Positions 1-64,000 of a stretch of DNA of 64,000 nucleotides are shown piece after piece. The position numbers were made by a program, and so were the translations under genes. The stretch comes from Paraphysomonas bandaiensis (taxonomy: Eukaryota > Protista > Chrysophyceae). The notes beneath the pieces were generated by a model. That model was given only the letters and a program-made list of their open reading frames with translations. It did not search any database and was not told the origin of the DNA. The DNA lies in the NCBI GenBank assembly GCA_965644295.1, contig CBFFRP010000217.1, forward strand, positions 1 through 64,000. Reading direction: 5' to 3'. Within the stretch, counting starts at the first letter, position 1. Every line of letters begins with the position of its first letter.

Positions 1-144
1 TTTGTTGTCAATCTCATACAAAACCAGCTACATATACCCTACATATTATGTTATCATATCGTTATTGCAATAATATAGTTATCAATATTATTATGATGAT
101 GTTGTCATAAAACGTGTAAAAGGGTGTTATAAAAGCCCACGGCT

Positions 145-591
145 TTACAGAAGTGCACTCTTGTAATTTTGATAAGCCTGTGCACTTACGGTAACTTTAT
201 CTTTTCCCGGATTCATATCGTATTGACTGTCGACTTCAACGTGATCACTGCTGGTTGCCTCAACTTCACCTTCCGTGATAATTTCGTCACGTCGTTTCCT
301 TTTATTCCCTCGTTTGGGAAGGTCTTCATCAATAGAGATGGCCGCAAAGAGAAGCTTTGCCACAGCTACGTCAATAGGAAGCTTCATTACGTAAATGTCT
401 TTAGCTTCTCCAGTGTGCTTGATAGCTTCACCATCCTCATTAGTCACCAGTGCTTCTTTTCGTATATCCTCGTCTTTGTTTAGTATGTTGGTGAGTACTT
501 TACACTTCGAAAGATACTGTTTTTTCGTCTTTGTGACAACGTTTCTTTCAGCCTGCCCTTGAACAACAAGACTCAGTCTAGCTCGTTCCAT
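145..591 (-). pseudogene. Truncated N-terminal (core-binding/SAM-like) part of a Crypton-like tyrosine recombinase
   Basis: Motifs TKKQYLSK...LPID...SAQAYQNYKSAL resemble the N-terminal T.k.Y.sk / LP / s..Y.n.kSAL pattern of stramenopile Crypton YRs. The ORF stops right after KSALL and no catalytic R-H-R-Y region follows within the window. Confidence 0.45.
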
Positions 592-753
592 TATATAACA
601 CAATTACAGTTAGTTGATGTACATTGAATGTCCAGTCAGTATACTATGAGTGTTCTTGTTCTATCACTTCAACAGTTCCAGTAATATGATGGATTTCTAT
701 GCTTAAAAAGTGCACTTTTATACTTAAAATAAGGGTTTTTTAGAGTTTAAGGC

Positions 754-868
754 TGTGTAAATTATTTTTCATACTTCTACTAATTTCGAAAAATTACACT
801 CGTTTGCTATGAGATCCTGCGAGGGAGCTGAATCGAAACTATCCGAAGTATGAAAAATAATTTACACA
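754..868. repeat. 24-bp perfect inverted repeat (possible element subterminal/recombinase site)
   Basis: TGTGTAAATTATTTTTCATACTTC (754-777) and its exact reverse complement (845-868); partial third copy TTTTCATACTTC at ~892-903. Confidence 0.85.
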
Positions 869-1604
869 ACTCCAAAAAATTGAGGTTTTAATTTTCATAC
901 TTCTTCGGGTTTTAATTTTTTTGTTTTTTTCGTAATTTTATGGGCATTTATAAAAATCGGTGGTTTTCATAAAAAAAACTAAAAAATTGATTATCTTTAA
1001 AAATATAGAATATTTTAAAAAGTTACATACATGGTTGGAAAGTTCATGTCATGAGCTTCAAAAAACTTATATATATGCTGTAGAAATTATGTCGGCAATA
1101 TGGTGATATTTTTGTTCTCTACAGCGAATTGTCATCACTCGTAGTAAGAGAAAATTATGCTTCTAGTCTACAGCTGTACACAAAACACTGCATAATATAA
1201 CACCATACACCTCTATGTGCCCTATGCATATCTTATACAGTCACTTCAAGTACTAAACTGAAGAGAACATCCTCTCATTCTGGTATGCGGTATGTATGAG
1301 ACGTACATCTAGACATGTATGTACACCGAACCGGTATATACTACAGTGTATACAATACATACAATAGTATACACGTAAATACAACATACTACCGTCTCTC
1401 ATAACAGCAGCAGTATGTACGAAATGGAGAGGTGAGAATCTCGACTCCGAATTTAATTTGTGATGAGTCCAAAGGCCGCTCTCCACCCAGTCCTTGGATT
1501 ATTCTTCCTGGGATAGTCACTTTGATATCACTCTTATGCTCTCTTGTGATTAATCGAAGTATAATCAATCCAGTCATCTGATTACCTGATGCTACTGTCG
1601 TAGT

Positions 1605-4600
1605 ATGCAGGGGGGGTTCACCGTAACTGTCGTGGGTCTTCAGCCCTCCAACTTAACAATATCTAATGTAAGCGCCTGCTTTCCTATAATGTCAGTGTAC
1701 GTTACGAATTGTTGCAGGTGTACTGCAGTCACTCCAATATCGTTTCTTATAATAATTGGGAGACTTTCTATGTTCCGAGTCTGTTTCACAGCCCCGACTC
1801 TGATAAGAGTACAGATGTGCACATTATTGCTAAAACGGATTCTTCGTCTTATCAACATGCGACTTTCTTGCCTGAACACTCCGACTCGAATACATTTAGG
1901 ATTGAGTTTATGCTTAATGGCGGTGCAACAGGCTCCTACATTAGCGTGAAGTGTGTTTGGAATGAACTTCCTGTTATCAAGAGGTGGAGTCCGAATGCTC
2001 AGGTCATGCCAATTAAATCTCTGCGACGAAGTAATAACTATAATGCAGATGTTTATTGGGTACGGGATTCAGCGAATATTATATGGGGATGCGTATGCTT
2101 GGCCGCAGGGCAGGTGTCTTCACTGGGAGTTGAAGTGTGGTGCGACAATACTGTCTGAGTCGAAGAGCACATTTCCTGACATAAGTACAACTCCTGGGGA
2201 TGGCCCGGTGGGATGTAGTGGTTGCGTCGTACCGGTTTACGGCAACCCCGTTGTGATCTCACTGAGAGTTGAGGGCATTGCAGGGGGGGCATTGGGGGAG
2301 GTGTGTATCGATCCGCACGAGTTATATGAGCATGGCTCTCGTGGTTCGGTGTTCACAACTGATTCCAATGCGGCTGAGTTGCGGTTGTGCTGTTTGCAAC
2401 CGGATCAAGCGTCTATCGAGGGCAGCAAATTCACTAAATCCCTTTGCAGAAACGACCGCTTAGACTCCTTGCTCATTCACGTCATGGACGGTCTCGGCTA
2501 CCCTGGTAAACGTAAGGCCTCGTTTTGGGTGCGCTTCGAGACAGTGAATGAACAAGGGCTTGTAGTGTATTCAGCAGAGAGTGTATGCTCTGTGCACCAC
2601 CGTCACCTGCTATGGGATCAGCGTTTAGAGCTTCAAGTACCCCACGGTGAGATAGAAAAGTGCTTTCTTAGGGTAAGCCTTCTTTCTGGGGAAAAGGTGG
2701 AGGCTGTGACGGAGAAGAGATTAGTTGGTCTACTTGGAGGGGACAGGAGAAAAAGTAAGCGGCGAGAATGTGTTCTTCCTATGGCAATGTGCTCAGCATC
2801 CTCGATGAGTGGAGACTATGAGAGCACCCACGTACGGCTACGTTTGGGTTTGTTATTGTTGAATGGTGATGAGAACGAATCAGCTCTGGCAGAATTCAAT
2901 GTTAAATCTACAACAGCTATATCGAAGACTTACAAGCCAGCTCTTAGGAGTAGAACTGGAAGAGAGTTAAGTGTTTCTAAGGACGATATTAACCACACAC
3001 CGCGATCAGATGGGTCAGCCTTACATGCAGTTGACAAACTGCTGGAGTCGAGATATCGCCGTGCTGACGAAATTTTATCAGAATTCGATGCTACATTCCC
3101 CTCTGAAAGCATCTCAGGAAAAAGTTTCACAGAGTTTCTTCGGCTAAGCGTATCCCCAGAATGTGCTGAAGATATACAACGATGTATTGATTCTTTTCTC
3201 AATGGCTGTCCATGTACTTACAAACGGTGGCCGCCGAAGCTGCACAGTGCAATAGATAAATTCTATGAAGGAATTGCGCTTGCCCAGCAAAATGATTCGA
3301 CGAAAAATGGACTGCTGGATATATCTGTTGGTAAATATACTGCAAGGCGCTTCTTGCACACATATCTATCTATCTCAGAAGCACGGGTTTCAGGGCACGG
3401 GAAGGAAATTCGTCTTGTTGTAGTGCACTCTGAAAATGGTATTCAGGATGAAAATTTTCAGGAGAGAACGATAACGTTGGAACAACGCCTTCTAGCAATG
3501 GAGAATATTGTGGTCGAGACTAACGAGATCATAGACAGAGTCATTTCACATTGTCGAGGAGAAGAACTAGAGGGCAGAGTTGGAGCTCTTGACTCTACTC
3601 TCAGCGAGTACGTTGTTTTTGTTTCAACAAACTTTAGATTGATATGAAATTAAATGCAGATTTTCGGGGCGCAATGTTCATCAATTTGAGACTGATGATC
3701 AACTGGATGAGCTGCGACGAAAAACACACGAGCTATCGCCGTACGTTTCGTCTCCACATCATTTCAGACGCTCGGAAGCTCTGCTCGCACGTCGGAATAT
3801 TACCTCTACTAGTCCATCTGAAGTAGTGATAGACAGGGGCTTATCTGTGTTCTCGCTCAGTAATTATCTGAAGACAAAAATGAACAGTGCCAATACTGCT
3901 ATAGATGTAATATCTAAACAGATAACCCAAGACTTGAATTTACATCAGCATGTCATTTGTGGAGGCAGTGACACGGTACGTGCCACCACACAATTTTAAT
4001 CTCGAGAATTATATTTTGCATAGCAATTACCTGATGAAAGAAGCATATTGCTACGATATTTAAAGCAATTACTCTATCAGGTATTTAAGATCCGTTAGAT
4101 ATCGATAAGGTGGCTGTTATGAATGTTCATGTCAGGTATATTCGCTTAAGGAGAGCATTCGTACTAAAAGCGATTTAATATTTGGGGATATTTTATCTCC
4201 AAGAGAAAGTAATATTTCAAGGTGATGAAACTCATATAACCGTGTGCAGCATGATTATTTGTACAGATTTGGGAAAAAATCTCGGGCTCTTGCTGCAGAT
4301 GTGTATAAGGATATGATGGATGCAATGTCTCACTTACAAAAGAGTGAGAGGGGTGTGCGATTGCTTATAGCGAAGTTAGAAGGTGTTGTGGAGGCATCCT
4401 ATCGCTGCCGACCAGATAGTCCAAACGTTCTGACGGCTGACAGCAGTCCGGGAAAGATAAAGTTTACCGACACAATGAGTGTTGCTTGTGGGCAAGTGCA
4501 ATCGGAGAGCGGAGAAAGTCCTGGGAGAGGCAATGACGAAAATGTCCAAGAAAAAAAGCCAATTGGTGGTGAAAATGACATCACATCAACGTCTATCAAC

Positions 4601-7600
4601 GTATGCCGCGAAAGAAATACCTCCGTCATTGTTGTGGAACCACCGCATCTTGATGTCATTGGCGGAGTTGATAAGCCAGTAAGTGTATCGCCTGGTGTAC
4701 ATTCTCCGTCATCCGCGGCAGATGCACCTACATTATCAGTTCCTTCGTCTTCTTCGGGGATGCTAAATGAGCTCACAGTAGGGACCAAGGTGGAGGCTCG
4801 TTATGGCGGTTCGAACGAATGGTATGGCGCTACTATATCAGGTGTGACACACTCTGATACAGGCAAGATGTTGTACTCACTTCATTACGATGACGGTGAT
4901 GAGGAGGATGATGCGCATCGTGTGAAGATTCGACTTCCTGGACAACGTCAACGCCGTGATTTGAATGTAGGTGAGGAGGTTGATGCATCATGTGATGAAT
5001 GCGATGGTGCTATACTTCCTGGGACAATAGTAGGAAAGTCGGGAGACAAGTATACTGTTCGTTTCAACCTTCGTGAGTTGGGTGTCGGTGATTCCGACGG
5101 TGTGGAGAATGTGTTAGGGCGGAAGTTCATATTTGGTCCCCATTTCAGCAAAGATAGTAGTATGACTAGTTCAGTGAATCCGTCTGCGGGTGCGGCTGAT
5201 GCCGATAATTGCCGTGAGGATAAGGATGGCATTGGCGGAGTTGGCCATCATCCACCTTTATCTGTGGATAAACCAGTAAGTGTATCGCCTGGTGTGCATT
5301 CTCCGTCATCCGCGGCAGATGCACCTACATTATCAGTTCCTTCGTCTTCTTCGGGGATGCTAAATGAGCTCACAGTAGGGACCAAGGTGGAGGCTCGTTA
5401 TGGCGGTTCGAACGAATGGTATGGCGCTACTATATCAGGTGTGACACACTCTGATACAGGCAAGATGTTGTACTCACTTCATTACGATGACGGTGATGAG
5501 GAGGATGATGCGCATCGTGTGAAGATTCGACTTCCTGGACAACGTCAACGCCGTGATTTGAATGTAGGTGAGGAGGTTGATGCATCATGTGATGAATGCG
5601 ATGGTGCTATACTTCCTGGGACAATAGTAGGAAAGTCGGGAGACAAGTATACTGTTCGTTTCAACCTTCGTGAGTTGGGTGTCGGTGATTCCGACGGTGT
5701 GGAGAATGTGTTAGGGCGGAAGTTCATATTTAGTCCCCATTTCAGCAAAGATAGTAGTATGACTAGTTCAGTGAATCCGTCTGCGGGTGCGGCTGATGCC
5801 GATAATTGCCGTGAGGATAAGGATGGCATTGGCGGAGTTGGCCATCATCCACCTTTATCTGTGGATAAACCAGTAAGTGTATCGCCTGGTGTGCATTCTC
5901 CGTCATCCGCGGCAGATGCACCTACATTATCAGTTCCTTCGTCTTCTTCGGGGATGCTAAATGAGCTCACAGTAGGAACCAAGGTGGAGGCTCGTTATGG
6001 CGGTTCGAACGAATGGTATGGCGCTACTATATCAGGTGTGACACACTCTGATACAGGCAAGATGTTGTACTCACTTCATTACGATGACGGTGATGAGGAG
6101 GATGATGCGCATCGTGTGAAGATTCGACTTCCTGGACAACGTCAACGCCGTGATTTGAATGTAGGTGAGGAGGTTGATGCATCATGTGATGAATGCGATG
6201 GTGCTATACTTCCTGGGACAATAGTAGGAAAGTCGGGAGACAAGTATACTGTTCGTTTCAACCTTCGTGAGTTGGGTGTCGGTGATTCCGACGGTGTGGA
6301 GAATGTGTTAGGGCGGAAGTTCATATTTGGTCCCCATTTCAGCAAAGATAGTAGTATGACTAGTTCAGTGAATCCGTCTGCGGGTGCAGCTGATGCCGAT
6401 AATTGCCGTGAGGATAAGGATGGCATTGGCGGAGTTGGCCATCATCCACCTTTATCTGTGGATAAACCAGTAAGTGTATCACCTGGTGTGCATTCTCCGT
6501 CATCCGCGGCAGATGCACCTACATTATCAGTTCCTTCGTCTTCTTCGGGGATGCTAAATGAGCTCACAGTAGGGACCAAGGTGGAGGCTCGTTATGGCGG
6601 TTCGAACGAATGGTATGGCGCTACTATATCAGGTGTGACACACTCTGATACAGGCAAGATGTTGTACTCACTTCATTACGATGACGGTGATGAGGAGGAT
6701 GATGCGCATCGTGTGAAGATTCGACTTCCTGGACAACGTCAACGCCGTGATTTGAATGTAGGTGAGGAGGTTGATGCATCATGTGATGAATGCGATGGTG
6801 CTATACTTCCTGGGACAATAGTAGGAAAGTCGGGAGACAAGTATACTGTTCGTTTCAACCTTCGTGAGTTGGGTGTCGGTGATTCCGACGGTGTGGAGAA
6901 TGTGTTAGGGCGGAAGTTCATATTTGGTCCCCATTTCAGCAAAGATAGTAGTATGACTAGTTCAGTGAATCCGTCTGCGGGTGCAGCTGATGCCGATAAT
7001 TGCCGTGAGGATAAGGATGGCATTGGCGGAGTTGGCCATCATCCACCTTTATCTGTGGATAAACCAGTAAGTGTATCACCTGGTGTGCATTCTCCGTCAT
7101 CCGCGGCAGATGCACCTACATTATCAGTTCCTTCGTCTTCTTCGGGGATGCTAAATGAGCTCACAGTAGGGACCAAGGTGGAGGCTCGTTATGGCGGTTC
7201 GAACGAATGGTATGGCGCTACTATATCAGGTGTGACACACTCTGATACAGGCAAGATGTTGTACTCACTTCATTACGATGACGGTGATGAGGAGGATGAT
7301 GCGCATCGTGTGAAGATTCGACTTCCTGGACAACGTCAACGCCGTGATTTGAATGTAGGTGAGGAGGTTGATGCATCATGTGATGAATGCGATGGTGCTA
7401 TACTTCCTGGGACAATAGTAGGAAAGTCGGGAGACAAGTATACTGTTCGTTTCAACCTTCGTGAGTTGGGTGTCGGTTGTGATGAATGCGATGGTGCTAT
7501 ACTTCCTGGGACAATGACGGTGTGGAGAATGTGTTAGGGCGGAAGTTCATATTTGGTCCCCATTTCAGCAAAGATAGTAGTATGACTAGTTCAGTGAATC

Positions 7601-10600
7601 CGTCTGCGGGTGCAGCTGATGCCGATAATTGCCGTGAGGATAAGGATGGCATTGGCGGAGTTGGCCATCATCCACCTTTATCTGTGGATAAACCAGTAAG
7701 TGTATCGCCTGGTGTGCATTCTCCGTCATCCGCGGCAGATGCACCTACATTATCAGTTCCTTCGTCTTCTTCGGGGATGCTAAATGAGCTCACAGTAGGG
7801 ACCAAGGTGGAGGCTCGTTATGGCGGTTCGAACGAATGGTATGGCGCTACTATATCAGGTGTGACACACTCTGATACAGGCAAGATGTTGTACTCACTTC
7901 ATTACGATGACGGTGATGAGGAGGATGATGCGCATCGTGTGAAGATTCGACTTCCTGGACAACGTCAACGCCGTGATTTGAATGTAGGTGAGGAGGTTGA
8001 TGCATCATGTGATGAATGCGATGGTGCTATACTTCCTGGGACAATAGTAGGAAAGTCGGGAGACAAGTATACTGTTCGTTTCAACCTTCGTGAGTTGGGT
8101 GTCGGTGATTCCGACGGTGTGGAGAATGTGTTAGGGCGGAAGTTCATATTTGGTCCCCATTTCAGCAAAGATAGTAGTATGACTAGTTCAGTGAATCCGT
8201 CTGCGGGTGCAGCTGATGCCGATAATTGCCGTGAGGATAAGGATGGCATTGGCGGAGTTGGCCATCATCCACCTTTATCTGTGGATAAACCAGTAAGTGT
8301 ATCGCCTGGTGTGCATTCTCCGTCATCCGCGGCAGATGCACCTACATTATCAGTTCCTTCGTCTTCTTCGGGGATGCTAAATGAGCTCACAGTAGGGACC
8401 AAGGTGGAGGCTCGTTATGGCGGTTCGAACGAATGGTATGGCGCTACTATATCAGGTGTGACACACTCTGATACAGGCAAGATGTTGTACTCACTTCATT
8501 ACGATGACGGTGATGAGGAGGATGATGCGCATCGTGTGAAGATTCGACTTCCTGGACAACGTCAACGCCGTGATTTGAATGTAGGTGAGGAGGTTGATGC
8601 ATCATGTGATGAATGCGATGGTGCTATACTTCCTGGGACAATAGTAGGAAAGTCGGGAGACAAGTATACTGTTCGTTTCAACCTTCGTGAGTTGGGTGTC
8701 GGTGATTCCGACGGTGTGGAGAATGTGTTAGGGCGGAAGTTCATATTTGGTCCCCATTTCAGCAAAGATAGTAGTATGACTAGTTCAGTGAATCCGTCTG
8801 CGGGTGCAGCTGATGCCGATAATTGCCGTGAGGATAAGGATGGCATTGGCGGAGTTGGCCATCATCCACCTTTATCTGTGGATAAACCAGTAAGTGTATC
8901 GCCTGGTGTGCATTCTCCGTCATCCGCGGCAGATGCACCTACATTATCAGTTCCTTCGTCTTCTTCGGGGATGCTAAATGAGCTCACAGTAGGGACCAAG
9001 GTGGAGGCTCGTTATGGCGGTTCGAACGAATGGTATGGCGCTACTATATCAGGTGTGACACACTCTGATACAGGCAAGATGTTGTACTCACTTCATTACG
9101 ATGACGGTGATGAGGAGGATGATGCGCATCGTGTGAAGATTCGACTTCCTGGACAACGTCAACGCCGTGATTTGAATGTAGGTGAGGAGGTTGATGCATC
9201 ATGTGATGAATGCGATGGTGCTATACTTCCTGGGACAATAGTAGGAAAGTCGGGAGACAAGTATACTGTTCGTTTCAACCTTCGTGAGTTGGGTGTCGGT
9301 GATTCCGACGGTGTGGAGAATGTGTTAGGGCGGAAGTTCATATTTGGTCCCCATTTCAGCAAAGATAGTAGTATGACTAGTTCAGTGAATCCGTCTGCGG
9401 GTGCAGCTGATGCCGATAATTGCCGTGAGGATAAGGATGGCATTGGCGGAGTTGGCCATCATCCACCTTTATCTGTGGATAAACCAGTAAGTGTATCGCC
9501 TGGTGTGCATTCTCCGTCATCCGCGGCAGATGCACCTACATTATCAGTTCCTTCGTCTTCTTCGGGGATGCTAAATGAGCTCACAGTAGGGACCAAGGTG
9601 GAGGCTCGTTATGGCGGTTCGAACGAATGGTATGGCGCTACTATATCAGGTGTGACACACTCTGATACAGGCAAGATGTTGTACTCACTTCATTACGATG
9701 ACGGTGATGAGGAGGATGATGCGCATCGTGTGAAGATTCGACTTCCTGGACAACGTCAACGCCGTGATTTGAATGTAGGTGAGGAGGTTGATGCATCATG
9801 TGATGAATGCGATGGTGCTATACTTCCTGGGACAATAGTAGGAAAGTCGGGAGACAAGTATACTGTTCGTTTCAACCTTCGTGAGTTGGGTGTCGGTGAT
9901 TCCGACGGTGTGGAGAATGTGTTAGGGCGGAAGTTCATATTTGGTCCCCATTTCAGCAAAGATAGTAGTATGACTAGTTCAGTGAATCCGTCTGCGGGTG
10001 CAGCTGATGCCGATAATTGCCGTGAGGATAAGGATGGCATTGGCGGAGTTGGCCATCATCCACCTTTATCTGTGGATAAACCAGTAAGTGTATCGCCTGG
10101 TGTGCATTCTCCGTCATCCGCGGCAGATGCACCTACATTATCAGTTCCTTCGTCTTCTTCGGGGATGCTAAATGAGCTCACAGTAGGGACCAAGGTGGAG
10201 GCTCGTTATGGCGGCTCGAACGAATGGTATGGCGCTACTATATCAGGTGTGACACACTCTGATACAGGCAAGATGTTGTACTCACTTCATTACGATGACG
10301 GTGATGAGGAGGATGATGCGCATCGTGTGAAGATTCGACTTCCTGGACAACGTCAACGCCGTGATTTGAATGTAGGTGAGGAGGTTGATGCATCATGTGA
10401 TGAATGCGATGGTGCTATACTTCCTGGGACAATAGTAGGAAAGTCGGGAGACAAGTATACTGTTCGTTTCAACCTTCGTGAGTTGGGTGTCGGTGATTCC
10501 GACGGTGTGGAGAATGTGTTAGGGCGGAAGTTCATATTTGGTCCCCATTTCAGCAAAGATAGTAGTATGACTAGTTCAGTGAATCCGTCTGCGGGTGCAG

Positions 10601-13600
10601 CTGATGCCGATAATTGCCGTGAGGATAAGGATGGCATTGGCGGAGTTGGCCATCATCCACCTTTATCTGTGGATAAACCAGTAAGTGTATCGCCTGGTGT
10701 GCATTCTCCGTCATCCGCGGCAGATGCACCTACATTATCAGTTCCTTCGTCTTCTTCGGGGATGCTAAATGAGCTCACAGTAGGGACCAAGGTGGAGGCT
10801 CGTTATGGCGGTTCGAACGAATGGTATGGCGCTACTATATCAGGTGTGACACACTCTGATACAGGCAAGATGTTGTACTCACTTCATTACGATGACGGTG
10901 ATGAGGAGGATGATGCGCATCGTGTGAAGATTCGACTTCCTGGACAACGTCAACGCCGTGATTTGAATGTAGGTGAGGAGGTTGATGCATCATGTGATGA
11001 ATGCGATGGTGCTATACTTCCTGGGACAATAGTAGGAAAGTCGGGAGACAAGTATACTGTTCGTTTCAACCTTCGTGAGTTGGGTGTCGGTGATTCCGAC
11101 GGTGTGGAGAATGTGTTAGGGCGGAATTTCATATTTGGTCCCCATTTCAGCAAAGATAGTAGTATGACTAGTTCAGTGAATCCGTCTGCGGGTGCAGCTG
11201 ATGCCGATAATTGCCGTGAGGATAAGGATGGCATTGGCGGAGTTGGCCATCATCCACCTTTATCTGTGGATAAACCAGTAAGTGTATCGCCTGGTGTGCA
11301 TTCTCCGTCATCCGCGGCAGATGCACCTACATTATCAGTTCCTTCGTCTTCTTCGGGGATGCTAAATGAGCTCACAGTAGGGACCAAGGTGGAGGCTCGT
11401 TATGGCGGTTCGAACGAATGGTATGGCGCTACTATATCAGGTGTGACACACTCTGATACAGGCAAGATGTTGTACTCACTTCATTACGATGACGGTGATG
11501 AGGAGGATGATGCGCATCGTGTGAAGATTCGACTTCCTGGACAACGTCAACGCCGTGATTTGAATGTAGGTGAGGAGGTTGATGCATCATGTGATGAATG
11601 CGATGGTGCTATACTTCCTGGGACAATAGTAGGAAAGTCGGGAGACAAGTATACTGTTCGTTTCAACCTTCGTGAGTTGGGTGTCGGTGATTCCGACGGT
11701 GTGGAGAATGTGTTAGGGCGGAAGTTCATATTTGGTCCCCATTTCAGCAAAGATAGTAGTATGACTAGTTCAGTGAATCCGTCTGCGGGTGCAGCTGATG
11801 CCGATAATTGCCGTGAGGATAAGGATGGCATTGGCGGAGTTGGCCATCATCCACCTTTATCTGTGGATAAACCAGTAAGTGTATCACCTGGTGTGCATTC
11901 TCCGTCATCCGCGGCAGATGCACCTACATTATCAGTTCCTTCGTCTTCTTCGGGGATGCTAAATGAGCTCACAGTAGGGACCAAGGTGGAGGCTCGTTAT
12001 GGCGGTTCGAACGAATGGTATGGCGCTACTATATCAGGTGTGACACACTCTGATACAGGCAAGATGTTGTACTCACTTCATTACGATGACGGTGATGAGG
12101 AGGATGATGCGCATCGTGTGAAGATTCGACTTCCTGGACAACGTCAACGCCGTGATTTGAATGTAGGTGAGGAGGTTGATGCATCATGTGATGAATGCGA
12201 TGGTGCTATACTTCCTGGGACAATAGTAGGAAAGTCGGGAGACAAGTATACTGTTCGTTTCAACCTTCGTGAGTTGGGTGTCGGTGATTCCGACGGTGTG
12301 GAGAATGTGTTAGGGCGGAAGTTCATATTTGGTCCCCATTTCAGCAAAGATAGTAGTATGACTAGTTCAGTGAATCCGTCTGCGGGTGCAGCTGATGCCG
12401 ATAATTGCCGTGAGGATAAGGATGGCATTGGCGGAGTTGGCCATCATCCACCTTTATCTGTGGATAAACCAGTAAGTGTATCGCCTGGTGTGCATTCTCC
12501 GTCATCCGCGGCAGATGCACCTACATTATCAGTTCCTTCGTCTTCTTCGGGGATGCTAAATGAGCTCACAGTAGGGACCAAGGTGGAGGCTCGTTATGGC
12601 GGTTCGAACGAATGGTATGGCGCTACTATATCAGGTGTGACACACTCTGATACAGGCAAGATGTTGTACTCACTTCATTACGATGACGGTGATGAGGAGG
12701 ATGATGCGCATCGTGTGAAGATTCGACTTCCTGGACAACGTCAACGCCGTGATTTGAATGTAGGTGAGGAGGTTGATGCATCATGTGATGAATGCGATGG
12801 TGCTATACTTCCTGGGACAATAGTAGGAAAGTCGGGAGACAAGTATACTGTTCGTTTCAACCTTCGTGAGTTGGGTGTCGGTGATTCCGACGGTGTGGAG
12901 AATGTGTTAGGGCGGAAGTTCATATTTGGTCCCCATTTCAGCAAAGATAGTAGTATGACTAGTTCAGTGAATCCGTCTGCGGGTGCAGCTGATGCCGATA
13001 ATTGCCGTGAGGATAAGGATGGCATTGGCGGAGTTGGCCATCATCCACCTTTATCTGTGGATAAACCAGTAAGTGTATCGCCTGGTGTGCATTCTCCGTC
13101 ATCCGCGGCAGATGCACCTACATTATCAGTTCCTTCGTCTTCTTCGGGGATGCTAAATGAGCTCACAGTAGGGACCAAGGTGGAGGCTCGTTATGGCGGT
13201 TCGAACGAATGGTATGGCGCTACTATATCAGGTGTGACACACTCTGATACAGGCAAGATGTTGTACTCACTTCATTACGATGACGGTGATGAGGAGGATG
13301 ATGCGCATCGTGTGAAGATTCGACTTCCTGGACAACGTCAACGCCGTGATTTGAATGTAGGTGAGGAGGTTGATGCATCATGTGATGAATGCGATGGTGC
13401 TATACTTCCTGGGACAATAGTAGGAAAGTCGGGAGACAAGTATACTGTTCGTTTCAACCTTCGTGAGTTGGGTGTCGGTGATTCCGACGGTGTGGAGAAT
13501 GTGTTAGGGCGGAAGTTCATATTTGGTCCCCATTTCAGCAAAGATAGTAGTATGACTAGTTCAGTGAATCCGTCTGCGGGTGCAGCTGATGCCGATAATT

Positions 13601-14733
13601 GCCGTGAGGATAAGGATGGCATTGGCGGAGTTGGCCATCATCCACCTTTATCTGTGGATAAACCAGTAAGTGTATCACCTGGTGTGCATTCTCCGTCATC
13701 CGCGGCAGATGCACCTACATTATCAGTTCCTTCGTCTTCTTCGGGGATGCTAAATGAGCTCACAGTAGGGACCAAGGTGGAGGCTCGTTATGGCGGTTCG
13801 AACGAATGGTATGGCGCTACTATATCAGGTGTGACACACTCTGATACAGGCAAGATGTTGTACTCACTTCATTACGATGACGGTGATGAGGAGGATGATG
13901 CGCATCGTGTGAAGATTCGACTTCCTGGACAACGTCAACGCCGTGATTTGAATGTAGGTGAGGAGGTTGATGCATCATGTGATGAATGCGATGGTGCTAT
14001 ACTTCCTGGGACAATAGTAGGAAAGTCGGGAGACAAGTATACTGTTCGTTTCAACCTTCGTGAGTTGGGTGTCGGTGATTCCGACGGTGTGGAGAATGTG
14101 TTAGGGCGGAAGTTCATATTTGGTCCCCATTTCAGCAAAGATAGTAGTATGACTAGTTCAGTGAATCCGTCTGCGGGTGCAGCTGATGCCGATAATTGCC
14201 GTGAGGATAAGGATGGCATTGGCGGAGTTGGCCATCATCCACCTTTATCTGTGGATAAACCAGTAAGTGTATCACCTGGTGTGCATTCTCCGTCATCCGC
14301 GGCAGATGCACCTACATTATCAGTTCCTTCGTCTTCTTCGGGGATGCTAAATGAGCTCACAGTAGGGACCAAGGTGGAGGCTCGTTATGGCGGTTCGAAC
14401 GAATGGTATGGCGCTACTATATCAGGTGTGACACACTCTGATACAGGCAAGATGTTGTACTCACTTCATTACGATGACGGTGATGAGGAGGATGATGCGC
14501 ATCGTGTGAAGATTCGACTTCCTGGACAACATCAACGCCGTGATTTGAATGTAGGTGAGGAGGTTGATGCACCATGTGATGAATGCGATGGTGCTATACT
14601 TCCTGGGACAATAGTAGGAAAGTCGGGAGACAAGTATACTGTTCGTTTCAACCTTCGTGAGTTGGGTGTCGGTGATTGTGATATGGTTGAGTGTATGCTG
14701 CGTCGTGAATTGATTTTTGGTTTACATTGTTGA
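1605..14733 (+). CDS. Multi-exon protein: N-terminal C2-like domains, helical region, then 17 tandem Tudor/Agenet-pair repeats (frameshift in repeat 5)
   Basis: ATG 1605. Introns 1668-1717 and 2003-2048 join ORFs 1605, 1709 and 1953 in frame. C2-like LWDQRLELQVP...LRVSLL. Further short exons at ~3.6-4.3 kb (boundaries approximate; linkage to the array inferred). Repeat unit has Tudor signature GTKVEARYGGSNEWYGATI...YSLHYDDGDEE. Confidence 0.7.
4670..14677 (+). repeat. Coding tandem array, 597-bp (199-aa) unit, ~16.7 copies (17 Tudor pairs)
   Basis: Shadow ORFs recur at exactly 597-bp spacing except one 629-bp interval; only a handful of SNPs between copies. Confidence 0.97.
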
Positions 14734-15040
14734 TGTGATTGTTTATCAGCAGTGAGGGTGATATTTTTGTCTGTTCTTTATATGTTTTTGTTGGATAACT
14801 ATTTGTTTTCATGGTATTGATTATTTTTGGATATCATTTTATTTTTTTACGGTAGTGTTCCTGTTCTTTGTGTCCTACCCGAACAATTAGATCATTGTTT
14901 GCGTTAGCGTAGATTCGATTAGGATTAGGGTTAGTTCCCTCATCATCATCAGGGTGCTAAACCTCTGGCGGAGGAGTATATTGAATGGTGCCTGCAGTAG
15001 ACCATTATAACTCTGAGAGCATATATCCCTGCTCCTAATA

Positions 15041-15245
15041 TAGAGTGAAAGCCCTATTATTAGCAGTAGGCGTCAAGTAGTTAGAATAAAGTTTCGAAAC
15101 CAGATAAGTAGTTAGATGAAGACTAGTCACTCTAGATCGACCTCTACCAGTAACTAACTAGTGTAAATTCTCATATCCTACTATTTAACGCTACAGAAGC
15201 AGCTTGTGCGTCACCGCAGCACCAAGGTGCAACCACTTCCGTTCT
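15041..15245 (-). ncRNA. Unknown structured-RNA/SINE-like element, copy 1
   Basis: Shares TAG-AGTGAA, TAGCARTAGGCGT and TATCCTACTATTTAACGCTAC...GCTTGTGCGTC...GCACCAAGGTGCAACCACTTCCGTTCT blocks with copies 2 and 3. Flanked by CTGCTCCYAATATA direct repeats. Strand is tentative (GNRA loop and most G-U pairs favour minus). Confidence 0.55.
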
Positions 15246-16625
15246 GCTCCCAATATATGCCTTTATGTTCATGAATGAGTTTCGAAAAGCACAGAAGTAA
15301 GAGAATTTCATTCCGGAATAACACTGACATGATAATCACATGATGAATAACAAGACATAATATAACAACGTAATGCATGAACCATAAACGAATTATTAAT
15401 GAGTAAAACGCAGTTGAAAAATATCATATGCAATGCGTCATACGATATAATAACCTATACAAGAGTCAATTGCGATTACGCTGTCGACGACGCTAGCTCT
15501 AATCACGATTATTTAATGTATTTTTGCTAAACGCAATTTTTGTAAACTAGAAACAGCCACCGCCATATATTTCAAGATGACATTGCTAAGAATCAACCTA
15601 GAGCATCTAGTTAGTTTAAATCTTATCATATCATAGCATTCATAGAACAGTTGCCTATTCCGATTTCCCCATGTACATACCTGCTACTACTGCAGCCATG
15701 ATAGTATCAGAAAAAAACTCAATTATGCTCTCAATTGCAGTATGTTGGCCTGTATTATATCGATTGTTAAAGTCCTACTACCGAACATAAACTACCAATT
15801 GAACCTGCACAAACAGCTGTTTTTTATATTAAAGTTTATACCATTACACAGTGCACTCTATCCACACCGCAAATAGAGAGTGAGCCTGAAACACACAATA
15901 TAAGGCTTTTAAAATAAAAGATTGTCTGTTTATTGGGGATACAGAGACTGTTCAAACCCAGAGTTCCTGGAGCTTAATGAAGCTAAAAGTTTGATAATTT
16001 TAGTTGTTGGGCGAAACATTTCAAACGTGTGGGCTGTACACGGTGCCCTTAATTCAATAAATACTACCAAGCGATAATAATACGCTGTTGGGTTTTAGTA
16101 GAGTTTACAATATACTTATAACTAGGATGATAGGGAAGACTTCACAACCCGTTCAATCCTTAGAATTAAATTCTGCCCGAGATTGTGTCATTTGTTGATA
16201 AGTCGTTGAGGTGTATTGGTGTATTTTACTTTAGCTTGAAGGGAACATACGCAGCTGCAGAAATGTATTAGAGTATAATGACTCTTCATATCAGTCATCT
16301 TATTGTAGTAGTGTGGTGGCATTATCCCCTAGAATACATGACTTACGACTGTTATAAGAATAACATCTACCAACGTATCTGTTGATACAACATTTGTATG
16401 TAGAGCCACCTCCAAGTATAAAAATCTAGGCCTGAACTTCTCCCCTGAGAATGAATTGGAATTGCAGCGCTATGGCCGTTTCATATTCTACATAGTTTCT
16501 ACACAATCTATGGCCTTTGAGTGCTCTTCTTCTCGACTTTCTTTAGACTAATATATGTGTCATTATATGCTTTACAAGAAGGATAGTTTCATGTGATTGG
16601 GAGGATATGAACAACTGCCCTCGTT

Positions 16626-16814
16626 TAGTAGTGAATGTTTATTTAGCAATAGGCGTTGAGACCTTGCATCAATTAGTGGCTAGAAGAATGCTAGTCATAC
16701 TAGTTAGACCACTACCCGTAACTAATCAATACAAACTCTTTTATCCTACTATTTAACGCTACGAAAGCTGCTTGTGCGTCGCCGCAAGCACCAAGGTGCA
16801 ACCACTTCCGTTCT
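16626..16814 (-). ncRNA. Unknown structured-RNA/SINE-like element, copy 2
   Basis: Same conserved blocks; flanked by CTKCCCTCGTTT direct repeats (16615-16626, 16813-16824). Confidence 0.55.
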
Positions 16815-17144
16815 TCCCTCGTTTCTGTGCATTAGTGGTTGGTATTATATTGGTGTTTGAGGTATAGCTTCTCTTGTATTGACTTAATATAAACCACAAA
16901 CAATTGTAGCGAAATAGAGTTGCACTATGTGGTTTCAAAAAGCTATAGCGTCAGTCAGCGGACATGCAACGCTGTTCAGCGTCACCAACGGGTAAATTTG
17001 CTGTCAGAATTAAACGCAGACGGCAATAGTCCTTATTAGCCTTGAAAAACAAAAAGATAAGACAACACAACATTTATAACTCTACACTTCGCACACATAC
17101 AAAACTCTAATGTGCACGAACTAAAACTAATACCCTACACAAAA

Positions 17145-17330
17145 GTCAACTGTCTACAATATGTCACATATTCATAACAAACAACAAGCGTCAACTGTCT
17201 ACAATATGTCACATATTCATAACAAACAACAAGCGTCAACTATCTACAATAATATGTCACATATTCATAACAAACAACAAGCGTCAACTATTTACAATAT
17301 GTCACATATTCATAACAAACAACAAGCGTC
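17145..17330. repeat. Minisatellite, 45-bp unit x4
   Basis: GTCAACTGTCTACAATATGTCACATATTCATAACAAACAACAAGC at 17145, 17190, 17235 (48 bp) and 17283. Confidence 0.95.
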
Positions 17331-17839
17331 TAGTCAAGATTTCTGCCTTCGACATAAAGAAATCCCGTCGCTACAAGAAGTAGACCTATCTAAAGAGACA
17401 AATTCAGAGTACCACAACGATGTTCACATCCAGCTCCCAGTTACACTCCCCAATTTTCTATTCAACTGAGTGTGTTAATATCAATCTGGCAATTTGTGTA
17501 ATTGTGGCGTCCGAGGATGCGGTCAGCTCTAAAAAGTCATCTCTGACTACCGCAACATAAGTCTCTTTATCCTCATATATCCAGTGCTTCATGTCCAGCT
17601 TGACATATGACTGAAGGCTTGTCTGCAGCTCCGAAAACACACTTCTTCAGGTTTACTGTGAGAACAAACATTTCAAACCTTGTCAATAATGTACACATAG
17701 TGCTGTGATGTTACAAGTAGATAATATATACGAATTTTTATTAGGTAATCTACTGGTGAAAGCAAAACAAGCCAGCGGGTGGGAAAGAAAGTGAATCAAC
17801 CTCCACTCTGTGCTATGTAAGGTTCCGTTGTGGGCATTC

Positions 17840-18006
17840 TAGTAGTAAATGTCTTAATAATAGCAATAGCCGTTGAAGAGTTAGAGAACTAATGTAACAA
17901 AATATATTAACTGACAAGTGCTTAACTCTGATATCCTACTCTATTTAACGCTACGAAATCTGCTTGTGCGTCACTGCAAGCATCAAGATGCAAACACTTT
18001 TGTTCT
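17840..18006 (-). ncRNA. Unknown structured-RNA/SINE-like element, copy 3 (most diverged)
   Basis: Same blocks with compensatory hairpin GCAT-CAAG-ATGC versus GCAC-CAAG-GTGC; no clear flanking direct repeat. Confidence 0.5.
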
Positions 18007-19180
18007 ATCACTCAAAGAAAACGCAGTGAGAAGTAGAATGTTGATATACGTGGCATCTATTGACTTCAGGATTTTTGAGTTCTGAAGGTGAACAGCCCGG
18101 ATGCTTGACTTCAGCAGGCAGCCTAAAACCCCGTTTACCATTAAGGTGTGCCATTTCCGGATTCATGCTTATTCATCAGGGCTCAAAGTCGTCTACACAA
18201 AAGACACTTATATCAGTGTCCCTTGTACTACACAAGTATTTGTCTATGAGTGACAGAAGGTTATTTGCTGTCTATGTTTGCGGCTCACGTTAGTTTTAAG
18301 GAGAAATATCTCCCGTACTTTTCCCCCAGGACACCACGAAAAGGTGCCAGTTCAACTTTGTTGAGGGTGATGACCATTCTAATTAAGTGTTTCAGAATGA
18401 TTAGTATCAGTTATAAACTGTAGAAATTTAGGTATGTCTTATGCTTAGTTGCATAAAGTTCATTGGCAACGAATATTTCTTGTTTTAGACGGCGTTACCT
18501 GCTATGTAATGAAATAATTCAAGGCACTATCGATTGTCAAATGAATATATGACTCAGCTACATTGAATACGTTCATATCTTTGCCCACATCAAAAAAAAA
18601 TATTTCTCAATAAATTCTAAGTCATCTACTGAGTCGATAACTTAATGTAGACTAATTAAACCGAAAGCCCTTTGTACTACATGCTGCATTTCGCAAAGAA
18701 AAGTAAAAAATATTAAACAACTCATATAGGACGATGAACATATCATATGAAAATAAATGAACGTAAATCTAAGGAGCCGCACTATATCCACAAATCCATA
18801 AGTATTAATTCTAAGCATAGTCACATACATAAAGGCCACTGAAAAAGAATTCACATGAACAACAAACCTCAGACACCACTGTGTTATTCCATGTCAAGTA
18901 GAAATCTGAAACATCGTCAGTGAGGCAGTAAAACAATTCGTTCCATACATATAATTTTCAACAAAATCAGAATACACAAACTTATACTACATTTCACTAC
19001 AATACTTGGTCATCTTAGACCAGGTAGTAGTTCAATAAATGCAACGGCAGCGGGAAGCTCTCCTGCATCGTCAGAACATATTCAAATACGTTACCTTAAA
19101 ATTTCATAGGCAAGTATTATTTCCCTTCTCGAACTGGTTTGTGGTGGCTCGCTGGGATATCAAATGTTGCGATGAAAATT

Positions 19181-22100
19181 TTACCGCAATTTTTTAACTA
19201 CTTCAGTGGAAGATATTCTATCGTTTGCATCGATCCTCAACAATGGAGGAAGGCGCCGTCTATTGTCATGTCTGTCATTGAAATCGACAATTTGGCCACT
19301 AAAATGAAGCGATAGCTGCTTCATAACTTCCTTTTGAATCTCTCTGTGTAAAAGTAATGAAGCATCAGGTATTTCTGAAACTAACTTCTCATGTCTCGTT
19401 TTCTGAATGTCGTTGTTAGATTCTAAGTCCGATTTTATATGATTAACACCTATTGCAGGAGTATAAGGAACAGGGATATCAGTAGTATCAATATTTCCCT
19501 CATAACTCTTTCTTAGATTGTCGGGACTACCATCCGTGATTCGATTACTTTTACAATCATTCGTTCCAACCATATCCTCTTTCATTTCAGACTTGCAGCA
19601 ACTACCCTTAAATAATTTAGCCATATCATAGTCCAAACTACAATCCAAATCCTCATCGACATGAATCCTCGATGACAAATATCTCTGGCACCACGAATTT
19701 TGAGTTTCCCACGGTCGGCATGTATGACGCATGAATACGGAACAAATTGTAAACACACAAAGCGCTGGGGCGACAACATAAAGCACGTTGACATTAGCGA
19801 GGTGATAATGCAGTAAAAGTGTACTTCCCACTAATATCCACACTGACACCTCAACAATGATATCTTGAACAGTAACAGAAAATTCACACACTAACCCTGT
19901 CAAGATAGAAACTTTCATAAAAACATACTCAGCAAAGTACTCACGAATTCCTCCACTCACAAATGCGGAAGTAAGCGACGATGCAAAATGAAAATAATGC
20001 CACTGAGCGGGGTATATATATGAGTTTCCACATAGTTTGCGCACTATACCGCGGTCATATTGTTGTGGGTTACCATATATTCTCCTGGGCCATGGAGTTG
20101 TGAATGACAATACGACCTGGCTCTCAAGTAAATGACTAAATCGAGAAGCCATTCGATTAGATGCAAAAAAGTATGAAGCAGCATTAAGTGACACAGGACG
20201 TGATACTTCATCGTGAAAGACATTCGAGTCATGATCTAACTTTTCTCGTAAATAATTGCCAACAGTGCGCGACAATGACTGGCTTCCGATTCTTTTTCTG
20301 AGTGCCCATCTCGGAAATGATGCAATATCACCGAGGATCATTACGTTTCTTGTATTCATGTCTGGATTAGTCCACTTCGAAAGCGCACAAGGTGCTGATG
20401 ATAAATCTTTTCCGGCTGATTGAGAACTACACGCCTCTGACATTTTACAATTGTTAGCCGCAGTTCTCTTCAAATTAGATCTTAACCATGACGACACATG
20501 GCGCACATCGCGTGTCAATGTACGAGAGAAGGCATAATTTTTAATCCATATAACCAATGGCTGCACCACCGAAACAGCTGATATAATCCAAATTAAGAAA
20601 CACCACAGAACAGTATGTTGTTTCTCTCTATCAAGTCTAGTAGAAAAAATTACCACAACGGTTGTTAAACCACCAATGTAAGCTACTAATGCAACCTGAG
20701 AAAGCAGAAAAAGTGGGAACGAAAAAGATGGTTTTGCTAAGAAGTAATGTTGCCGTTTGTATAGAGAGGAAATTACTCTTGTACTACTTATAGGCAACAC
20801 GTCAAATATAAATAATCTCAACACCGCCTGTCCAATATTATTCAAGTCGCAATCAGAGAGGGATGAATACTTTCGACAAGGATCACTCCCAATACATTTC
20901 TTCATTTCCTTGTCATACACATGTCGTGAGCGGGTCAAGTCCTTTATCAGCAGTTGCACAGGGTGAGAATCATTGATTACTCCACAGTCATCATGACGAA
21001 CCAATCCACCACGCTGAATCGTTATCGACTGAATCAATGCATCGAATGTCCCGACTCCTACATTCGAACTATGAACGCTTGGCGAAACGCTATCTTCTAC
21101 AGCAAAAATTGAGGAAGAGACTGGCTTTATTTTATCTTCTCCACACACGCACCATGCTCTGTCAAAAAGAGATGTAACGTTTTCGTGAAGTGGGGCACAG
21201 AAAATACCGTTGGCTGTATATATATTTTCATCCGTAAATTTCAAACTTCCTCCAAACAGCTCATCATACATTGTAGCTGCCACTACGTTACCAACCACAT
21301 CAGTCACTAAGTTCTCACGAAATTCTTTTATTTCATTTTGTAGTTGTCGAACTTCTTCTAAAATGGGCGTTTTCGCTACGAGTATGCGATCTGAATTCTC
21401 TGAACTCCTTACATCGCCCGAGAACGAGCCTTTCTCTACATCCGCAATCCACATTTGCTGTCTACTCGGATACATATCAACTTTGCTGTCACTATGTACA
21501 TTAGAAAATCCGGAGAAAGAAGTAACACTGCTCCACAAAATTATGCGATCCGCATTCACGAATAATGGGCAGAGCACCAGTGATGTGAAGTACGTAATGA
21601 CAAACATGTCATAACAACAAGATACATTTATGTGGAATATACTTGCAGCATCTTGGGTAAACAACAGTATTACAGTAAGTGCACAGAAAACTGTAACACC
21701 CTGAAAAAGTAAAGAAAGTACCCCGGATTGGCTAATGCCACGAGGGTTATTGTAGAACACTCTAGTCAACAAATGACTACACAGAAAAATGCTGGACGAG
21801 AAAAAATCTACCGATGTTTGAACCCTGAGAACTTCAGGAAGGCATAATTGAATATTTTTCAAGGCTGTAGAAATACTTAAATGCTCAGATGTACATGCAC
21901 GGCAAACTCGCTCGCCTTCACAGTTACTATTATTGCACCTAGATGTAATAATATGGGGCTCCAATGATTTACTGCTGATTATCATATCTACATTAGTAGC
22001 CATCGACTTTTCCGACACTCTGAGACCATTGAAAATGCTACATGTCATATACACGGCAACAGACACACCTACAAAGATTCCAATAGAAAGCTGAATTACC

Positions 22101-25100
22101 CGTGGAGGAGCACTAGTCATGAATTGTGCTGTCCGAGTCGGTTCGGAAGTTGGAGAGTAAGATTTTAGAACAGCAATTTCGACCCCCCGCGTGTCCATTT
22201 CAAACGAATTAACTGAAAATTCAGGAGGTACGAGTATACTGTATGTGCCAAGCAATTCTCTCATGGCTGTCGTAAGAGAACCATTGTCTGTTGCAGCTTG
22301 TAGGTCTGTAGTTATGGATTCAGTGACATCCTCTCGCCCTGAATACCCGAAATACCCATAGTTTTCTAGAATGAAAGAAATAGTCCACCTAACTTTTATT
22401 CCTAAATAAACAGCCCTCGAAGCATATGAACTTTGCTCCACACTATAGGTGTCTTCTTGCAACCGCCTTATTTTCACAGCAACATCTTGGACATCATCAA
22501 TGGTAATGTCCCTACCATGGAGCTGTCTTTTGTTCGTGGTGATGTGGCTTGCAATTACACTTCGAAATAGATTTTTAGACTCAGCTGCAAATGTTTCCGA
22601 TGTAACTCCTACAACAACGATACTTGCAGAATAAGTCATCAGCACTTGTTGTTGCAAAGTAGGTGCCGATGTGGGAGAGGAGCTTGGCGTACCAGAAGGT
22701 TGACTACTCGGAACACAACTAGGCAGGCTGGATGGTGTCGAGGATGGAAATGATGAAGGCTGAGAGGTTGGTTGAATGGTTGGCTCGCCACTTGGAATAA
22801 GTGATGGTACACCACTTGGCTCACTGGATGGGATACATGTCGGTTGGCTGGATGGCAAACTACTGGGAATGCATGATGGATTCCCTGATGGAATAAGTGA
22901 TGGAATGCCACTGGGACGCCCTGATGGCAGAGTACTCGGCAGGCCACTTGGTTGACCAGTAGGTTGTACTGTGGGTTCTCCCGATGGTATACTGCTTGGT
23001 TGACTTGTTGGATGCTGAGTAGGCTGACAAGTAGGAACACCACTCGGCTGACACGAAGGCCGATTTGTGGGCTGTCCTGTTGGTACGCTACTTGGCTCAC
23101 CTGTTGGTTTACCAGTAGGTACATTACTTGGTTGTCCCGTGGGCTGCCCAGTTGGTTTACTGCTTGGATCTCCAGTCGGCTGGCCACTGGGTGGACCTGT
23201 CGGCCGTCCTGATGGTTGACTACTAGGATTACCAGTTGGTTGGCTTGTTGGTACGTTGCTGGGTACTCCAGTTGGCTGACCGCTGGGCTGACCTGTTGGC
23301 TCACCACTTGGCTGACTCGTAGGGAGGCCCGTTGGCTGTCCTGATGGTTGGCTTGTTGGTACGTTGCTCGGTACTCCGGTTGGCTGACCACTGGGTTGAC
23401 CTGTTGGCTCGCCACTTGGCTCACCGGTAGGGAGACCAGTCGGTTCACCTGATGGCTGACTACTAGGATTACCAGTTGGTTGGCTTGTTGGTACGCGGCT
23501 GGGCACTCCGGTTGGCTGACCACTGGGTTGACCGGTTGGCTGACCACTGGGTTGTCCTGTAGGTTGACCTGTTGGTTGGCTTGTTGGCTCGCCACTTGGC
23601 TGACTAGTAGGAAAACCCGTCGGCTCACCTGATGGTTGACTGCTAGGATTTTCAGTTGGTTGGCTTGTTGGTACGCTGCTGGGTACTCCGGTAGGCAGAC
23701 CGCTGGGCTGACCTGTCGGCTCGCCACTTGGCTCACCGGTAGGGAGACCAGTAGGCTCTCCTGATGGTTGGCTTGTTGGTACGTTGCTGGGTACTCCGGT
23801 TGGCTGACCACTGGGTTGCCCTGTAGGTTGACCACTGGGTTGACCTGTTGGCTCGCCACTTGGCTGACTCGTAGGGAGACCAGTAGGCTCTCCTGATGGT
23901 TGACTGCTAGGAATTCCAGTTGGTTGGCTTGTTGGTACGTTGCTGGGTACTCCGGTTGGCTGACCACTGGGTTGACCTGTTGGCTCGCCACTTGGCTGAC
24001 TTGTAGGGAGTCCAGTAGGTTCTCCTGATGGTTGGCTTGTTGGTACGTTGCTGGGTGCTCCAGTTGGCTGACCACTGGGTATTCCGGTTGGCTGACCTGT
24101 TGGTTGGCTTGTTGGCTCGCCACTTGGCTGACTCGTAGGAACACCCGTCGGCTCTCCTGATGGTTGACTGCTAGGATTTCCAGTTGGTTGGCTTGTTGGT
24201 ACGTTGCTGGGTACTCCAGTTGGCTGACCACTGGGTTGACCTGTTGGCTCGCCACTTGGCTCACCGGTAGGGAGACCAGTCGGCTCTCCTGATGGTTGGC
24301 TTGTTGGTACGTTGCTCGGTACTCCGGTTGGCTGACCACTGGGTTGACCTGTTGGCTCGCCACTTGGCTGACTCGTAGGGAGACCAGTAGGCTCTCCTGA
24401 TGGTCGGCTTGTTGGTACGTTGCTGGGTGCTCCAGTTGGCTGACCACTGGGTATTCCGGTTGGCTGACCGCTGGGTTGCCCTGTAGGTTGACCACTGGGT
24501 AGACCTGTTGGCTCACCACTTGGCTGACTCGTAGGAACACCCGTCGGTTCACCTGATGGTTGACTACTAGGATTACCAGTCGGCTGACCACTGGGTTGGC
24601 CTGTTGGCTCACCACTTGGCTGACTTGTAGGGAGACCAGTCGGTTCTCCTGATGGTTGGCTTGTTGGTACGTTGCTAGGTACTCCGGTTGGCTGACCACT
24701 GGGTTGGCCTGTTGGCTCGCCACTTGGCTGACTCGTAGGAACACCCGTCGGCCGTCCTGATGGTTGACTACTAGGATTACCAGTTGGCTGACCACTGGGT
24801 TGACCTGTTGGCTCACCACTTGGCTGACTTGTAGGGAGACCAGTAGGTTCTCCTGATGGTTGGCTTGTTGGTACGTTGCTGGGTACTCCGGTTGGCTGAC
24901 CACTGGGTCGACTTGTAGGTTGACCTGTTGGTTCGCGACTTGGCTGACTAGTAGGGAGACCAGTCGGTTCTCCTGATGGTTGACTACTAGGATTACCAGT
25001 TGGTTGGCTTGTTGGTACGTTGCTGGGTACTCCACTTGGCTGACCAGTGGGTATTCCGGTTGGCTGACCACTGGGTTGACCTGTTGGTTCGCCACTTGGC

Positions 25101-26458
25101 TCACCGGTAGGGAGACCAGTCGGTTCTCCTGATGGTTGACTACTAGGATTACCAGTTGGTTGGCTTGTTGGTACGTTGCTCGGTACTCCGGTTGGCTGAC
25201 CACTGGGTTGACCTGTTGGCTCGCCACTTGGCTCACCGGTAGGGAGACCAGTCGGTTCACCTGATGGCTGACTACTAGGATTTCCAGTTGGTTGGCTTGT
25301 TGGTACGTTGCTGGGCACTCCACTTGGCTGACCAGTGGGTATTCCGGTTGGCTGACCACTGGGTTGTCCTGTGGGTTGACCTGTCGGCTGTCCTGATGGT
25401 TGACTACTAGGATTACCAGTTGGTTGGCTTGTTGGTACGTTGCTGGGTACTCCAGTTGGCTGACCACTGGGTATAGAACTCGGCTGACCACTGGGTTGAC
25501 CTGTTGGTTCGCCACTTGGCTCACCGGTAGGGAGACCAGTCGGTTCTCCTGATGGTTGACTACTAGGATTACCAGTTGGTTGGCTTGTTGGTACGTTGCT
25601 CGGTACTCCGGTTGGCTGACCACTGGGTTGACCTGTTGGCTCGCCACTTGGCTCACCGGTAGGGAGACCAGTCGGTTCACCTGATGGCTGACTACTAGGA
25701 TTTCCAGTTGGTTGGCTTGTTGGTACGTTGCTGGGCACTCCACTTGGCTGACCAGTGGGTATTCCGGTTGGCTGACCACTGGGTTGTCCTGTGGGTTGAC
25801 CTGTCGGCTGTCCTGATGGTTGACTACTAGGATTACCAGTTGGTTGGCTTGTTGGTACGTTGCTGGGTACTCCAGTTGGCTGACCACTGGGTATAGAACT
25901 CGGTTGACCACTGGGTTGTCCTGTGGGTTGACCTGTTGGTTCGCCACTTGGCTGACTCGTAGGGAGACCCGTCGGCTGTCCTGTTGGTTGGCTTGTTGGT
26001 ATGCAACTTGGCTGACCGGTAGGGAGGCTGCTAGGATTACCAGTTGGTTGACTTGTTGGTATATTACTTGGTTCTCCACTAGGCTGTCCAGTTGGGAGAC
26101 CCGTGGGTTGTCCTGTAGGTACGCCGCTAGGATAACCAGTTGGCTGTCCTGTCGGTTGCCATGTTGGCTGGCTGCTAGGCTGACTTGTTGGTATGTTGGT
26201 TGGATTTCCAGTGGGTTGACTTGTCGGTTGACCGGTGGGTTGCCCTGTTGGTAGGGTGCTGGGATCTGCAGTAGGCTGACCAGTTGGTAGCTCTGTTGGC
26301 AGTCCAGAAGGCTGACCACTTGGCTCAGATGACGGAAATTCACTTGGAACGCTGGTAGGCGCAACTGTCGAATATACACAGCGGGGCGATCTTAGGCACA
26401 CACCCAATACAAGAGAAACCAATACAGAAAAGCGCATACTTAAATAGTAATGTACCAC
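19181..26458 (-). CDS. Giant cell-surface protein: signal peptide, ~1250-aa PT/PSGQ repeat stalk, extracellular domain, multi-pass TM C-terminus
   Basis: 2425-aa ORF. Likely start MRFSVLVSLVLGVCL (ATG ~26437). Tetrapeptide P[ST]xx repeats at 22670-26370 and several hydrophobic helices in the C-terminal half. Confidence 0.85.
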   Translation of the reverse strand: MVHYYLSMRFSVLVSLVLGVCLRSPRCVYSTVAPTSVPSEFPSSEPSGQPSGLPTELPTGQPTADPSTLPTGQPTGQPTSQPTGNPTNIPTSQPSSQPTWQPTGQPTGYPSGVPTGQPTGLPTGQPSGEPSNIPTSQPTGNPSSLPTGQPSCIPTSQPTGQPTGLPTSQPSGEPTGQPTGQPSGQPSSIPSGQPTGVPSNVPTSQPTGNPSSQPSGQPTGQPTGQPSGQPTGIPTGQPSGVPSNVPTSQPTGNPSSQPSGEPTGLPTGEPSGEPTGQPSGQPTGVPSNVPTSQPTGNPSSQPSGEPTGLPTGEPSGEPTGQPSGQPSSIPSGQPTGVPSNVPTSQPTGNPSSQPSGQPTGQPTGQPSGQPTGIPTGQPSGVPSNVPTSQPTGNPSSQPSGEPTGLPTGEPSGEPTGQPSGQPTGVPSNVPTSQPTGNPSSQPSGEPTGLPTGEPSGEPTGQPSGQPTGIPTGQPSGVPSNVPTSQPTGNPSSQPSGEPTGLPTSQPSREPTGQPTSRPSGQPTGVPSNVPTSQPSGEPTGLPTSQPSGEPTGQPSGQPTGNPSSQPSGRPTGVPTSQPSGEPTGQPSGQPTGVPSNVPTSQPSGEPTGLPTSQPSGEPTGQPSGQPTGNPSSQPSGEPTGVPTSQPSGEPTGLPSGQPTGQPSGQPTGIPSGQPTGAPSNVPTSRPSGEPTGLPTSQPSGEPTGQPSGQPTGVPSNVPTSQPSGEPTGLPTGEPSGEPTGQPSGQPTGVPSNVPTSQPTGNPSSQPSGEPTGVPTSQPSGEPTSQPTGQPTGIPSGQPTGAPSNVPTSQPSGEPTGLPTSQPSGEPTGQPSGQPTGVPSNVPTSQPTGIPSSQPSGEPTGLPTSQPSGEPTGQPSGQPTGQPSGQPTGVPSNVPTSQPSGEPTGLPTGEPSGEPTGQPSGLPTGVPSSVPTSQPTENPSSQPSGEPTGFPTSQPSGEPTSQPTGQPTGQPSGQPTGQPSGQPTGVPSRVPTSQPTGNPSSQPSGEPTGLPTGEPSGEPTGQPSGQPTGVPSNVPTSQPSGQPTGLPTSQPSGEPTGQPSGQPTGVPSNVPTSQPTGNPSSQPSGRPTGPPSGQPTGDPSSKPTGQPTGQPSNVPTGKPTGEPSSVPTGQPTNRPSCQPSGVPTCQPTQHPTSQPSSIPSGEPTVQPTGQPSGLPSTLPSGRPSGIPSLIPSGNPSCIPSSLPSSQPTCIPSSEPSGVPSLIPSGEPTIQPTSQPSSFPSSTPSSLPSCVPSSQPSGTPSSSPTSAPTLQQQVLMTYSASIVVVGVTSETFAAESKNLFRSVIASHITTNKRQLHGRDITIDDVQDVAVKIRRLQEDTYSVEQSSYASRAVYLGIKVRWTISFILENYGYFGYSGREDVTESITTDLQAATDNGSLTTAMRELLGTYSILVPPEFSVNSFEMDTRGVEIAVLKSYSPTSEPTRTAQFMTSAPPRVIQLSIGIFVGVSVAVYMTCSIFNGLRVSEKSMATNVDMIISSKSLEPHIITSRCNNSNCEGERVCRACTSEHLSISTALKNIQLCLPEVLRVQTSVDFFSSSIFLCSHLLTRVFYNNPRGISQSGVLSLLFQGVTVFCALTVILLFTQDAASIFHINVSCCYDMFVITYFTSLVLCPLFVNADRIILWSSVTSFSGFSNVHSDSKVDMYPSRQQMWIADVEKGSFSGDVRSSENSDRILVAKTPILEEVRQLQNEIKEFRENLVTDVVGNVVAATMYDELFGGSLKFTDENIYTANGIFCAPLHENVTSLFDRAWCVCGEDKIKPVSSSIFAVEDSVSPSVHSSNVGVGTFDALIQSITIQRGGLVRHDDCGVINDSHPVQLLIKDLTRSRHVYDKEMKKCIGSDPCRKYSSLSDCDLNNIGQAVLRLFIFDVLPISSTRVISSLYKRQHYFLAKPSFSFPLFLLSQVALVAYIGGLTTVVVIFSTRLDREKQHTVLWCFLIWIISAVSVVQPLVIWIKNYAFSRTLTRDVRHVSSWLRSNLKRTAANNCKMSEACSSQSAGKDLSSAPCALSKWTNPDMNTRNVMILGDIASFPRWALRKRIGSQSLSRTVGNYLREKLDHDSNVFHDEVSRPVSLNAASYFFASNRMASRFSHLLESQVVLSFTTPWPRRIYGNPQQYDRGIVRKLCGNSYIYPAQWHYFHFASSLTSAFVSGGIREYFAEYVFMKVSILTGLVCEFSVTVQDIIVEVSVWILVGSTLLLHYHLANVNVLYVVAPALCVFTICSVFMRHTCRPWETQNSWCQRYLSSRIHVDEDLDCSLDYDMAKLFKGSCCKSEMKEDMVGTNDCKSNRITDGSPDNLRKSYEGNIDTTDIPVPYTPAIGVNHIKSDLESNNDIQKTRHEKLVSEIPDASLLLHREIQKEVMKQLSLHFSGQIVDFNDRHDNRRRLPPLLRIDANDRISSTEVVKKLR

Positions 26459-26737
26459 TGCATAAAATTATCTAACATGATTAGCGATTATCGACTTCAA
26501 TGATGACGAAGTCACACTATTTTATAACCCTGGCAACAGGATATACGTCCAGTCACCCTTGTGGTACAAGTAGCCCTCTCTTTAATAAGAATGTTGCAGA
26601 CAAACAGATATAATCAGCTTCTTGCACCTCGCAACTCTTGCTAAACCAAATCAGAATGCTTTGTTGGACTGATTCAATTTTGCATGACCTCGACAGCCAC
26701 CTGTGCAATGTATAGTTTATACAGCAGCGGGTCTCTG

Positions 26738-27047
26738 AGTATCCTACTCGATTATGTGGATACAGCTGTTTTGATATCATCAGAGTAGCCTACGAACAGG
26801 GGAGGGTATACTGTACCCTATACCTATACTGGTATATGTCAATTAGTATGAAATTCGTAGTAAGTAGACCTGAAATTCGTTTTTTTCTGAATTCCCAAAT
26901 CAAAAATCCTAATTTTTCGTGGAGGTTCATTATGATAATGGATTCCAGAATTCTAATTGACATATACTGTACAGTATACCCTCCCCTGTTCGTAGGCTAC
27001 TCTGATGATATCAAAACAGCTGTATTCCATTCCTACGACAGGATACT
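26738..27047. mobile_element. MITE-like foldback element
   Basis: 57-bp perfect inverted repeat (26760-26816 / 26969-27025), outer AGTATCCT/AGGATACT extension, 152-bp AT-rich spacer, non-coding. Confidence 0.7.
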
Positions 27048-27210
27048 ACAGGACAAAACAAACACCTTCAGACCATTTCTGTGTTGCAGTTGAAAGAACG
27101 GAGTCCACCTTCAATATCAACGCAGCGGAAGGGTCTCTGCATTGCAATAATAATGTACTCTGCATTGCCCACGCTTCGACAAGCAATATAGATTGTAAGC
27201 TACTGCTGTT

Positions 27211-28459
27211 ATGACTTCGTTTATGGATTTCTTCCAAGTAAAGCTTGGGTCGATCACGGAAGGTGAGGCTTTTCATGCTTTATTCACTTAACATCAGTCT
27301 TAAAACACAGGAAAGAAGGATCTCATTGACGTAAAGTCATCAAAACCTTTGTCAACTACACTAACAATGCTGTATGATAATGATATATCATTTCTGCCTG
27401 TGTATGAGGCACCGCAGAGTGATTCTGAAGTTGCATGTGAGTTTACGTTTTATCACCACTCTTATGTACTGAGATATGACTTAGATTGCTGTCAAGGAAG
27501 AGTATACTGTGGAATAGTATCAATCAAAGATATTATTCTATATATATTACAGAAGTCCAGTCTGTTTCTGTCTTCACCAGATAGTCATGAGAGCCTCATC
27601 AGTATACTACAGCATCCTATCAAAGTTGTGATAGGTATGTCTATTGAGTCTTCAATATTTATGGGGTTTTCGATTGACAAGGACAACACTCCTCTGTCGG
27701 AAGTGGTTGAAAAAATGAGTCAGGGGATGCATCGCTGTCTTGTGTTTAACAGCATTGATCACAACCGCTTTCCTCCTAAGGTTTTGACGCAGACAGATAT
27801 TGTGCAGTATTTTGTCAACAATGTGTCTGTGTTCCCTCAGATAGGGGTATGTGAGAAGCATTCCTTTATGTAACTATAAGAATAATGCTCTAGCGCTTTC
27901 AGGTAGCACTTGGACACACAGTGGGCTCTCAGACTCGTCTTGATAGACTAGTGTCAGTTCTTGAAGATTTCCCTCTAGTTAAGGCGTTGGAGAAGCTTCA
28001 GTATGTACCTGCTGTTGCTGTTGTGAATGAATGGGGTGAGTAACGTCTATTATATATTCCTAATTCGCAGAGTTCTTGATGATGATGACAGGTCAAGTTT
28101 TGGCAAACTTATCAGCTTCAGACTTTCGACGAGATATGAAAGCAAAGAATAGTAACCCTTTTGACTGTATGCACACCTTATCAGTCCGAGATTTTCTTTC
28201 AATACCTAATCCTGATGGTAGTAGCGTGTACAAGCCAGAAAATGTGGCCGTTTGTGTATCTTGTGATGCTACACTGTTGTCTTGTGCGGAGTATATGGTT
28301 TCGCATCACGTGCACAGGGTGTGGGTAGTAGCCCCACCAGATGACTCCGGCCTGGATAGACTAGGTGTCGGGTGCGTTTCCCACACAGATATCATCCGGA
28401 TTGTCAATGACTTTGCTGGAGTTTTTACAGCGGGGATGCCAGGTGAATTTGTCATGTAA
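27211..28459 (+). CDS. CBS-domain protein (AMPK-gamma/SNF4/Sds23-like), multi-exon
   Basis: CBS motifs ISFLPV, GIVSIKDII, MHRCLV..VLTQTDIVQY, ANLSASDFR, HVHRVWVV...VSHTDII; ORFs joined by short introns. Confidence 0.85.
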
Positions 28460-28611
28460 ATTTCGGAATCAAATTTGTTGGTCTGGAAGAGATGCCTATT
28501 ATATCACACTCAGTGGTGCCTATTTTGTCCACTGTAATGGTTTCAAAATGAACTAGGTACAAACGTAAGTACTACATATATGTATGTATACCTGCGGCAT
28601 AATAGTAGTAC

Positions 28612-28783
28612 TATGTGAGAATTCAACAGCATGTAATGCCACTATACAAGGGGACTATCGAAATTCTTTAATCATAATGCAGAAATGTTCTTAATTCATA
28701 TGAGAAGTCAACAGTGTGTAATGCCACTATACACAGCGACTATCGAAATCTTTAATCATAATGCAGAAATGTTCTTAATCATA
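28612..28783. repeat. Diverged tandem duplication (~85 bp x2)
   Basis: TGTAATGCCACTATACA...CTTTAATCATAATGCAGAAATGTTCTTAAT occurs twice in tandem. Confidence 0.85.
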
Positions 28784-30088
28784 TTATTAACACTCGAACT
28801 GTTAATTTTTGTGTGGGTAGAAACAGGTTATGCATTTATTGGATACTGCTGCTACTCTGTTTGCTCTTGTCAACACTAGCAGTATACTATCGCAGGTGTG
28901 CCACCAAAAGCATAATTGTAGCTGAATCTCGATTTCCACGAATCCAATGAATAGTCAACAATGATATTGTATATATATTTAGGTTTGTTAGATGTGAGAG
29001 ACTCAATGTCATTGTTACTCAAGTTTCACTTGTATTTAGTCAAAACGCAGCAATTCCACTCGATTGAATAAATCAAGTAGACTAGGGCAAAAACTTGAAT
29101 TGGGTACCGAGGAGTCATATACTCGTTATCCGTCGGTTAAGTTGTTGCTTATCCTCATGTTGTTGAAAATCTAATACATCTATAATGTATAGCTATTTGT
29201 AGCTTACTTGCTGTCAGAGGAAGTAAATGTTCCCTGATTGACATTAAGAAAACAAATGAAAAATCAAAATATTGTTTCTGTACTGTACATACATAGGCTT
29301 AGGAAATGGACATTGCACTAGATTAATAATAGCCACAACAACTGTACTCCAATCACAGATGAATGATGAAGAAAAGAGCAACTGCGCATAAATAAGATTA
29401 TGACTGAAAAAAAACGAGGTTTCTTGTTGTCATTGACATCATCATCACATTTGTAAACAACACGCTTAGCCTTTGCTAGTACAACTGACACGAATTCTGT
29501 GGCTATTGCATGAGTTTTGACATTTGATCTCTCCAGTATTGTGGCGAAGTCCTGGTAATAAATATAGTTCTCTTGTACTGACACCATTCTGAGTTTCTGC
29601 TTCAGACGAAGGATGGAATACAACTACGAGTGTTTGATGACCTGCTTTTGAATGTTGATTTGTCCTTGCGGTTTACCAAAAATAGTTTAATATGACTGAC
29701 AATATCATACTTAAGATAGAAGATAGTTTCTGTTCGAACCGAATTAACCCTAACCCTAATCTATATGAGCGTTCTATCAAACCTAATTCTGGTAAAAACA
29801 CTTGGTTTTAGACAAAATGGGATAATAGGTAAGGCAGTTGAGTGATCAGCTTACGTTCTGGATCTCATTCATGATAAGTTTTTGAACAAGTATATCAAAA
29901 AAATTATTGTTATCGTAAAGAGATTTTGAACGAATATCACAAGAAGCATGGGTCTAAACATACCACTACATCATTACCTAATAAGAGCCGCTACAGCCAC
30001 AATATAGTAGCAATGGAATCAACTTACTGTGTGAATACAAGTGTCACAGAGCTCAAGCGAAATTCAACACAACGACTACTACATACGA

Positions 30089-31526
30089 TTACTTAAACGG
30101 ATTACCCCCTGTGGAAGTAGGTTTCGCAGAGAAGGCTCTATTGGGGGCTCCTCTCGCCTTCAGTGCCTCTCTCTTCTTGAGAGCTGCCTCTCGATTTATC
30201 CGCTGAGCATTTGTCTCCCTCTGCACAATATAATCTATTACTAATTATGAGGCAGTGTAATTGCGTTACCATGACAGACGGTGTGGCAACAGCTTTGGTG
30301 AGGTCAGAAGTTGCCCCACCCATGGTTCGGCGTCTACGATTGTTCTGAATCACTGCTGAGGCAGCTGAAGCGAATTTTTTGCGTCCCATTCCAGGAGATA
30401 AGGAGACCCTCCCGGCTGAAGCCCGAAGAGTGGTATTCGTGTTCGGAGAAGAAGAGTCCATAGCACCATGGAATTTAGAAGATGGGAGAGGATATTCACG
30501 ACCATCTGTCTTCATACCACATTGCACGTCGGAAGGAACATGTTCTTCTGCAATTTCTTGTGCGGGCCGCGCGGGCTCTTCACCACTAAGTGGGATATCA
30601 GTGACATCATCTTTCTCATCTTGGATATCCTCTGTTACTGATTTCACACGTTCTGATGACTCTCTGCTTGAGACTGATCGATTAGAAGGTAATATCGAGT
30701 TAATCTCGTCAAGGGTCAGGGAATCGTCTGCTGAAACTGGAAGTGCAGAACTACCTTCCTCTTCCGGTGAAGCACCTATTTCATCTTTATCCCCATTGGA
30801 CATAGTTTCTTTATACTCATGAACCGCATCACTTACGGCAGTCTCCCCATTGACAGCGAGCTCTGTGAAATCTTGTGAGGCAGCACTGATCGCAGATAAG
30901 GATATATGTGTAACATCTGACTCGCTATTTGGCGGAAGCTCTGTTGTTGCTACGGTATTTTCAGCAATGTGGTCAGATGGAGAGCTACCACTGTGTTCAG
31001 ATTGAACACCCTCGCATGCATCAGCCTCAGGTTCAGCTTCACTCACAGAATTACAGTTTACCGAATCATCCAGCACTGAGGGTACCAAATTAGCATTGCT
31101 TGGTGCATCACTCTGGGCTTCGTCAATGCTATCATTACCTGTCAGGTGAACAGCGGTAAACTGTAGCTGTTCAGAAGTCTTATCAGATTCATCAATCGCT
31201 TTCAGCTCATCCGCAGCACAGTCAGATGTAACCAAAGTGTTTTCCGCAGGATGGGTCTCATCTTTTTCAGACTGACACTCTACTGTCGATGACAGACTAT
31301 TCTTTGAAACAAGTTTAGTGGATTTCTTCCTAGTGTCCGGGGAATTCGACGCAGATAAAGAGTCGACCGGCCCATCTCCCATTGATGAAGTTGACATTTG
31401 CCTGAGGAAGCTCATTATTCCGTTTTCTTCTTTGCTCGACTGGGGCCGTAAATTGTCATTTTCACAGTGATAGTCACCAGGCTGATTGGCGTCCCTCGAA
31501 CTATCCGTTGAATTAGAGCATCCCAT
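30089..31526 (-). CDS. Acidic low-complexity protein with N-terminal MGCxxS myristoylation/palmitoylation motif and basic C-terminus
   Basis: MGCSNS start. A 3' intron (~30222-30269) leads into RETNAQRINREAALKKREALKARG...GGNPFK*. Confidence 0.75.
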
Positions 31527-31916
31527 TGTGATATGGTATAGTGCTAATATATGTAGAATACGCAGAAAAAGTTAGCAGCTTAATAACGAAGAGTTCTAAC
31601 TGCGCACACTACCATCCAGTAGATAATTAATTCGATAGGACGTTAACTAGACACATGCAGCACGAAAATAATACAGCCTTCGAGACAATGACAACCTACC
31701 TAATACATTCGAAAAAATTATGAAATGTTGTCGGCAGAGAGTACACGATGATGACGGTGATGGGATTGTGTAATGCTGTGATGCTGCTCTCCGGTATAAA
31801 ATGCCGTTCACTGTCATGATCACAAACCACACCTTCGCTAAAACTCTTTTTTGTTTGTAGTTTGTAAAGGTACGACTTTACAGTAGGTAGATATGTATAT
31901 ATATGTACTACTGCTC

Positions 31917-31977
31917 TGTATGTATGTATGTATGTATGTATGTATGTATGTATGTATGTATGTATGTATGTATGTAT
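31917..31977. repeat. (TATG)n microsatellite, ~15 units, followed by degenerate GTAG/GTAT repeats
   Basis: Directly visible. Confidence 0.97.
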
Positions 31978-32146
31978 TACGTATGTACCCATGCATGGTG
32001 TATGCAAGTATGTAGGTAGGTAGGTACGTCGTAGGTACATGTAGGTAGATGGATACAGTAGATATGTATGTACTGCTGTATGTCAGTTTAGAACATTGGC
32101 AGAACATGGTGCAGAATTTCGACTCAGTGAATAGCAAATTGCAATC

Positions 32147-33040
32147 ATGGAGCAATCGCACGATACTAACACCAGACCTGGCTTCATTTCTGTTAAAGAA
32201 GCTTTGGATTTACACTCCAGCAACAACAGAGACGTGGTTTTCTTGGATGGATCTTTTAAGCGATCAGATTCGATTGACGGCAAGGAAGAATATATTCGGG
32301 AGCGAATACCGGGTGCTGTTTATTTCGACATCAAGGAGTTTTCGATGAAGGAGTGTCGATGTCCCCCGATGCTTCCTACCACCGAGGAATTTAATGAATC
32401 CGCCTCCGCTTTGGGCATATCGAACAGCTCTCGAATCGTTGTGTATGGAGGGGAAAAGGCATGCAGCATTGCTCGAGTGTGGTGGATGTTCAGATCATTC
32501 GGTCACGAGAACGTATGGGTTATGGAAGGAGGTCTGGAACGGTGGAAAGAAGCTGGGGGCCCAATTGCCAGCGGAGAACCAAGCCCCCTTCCACGTGGTG
32601 ACTTCCGCAGTTGTGGTTTACATGCCGCTATCCTTGCCACCAGAGAACAAGTGCTGGGGGTATGCGGTACAAATAATGATAGCTGTACTATTGTAGATGT
32701 CCGTCCTCCGTCTGCTTTTTCCAATGGCCGTATTAGTAAATCAGTCAACCTTCCACCGAGCAGTGTTCTCATAGAAGGTAATTTCACTGCATTTCAGCCA
32801 CCAGAAGTTATCAATAAGCGGCTGAGTGATATTGGAGTCACTGCAGGACAAAAAGTAATATTCAGTTGCAACTCCGGAGTGATGGCGTCGATTCTCATAC
32901 TGGCTAGGTACTCGGCTGGGGAAGACATTGACAACAGTGCTATGTATGATGGCAGCTACTCAGAGTGGGTGTTGTTCCCAGACATGCCGATAGACAATGA
33001 TTCTGAGGATGTAAAGTATGAAGGAAATAGTGAAGCATAA
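32147..33040 (+). CDS. MPST: 3-mercaptopyruvate/thiosulfate sulfurtransferase (two rhodanese domains)
   Basis: ERIPGAVYFDI, PPMLPT, ARVWWMFRSFGH, VMEGGLERW, active-site FSCNSGVMA, MYDGSYSEW. Confidence 0.92.
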   Translation: MEQSHDTNTRPGFISVKEALDLHSSNNRDVVFLDGSFKRSDSIDGKEEYIRERIPGAVYFDIKEFSMKECRCPPMLPTTEEFNESASALGISNSSRIVVYGGEKACSIARVWWMFRSFGHENVWVMEGGLERWKEAGGPIASGEPSPLPRGDFRSCGLHAAILATREQVLGVCGTNNDSCTIVDVRPPSAFSNGRISKSVNLPPSSVLIEGNFTAFQPPEVINKRLSDIGVTAGQKVIFSCNSGVMASILILARYSAGEDIDNSAMYDGSYSEWVLFPDMPIDNDSEDVKYEGNSEA

Positions 33041-33382
33041 TTACTATGTCATGCTGCTAAGAGTTCCAACGATTTATTATATATCATAGTCTGTGAATAA
33101 GATTTCTAGTGAATTGTAGAATCTATCTGTCACATCTAATAAACCTCAGTTGATAAATATGGTTTTAAAATTGCATATTTTTCTATCTGGCTTCACCATT
33201 TAATAGACAACAAAGTAAAAACGTTTGAGAATCAGGTGAATGGCACATAGTGTGTGAATGTTCCGCGGTTTATAGAGTACGAAAAAGAAATGCAACTTAA
33301 TGTAAACGTAATCTAGACATCTAGAATCTAGACGACAAGTTTGCTATCACGAAAATCAGTCATCCTACGTATCTAGAAGTAT

Positions 33383-33478
33383 CTACAAAACAGGGAGAGG
33401 GAAAGGCGAGAAGCCTCCTTGAGGGTTTAAAGGGTAAAAAATAAGGAAGGGTTAGGGTTCCCTCTCCCTGTTTTTTAG
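33383..33478. repeat. Short hairpin element with 17-bp perfect inverted repeat and G-rich loop
   Basis: AAAACAGGGAGAGGGAA (33387-33403) / TTCCCTCTCCCTGTTTT (33458-33474). Confidence 0.8.
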
Positions 33479-33871
33479 CTTGCGAAAACACATAGCTAAA
33501 CCAGAATAATGACATAATAGAGTATGTATTATCCGTAGCATAGAGTTTAACTGTATTCGTGATGTTAGTACTTATGCTGATATCAAACTACCCTATTTCC
33601 ACAAAATACTAAAGTCACATTGTAAGGTAATATCAACTTTGAGTTTTTTTTCTGCCTTTTCGTCACCTGAGTTAGAGTTTGCCTGATCAACACAAGTAAT
33701 TTGCAAATATGTGTTATTATTCATTAAACGATAAAATACTATGCTCCAGGTGCACCAGCATCTAAGATGTCCCCAGCAAACAGACTAGGCCGTGTATCTA
33801 CCATATCAGTGCCACCTATATAACACTACAAACACATATATACTCTATATGTAAGTATTCTCGGCGAGCAT

Positions 33872-35074
33872 TTAACCATAAAACGTATTTATTGAATCAG
33901 TGTTAGATTTGCTTCCAACGGGCTTCTGTTCACAGTATAAAAACACAGCAGCGGCTCGAAGTCCTTTTGTGACAGCAGATACACCATGCAATACATCTCC
34001 GCCATTAAACAGTGAGAGTACACCTGCAGTAGGCTCTGTAATCACATCCGGTTTATGACCTGCTATCTCTTTGCATGGGTTATGAGGGTCATACAGATCC
34101 ACAATAGCGCTCACGGCAGACACATTTTCTCTGTGCACAGTAGGAAACGTCACTCGTTCTCCACCCTCTTCGCAATCCTGGATACCGATTACGCCTAAAC
34201 ACATACCGGAGGAAGTTAATCATCGTTAACCATTAACGGCTATTAAAAGACCTGTTGCTCCTCGTGCATTCATATTCCCACATGCACGGCTATTCACTGC
34301 CGAACTGTCTATGGTGTCAAAATGAAAGCTGAGAGCAGTTCGCTTCCCTCCTAGTCGCATGCCCTCTGAAAATGCTGCGACTGGAAGCACTGTGTTTGGG
34401 CCTTCTGGTCGCATTATATTGACGGCTACACCTAGGTCAGAGAGGTATGGATGAAGTTGAGAGAAGCGCATGACGCCTTGCACAAACAATTTCAGGTGTG
34501 GTAAATGATAAATCCATTGCACCGCATCATCAGCGGCCATATGTCTCGAGGCGAGAGCGGTCATGTTCACATCCATGTAAAGATTTTTGCGCCCGTCATC
34601 AGCAGTAAAAGTTAAAACTTCACCTGGCGGATACACAGAACGTGGGATACCGTAGCGGTGGTTGCCACGTTCTTCAATACTTTCGGCCCATTGTGTAATG
34701 GTCTTAAGACATCCATCTTTCAGAAGCGGAACGTTGATACTCCCAGTCTCTTCATACTGCCTCGCGTAGAGGTTCACTTTCTCTTCCAGTGCAGTGTAAA
34801 AATCTTCTCGTATAAAATCTTCCATATGCCTCCTATAGCAACGCAAGTAGATATCCCACAGTACAGAGGACTCTCCACAGGCAGTAGCGACATCTTCACG
34901 TAGCTGCCAATCCTTTAAAGCACAGAATCCTCTCCATGCTCTGCTCTCATCTCTCATAAAGAGCGACGACAGTTGCTCCGGATTGAGGTCGTTGTCGAGG
35001 CTTAACTCATCAGGTTCAGCAATGATCACGTTATTCTCGTGCTCTCTCTGTCGGTTGAGATCTTCTCTATCCAT
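33872..35074 (-). CDS. 2OG-Fe(II) dioxygenase (HalD/BesD-fold-like, HxD...H triad), two exons
   Basis: VNIMRP...LSFHFD, then EEGGE...GVLSLFNGGDVLHGVSAV...RAAAVFLY; intron ~34196-34250. Confidence 0.7.
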
Positions 35075-35322
35075 ACTCCTCTTCTCTGAGTTGTTTTATG
35101 AGAGGATCTGTTCTGCAGAGGGTACCTCCAGGATATACAGTACAGAGTATACATAGCAGCCGCATACCGCACGCTACACCTAGCTGTAGCCTGTAGCGGC
35201 AGAACACGAGTGCGAATCAACTGTGTAGCATCAAAGCATACTGCTGTATACCGTCGTATATGAACTCTGTATTCGTATTCCTAGACGCCACTGCTGTCAC
35301 AGGTACGCTGTACGGCAGTGTA

Positions 35323-35493
35323 TACATACATACATACATACATACATACATACATACATACATACATACATACATACATACATACATACATACATACATA
35401 CATACATACATACATACATACATACATACATACATACATACATACATACATACATACATACATACATACATACATACATACATACATACATAC
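35323..35493. repeat. (TACA)n microsatellite, ~43 units
   Basis: Directly visible. Confidence 0.98.
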
Positions 35494-35537
35494 TTATAGA
35501 GGAGACTGCTGTGTTCCCACCTCACAATCTCCCAACC

Positions 35538-36167
35538 ATGTCAGGATCAGGTAGAAAATCTCACTACCGTAAATCTGTGACGGATGAGTTCTTGCACGGT
35601 CTGCCCACCCCTGAGGACGATGATGTTATATGCCGCGCAGTGACCTCACGAGGAGCCAATCTATTCGAGGTGCAGTTCTGTGCTGTGCTGTTGTTCTATG
35701 CGGAGAGTAACATACATGTGTGTAGATTGAGCTGGGTAACGGTAAACTGGAACTAGCAATACTTCCGAATAAGTTTAAGAAGCTTATATGGGTGAAGCGT
35801 GGCGATTACCTCATTGCGTCTTCCTCTCAGAACGACTGCACCACCTCTACGGGAGATGATGGAAAAGTCAAATACTTGATCAAAAACATTCTAAACAAAG
35901 ACCAAGTCAAGCATATTCAAAGTTTAGGGCTGTGGTAAGCATGAATTCTTCTTTTTTTCTGCTTGGCATTAATTGATACGTAGGCCGGAAGAGTTTGTAA
36001 TTGAGGAAGTTAAGAAAGAGTCATATGACGGTATGCCTGATTACGACACCAGCGAAAGCGAGTGTGAATATGAAGATGATGAACCTGAGGTAGACTCTAT
36101 GGGAAATTATATATTAAAGCAGGGCGACGACGATGAAGAGGAAGAGAGTTCCAGTCAGAATATATAG
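35538..36167 (+). CDS. EIF1AD: eIF1A-domain RNA-binding protein EIF1AD, three exons
   Basis: SRGANLFE|IELG...LPNKFKKLIWVKRGDYL...KDQVKHIQSLGLW|PEEF plus acidic tail. Confidence 0.9.
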
Positions 36168-36663
36168 CAAGTTGTCACGAATTATATATTATTTTATAGT
36201 AGTATAATAATTAAATATGTTATAATAATAGTAGTGATGACACAAATGGTATTTATCTTGTTTACAAGGTATTTGAGAAGTCCTCACCCTGTGATTCCGA
36301 ACATGTAGACGAATAGTTACATTTCGACGGATATTGTCAATATCTTTCCGAAATCGAATCGTTACCAAGTGAGTTGAGCACGGACAAAAGCAAGTGTAAT
36401 GAGTGAACAATGCAATAAATATATTTTCGGGGGAATTTAGCTAAATATTGAAACAAATCTCTATATAATTTAACCTCTGTAATCAGTGTCATCACATATT
36501 GTAGCTTACATTATACAATATATCATTATATAGCTATATTAATCTACATTAAATTGCAGCTGTAACACAAAGAAAGAAAGTTCTTATTAAATGAAGACGA
36601 CATACATACTGTACTCTGAAAATAAAGAAAGCGGCACACGTTAAAATAACACCACTATAGCTA

Positions 36664-39600
36664 CTACTTCTTTTTTTTACGAGTTGAATTACTCCTACCA
36701 CTAGCACTATTGTGAATCGAAGCTTTCCGCTTATTTTCCGCATTACAGCCTTCTCTTGGAGAAGTTTGAGGTGGGATATAGTTTGCTGGATTCGGTTCAC
36801 CTTCGCGTGTAATGCAGTCGAGTAAGTACCCCGGTGTCACCAAAGTTAGAGTCGCACCGCAGGAACATTTGTTTCCCTGGAGGATATCGGTAACCGTATA
36901 GTCCACTTGATGGTGGCTGTCTTCGCCATGACATGTGAGGCACGCATCGCTATTTACTACGTGTCCTCCACCAGCGATCACAAGTTTGCGCAAAATGTCT
37001 TGTGGGGGAGTGCATGGGTTCATGATGGTAATTCTCAGTCCCTCAAAAGGTTTGCTACCGGCAGATGCCCTTTCTCTGCCTCTTCTGCACGCACCCGCCC
37101 ATACACCCCCAGTGACCCCAGAATCTCCCCATCCCCACTCGAACGATTCCTCCGGAAGGAATTTCCCTGCAGAGACAGACGCGTCCAAATACTCAGGTCG
37201 TAAAACCCACTTTACATACGAAGGAACAAAAAAAATTAGAAACATGAGTAGATTGACGAATAGAGAGCATACCTTTCCAGCAGCTGTGCAACACAGAAGC
37301 TTCTCAGTGCGTTTGAGCTCCCACTGAATGAGGTGCGTGCATGTGCTATCATAACCTGGCAGTGCTCTCTTACCATGTTTGGATGGCTCACTGCTCTGTT
37401 CTTGTCCCTGCCCCAACCTCAGCACTACCCCACCCAGAGTCTCGATATCAGATATGGCCTTTTCCTCTGTGGCAATATACTTCTTGTCCGATATTCCACC
37501 TGCGCCTAGCAGAAACACTCGGCGCTGCCTTTCCGCAACAGATACCTGACCCCGAATTGTGGACTCTGTTGTTTGGCGTTGAACATTACAAGGTTCACTA
37601 TGGGCATCATTGACTTGATCAAATGGTTGAAACACAGTGGCCAGACTTGCTTCCTTCGTCGGACAATTAGCGTTAGAATACAATTCGCTATTCGGCTGGC
37701 CGGCAGTGATATTTCCTGTTACGAGCACATTATCACCTATCACATCGCAATTAATATCTCCATCTGTGTTCTCAAAAGGGCTCAAATGCCCTTGTAAAGG
37801 CAGAGGAATCGAAGGCGAGCTCGCTGCATCAGATGAGCAAGCAGATTCCGCTTTTCTTTCATCTGCAGGAAAAGAAGATTGTACAGCGTCACTGACTTCC
37901 CCTCGCACAGAGTACTGAGCTTCATCTTCGCGTCGCCAATGTCTGAGACAATCAAATACCCATTGTTCACCCACTACAGTTACACCCCATGAAGGATCAC
38001 AAGCAGCATCGTATTTCTTTCCCTCGGGCCGTGCGCAGATTAAATGAGTGGTCACTTTGCTAAATATCACACCAGATATCAGTACATCGGCTGGAGAGAT
38101 TGCACGAGAAAAATGCCGCGTACCTGAGCATGGGTCCTGAGAAGCACGCACCACATGCTCTAATTGCACGCTTCAGCTCTGCTCGCCACAACTTTCGTCT
38201 CGCCTCGCTCCCTTTACTATCCTTATCTGACCACAACCCATAGCCAGATATACACACCACGCAAGTTGACATGCCAGGGATACCCCACGTGTGTCTCGTG
38301 GGATAGTAGAGGGACGAGAAACAGACAGCCATTGCACGGAGTACTTTATCCTCGTCAATTTCCTGTGGAAAACAGCCACCTAGTATATAAATCTGAGAAA
38401 TATATACGCACCCAACACAGTGGTAGAAACATACATCTTTATACATTTCCGGATATGTATGACACAATTATACACTACTCTAATGCGAACATAACATGCT
38501 AGTCACCTTCACTACATCCAAACAAAATATTCCACTCCGGTTTGCAATCAACTCGGGTGGTTGGTGAGTCGTCTACTATCAATGGGATAGATCTGCCCAT
38601 GTCAATGCACGAGTACACATACACATGGCTCACAGAAAGAATAGCAGATGGAGAAGGAAGGTCACTCACAATTTCCTTAACTTTCCTCAGGGTCGGACAA
38701 AGAGTGTCCCTAGACACCACGTATAGCTCAGGTTGGGATATAGACACAACGCTTTCGATATCAAATAACTGTCCTCCCATCCACCTGTAAATAACACGAG
38801 TTATTCTCACACATAAAAATGAGTCCAATCACTGAGTAATCACTGCTACAGAGTAGGATACGCCATAAAATTCCTTAAAGATATAAAAACTGCAATGTGC
38901 AACTCTTCTACAATCTTACTCTCGGTGCATATATCACCTAATCGCTTCTTCCAAACAAACTCGGGCTGCACCCAGATACTGCAAGGATAGAACGAAAGCC
39001 TTACCCCTATACGCGTCCAGCCCTGACACGAACGGCTCTAAACTTCAATAAGAACACATAACATTAAATGTTTACCTTGCGACTGTTTATATGTAGATAC
39101 TGTGGAAAGGAAAAGAGAGTCATGCAATGTACGCCCAGTGTGATTCATAATGGGTACAGATGCACGATGGGCTCCATGATTGGCTACACATGATTGAATA
39201 CGATTCAGGCAAACAGATATCACACCAGCACGGTCAGGTGATAGTTGAGGGCTATGAAGACGGGTCTTACGCATTACGCACCGCTGTAGGTCTTCTCCTG
39301 TGACTAAAATTGGGGCTAATGCAACCAATGTTTCCGCCGAAGGATCATCAAGTGTCTGACAAATACTGCTAGCTTTAGCGGTCCACATCACCTGAGAGAA
39401 GTACAAGTAAAGTACACGAAGACTGTGAGGGAGGGAGTCATTTTCAACATATTTTGAGTCCATTGCGGTGCAATTATTACTAGAGCTGACAATATGCGTG
39501 CAGAGGTAAGAGTCGTCGCTACATATCTGGCCGCCATAGTGACTTAAGAGCGCTGAATAGGCAAATCTGTGTTGAGCATGCTCTACCCCCTCATGAGGTA

Positions 39601-39975
39601 ACTGTATTAGCAGGCCGCTGAATATAAACAACGAATCTATCCAATAGTGCTCCTGCGACACATATCACACGACAAGCACGACATTCACAGCGTACTCACA
39701 ACAGGTTGCACTGAGTTAAATAGCACACTGCTTATAGCCCACAGCGGAGATACGAGCTCCACGCCACGAAGGCTGAATTCTCGGTACGTGGATATCTGTT
39801 CTGGGAGGCAAACCACACACATCGTCGTCTGTTTTATGGACGAGTGTCTCTCGCAGCCCATGCTGTGCATATACCTCTCCAGAGCACAGGCCAGACCATG
39901 CAAGGATGGGCAGAAGTAGTATGAGTACCTGAACTGCATGGTGCGCAGTTCGATTTCGATAGTCTGCACCAGCAC
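36664..39975 (-). CDS. Multi-BRCT-domain protein (TopBP1-like C-terminal BRCT pair), multi-exon
   Basis: TTHLICARPEGKKYDAA...VGEQWVFDC; CTHLI...KRTEKLLCCTAAGK|WVLRPEYLDAS; LVIAGGG...YLLDCI. Start is uncertain. Confidence 0.8.
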
Positions 39976-40112
39976 AGCAGCAGCGGCTTCTTGTTCCTGT
40001 AAGTATCAGAGTATGTAAGAGCTGTGCATGGAGGACTGGTGTAGATATACGACTGTACTTATATAATACAATAACAAGGACTACACATACCACCAGCAGC
40101 AGGAGCGGAGTT

Positions 40113-40278
40113 GGAATTCCATCTGTGGGAATAGTCGGAATATGTCGATCCAGCAAAAAAATCGACCTTTTTTCGTTATTTCTCCGAAATATATTCGTCA
40201 AAAAACAACATGCATCAAAAAAGCCTGGATTTTTTTGCTGGATCGACATATTCCGCTGGATCCCACAGACAGAATTCC
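40113..40278. mobile_element. Small MITE-like foldback
   Basis: 28-bp perfect inverted repeat 40136-40163 / 40228-40255, with imperfect outer arms GGAATTC..TCTGTGGGA / TCCCACAGA..GAATTCC. Confidence 0.65.
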
Positions 40279-40490
40279 TTCGTAGCCGTATCATACTGTT
40301 GTGTGAAACACCAGTAGCCGTATGAACAGCATCAGTAGCCGTATGGCTCGTGGTGTTTGTTCGTACCACGTACAGCAGTACAGCAGAAGTACCAATGAAT
40401 AAACAGCCTCTACACTGATGCTAATATCTGGGAAGTGCAGACATATTTATATACATATATCGAACTCTGACGTAATCCATTGTTGTCCCT

Positions 40491-42136
40491 ATGGAAGGTG
40501 GATATAGAGCGCGAAACGGCGCTAAAGATGCCCCTATTCGACGCAGTGCTGACTCTACGGAAGCAGGGGTGAGAAAATCTATAAAAAGGGGTTTTATTAA
40601 CTAGTGTTTGAAGGATGACTTCCCAATGCTGTGTGAGACATGTCTTGGACAGAACCCATATGTAAGAATGGTCAAACTTCCGTTTGGCAAGAAGCTTTGC
40701 AAAATATCCCATGCGCCGTACCAGGCCTTTCGGTGGAAGGCAGGGCCTGGTGGTCGATACAAGGAAACTGTCATTAGTTTTGTAATAGCGAAAGATAGGA
40801 ATATTTGTCAGGCTTGTCTAAACGATATGCAGTTTGGCCTTCCCGTAGGAGTGCGGGATAAGCTTATATCTGAGTCGAAGGGTCAAGTGGCAATGCCGAA
40901 GAGTGAAGTTGGGCAAATGTACTACCACGAGCAACAGGCGCAGCTCCAAAATTCTTCTGATGGCGTTTCCGATCAGGCAGTGGGATTCAACATGCAGCAC
41001 ATGGCACAGACGAACCAACTGGCAAAGTTCTCTCAAGCTGTGCATTCCCAGGCCAATGCAAGCAGCACTGCCTTCCGCAATCTACCAAAACTGTGCACAT
41101 TTTGGCTGGGTGGAGGTTGTACCCGAGTCAAACGGAAGGCATGTCCGTTTCGCCCTTGCTGTGGTACGTTTGTTTTTCCGGAGCTTGCTGCAACACACCG
41201 AGAAGAAATGCAAAAGCTCGTGGAGGATCTCAAAACTCGTGGACCAGATACAATGCAGCGGAATCTGAGTCCCGAGGTGCGAGATGCACTAAGAGCTGCA
41301 CTTAAGGGTAACAAGGATGATGCAATAAAGAAGCGTGTGTATGGGGAGGATGATCTCACCTCCCGGTACCTTGGGAAGATGAAAGCCATGGTTAGCTGAT
41401 ATTGTTGTGTACTTTGTTTTCAATGGATATTTTATGGGTGAAAATGACATCCCTATAGCGTTTTTGTATGTGGTGTGATACGTACAGTGCTCATAAATTG
41501 TTCTTGAACTATATAGTGTATATTCTGGTATTGTATACCGTGCATATGGTTGATAGGTAATGTCTAATATGTTGTTTGTGTAGCGAATGGAACTCACACC
41601 TCCGTCTGATGGAAGTGTGACCACATTATGGGTCGGTGGTGTCGACGCAGATATTACTGCTGACGATCTGAGAGACATATTTTATGCTTATGGGCATTTG
41701 CAGAACATACATGTTGTACCCGCGTCGCGGTAGGTCCTTGAACTGTTCATTCTACAGTATGTGAAGTATGCAACTATTAGGTGTGCTTTCGTTGACTACG
41801 GAGATCGTGCCGCAGCAGAGTATGCCGCCAGTCAGCTTTACAACAACCTAACCGTTAAGGGACGCACACTTTCTTTAAATTGGGCCAAACCACGCGCTCA
41901 GGCCCTAGTTGGCGGATCCGAACCGACCCGAGGTGCGTTGATCGACTGTTGTGTGTGTGCTACGTTTAATGGTGAACTTGTCAGATGATAACGATGCAGT
42001 CCTTCTCCCACCGGGTATGTCAGCTAGTGATATGAAGTCAATACTTCCGACCTCTGCATCTGGACCTCCGCCCCCGCCCGGGCCCCCGCCCTCATATCCC
42101 TCCATGGATCCACAGAGAATGGGAACTAAATTTTAG
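40491..42136 (+). CDS. RBM22: Pre-mRNA splicing factor RBM22/Ecm2/Slt11
   Basis: DFPMLCETCLGQNPYVRM, FRWKAG, NICQACLNDMQFGLPVGVRD, CCCH-like RNLPKLCTFW, RRM (TTLWVGGV, CAFVDY, LNWAKP), C-terminal YPSMDPQRMG. Confidence 0.95.
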
Positions 42137-44343
42137 CGCACCATATTTAGCAATATAGAGCTATTGTTTATTATTGTGAACGCCACAGAGACTTGCCAGT
42201 ATATTACGTAGCGCATTGTAGGTATTGACTTTCTTCTGTATGTATAGTATATGTCGTTCATTGGAGTCTAACTTCATATAATAACACAGCCAAGTAGTCA
42301 AGTAATACTGTATTCACGGGGTTTTGCATGTATATTCTCAGTCATAGTGTATGGGCTACGCTGAAGTCACTGATGCTATGCAACGATCTCGTGTGAGCAC
42401 CTCTTTGTCTCAAACGTGTGTGTACTGGATATATTTGGATTAGTAGGACGATGCCAAAAAACGCTTTCACGTAAATATAAGGCTGTTCAAGGAGGCAAAT
42501 AAGATCACAAAATTGAACATGTTTCAGTTAAATGGATTGAAAGCACAAAATGACTATAGAAAGCGTACTAAAGAATTTTTTCAAAACCGTTTTGCATCTT
42601 CTATTCCACTTATATTTTATTTTTAACCATCTTAAGGGTTTATCCCCATTTTGTCTCAAAAAAAGCGTTTTTTGACCTGATTTGGGCTCAACAGAGCACT
42701 CATATCAGCACCGGGCAAATATAGACATTCAACTTCAATATTCGGTTCAACAGGAGCTCACTTCTATCTTTATTATGATATTGACAGTTATATGTAAGTA
42801 TGTGAATTCATTATATGACCACAATCATGAGCAAACTATCCAAAGCAGGTCTTATAGCACTCCAAGTTATATTCCATCCTTTTCGTCTGAATATCATAAT
42901 GATGTCAGTGCAAGCGATCTATCTTCATAACCAGGACTTCGAAACAACTTCAAGGATGTTTCAGGAGAGTTTAAGTGTCATATCTGATGCTGCATAGGTG
43001 GCTAAGGGCAGTAGCATCCAGTTTTTTCAGGGTTTGGGTCGCATTGTGCTTATGAGGATATTGTGTACCTCATATCATACACACATCATTCAATCAGGTG
43101 CACTAGGAGAGGAGGTTAAGCGCATTGTATATTGTATATAAATATGATGATGATGCTAATTAAGGCAATGCCTTTCGCGCGACTACCACTGTTCACATTC
43201 ATCATCATACTTAAGTACAAATTTCAACACCTCGCAGTTGCCACTCCCTCAGTATCCTTCTGTGATAGGAGTGTATTTGTTGTAGCTATTACATATATAA
43301 ATTTGGGGGCTATTGTTTGCGTTGATCTACAGTATAGTGCAATTCTATTCTCAAAGCATATGCAGTATACACATTCAATATTATGTATTCTCATTTCTGT
43401 TTTCATAATATTATAATCAGGAAACACCTATTTCTTATTACAGAAAGCAAGCTACTAATACCACTACAATCTAATACTATTAAGTTTTAAACATCATGAG
43501 GATAAGCTACAATTTAACCTAGGGATAAGGAGTATCGTCCCTTGTCGATATAGCATCCTTATTGCCCGTGGTGAAATATAACTATATCTTATAACGGAAT
43601 ACTGATTTTTATCACAATATTATTCTTGTGTGTGTGGTTGTAAAATTAGTTGTGAAAGCAATTCTCATGTTACTTACACACAGTAATGTTGTCGTTTATT
43701 CTGTTACTTTAACTTTATGTGCTAGCAGTGCATATACGCGTATACTATCAGAGTGAAATACGTTGTTGTGTAAAATAACAACGGAAGAATACTGACTATG
43801 AAACGAGGCCGCTTCAGGGGGAAACTATGAGTTGGAAGTGAGTGTATATCAACGCTCGGGCAAGTATTCAGGGCAGCTCTCACCAACAGGCATTTCCTGG
43901 CTTATTGGAGATATTCCTACATATGTTCTCAGAGCAGTCTTTTATTCACGCTTCATCGTCCAGTATACCGACACCCCACATTCGTATGCTTCTCATTCAT
44001 GCACGGCGATATCTGTCGCAGTGCACAACACCATGACATGCAGTCCAAGGAGGAAGTGCACTTGAGATCACGGCACTGCCACAACGTACCAACCAATCAG
44101 TGAAGAGCAGAGTCAGATATGTATTTCATGTATACAGTTTAACTACAGCGGTATACTATTCACAGCAATGGAGTCCATGAGAAATTTTCTCAGTACTGCA
44201 TATCACTCATGCGCATGGATAGATCTCGAGATGCATGATGGGCGCTGCTATCCTTGAGGGCGATACCCAAACACTTGATGATATTATACTTGTAAGAGGT
44301 TGGGTTGGTTCTGGTGTATTTCCTTATATTGTTTCTTGGTACA

Positions 44344-45261
44344 ATGAACCTAGCGGAGAATTCGCACCAGTATGAAGACATGCCGTTATTGCTGGATGAC
44401 TATAATCCCGAATGCACTTTTCATTACGTTGATGAAGAGAAAAATGGGCCTCGAGCAGTTGTAATCCATAATGTTCTTAATGAAAATGAGTGCAAAAACA
44501 TCATGCTTTTTATGGATTCAGATCAAGTTTCGCTTGAGTCAGTCAGCTCGAATACATCGATCAGGAATAATGAGAGAGCAGTAGTGATGAGCGAACGAAT
44601 AGCAAAGACTTTATTTGACAGAGTGGCTCCAATTTTAACTCAACTCGGTCAACATGAATTGGAGTGTCATTCATCGAATTGTACAGACTTTATTAATGAC
44701 GGACTTGGAATGAAAGGCACATGGGAGCTCAGTTCTCTGAATCCTTGCTTTAGACTGTGCAAATACCAGCCAAATGGGCATTTTGGACCACATTATGATG
44801 GAGATTACATTATTGACCCTATTTCTCACCGATCGTTGAAAACTTTGATGATATATTTAAATGATTCCTTCGATGGAGGACGCACTTGCTTCTGTAACGA
44901 CCATGACATGCACTACGATGAGATTAGACAAATATACTGTTCTCCCGACAGTATGTTGTACGCTAAACTGAAAGCTCGTCCTGGAGATTGTCTTATATTT
45001 GATCACAGAATATTACATCAGGGGGAACAGGTTATTGGTGGATGTAAATATATTATGCGGAGTGATGTTATGTACAAGAAAATGAATGATACTTCAATTC
45101 GTTTGAGTACTATGGAAATAGAACAGCGAAATCTGGAAGCTGCTGCAGTGAAACTGTATCACGAGGGCACGGCACTTGAACAAAATGGTAAAGTGGATGA
45201 AGCGATAATAAAGTACAAAAGGGCGATTGCGTTATACCCTGATATAGAGATGTATTTTTAA
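44344..45261 (+). CDS. Prolyl-4-hydroxylase-like 2OG-Fe(II) oxygenase with C-terminal TPR-like helix
   Basis: HNVLNENEC, LNPCFRLCKY...FGPHYDG, TLMIYLND.FDGGRT, PGDCLIFDHRILHQGEQV..G.KYIMRSDVMY; tail EAIIKYKRAIALYPDIE. Confidence 0.9.
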   Translation: MNLAENSHQYEDMPLLLDDYNPECTFHYVDEEKNGPRAVVIHNVLNENECKNIMLFMDSDQVSLESVSSNTSIRNNERAVVMSERIAKTLFDRVAPILTQLGQHELECHSSNCTDFINDGLGMKGTWELSSLNPCFRLCKYQPNGHFGPHYDGDYIIDPISHRSLKTLMIYLNDSFDGGRTCFCNDHDMHYDEIRQIYCSPDSMLYAKLKARPGDCLIFDHRILHQGEQVIGGCKYIMRSDVMYKKMNDTSIRLSTMEIEQRNLEAAAVKLYHEGTALEQNGKVDEAIIKYKRAIALYPDIEMYF

Positions 45262-45917
45262 GCTGGTTATGTAGGCATGATTTTGTCAAGTGTATATTTG
45301 TTAGCTACTTTATGTACCAAGACTAAGCACGACTAAATATAGTTATCATTTACCGAATATTTTGTGAATAATTCTCAGCTTAACACACGAAGAAAAACTT
45401 TTCCAATATGTTTTCAGTGTTTGACATGTGATCTAACAACATACCGTATTTCACCACAAGAGTTTTTTCAATGAATATAGAAATGTAATCTGTGAATGTA
45501 CACAATGTAGAGATCATTCTGATTTCGGCTCAAGAATTACAGTAAACTAGTATAACACATAGCTTATATGAATAATGTGTGATATTGAAACATCGCGAAT
45601 CATGCTCATCATGCACACCACCTGAAAAGAGTCTATGTATTGTTTATTTGTGCTTGAGTTGTAAAAGCGAAAATACTTAATGATGTTATATCTATATTCC
45701 ATTCAGAATACAATAGTTCAAATTATAACGAACTTTGAAGAAATAGTTATAAATATACAAGCAATGCAATTATGTCATCATAAAAATTGTAACTTATTCC
45801 AGACCAAAACACTTTTAAGTAACATGAGGACAGCATGAATAACAGTACGCGTAATATAAGTGAAACTATATGCTTGGTTTAAATGACAAGTACCCTAATT
45901 ATTTAATCTGTCAGTAA

Positions 45918-46531
45918 TCAAACCATAGTTTCTGTATTCTTCCCTCCCATAGTTTCGTTGACAGTTGCATTCTGATTTGACAGATTCAATAAAGCCAGTA
46001 GTTGACGGGTACGTTGATAAGCAATTGAATATAACATTAAAAAAATGGCATTGAATATTATCGAGAACACGTCCCCAACCACAATATTGATGATAAGATA
46101 GAGTGTCTTGAAGATAGCACCAACCAGGCACCACGTGGCATAAAAGTCTAGGTAACCAAATCCACAGCAACATACAGGATTCTTATATTTTACTCCCGTA
46201 ACTGCACAGTAGAGTGCGAACGCTGATATGAGAATCGTGATGATAAAGTCAAAAATAAATGCACCGCTATTGGGATGAGCAGTGGCCAGTAAGAACAGAA
46301 GTCCCCATAATATTTGACACACAAAAATGGTTGTGGCTGCTTGAATGACAAATCTGGAGCGAAGTAAAATATCAGAATCCTGTTTAAAATGTTAGTATTT
46401 CACCCGGGCTACTTGAAAGGGCGTACCTCGTATAGAGTAGTTACGACAATCCCTGGAACAATAGGAACCATCACCACAGTTGTACCATCTTCATTCTTGG
46501 TTCTCTCAAACGACTCAGACGGCTTTGACAT
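45918..46531 (-). CDS. Small ~4-TM membrane protein, paralogue A (two exons)
   Basis: MSKPSES...PGIVVTTLYE|..., hydrophobic helices, GVKYKNP; homologous to 47072-47721. Confidence 0.8.
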
Positions 46532-47071
46532 GAGAGATAGTGAGAGCTAAGTTAAATATAAAATCTTCGACTAATTCTGTGAGAAGTAAAGAAATTGTGC
46601 CCCCTTCCAGTCCACCTTCAGCTGTCGATGTATCTATTCTCGAATAAGATGCGTCTGGAAGAAATCTCTAAAGAAATCTATGACATCATTCTCAGAATGT
46701 ACTGAAATCCAGGAATTTTTAGCCTTTGTGGCAGTGAAATTGCTAGTGGGCACAGAAAAATAGGGTTTTCTAGCTTGAAGTTCATTTCTGTGCACTCTAC
46801 GATCGTAGTTCGAAGGGTGTATGCTGCACTGCACTCGATGTATACCGTATATGGTATACGGTATACCGTATACGTATTTGTGCGTAGAGCTCATAGATCT
46901 GGTCTGTACTCTGCTCTGCTGTAAAGAATGAGCTGCAGAGATTTCTGTGCGATGATGTCACAAACATTCCACACAAGTGAAGGCAGTTAAGCATCTGTCC
47001 AAGTAGGAACATGCCTCTTGTCGATAGAGTTACATTGCCCACATTTGATGTCCTAATCGTTAGCTATAAAC

Positions 47072-47721
47072 ATGATGTCAAAGTCAGCAGATCATAATAA
47101 CAGTGACACGCATGAGGATAGTGGAGGAGTAGATGATCACAAGGATGAAAAGCCGATCCTTCGTATCTGTCCAGGGTACACTATACCCTCTCCTTATGAG
47201 GTATGTAACGTCGCTATTATTGACGTGTGTTATACGCACTGCAGGAGCCAGCTGTTTTACTTTTCTGCAAATTCGTCGTGCAAGCTGACGTCGTGATGTT
47301 GGCATTGCAGATTTTATGGGGCATAATATATGGATCCATGACTGCCACCCATACTGACGCCAGTATATTTGTCGTGGACTTTGTGCTAACGATATCTATA
47401 ACACTTTGTTCGCTAGTCTTAAGTATCGAGGGTGTGAAACATAGGAACCCAGAGCTCTATTTTGGAATGGGATATTTTGAGTTTTGTGCTGCGTGGCATG
47501 CAGTGGGATGTCTTTTTAAAGTGGCGTTTCTTATTATTAACATATTTGAGGGTACAATTTTCGCGATTGTTTTTGATGCGATATTTTTCGTTTTCTATTG
47601 TATTGGGTACTATCGCTGCCGTGAACTGCTTTCACTGCTTTATATGCCACAAAATATTAAAAAAACTAGTGAAATGGAGAGTGAGTCAGCTGAACATAAA
47701 GAAGCGGACAATGCGGTGTGA
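47072..47721 (+). CDS. Small ~4-TM membrane protein, paralogue B (two exons)
   Basis: ...CPGYTIPSPYE|EPAVLL...QILWG...GVKHRNP; same intron position as paralogue A. Confidence 0.8.
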
Positions 47722-48634
47722 TTCAAATGGTTCTGTTGGCTCAGTTCTTCGCCTGTACAATATATAAATTGCTCGTCCCATCATTGTCCAATACGGATGA
47801 AAGACTTTTACTGGCAACACGGAGATTGTTTAACTTAGTGTAATATCGTCCACAGTATCCCCTCATTTCTTGATAATTTCGAAATGATATTAAAAACCGA
47901 AGTATATGAGCATTTCGATATAAATAAAAATGTTTCAATTGAATGAACGATTTGGCTTATGCTTCTGATACTGCAACCGAGAACACCGAATACAGAATTC
48001 AGCATTACAACTGAAGTGATTCTCAATAAATTGCGACTCTTAAAATTGGCACGAGTATTAGAGCTGTGATAGATATTAGGATTGTTGATAACACTGATTA
48101 TTAGCAACGTTAAGTTTATATAATATCAGGAAAAGAACTCCCAGTCTCTAGGGCGCATGTCAGACACAGCCAGACAAGACGACGATTTTTCACGGATGCT
48201 GTCGTCGTCTTGTGTGTCAGACTCGTAATATAATTTTATTTCACTGATATTTTATAAGCTAGGAACCCTGCGTACCTTAAGGCGCTAATGATATCAATGT
48301 AGCCTACGTAAGCACTTCTTTCAATTAAAAATGGCGGCTAATCTGAAAGGATGGAATTATGTTTTTATATCTTGTAAGCTTTCTCATCTATTGTAAATAA
48401 CTCACCTTTAGTAGTTAGCACACCTAGCACCTGCAATGTTAGCAAATCTAATAAAAATGTGAGCATTGGATTTCATTGTGCTAATATATTACCTACATTT
48501 TCATCATCAGTACTTACAACCCCCACGATTAATACATGAACTCCTACATCCCACGTTTTTCGTTTTACATACATACACCATGTCTTATAGTTAATATCAC
48601 CAATAGTTGATAAGAAAATTATTCTTATTGAGTA

Positions 48635-51600
48635 TTACTTTTGTTCCAACACTACGGTAGCTACATACGAAGATCAAAAACTCATCGAAATTTCAATAAT
48701 GAGCAGGGTATGTGACTACAATAAGATATGCCGTCATATACAAACACAAACATTTAATTATCAAAACAGCAAATCTATCGTACTGCTGAAATAATTCGTT
48801 ATACATGATTAAACATATATTCACGTAGAGTATTTTTCTTGTACAAGCTATCACACGCACGAACTGCATCAAGACTTCCAAATACATCTTCAAGATTGAT
48901 ATCCATATAAAACTGAGGTGTGTGATCGATTCCTGAAAATTCATGTGAAATACCTCGACTTGTGGGTTGTAAAAACCCAACACTATGACTTCCAAACATG
49001 TTATCAAGATTCAAGTCCCCACAAACCTCAGGTGAGCGGTCGACGTCACAGTTATGCGAATCACCTCGATTAGAAAGTTGAGAACTCTGATGCCGCTTGG
49101 TGAGAGACGAAGCCGCCACTCTGAGTTCAATAATAGGATCTGGTGGTGTAAGTCTCGCCAAAGTCTCACTATTCGGAGCCAGGGCAGCTTTCTTCTGCTT
49201 CCACTTGAGGTCCACCTGGAAAAACGAGCACATCGTCAAATTAAATTCCTGCTATACTTCAATGGCATCGAATATCTGGTATATTTTCGTTAATTAACCA
49301 CCTGTGGCCTAATTTTGGGCTTAGAAGGAACCCTACTGGCTATCTCCTCTTCAGTCAATCCAGGCAACGAGGTGTACCTCTCTTCATTAGTGCTTACGTT
49401 AACCACACTATCTGCCACCACCCGCCTGTCTGTAGATGACGTCTCGACACTATCACAGACTGAGACATCCTACATTAACCCCACATGAGGGATAATTCAT
49501 ATGGAATAGTAAGCCTACCTCCAGGAACTCGTCCTTGTGTTGAAGGATCTCTACCAGGGCCTGTGTATACTCTCTTACAACATATCGATGCATGGTACTA
49601 TAATTTACCCTTGATGAGTTGAGTGAGGGGGCACTAAGATCCGACTGTGGGTACATGTGCACGCGACTCATCGATGGTTGCTTTTTATGTCTGCTTCCTC
49701 CTCGTGAGGAGCGCGCCGATGCCATGGTACTAGTCCTCTCTGCTATTCGGACAGATTTCTTATCTCCGGTAGGAGAGCTTCCACTGGGACGGCGAGACAG
49801 TGTACTTCCTGCCTGTAGATTCTGAGAGTGCTGATGACGTACCGGTGTAGCACAAGTAGGTCTTAGTGGCCTACAGTATTACCAGCACAATACAAAATAG
49901 TCAGAAAATGTATGACAATTGCTAACAGAGACATACATATGGGATCCTGAATTGCCACTGCAAATTTTATGGATATCTTTGTTGTACCCTGCGTTGTCGT
50001 CATTGTCATGCTTGCCATCGTTGTGTCCATCAGTTGGCCATTCATCTACTATCTTGTGATTTTTAGAGTCAGACGCTACAATCTTGGCTTCGGAAGGAGG
50101 GGTAGGAAGTGGTGGCGGCGCTCGGGGCTCACTTTCTTCCAGCTGGACGCACATCACGCTCTCTTCTAACTCTTGGTCGCCTACATCGTCTTCATACGGA
50201 CACATGTTGGGACCTTCCTCGGCATTATATTTTTCAAGTGTAAGAGTGGCCGGGGACCGGTTAGGTAGCCCCAATAGAACCTCTGCAGGGTACTGCCTAT
50301 GCTCTCCAGTAGACAAAAACACACTCAATACCAATCTTTCACCTGCTCCCACATGGGTATGCGGGGACGAGGACGTCGCCCCGTCTTGACCAACAAACCG
50401 TCGTAGACGGTGGAACGTGCATGAAATGACAGCCCCCTCATATTTCGCTTCTCCAGCCAGAGTAAAAAGTGCCAATACCTGGCCCGCCCTTCCAACAGTG
50501 CCCTGAACATACTCTGTCGAAGATAGAGTGCGAAGAAGTGACCGCCCACTTTTCCCGCAAGAGTTTGCACTCTGGTTGTCATCATTGGCACCTTGAGTAC
50601 TCGGGATAGCAGCAACATGGGGAGATGATATGTGAAGTCTAACTACACCATTGGTGTCCGACGTGGCAAGCAGCAGTCGTCCGTCAGCTATAGAACCTTC
50701 CGTGAATTCTGTTTCAGTGTCACGAAGACCAAGTATATCAAGAGATGCATTGATAATTGGATAGTCGGATGAATGCACAATAGAAACCAAGAACCTGTCT
50801 GTGCTTAGTCCTTTTTCTCTGTCCTTCTCCTGACTCTGTAACATTTCGTGTGGGTGTACCCGCCATACGTAGACTGTACCCACGTCGGTAGAAGCCAAGA
50901 GCAATTGGTTGGATGGAATTGTTTCTGAGAGATGGGTGCGGCGGTGGTATCTTGCTGGTGATATAGGACTCGAAAACACATTCGATTTCAGCACTGAGCT
51001 AAAGAGGCCCAGAGTGTGGGACGAAAGTGTGTCCAGTAGAGCCAGGGGTGAAATTGTAAGACCATTTCGCGTCCACTCCACGTGCCAACTGCAAAAAGGG
51101 GAAAACGTAGTTAGGACACCATTTGTTACACTCAGAACAGTCAGAAATACCATAAAACGATATGATACGATGCATACACAATATGGCTGGGTACATACAG
51201 CAGAGACTCTTACATGCGGACACATCTGTCAGCAGATCCAGTCGCGAGAGCAAATGCCATCCGATCCTCCACCTGGGGAGCCCAGATATCCCTCTCACTA
51301 TCTTCATCCATGCCAACAGAGGAGCAACCATCTGAAACCATCATATCTAGCCACTGCATAGAGAATATTGGTCCTCTGTGACACTGCACCCCTTGGGTAT
51401 CAAGCTCCCCATCGACCATGCCGAAGCACAGCGCATCTAGGCTCTTTCTGGAAATGGTATGCTTCAGAGAGTCTGGTCGGCAGAGCATCATAAGCTTTAC
51501 GCGTCCCTGCTCGTCACCTGTGGCTAAAATATGCCCGCGTTGTGAAACCTCGACCGCAGTAATCCTGCACGCATGGCTTACTATCTCCAACACAGGTGTG

Positions 51601-52310
51601 CCGTAGGTGAATCCTGTGGAGCTGTTTTGTATGCAAACAGCCAGGGGAGATACCGACCCCGGAAAAGCAGTGTAGAATAAGCATTTGCTCACACCCAAAA
51701 GAAACAAAAGTTCTCCAGGTCGGGAAGGAATCAGAGACATTTTGTCCCAGTGGAGAGAGATGTGTCGCCCGGGTTGAATATCCTGGTCAAGTGTTGCAGA
51801 GAACTGTCGGAATAGAACTTCATAGGTACACACGGTGTTCTTAGTGGTGTTCACAGCTTTGCAAAAACCGTTCCTCGTGCAGGAGTAATATATGTTCCTA
51901 TCATTGGGACACCATGCTGTAGAAAAACTTGGAGTAGATGGCGGGCACGCTGTATTGTCACATGAACACAGTCTGTATCCAGTTTCAGAGGCAATTGATA
52001 TGATATCATCTCCGTCAATCATCGTCACAACCTACATGTCATTGTTATACTATTTAGAACACAGAAACAATGAAACGCACCGATAAGAAGGTCAGCAACC
52101 AGTTATCTTAATCGTGATTGTAATTATAAGCGTTATAAGCGTTGATGACGTCTACCACGCATATAGCATCACACTTCACGGTGTCAACGATGAAAACAAC
52201 AAAAGAAAAATGCGTCAACTCAACAGATTATAATCGACAATCAGAGCACTCTCTAATCTATATAATGCTGATGGATGGACAGATGTACCGTGTATATGAC
52301 AAGACAGTCA
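48635..52310 (-). CDS. WD40-repeat protein with low-complexity C-terminal region, multi-exon
   Basis: SHACRITAVEVSQRGHILATGDEQGRVKL, HRGPIFSMQW, LATGSADRCVR, LLASTDVGTVYVW, LATSDTNGVVRL. Both ends approximate. Confidence 0.75.
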
Positions 52311-52494
52311 TAACGCGTCCCTCTTTTATGTGAGCTGACCATGTTGCTGATGCAGCAGCACACATAAAATTAAAATTCGAATCATAGCATATACCGGTAT
52401 ACAGTGTATACCCCGTATACATACATCCATACACTTCTATACTCTGTGTTGCTGTTTATATAGCCACATGATGAGGGTAAAAAAACAGAAAATA

Positions 52495-52566
52495 TGAAAG
52501 CGACGAGAATCGAACTCGCAACCTTTGGGACTGGAATCCAACGCGCTACCATTGCGCCACGCCTTC
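52495..52566 (-). tRNA. trnW: tRNA-Trp (CCA), copy 1
   Basis: GAAGGCG TG GCGC AATGGTA GCGC G TTGGA TTCCAGT CCCAA AGGTT GCGAG TTCGATT CTCGT CGCTTTC A; upstream TATA-like sequence and downstream T-runs. Confidence 0.93.
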
Positions 52567-52647
52567 AGTACAGATGACAATTACGTAATCATTTGAATAT
52601 ATAAATTCTCAAAATATGTAAGAAGGGTATCAAAAAACGACAAAATA

Positions 52648-52719
52648 TGAAAGCGACGAGAATCGAACTCGCAACCTTTGGGACTGGAATCCAACGCGCT
52701 ACCATTGCGCCACGCCTTC
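52648..52719 (-). tRNA. trnW: tRNA-Trp (CCA), copy 2 (identical)
   Basis: Identical 72-nt cloverleaf with diverged flanks, its own TATA-like sequence and T-run terminator. Confidence 0.93.
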
Positions 52720-53068
52720 ACCACTCATGTCGTCGAATAAAAATTTAGTATATATAAAGTGTATTCCTGTTACAATACCGTTACTTTCTGTTCCTCACCA
52801 CTACGTATGGACTACATACAGAGTGTACGACAAGTGTGTGTGGCAGTTCGAAAGGTCGTGGCAGATAGAGTAACCCTGACCCTTATCAAGGAAACAGATA
52901 CCTCTGAAGGAAACAAGCACTTCAGCGAAAACGAATTTTATACGTGATCAGGCCACAACAGCTTATTATTTTTCAAATGAATGCATGTATTTCGCGGTGT
53001 GTAATGTGACGTTGTTGGAATTTCTATCAACCCACAAGATATTGTTGTCTGTTCTTTTGAGGCATTAG

Positions 53069-56000
53069 ATGTCAATTTATCCCTTCATATGTTTTTTATA
53101 TCTCACTCTTTTTTCGGTATTGAATATTGTGACTTCCACAGATATTCCAACGGGGTTACCAACATTACAACCCACAAGCCAACCATCATGCGCCCCATCA
53201 TCCAATCCGAGTGGAGAACCTTCTGCAGTTCCAACATCCAGTCAGCCAACTACTATTCCATCTGGTCAACCGAGTGCGTTACCCAGTGGTCTGCCGACAT
53301 GTATACCAAGTGGACAGCCAACAAGTGAGCCTACAACTTCAATGCCAAGCTCATGTCCAACTGGTCACCCGAGTGGAGAACCTAGTAGAGTACCAAGTGG
53401 CCAACCTACGTTAATTCCTAGTGCTAAACCAAGTACAATGCCGAGTAATCACCCTACTTATCAGCCAACTTACATCCCGTCATCTACTCCTAGCAGCCAA
53501 CCTAGTCACATTCCCACATCTCTACCGAGTAACTTGCCAAGTGGTAAACCCACGTTACAGCCTACATGTGATCCATCGTCTGGCCCATCTGGTAAGCCTA
53601 CATGGTCACCGAGTACTCAACCGACTTATGTTCCCTCTGGACAGCCGACCACAAAACCAAGTGATCTGCCCTCTGGTCAGCCCACTGTTGTACCGAGCTG
53701 CACTCCGAGTAGACAACCATCAGGACAACCTACTACCGACCCCTCCTCGATTCCGACGCATGTACCCAGTTGTTTGCCGAGCGAAGAGCCGACCTTATGC
53801 CCTAGTAAGGAACCTAGTAGTGGGCCATCTGGTATACCAACTGTTCAACCGAGTATTGAACCCAGTGGTATTCCAAGCGGGCACCCCACACGTCAACCCA
53901 CGTCATCTCCTAGTGGAATTCCAAGTAATGAACCGTCCGGCCAGCCGACGAGTCAACCGACATCTCAACCAACTAGATCACCGACAGGTCTACCCACCGG
54001 CGAGCCGTCTGCATGTCCTAGTGGAGTACCCAGTTCTGAACCAAGTGGTTATCCAACAAGTCAGCCTTCTGGTGAACCAACATTTTTACCAAGTGGACAA
54101 CCTACTGGTGAACCATCATCGATTCCGACATGTGTACCTAGTGGCATGCCAAGTGGTCAGCCGAGTGGACAGCCCTCAGGTCAACCTACTTCAACTCCAA
54201 GTGGAATTCCAAGTGGCCAACCGTCCGGCCAACCGACGTGCCAACCGACATCACAACCAAGCAGTGTACCAAGTGTGATTCCCAGTGGACAACCTACGGG
54301 TATTCCGTCACCTGTTCCATCTTGTGTTCCTACAAGTGAGCCAACCGGTCAACCCACATATCAACCAACTGGATCACCGACCGGTCAACCTACAGGTGAG
54401 CCGTCTTCATGTCCTAGTGGAGTGCCTAGTTCTCAACCAACTTGTATTCCGTCTGGAGAACCAACATCTTTACCAAGTGGTGCACCAAGTAGCCAACCGT
54501 CAGGACAACCTACTGGTGAACCATCCTCGATTCCGACATGTGTACCTAGTGGTCAGCCGAGTGGTCAACCCACTGCTATGCCTAGTGGTCAGCCTAGCGG
54601 ACAGCCCTCAGGTCAACCTACTTCAACTCCAAGTGGAATTCCAAGTGGCCAACCGTCCGGCCAGCCGACGTGCCAACCGACATCACAACCAAGCAGTGTA
54701 CCAAGTGTGATTCCCAGTGGACAACCTACAGGTGAACCGTCATCTGTTCCATCTTGTGTTCCTACAAGTGAGCCAACCGGTCAACCCACATCTCAACCAA
54801 CTGGATCACCGACCGGTCAACCTACAGGTGAGCCGTCTTCATGTCCTAGTGGAGTGCCTAGTTCTCAACCAACTTGTATTCCGTCTGGAGAACCAACATC
54901 TTTACCAAGTGGTGCACCAAGTAGCCAACCGTCAGGACAACCTACTGGTGAACCATCCTCGATTCCGACATGTGTACCTAGTGGTCAGCCGAGTGGTCAA
55001 CCTACTGCTATGCCTAGTGGTCAGCCTAGCGGACAGCCCTCAGGTCAACCTACTTCAACTCCAAGTGGAATTCCAAGTGGCCAACCGTCCGGCCAGCCGA
55101 CGTGCCAACCGACATCACAACCAAGCAGTGTACCAAGTGTGATTCCCAGTGGACAACCTACAGGTGAACCGTCATCTGTTCCATCTTGTGTTCCTACAAG
55201 TGAGCCAACCGGTCAACCCACATCTCAACCAACTGGATCACCGACCGGTCAACCTACAGGTGAGCCGTCTTCATGTCCTAGTGGAGTGCCTAGTTCTCAA
55301 CCAACTTGTATTCCGTCTGGAGAACCAACCTCAATACCTAGTGGTCAACCAAGTGGTTATCCAACAAGTCAGCCTTCTGGTGAACCAACATCTTTACCAA
55401 GTGGTGCACCAAGTAGCCAACCGTCAGGACAACCTACTGGTGAACCATCCTCGATTCCGACATGTGTACCTAGTGGTCAGCCGAGTGGTCAACCCACTGC
55501 TATGCCTAGTAGTCAGCCTAGTGGACAGCCCTCAGGTCAACCTACTTCAACTCCAAGTGGAATTCCAAGTGGCCAACCGTCCGGCCAGCCGACGTGCCAA
55601 CCGACATCACAACCAAGCAGTGTACCAAGTGTGATTCCCAGTGGACAACCTACGGGTGAACCGTCATCTGTTCCATCTTGTGTTCCTACAAGTGAGCCAA
55701 CCGGTCAACCAACATCTCAACCAACTGGATCACCGACCGGTCAACCTACAGGTGAGCCGTCTTCATGTCCGAGTGGAGTGCCTAGCTCTCAACCAACATG
55801 TATTCCGTCTGGAGAGCCAACCTCAATACCTAGTGGTCAACCAAGTGGTTATCCAACAAGTCAGCCTTCTGGTGAACCAACATCTTTACCAAGTGGTGCA
55901 CCAAGTAGCCAACCGTCAGGACAACCTACTGGTGAACCATCCTCGATTCCGACATGTGTACCTAGTGGTCAGCCGAGTGGTCAACCCACTGCTATGCCTA

Positions 56001-59000
56001 GTAGTCAGCCTAGTGGCCAACCAACAGGTGAACCATCATCTGTTCCATCTTGTGTTCCTACAAGTGAGCCAACCGGTCAACCAACATCTCAACCAACTGG
56101 ATCACCGACAGGTCAACCTACAGGTGAGCCGTCTTCATGTCCTAGTGGAGTGCCTAGTTCTCAACCAACTTGTATTCCGTCTGGAGAACCAACCTCAATA
56201 CCTAGTGGTCAACCAAGTGGTTATCCAACAAGTCAGCCTTCTGGTGAACCAACATCTTTACCAAGTGGTGCACCAAGTAGCCAACCGTCAGGACAACCTA
56301 CTGGTGAACCATCCTCGATTCCGACATGTGTACCTAGTGGTCAGCCGAGTGGTCAACCCACTGCTATGCCTAGTAGTCAGCCTAGTGGACAGCCCTCAGG
56401 TCAACCTACTTCAACTCCAAGTGGAATTCCAAGTGGCCAACCGTCCGGCCAACCGACGTGCCAACCGACATCACAACCAAGCAGTGCACCAAGTGTGGTT
56501 CCCAGTGGACAACCTACGGGTGAACCGTCATCTGTTCCATCTTGTGTTCCTACAAGTGAGCCAACCGGTCAACCAACATCTCAACCAACTGGATCACCGA
56601 CAGGTCAACCCACAGGTGAGCCGTCTTCATGTCCTAGTGGAGTGCCTAGCTCTCAACCAACTTGTATTCCGTCTGGAGAACCAACCTCAATACCTAGTGG
56701 TCAACCAAGTGGTTATCCAACAAGTCAGCCTTCTGGTGAACCAACATCTTTACCAAGTGGTGCACCAAGTAGCCAACCGTCAGGACAGCCTACTGGTGAA
56801 CCATCCTCGATTCCGACATGTGTACCTAGTGGTCAGCCGAGTGGTCAACCCACTGCTATGCCTAGTAGTCAGCCTAGTGGACAGCCAACAGGTGAACCAT
56901 CATCTGTTCCATCTTGTGTTCCTACAAGTGAGCCAACCGGTCAACCAACATCTCAACCAACTGGATCACCGACCGGTCAACCCACAGGTGAGCCGTCTTC
57001 ATGTCCTAGTGGAGTGCCTAGCTCTCAACCAACTTGTATTCCGTCTGGAGAACCAACCTCAATACCTAGTGGTCAACCAAGTGGTTATCCAACAAGTCAG
57101 CCTTCTGGTGAACCAACATCTTTACCAAGTGGTGCACCAAGTAGCCAACCGTCAGGACAACCTACTGGTGAACCATCCTCGATTCCGACATGTGTACCTA
57201 GTGGCATGCCAAGTGGTCAACCCACTGCTATGCCTAGTGGTCAGCCTAGTGGACAGCCCTCAGTTCAACCTACTTCAACTCCAAGTGGAATTCCAAGTGG
57301 CCAACCGTCCGGCCAGCCGACGTGCCAACCGACTTCACAGCCAAGCAGTGCACCAAGTGTGATTCCCAGTGGACAACCTACGGGTGAACCGTCATCTGTT
57401 CCATCTTGTGTTCCTACAAGTGAGCCAACCGGTCAACCAACATCTCAACCAACTGGATCACCGACCGGTCAACCTACAGGTGACCCGTCTTCATGTCCTA
57501 GTGGAGTGCCTAGTTCTCAACCAACTTGTATTCCGTCTGGGGAACCGACCTCAATACCTAGTGGTCAACCAAGTGGTTATCCAACAAGTCAGCCTTCTGG
57601 TGAACCAACATCTTTACCAAGTGGTGCACCAAGTAGCCAACCGTCAGGACAACCTACTGGTGAACCATCCTCGATTCCGACATGTGTACCTAGTGGTCAG
57701 CCGAGTGGTCAACCCACTGCTATGCCTAGTAGTCAGCCTAGTGGCCAGCCAACAGGTGAACCATCATCTGTTCCATCTTGTGTTCCTACAAGTGAGCCAA
57801 CTGGTCAACCCACATCTCAACCAACTGGATCACCGACCGGTCAACCTACAGGTGAGCCGTCTTCATGTCCTAGTGGAGTGCCTAGTTCTCAACCAACTTG
57901 TATTCCGTCTGGGGAACCGACCTCAATACCTAGTGGTCAACCAAGTGGTTATCCAACAAGTCAGCCTTCTGGTGAACCAACATCTTTACCAAGTGGTGCA
58001 CCAAGTAGCCAACCGTCAGGACAACCTACTGGTGAACCATCCTCGATTCCGACATGTGTACCTAGTGGTCAGCCGAGTGGTCAACCCACTGCTATGCCTA
58101 GTAGTCAGCCTAGTGGCCAACCAACAGGTGAACCGTCATCTGTTCCATCTTGTGTTCCTACAAGTGAGCCAACCGGGCAACCAACATCTCAACCAACTGG
58201 ATCACCGACAGGTCAACCTACAGGTGAGCCGTCTTCATGTCCTAGTGGAGTGCCTAGTTCTCAACCAACTTGTATTCCGTCTGGAGAACCAACCTCAATA
58301 CCTAGTGGTCAACCAAGTGGTTATCCAACAAGTCAGCCTTCTGGTGAACCAACATCTTTACCAAGTGGTGCACCAAGTAGCCAACCGTCAGGACAACCTA
58401 CTGGTGAACCATCCTCGATTCCGACATGTGTACCTAGTGGTCAGCCTAGTGGTCAACCTACTGCTATGCCTAGTGGTCAGCCTAGTGGACAGCCAACAGG
58501 TGAACCATCATCTGTTCCATCTTGTGTTCCTACAAGTGAGCCAACCGGTCAACCAACATCTCAACCAACTGGATCACCGACAGGTCAACCTACAGGTGAG
58601 CCGTCTTCATGTCCTAGTGGAGTGCCTAGTTCTCAACCAACGTGTATTCCGTCTGGAGAGCCAACCTCAATACCTAGTGGTCAACCAAGTGGTTATCCAA
58701 CAAGTCAGCCTTCTGGTGAACCAACATCTTTACCAAGTGGTGCACCAAGTGGCCAACCGTCAGGACAACCTACTGGTGAACCATCCTCGATTCCGACATG
58801 TGTACCTAGTGGTCAGCCTAGTGGTCAACCCACTGCTATGCCTAGTAGTCAGCCTAGTGGCCAACCAACAGGTGAACCATCATCTGTTCCATCTTGTGTT
58901 CCTACAAGTGAGCCAACCGGTCAACCAACATCTCAACCAACTGGATCACCGACAGGTCAACCTACAGGTGAGCCGTCTTCATGTCCTAGTGGAGTGCCTA

Positions 59001-62000
59001 GTTCTCAACCAACTTGTATTCCGTCTGGGGAACCGACCTCAATACCTAGTGGTCAACCAAGTGGTTATCCAACAAGTCAGCCTTCTGGTGAACCGTCATC
59101 TGTTCCATCTTGTGTTCCTACAAGTGAGCCATCCGGTCAACCAACATCTCAACCAACTGGATCACCGACCGGTCAACCCACAGGTGAGCCGTCTTCATGT
59201 CCTAGTGGAGTGCCTAGCTCTCAACCAACTTGTATTCCGTCTGGAGAACCAACCTCAATACCTAGTGGTCAACCAAGTGGTTATCCAACAAGTCAGCCTT
59301 CTGGTGAACCAACATCTTTACCAAGTGGTCAACCGTCAGGACAACCTACTGGTGAACCATCCTCGATTCCGACATGTGTACCTAGTGGTCAGCCGAGTGG
59401 TCAACCCACTGCTATGCCTAGTAGTCAGCCGAGTGGTTACCCAACAAGTCAGCCTTCAGGTGAACCATCATCCTTTCCGAGTGGCCAACCATCCGGGCAA
59501 CCAACTGGTCAACCATCATCTTCTCCAAGCAGTATACCTAGTAGCATGCCAAGTGGTCAACCCACTGCCTTTCCGAGTGGTCAACCAAGTGGTTATCCAA
59601 CAAGTCAGCCTTCTGGTGAACCAACATCTTTACCAAGTGGTGCACCAAGTAGCCAACCGTCAGGACAGCCTACTGGTGAACCATCATCGATTCCGACATG
59701 TGTACCTAGTGGTCAGCCTAGTGGTCCACCTACTGCTATGCCTAGTTGTTACCCAACAAGTCAGCCCTCAGTTCAACCTACTTCAACTCCAAGTGGAATT
59801 CCAAGTGGCCAACCGTCCGGCCAGCCGACGTGCCAACCGACATCACAACCAAGCAGTGCACCAAGTGTGATTCCCAGTGGACAACCTACGGGTGAACCGT
59901 CATCTGTTCCATCTTGTGTTCCTACAAGTGAGCCAACTGGTCAACCCACATCTCAACCAACTGGATTACCGACCGGTCAACCTACAGGTGAGCCCTCATC
60001 TGTACCTTCCAGTTTTCCTTCTAACCAACCGACCAAAGTCCCAGTTACTTCCTGTCCAACTTCCCCTGGAGATACCAACATGCCAACAAGTTCTCATCCT
60101 ACTTCATCTCCAACGAGACTCCCTTACTTGATATCCTCAATTGACGTAAACTCGACTGAGTCCAGTATCAACGTGGCAGCATACTTACTGGAAAACTCCT
60201 ATCTTTATTGTGGTTTATTTCCTGAGAAAATGCCACCTACTTCGACGAATAATGTGCTGTACCAAAATTATTTTAATATTTCGTATGAACAGTTTGTGAC
60301 ACTGACTATTTCTGGATTAGAGGCACAAACATTATACTACGTATATTGCATAACACAGAGTTTCGATGGAATCGTGACTACTACTTATGCGCGAATGATA
60401 GAGAATAAAGTACCCATCAGAACACCATGTTGTAATCGCTTGTATGTGGACCTTAAGCAAACAACTGTGTTTTTCGAGACGTCCACTACAGATGCCCTGT
60501 TTATAACGTGGTCGTCATTGCCTGATAGAGATTTGAATGTGCACTTTGCTACGAATTACAATGGTGCTGTTGCAGTTGTTAATCCTTTTCTACCGATGTC
60601 TTTGACTTTAACAAGTGGTACGAAAGGTACACGGAAGAGTTTTTCACTTCCTAGTTTGCTTGACCCAGGAACGTATACATTAAATTTCACGTTGGGTGGT
60701 GCAAATGCTGCTGATTTTCGAGTAGTTTACAGCAGTGAAACTCCAGTTTCTTTTACCGTGGTTAGCACTGAAAGTGGCTACGTTCCACCTGCACCTAGAA
60801 TTCATTCTTGCCGATTTTCGAACGACGGAACTCATGTGGAAGTCACATTTGATTCAAAAACTAATGAGGCTTTACTGACTGTGTCTTTTACGTGTTCGTC
60901 ATTATTTATATTCCCGGGTAGTGATATGTCTACGTGCAAATGGAAGAATAGTACTACTGTTTATATATACACTGCTGCAGCTTTCCATCAAAGAGTAGGA
61001 GATGTTATAATTCTTAAAGGAGGAATTGTCGGAGCTCGTTGTCCAAGCAGCACTGATATATGTGCGTCATGGTCTCATACACCGGCGGCTAATATTACAA
61101 TCGATGAGGCTCGTAGCCCCGTGACTCCTGTTGTGGAAATATCAGCTCCTTCATATATCAGCCCTTGTGATACATTTGTGTTAGACTTGACTGCCTCAAC
61201 AGGGTCCAGCGGGAGGTCATGGGACACGGTTGATATACATATAACTAGTTCTACACTCACAACACGATTAAATACGTTTTTTCGCGATATATATGAAGTA
61301 TTTCCACCCACTCCTGTTCCTGAAGGACTCTTCAGAGCACCCGCAGCATATAGTATTTCGATTACTTTGTGTAATTTTCTTGGTAGGTGCAGTACAACTG
61401 CCACTCATGTTCTCACAGTCAGAACTCTTACGGCCAGCACCGTGACACCGTCGTTGTCTATTGTGGGCCCGCGAAATCGAAGAATCAAACGAATGCATGA
61501 GCTTGTAGTTGAAGCTTCGGCGTATGTCAATTTATGTTTAGGGTCGATATCTACAGCAAACTTAGCGTACAATTGGCGACTTAGTCAAGATGGAATTGAT
61601 CTTGATGATGTTGTATCCACGTCTCAGAGGCCTACAGTATTCAGGATACAGCCTAATAATTTGGATGTATTAAGTGTCTATGTTGTTCATGTATCAGTGA
61701 CGTACTCTCAATCTGGACTTTCGGCGGAGAGCTCTGTTAATGTGTATGTTGACCAATCTTCTATTGTTGCAGTACTGGTTGGAGGTTCGATACGAAAAGT
61801 TCCACATGGCAAATTAATTGTTGTGGACGCGTCGCAGAGTTATGACGAAGATATCAGCTCTTTAAAAGGAGCACAAGCAGGGTTGAAATTTTTGTGGGAG
61901 TGTTCTTTGACGGCACCTCTATTGCCGTCGTTTTGTGGCTTAACTGTCGCCAGCAGCTTGACTGCTGAAACTCTCTTGTTACGTGCTCAAGAATCAAAGT

Positions 62001-64000
62001 ACGTTGGGACTACGTCGATAGTTACTGTAACCGTATATGATTCTCATCGTTCAGACGAGGCAACCGTATCGATCACTATCACTTCGGCGTCATCTCCTGT
62101 TGTGAATATCTTATCAACAAAGCAGCAGTTGTTATCATATAAAAAGCTGTCATTACTGGGATCAGTAGAACTTACTTCAACTGCGGCCGTTTCTTGGTCT
62201 GTGAATGATAGAAATATAAATTTAACTACGTCTGCGACAACTTCCCCATCAAAGACATTCTCTGCCGGTGTTCATACTTTCAATCTTGTATTGATGCCTA
62301 ATACGGTTGAATCCAGCTTAACATTGACGTTCACATTGACTAGTGGAAGTAGTTCAGCCTCAGTGGATGTTAGTTTCATGTCTCCACCTTACGGAGGAAA
62401 TGTATCGGTTACTCCGGCCACCGGACAGGAACTGAAAGATTATTTTAAATTCTCAGTATCTAAATGGAGCGTATTTGATCAGTATTTGGAGCTACCACTG
62501 ACTTATTCATACGGTTACCTTGCTCCAGATGAACAGTCAACTTTGATCGTTCAACCACGGTCGCAACTTACTTTCGTGTCATCAATGCTCCCAAAAGGTC
62601 GTTCTAAGCGCAATTTTGTGATTGAATGTCAATTTAGAATATATAATGTTCTTGATGCAATGACGTCCTCGTCATTTGGAGTCAAAGTTTTCACCTCCAC
62701 ATATACGTCATCCGAGTATGCATCACTGATTGTGACCCAGCTATCTGAAGCCGCACACGAGACATCTTTTACGCCCTCCCTGCAAATTTTATCATACGGT
62801 ACAACTTCTATAAATAGTGCAAACTGCACTCTTGCTCCGAACTGTATGTCTCTGAATCGATATGAATGCGCAACTGTTCCACACACGTGTGGTGCTTGCA
62901 TGAATGGGTATTTTGGAGATCCTATTGCAGATGATAATTCGTATTGCTACTCTGCGTTGTCATCAGTGACTGATGCTGGAGGCAAGTGCAGCAGGGACGA
63001 CCATTGTGGTTCGTTTCAGACGTGTAGTACCACAACTCGAACGTGTACTCCCATGCAAAAGTTGTGCTCACAAAACTGCTCTGGACATGGGGTATGTGAA
63101 TACGTCTCCGTGTCTACAGGTGCTTGGAAACAAGTGTGTAATAGAGGTGATAGGACTTGTAAAGCTATGTGCCGCTGTGAATCTGGTTATTTTGGTTCTG
63201 TATGTTTCATAACAAGCGACGAAATTTCGTCGAAGAAGCTTGTGAGAGAGACGATGACAGCATCTCTTCTATCTGTCTCAAAGTCGGCAGATCAAACGGA
63301 AGACATGATTCAAACTCTTGTGGCAATGATTACGAATGTTGGGGCTAACCAGGCAGAATTGAGTGCATTGTCGTGCTACCGACTGCTATCTGTAATCAAC
63401 ACAACACTTGCTGATGCCATTAGTCTGGATGTTCCTTACGGCACAGTGATTTCAACACTTGATATAATAAATACTTGTGGAGAAATATTATCAAAAATTG
63501 CCGGCCTTGAAAATGGAATATCTGAGTTTGGTGTGGGTTATGATTATGAAATTGTAGGACGGGTGTTGGATTTGTTTGCTTCTTTGGTCTCACAAGATAT
63601 TATTGCAGGAGAAGATTCAATTAATTCTGTGCGTGATACATTTAGGGTCAGAAACATGGTTATGCATGAGTCAAATGAAAGTCACATCAGCACAGCACAA
63701 TTAGACTACGAGCTTCAAAAGAAATACACTTCCAGTGTTGCTATCTTGTCGCGTACTGAGGTTTCTGACCTAAAGGTGTCTTTAGTAGAGACTGCAGCGC
63801 TGTTATATTCAAACTTTTCATTGCTTGCGAACCCTCTTCGAATTCGTGCGAATTCTCTCCAAACCACATTTTCTGACTTGGAGTATATTTTTACCCTCCG
63901 CAATTTTGTTCCTCAGGTGTATGGCGAAGACCACAGCAATAGCACTTATGACCGTAATTCTAGTATTGTACTGAAAACGTTTTGTAGATATGGTATTCAG
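53069..64000 (+). CDS. Giant polycystin/REJ-like surface protein: signal peptide, ~2340-aa Cys-containing PT-repeat stalk, FN3-like, REJ and EGF-like domains (3' partial)
   Basis: ATG 53069 MSIYPFICFLYLTLFSVLNIVTS-TDIPTGLP. The frame was open wherever checked through to the window end (>=3644 codons), consistent with its absence from the ORF track. Motifs: ISGLEAQTYYYVYC; DLTASTGSSGRSW; VVDASQSYDED; PPYGGNVSVTPATG...LPLTYSY; NCTLAPNC..LNR..C...HTCGAC; NCSGHGVC. Confidence 0.9.
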   Translation, partial: MSIYPFICFLYLTLFSVLNIVTSTDIPTGLPTLQPTSQPSCAPSSNPSGEPSAVPTSSQPTTIPSGQPSALPSGLPTCIPSGQPTSEPTTSMPSSCPTGHPSGEPSRVPSGQPTLIPSAKPSTMPSNHPTYQPTYIPSSTPSSQPSHIPTSLPSNLPSGKPTLQPTCDPSSGPSGKPTWSPSTQPTYVPSGQPTTKPSDLPSGQPTVVPSCTPSRQPSGQPTTDPSSIPTHVPSCLPSEEPTLCPSKEPSSGPSGIPTVQPSIEPSGIPSGHPTRQPTSSPSGIPSNEPSGQPTSQPTSQPTRSPTGLPTGEPSACPSGVPSSEPSGYPTSQPSGEPTFLPSGQPTGEPSSIPTCVPSGMPSGQPSGQPSGQPTSTPSGIPSGQPSGQPTCQPTSQPSSVPSVIPSGQPTGIPSPVPSCVPTSEPTGQPTYQPTGSPTGQPTGEPSSCPSGVPSSQPTCIPSGEPTSLPSGAPSSQPSGQPTGEPSSIPTCVPSGQPSGQPTAMPSGQPSGQPSGQPTSTPSGIPSGQPSGQPTCQPTSQPSSVPSVIPSGQPTGEPSSVPSCVPTSEPTGQPTSQPTGSPTGQPTGEPSSCPSGVPSSQPTCIPSGEPTSLPSGAPSSQPSGQPTGEPSSIPTCVPSGQPSGQPTAMPSGQPSGQPSGQPTSTPSGIPSGQPSGQPTCQPTSQPSSVPSVIPSGQPTGEPSSVPSCVPTSEPTGQPTSQPTGSPTGQPTGEPSSCPSGVPSSQPTCIPSGEPTSIPSGQPSGYPTSQPSGEPTSLPSGAPSSQPSGQPTGEPSSIPTCVPSGQPSGQPTAMPSSQPSGQPSGQPTSTPSGIPSGQPSGQPTCQPTSQPSSVPSVIPSGQPTGEPSSVPSCVPTSEPTGQPTSQPTGSPTGQPTGEPSSCPSGVPSSQPTCIPSGEPTSIPSGQPSGYPTSQPSGEPTSLPSGAPSSQPSGQPTGEPSSIPTCVPSGQPSGQPTAMPSSQPSGQPTGEPSSVPSCVPTSEPTGQPTSQPTGSPTGQPTGEPSSCPSGVPSSQPTCIPSGEPTSIPSGQPSGYPTSQPSGEPTSLPSGAPSSQPSGQPTGEPSSIPTCVPSGQPSGQPTAMPSSQPSGQPSGQPTSTPSGIPSGQPSGQPTCQPTSQPSSAPSVVPSGQPTGEPSSVPSCVPTSEPTGQPTSQPTGSPTGQPTGEPSSCPSGVPSSQPTCIPSGEPTSIPSGQPSGYPTSQPSGEPTSLPSGAPSSQPSGQPTGEPSSIPTCVPSGQPSGQPTAMPSSQPSGQPTGEPSSVPSCVPTSEPTGQPTSQPTGSPTGQPTGEPSSCPSGVPSSQPTCIPSGEPTSIPSGQPSGYPTSQPSGEPTSLPSGAPSSQPSGQPTGEPSSIPTCVPSGMPSGQPTAMPSGQPSGQPSVQPTSTPSGIPSGQPSGQPTCQPTSQPSSAPSVIPSGQPTGEPSSVPSCVPTSEPTGQPTSQPTGSPTGQPTGDPSSCPSGVPSSQPTCIPSGEPTSIPSGQPSGYPTSQPSGEPTSLPSGAPSSQPSGQPTGEPSSIPTCVPSGQPSGQPTAMPSSQPSGQPTGEPSSVPSCVPTSEPTGQPTSQPTGSPTGQPTGEPSSCPSGVPSSQPTCIPSGEPTSIPSGQPSGYPTSQPSGEPTSLPSGAPSSQPSGQPTGEPSSIPTCVPSGQPSGQPTAMPSSQPSGQPTGEPSSVPSCVPTSEPTGQPTSQPTGSPTGQPTGEPSSCPSGVPSSQPTCIPSGEPTSIPSGQPSGYPTSQPSGEPTSLPSGAPSSQPSGQPTGEPSSIPTCVPSGQPSGQPTAMPSGQPSGQPTGEPSSVPSCVPTSEPTGQPTSQPTGSPTGQPTGEPSSCPSGVPSSQPTCIPSGEPTSIPSGQPSGYPTSQPSGEPTSLPSGAPSGQPSGQPTGEPSSIPTCVPSGQPSGQPTAMPSSQPSGQPTGEPSSVPSCVPTSEPTGQPTSQPTGSPTGQPTGEPSSCPSGVPSSQPTCIPSGEPTSIPSGQPSGYPTSQPSGEPSSVPSCVPTSEPSGQPTSQPTGSPTGQPTGEPSSCPSGVPSSQPTCIPSGEPTSIPSGQPSGYPTSQPSGEPTSLPSGQPSGQPTGEPSSIPTCVPSGQPSGQPTAMPSSQPSGYPTSQPSGEPSSFPSGQPSGQPTGQPSSSPSSIPSSMPSGQPTAFPSGQPSGYPTSQPSGEPTSLPSGAPSSQPSGQPTGEPSSIPTCVPSGQPSGPPTAMPSCYPTSQPSVQPTSTPSGIPSGQPSGQPTCQPTSQPSSAPSVIPSGQPTGEPSSVPSCVPTSEPTGQPTSQPTGLPTGQPTGEPSSVPSSFPSNQPTKVPVTSCPTSPGDTNMPTSSHPTSSPTRLPYLISSIDVNSTESSINVAAYLLENSYLYCGLFPEKMPPTSTNNVLYQNYFNISYEQFVTLTISGLEAQTLYYVYCITQSFDGIVTTTYARMIENKVPIRTPCCNRLYVDLKQTTVFFETSTTDALFITWSSLPDRDLNVHFATNYNGAVAVVNPFLPMSLTLTSGTKGTRKSFSLPSLLDPGTYTLNFTLGGANAADFRVVYSSETPVSFTVVSTESGYVPPAPRIHSCRFSNDGTHVEVTFDSKTNEALLTVSFTCSSLFIFPGSDMSTCKWKNSTTVYIYTAAAFHQRVGDVIILKGGIVGARCPSSTDICASWSHTPAANITIDEARSPVTPVVEISAPSYISPCDTFVLDLTASTGSSGRSWDTVDIHITSSTLTTRLNTFFRDIYEVFPPTPVPEGLFRAPAAYSISITLCNFLGRCSTTATHVLTVRTLTASTVTPSLSIVGPRNRRIKRMHELVVEASAYVNLCLGSISTANLAYNWRLSQDGIDLDDVVSTSQRPTVFRIQPNNLDVLSVYVVHVSVTYSQSGLSAESSVNVYVDQSSIVAVLVGGSIRKVPHGKLIVVDASQSYDEDISSLKGAQAGLKFLWECSLTAPLLPSFCGLTVASSLTAETLLLRAQESKYVGTTSIVTVTVYDSHRSDEATVSITITSASSPVVNILSTKQQLLSYKKLSLLGSVELTSTAAVSWSVNDRNINLTTSATTSPSKTFSAGVHTFNLVLMPNTVESSLTLTFTLTSGSSSASVDVSFMSPPYGGNVSVTPATGQELKDYFKFSVSKWSVFDQYLELPLTYSYGYLAPDEQSTLIVQPRSQLTFVSSMLPKGRSKRNFVIECQFRIYNVLDAMTSSSFGVKVFTSTYTSSEYASLIVTQLSEAAHETSFTPSLQILSYGTTSINSANCTLAPNCMSLNRYECATVPHTCGACMNGYFGDPIADDNSYCYSALSSVTDAGGKCSRDDHCGSFQTCSTTTRTCTPMQKLCSQNCSGHGVCEYVSVSTGAWKQVCNRGDRTCKAMCRCESGYFGSVCFITSDEISSKKLVRETMTASLLSVSKSADQTEDMIQTLVAMITNVGANQAELSALSCYRLLSVINTTLADAISLDVPYGTVISTLDIINTCGEILSKIAGLENGISEFGVGYDYEIVGRVLDLFASLVSQDIIAGEDSINSVRDTFRVRNMVMHESNESHISTAQLDYELQKKYTSSVAILSRTEVSDLKVSLVETAALLYSNFSLLANPLRIRANSLQTTFSDLEYIFTLRNFVPQVYGEDHSNSTYDRNSSIVLKTFCRYGIQ

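Follow-up and report, generated by a model that had tools for sequence, protein, structure and literature searches.

Three copies of one tail in a gene-free interval

What kind of element accounts for three similar, co-oriented sequences that lie in a gene-free interval of the Paraphysomonas bandaiensis contig CBFFRP010000217.1? The original prediction had taken them for an unnamed, free-standing family of folded RNAs and had noticed no other copy in the window, i.e. the whole stretch of 64,000 nucleotides that was analysed. BLAST and a profile HMM (nhmmer) built from 63 genomic copies gave exactly three matches in the window, all of them on the minus strand (15040–15245, E = 8e-55; 16626–16814, E = 2e-52; 17840–18006, E = 5e-39). 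The general layout had also been described correctly: conserved blocks of ~70 nt and ~35 nt surround a middle of variable length in the three window copies, and no ORF of 250 aa or longer is present between 14733 and 19181. The interval is a convergent intergenic region and the copies are located on its minus strand. A free-standing RNA family is, however, not what these copies represent. They form the 3′ terminus of LINEs and of LINE-dependent elements; such retrotransposon 3′ ends are the ordinary transposable element terminus that had been named as the outcome speaking against the prediction. We consider it probable (about 0.82) that each of the three copies is a fossil insertion of the same retrotransposon 3′ tail module, ~165–205 nt in length, on the minus strand. 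For the purpose of annotation, the elements should be masked as minus-strand LINE/SINE tails.

The first copy (c1, 15041–15245, minus strand) is a decayed tail-only retrocopy whose tail comes from an older sister LINE (‘LINE-B’ type). It shows 80–88% identity to ~2,100 candidate genomic copies. Most c1-like copies run upstream into a body whose nucleotide identity to the 3′ ORF region of the young LINE-A is 64–67%, and this body is missing in the window copy. A target-site duplication can be read directly in the sequence: GCTCCTAATA on the left (15031–15040) matches GCTCCCAATA on the right (15246–15255) at 9 of 10 positions. The second copy (c2, 16626–16814, minus strand) is a retrocopy of only the tail of the young LINE-A and differs from the 193-nt consensus by a 4-nt deletion near its 3′ end. 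It shares 97–98% identity with over 40 genomic copies that were scored, drawn from 2,509 first-look candidates, and the c2-like copies mostly extend into the LINE-A 3′ UTR and ORF. Its target-site duplication, CCCTCGTT, is identical on the left (16618–16625) and on the right (16816–16823). The third copy (c3, 17840–18006, minus strand) belongs to a short-middle subfamily and is the tail module of a SINE-like element, with 80–84% identity to ~1,900 candidate copies. Genome-wide, the number of first-look candidates is ~2,000–2,500 overall (2,509, 2,108 and 1,885 with c2, c1 and c3 as the queries). The genomic copies have sharp ends and target-site duplications of 8–13 bp, and poly(A) is absent.

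The tail terminates at least two related LINEs

The tail is located at the end of at least two related APE-type LINEs, the young LINE-A and the older sister LINE-B. LINE-A is 9.36 kb in length and contains a single ORF of 3016 aa with an OTU-like motif, a SET domain, APE, RT, an RNase H-like region and a CCHC motif (domain matches: RVT_1, 1e-14; Exo_endo_phos, 2e-9; SET, 1e-8). Whether longer copies adjoin an RT ORF had been named as a point to check; young tail copies do continue into this APE- and RT-containing ORF, which is encoded opposite to the strand shown. The tail starts 43 nt past the stop codon of the LINE-A ORF in sense orientation, and the exact UTR-tail junction is present in 89 genomic copies. 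In L058 there is a full-length LINE-A copy with a perfect 11-bp duplication, GTAATTCATAA, at its flanks. LINE bodies of 2.4, 3.1, 4.05, 4.9, 6.3 and 9.36 kb have a common 3′ end and scattered 5′ truncation points, and each long element carries one copy of the tail module, at the 3′ end only and not at the LINE 5′ end.

LINE-A looks currently active, with dozens of copies that are 99–100% identical and have perfect target-site duplications. The tails are joined to LINE and SINE bodies in probable transcriptome Logan contigs from runs that are only presumed to be RNA, while the unique spacers between copies are missing from these contigs, which carry no strand or end information. The presence of a SET domain and an OTU-like motif ahead of the APE-RT-RNase H region makes LINE-A an unusual element; a literature search for SET-bearing LINEs found none, which does not prove novelty.

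The third copy is the tail of a SINE-like element

The end of the third copy had been placed at 18006. The element carries on to ~18367, where similarity to seven loci (L028, L002, L019, L006, L027, L020 and L021) ends sharply. The body and head of this SINE-like element occupy 18007–18367 on the minus strand, the head starting with CCCTCAACAAAGTTGAACTGGCACCTTTTCGTGGTG, and the whole element (18367 to 17840) is ~528 nt in length. There is no second copy of its body in the window. Elsewhere, every sampled c3-type tail is joined to a SINE body upstream, in one of two variants; this body is non-coding and ~360 nt in length. The consensus of the c3-type tail is nearly the same as that of the LINE tails over the first ~70 nt and the last ~35 nt; the tail is common to LINE and SINE. 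Among the identities offered earlier, a structured SINE comes near the truth for c3; a ribozyme or a guide-RNA scaffold is not supported.

The head is not of the classical pol III type, as ARAGORN and Rfam gave no tRNA, 7SL or 5S match between 17840 and 18420. The LINE-A 5′ end was considered as the origin of the SINE head and was rejected, the two having no similarity.

Fold of the tail RNA in this genome

The minus strand is the functional strand. Folding of the tail RNA gives −54.5 kcal/mol (z = −1.76) for the minus strand and −41.3 kcal/mol (z = −0.56) for the plus strand, the z-scores of the tail folds being modest. The earlier reading of the minus strand with a GNRA hairpin holds for this genome.

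The tail can be divided into three parts. The first is a three-way junction, located in c2 at 16761–16811 (minus strand, tail nt 4–54), with its counterparts at ~15192–15242 in c1 and ~17953–18003 in c3, likewise on the minus strand. In c2 it consists of an outer helix (ACGGAAGU.GUU / AGC.GCUUUCGU), hairpin 1 (GCAC-CUUG-GUGC), hairpin 2 (UGCG-GCGA-CGCA) and the junction strand CAAG, and it is the minimum free energy (MFE) fold of the isolated segment in all three subfamilies. The second part, a rod-like hairpin, varies in sequence and is closed by a long-range helix that is conserved (UAGUAGG/CCUAUUG). The third is a ~25-nt terminal motif, AAAUAAUCAGACAUUCACUACUA, after which no poly(A) follows; in c2 this 3′-terminal motif lies at 16626–16651 on the minus strand (consensus GCUAAAUAAUCAGACAUUCACUACUA) and is predicted to be single-stranded, being unpaired in the MFE fold.

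Several base changes between the three copies had been read as structure-preserving. The difference between UAGA/UCUA and UAGU/ACUA is real and separates subfamily consensus sequences, and the arms that close the middle do differ between subfamilies while remaining complementary in each. The change from GCAC/GUGC to GCAU/AUGC in hairpin 1 is present as described, but as a sign of compensation it is weak evidence: it is a private double transition in the decayed c3, and single-sided versions of it are common in other copies. The proposed interleaved pseudoknot does not survive. Its helices overlap by one base: both use C162 of the 193-nt consensus, so that full formation of one precludes full formation of the other. 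In 31% of cells the outer pairs are broken, and the distant lineages lend the pseudoknot no support.

The genomic copies themselves show weak covariation, with 16 of 500 shuffles reaching the observed score. RNAalifold on MAFFT alignments of the 63 genomic copies and of 11 cross-lineage segments returned essentially nothing, because decayed copies and length-variable helices misalign, and it was replaced by folding each sequence singly in combination with partner-permutation tests.

The difficulty in matching the copies to a known RNA family was well founded, as the Rfam scan gave no ribozyme or other family. At the gathering threshold, the whole window contains only two tRNA-Trp genes; with E values up to 10, one chance lncRNA match was obtained in 14700–18300 and chance matches only in 18230–18420. 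An HDV-like fold (P1, P1.1, P2, P3 and P4) was also tried for the tail and rejected, as the strand after hairpin 1 and the 5′ end lack complementarity.

The junction in distant LINE lineages

That the copies derive from a folded RNA under structural constraint, as originally predicted, stands, but it is in distant LINE lineages that real evidence of covariation is found, and this evidence concerns the three-way junction, which had not been described. In eight distant metagenomic LINE lineages (28–41% protein identity) the 3′ UTR opens with the same junction, at a distance of ~10 to ~90 nt from the stop codon. The outer helix differs in sequence in each lineage and is always complementary. Its true partners have a mean of −11.7 kcal/mol, as compared to −4.85 for mismatched partners, with 0 of 100,000 permutations as good. 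The number of canonical pair types per position is mostly 4–6 (range 2–6) over the eight outer-helix positions, and 5,000 partner shuffles again gave no equally good result. Since the helices of the different lineages were assigned by separate folding, a value of ‘100% paired’ is partly by construction, and the permutation tests cover the outer helix only. The junction is the MFE fold in 8 of the 11 isolated segments; the remaining three (L126, L130 and L131) have another MFE fold and need 1.5–4.2 kcal/mol to adopt the junction. Taken together, the sequences clearly indicate that the junction has been conserved with compensatory change across a deep LINE clade.

The relatives also keep the three-part architecture of the tail along with its terminal motif: AAAUAAWCAGA...UUC is common to the 3′ ends of L128, L129, L130 and L132 and is present in a looser form in L121. 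Unpaired bases of the junction are strongly conserved over the deep lineages as well, namely the hairpin-1 loop CCUUGKA and the junction strand GCACAR. As read from the sequences, the hairpin-1 loop complements the junction strand, with CUUG:CAAG in the present genome, UUUG:CAAA in L121 and UGU:ACA in L129–L132. The GNRA loop was rejected as a conserved feature; it is a property of this genome only, and hairpin-2 loops vary across the lineages.

The LINE clade with this junction was found only as unnamed metagenome proteins, and our search found no paper describing it. The junction motif, with no Rfam match here, may represent a new RNA family and could offer a handle on template choice by the reverse transcriptase.

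Proposed role of the tail

By analogy with the ‘stringent’ LINE/SINE pairs, the tail, common to LINE and SINE, is likely to serve in recognition by the reverse transcriptase. The LINE protein would recognise the structured tail on its own mRNA and then prime reverse transcription at the nicked target, a step that would leave the 8–13 bp duplications. The SINE, a tail-only RNA and any other RNA that ends in this tail might be mobilised in trans.

Tail-only copies with a fixed 5′ end

The tail-only copies have a feature of their own. Among 20 sampled young tails without the common LINE-A junction, 10 are tail-only, and all of these start at the same base and have perfect target-site duplications of 10–13 bp; 5 others are truncated inside the tail, with scattered start points. 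The common start is G2 of GAACGGAAG, two bases before the outer helix. Simple 5′ truncation does not explain this fixed 5′ end, and a single fixed 5′ base in tail-only retrocopies suggests a defined tail RNA. In addition, young tails number ~233 against 89 with the common LINE-A junction, and the same junction base links the tail to four different upstream partners.

These observations, along with the tail-only state of the window copies c1 and c2, would fit a minimal SINE. The ~192-nt tail would then be a transcription unit of its own, with a putative internal start at G2 and a small RNA product mobilised by the LINE, and template switching would have brought this same module into the LINE and the SINE as their tails. 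Such an origin is possible, though we think it unlikely. The tail resembles the pol III A and B boxes only in part, with disruption of this resemblance in the c1 subfamily, and conservation of the junction near the stop codon in distant LINE 3′ UTRs fits a LINE function better than a promoter. A minimal SINE would complement the main explanation and does not exclude it.

It is tempting to speculate that the tail does more than offer the reverse transcriptase a handle, and that the junction, by means of its invariant GCACAR strand and the CCUUG hairpin loop that can pair with this strand, sets the 5′ end of a discrete ~192-nt RNA, be it by self-cleavage, by a cellular nuclease or by an internal start. 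Although we regard this as improbable, it would make the ‘tail-only’ mobile RNA the module from which template switching builds LINE and SINE chimeras. The narrower proposal that the three-way junction is, or directs, an activity that cleaves RNA just 5′ of G2, either as a new self-cleaving ribozyme or as a substrate of a cellular RNase, so that the tail is freed from LINE and SINE transcripts, is very improbable in our opinion. The fixed 5′ end two bases before the outer helix, the strong conservation of the unpaired CCUUGKA loop and GCACAR junction in deep lineages and the complementarity between the hairpin-1 loop and the junction strand in several lineages speak in its favour; however, conserved loops are equally expected of a protein-binding site, the tail folds as a simple three-way junction and lacks the nested double pseudoknot that characterises HDV-like ribozymes, and no match to HDV, hammerhead, twister, twister-sister, pistol, hatchet or any other Rfam family was obtained with E values up to 10. 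That the copies are solo LTRs, MITEs or DNA transposon ends, as their short, dispersed, non-coding nature, sharp ends and flanking direct repeats might suggest, can practically be dismissed, as the module is present at only one end of long elements and absent from the 5′ end, terminal inverted repeats are lacking, the duplications vary from 8 to 13 bp, and the linked ORF is an APE- and RT-containing LINE ORF on bodies with scattered 5′ truncation.

Comparison with known retroposon systems

The preferred reading, that of a LINE 3′ tail module common to dependent short elements, belongs to a well-known functional kind, which makes the finding much more ordinary than a new ribozyme or guide RNA would have been. 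The closest parallel is provided by the ‘stringent-type’ pairs, in which LINE and SINE reportedly have a structured 3′ tail in common: UnaL2/UnaSINE1 of eel, CR1 and the tortoise pol III SINE, L2/MIR and RTE/Bov-tA. As in these pairs, a LINE and short non-coding elements end here in the same non-poly(A) tail, which contains a conserved stem-loop structure and, after it, a short terminal motif, and the duplications are variable in length. In some relatives the tail is followed by a microsatellite; L128 has (ACAT)n in this position and L130 has (TGTA)n. In contrast to the single terminal stem-loop of the stringent pairs, the present tail has a three-way junction close to the stop codon and a rod domain. 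The head of the partner SINE is unrelated to tRNA, 7SL and 5S, many tail-only copies with a fixed 5′ end are present, and the LINE has SET and OTU-like domains, all of which set this system apart from those pairs.

The R2 protein binds the 3′ UTR RNA of R2 for target-primed reverse transcription, and recognition structures are also present in the 3′ UTRs of SART1 and TRAS. The tail resembles these in its multi-helix 3′ UTR fold, in the retention of structure rather than sequence and in its independence of poly(A), and it is presumed to be an RT binding site. Unlike R2, the present LINEs have an APE-type rather than a restriction-like endonuclease, and their insertions are dispersed rather than site-specific; the tail has no match in Rfam, including the R2 element model if Rfam has one. 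R2 SIDEs and other ribozyme-headed non-autonomous retroelements combine a 5′ processing or promoter module with a LINE 3′ UTR. The SINE-like element similarly joins a 5′ module to a LINE 3′ UTR in a short element, a ribozyme in its head being only putative; in contrast to R2 SIDEs, our finding concerns the tail, which has no known ribozyme fold. Such ribozyme-headed elements, R2 SIDEs among them, are cited in PMC4035085.

The trypanosomatid retroposons L1Tc/NARTc, ingi/RIME and SIDER carry the Pr77 hallmark (PMC3185411, PMC4035085, PMC4748587). Similar to L1Tc/ingi, the present system has a LINE with APE, RT, RNase H and a C-terminal zinc-binding motif, short non-coding partners and duplications of similar size. 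The SINE head and Pr77 have ordered short motifs in common (CCCT at +1, CGTGGTG, AGTAC, a hairpin and GGAA.CTAA). Local alignment of the head to Pr77 nt 27–77 gives a score of 18.5, the shuffle mean being 18.1, and threading of P1/P2/P3/P4 through the head is possible with a 4-nt spacer between P3 and P1. A search of the genome for the kinetoplastid spliced-leader pattern, part of which came from a PMC4748587 primer, gave no match with up to 3 mismatches allowed. Unlike in the trypanosomatid pairs, the SINE head and the 5′ end of LINE-A show no relationship. The trypanosomatid elements end in poly(A) and have the 5′ end in common with their LINE, whereas in the present system it is the 3′ tail that LINE and SINE have in common.

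Module copies in the window

Direct inspection of 14500-18600, together with repeat finding and alignment, bore out the original prediction of three copies in one orientation, sharing a long and a short conserved block around a variable middle. A profile HMM built from 63 genomic copies matches exactly three places in the 64 kb (15040-15245, 16626-16814 and 17840-18006, all on the minus strand, E = 8e-55 to 5e-39), so the claim that the window holds no further copies also stands. The copies lie in a convergent gap (14733-19181), where plus-strand genes face minus-strand genes; it carries no ORF of at least 250 aa.

Subfamilies were assigned by aligning 63 distinct copies together with their flanks, and by follow-up fetches. 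The copy c2 (16626-16814, minus strand) is a tail of the type found in a young LINE, LINE-A; it lacks a body and is flanked on both sides by CCCTCGTT. The copy c1 (15041-15245, minus strand) belongs to an older subfamily and is also tail-only, with GCTCC(T/C)AATA as flanks. In the genome, most copies of the c1 type follow on from conserved sequence that leads upstream into the body of a sister element (LINE-B), with 64-67% identity to the 3′ ORF region of LINE-A. The third copy, c3 (17840-18006, minus strand), has a short middle and forms the tail of a non-coding element of ~528 nt reaching ~18367, where likeness to other loci ends sharply.

Between c2 and c3 lies a tandem repeat (17113-17330) of about five 45-48-nt units (AATATGTCACATATTCATAACAAACAACAAGCGTCAACTGTCTAC). 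A 2415-aa ORF at 7486-14733 (plus strand), made of 597-nt tandem units which are exact at 13000-14493, stops just upstream of c1. Contigs of sequencing runs guessed to be RNA extend from this ORF to 15128, within c1, and the 3′ UTR of the ORF may therefore include c1, read antisense to the element. Elsewhere in the window, two identical tandem tRNA-Trp(CCA) genes are present at 52494-52567 and 52647-52720 (minus strand, 153 bp start to start), and an 833-aa ORF at 57369-59870 (plus strand) has a weak match to the hAT C-terminal dimerisation domain (1.2e-5), which may mark a domesticated or decayed hAT transposase.

The module as the 3′ tail of LINE-A

In the 62.5-Mb, 669-contig assembly to which the window (contig C217) belongs, a search with c2 returned 2,509 first-look candidates, of which the 40 scored are 97-98% identical; c1 and c3 gave 2,108 and 1,885 candidates, mostly full-length matches of 80-88% identity. 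Both ends are sharp among the 29 best c2-type copies, as their flanks show. At plus-strand …CCGTTCT, taken for an end in the original prediction, 23 of these 29 run on into common sequence, which is the 3′ UTR and ORF of a long element lying on the other strand. The true orientation of the module is thus that of the window minus strand, AGAACGGAAGUGG … CAUUCACUACUA.

The single ORF of LINE-A is 3016 aa long in an intact copy and encodes RVT_1 (1e-14), Exo_endo_phos (2e-9) and SET (1e-8) domains, along with an RNase H-like region, a CCHC motif and an OTU-like DGYC motif. SET and the OTU-like motif lie upstream of APE, RT, the RNase H-like region and CCHC. Longer copies therefore do adjoin a reverse transcriptase ORF, as had been considered. 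Copies are 5′-truncated at differing points (2.4, 3.1, 4.05, 4.9 and 6.3 kb), while full-length LINE-A measures ~9.36 kb, with more than 40 copies 99-100% identical at the 5′ end; one full-length copy (L058:435-9793, G000:C440, minus strand) has a perfect 11-bp duplication, GTAATTCATAA, at both flanks. Since tails continue into LINE UTR and ORF, 5′ truncation is scattered and a full-length copy carries a duplication, the 193-nt module represents the 3′ tail of a young LINE of the APE type. The near-identity of the copies and their perfect target-site duplications suggest that LINE-A is probably active at present. By pattern counts, there are 233 genome-wide copies of the LINE-A-specific middle as compared to 89 of its commonest UTR-tail junction, and about 89-120 tails are LINE-linked.

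A conserved three-way junction

Within this genome the evidence for RNA structure is modest. Minus-strand RNA folds at -54.5 kcal/mol (z = -1.76) as compared to -41.3 kcal/mol (z = -0.56) for the plus strand. A three-way junction is the MFE fold of the first 54 nt in the c1 and c2 consensus and in c3 variants with G6; the stability of this 5′ domain by itself is unexceptional (z about -1). Across the alignment of 63 copies, pairing holds in 90% of cells and pair 7:51 clearly switches type (AU in 30 copies, GC in 22, GU in 5), but covariation is weak, the observed score being reached by 16 of 500 shuffles. Weak covariation is expected, since copies differ mostly through neutral decay following their insertion.

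The relatives supply the decisive evidence. When the RT-RNase H-CCHC portion of the LINE-A ORF was used as a protein query, it matched 41 proteins at 28-41% identity, nearly all metagenome predictions and some also with APE and SET; the encoding contigs were fetched and their 3′ UTRs read. Eight lineages (L121/L123, L126, L127, L128, L129, L130, L131 and L132) have the same architecture at the 3′ UTR start, ~10 to 90 nt past the stop codon (43 nt in LINE-A): an outer helix, hairpin 1 (GCRC stem; CCUUGKA or YUUG loop), 1-4 nt, hairpin 2 (short stem, variable loop) and a conserved GCACAR strand leading back to the outer helix. When each of 11 segments is folded alone, the junction is the MFE structure in 8, and the others reach it at a cost of 1.5-4.2 kcal/mol. 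Between lineages the 5′ strands of the outer helix agree at only ~27% of positions, and still every one is complementary to its own 3′ strand (mean -11.7 kcal/mol for true partners, -4.85 for mismatched ones; 0 of 100,000 permutations as good). Aligned from the junction outward in nine lineages, the eight positions of this helix mostly show 4-6 canonical pair types (range 2-6). Hairpins 1 and 2 likewise show AU/GC/CG/GU switches, and the observed covariation across the nine lineages was reached by 0 of 5,000 partner shuffles. Because every sequence was folded to assign its helices, full pairing is partly true by construction. The proposed covariation is weak among genomic copies, and that seen across distant LINE lineages concerns a three-way junction outside the original prediction.

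In several lineages the loop of hairpin 1 is complementary to the conserved strand of the junction, with which it could form a tertiary contact. Relatives also share the layout of the whole tail: the junction comes first, then a rod-like hairpin with a long-range closing helix, and finally the unpaired terminal motif AAAUAAWCAGA…UUC. A microsatellite directly follows the tail in two relatives, (ACAT)n at L128:5185-5509 and (TGTA)n at L130:4678-4953, and the L121 tail terminates in A9, so that 3′-end formation differs among lineages with the same junction and terminal motif.

Several finer structural claims can now be judged. UAGA/UCUA versus UAGU/ACUA and the differing complementary arms closing the middle are genuine subfamily-level differences which fit the rod domain. 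The change from GCAC/GUGC to GCAU/AUGC is weak evidence of compensation, being private to the decayed c3, with one-sided versions frequent in other copies. Hairpin 2 keeps its GNRA loop (GCGA or GUGA) in this genome; other lineages do not conserve it. An interleaved pseudoknot was rejected because its two helices both use C162 and the outer GCGUU/AACGC pairs are broken in 31% of cells, systematically so in the c3 family; the AGUAGG/CCUAUU helix alone is well supported (96% of cells paired), with a counterpart, UAGUAGUG/CACUAUUA, at the equivalent place in L128. Overall, the observation behind the original prediction is confirmed and its interpretation partly supported: the element is the 3′ tail of a retrotransposon, and its three-way-junction RNA is genuinely conserved.

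Tail-only copies and expression

We sampled 20 young tails without the common LINE-A junction from across the genome (L137-L156). Five are joined to variant LINE UTRs, five are cut off at scattered internal points and ten are tail-only. All ten begin at G2 of GAACGGAAG, which lies two bases ahead of the outer helix, and each is flanked by perfect target-site duplications of 10-13 bp; at the 3′ end they differ by a few bases (…CACTACTA, …CACTACT, …CACTAT, …CACCAC). G2 is also the joint to LINE-A, LINE-B and two SINE bodies. This uniform start and the joint to four partners suggest that a discrete tail RNA seems to exist. Candidate origins are a start site of its own, template switching, or processing at the junction base; for processing by a known ribozyme, no ribozyme model in Rfam fits, cmscan giving no match at this region, whether at gathering thresholds or with E values up to 10.

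Three sequencing runs guessed to be RNA (contigs, without strand or ends) contain the repeats and the 3′ region of the upstream gene (14900-15128) and lack the unique spacers, and in them the tails continue into LINE and SINE bodies; a DNA run (contigs) covers the whole interval, spacers included. The pattern is compatible with transcription.

Comparison with known systems

The head of the ~528-nt SINE-like element (18280-18367, minus strand; CCCTCAAC…CGTGGTG…AAGTAC-hairpin-GGAAACTAAC) has short motifs in common, in the same order, with the trypanosomatid Pr77/L1TcRz hallmark. Part of Pr77 was rebuilt from the primer sequences given in PMC3185411 and PMC4748587; the head aligns to it no better than shuffles do, it threads imperfectly into the HDV-like P1-P4 (a 4-nt spacer is needed between P3 and P1), and the kinetoplastid spliced-leader pattern is absent from this genome. 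We regard the possible relation to Pr77 as a lead.

LINE-A relatives were found only as metagenome proteins. Nothing matching the three-way-junction motif or the fixed-end tail-only copies was found in Rfam or the literature searched, nor, in that literature, a LINE clade with SET and OTU-like domains.

The functional kind, a LINE 3′ tail common to LINE and SINE, is already known. In 'stringent' LINE/SINE partnerships, a structured, non-poly(A) 3′ tail is what the RT recognises, and retrotransposition extends to any RNA that bears it; this is established and was reportedly described by Ohshima (1996) and Kajikawa and Okada (2002). By analogy, the LINE-A protein would recognise the structured tail and RNAs carrying it would be retrotransposed, and the position of the junction near the 3′ UTR start in every lineage suggests that it may capture newly made protein in cis. 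The anatomy of this tail system matches that of the 'stringent' class.
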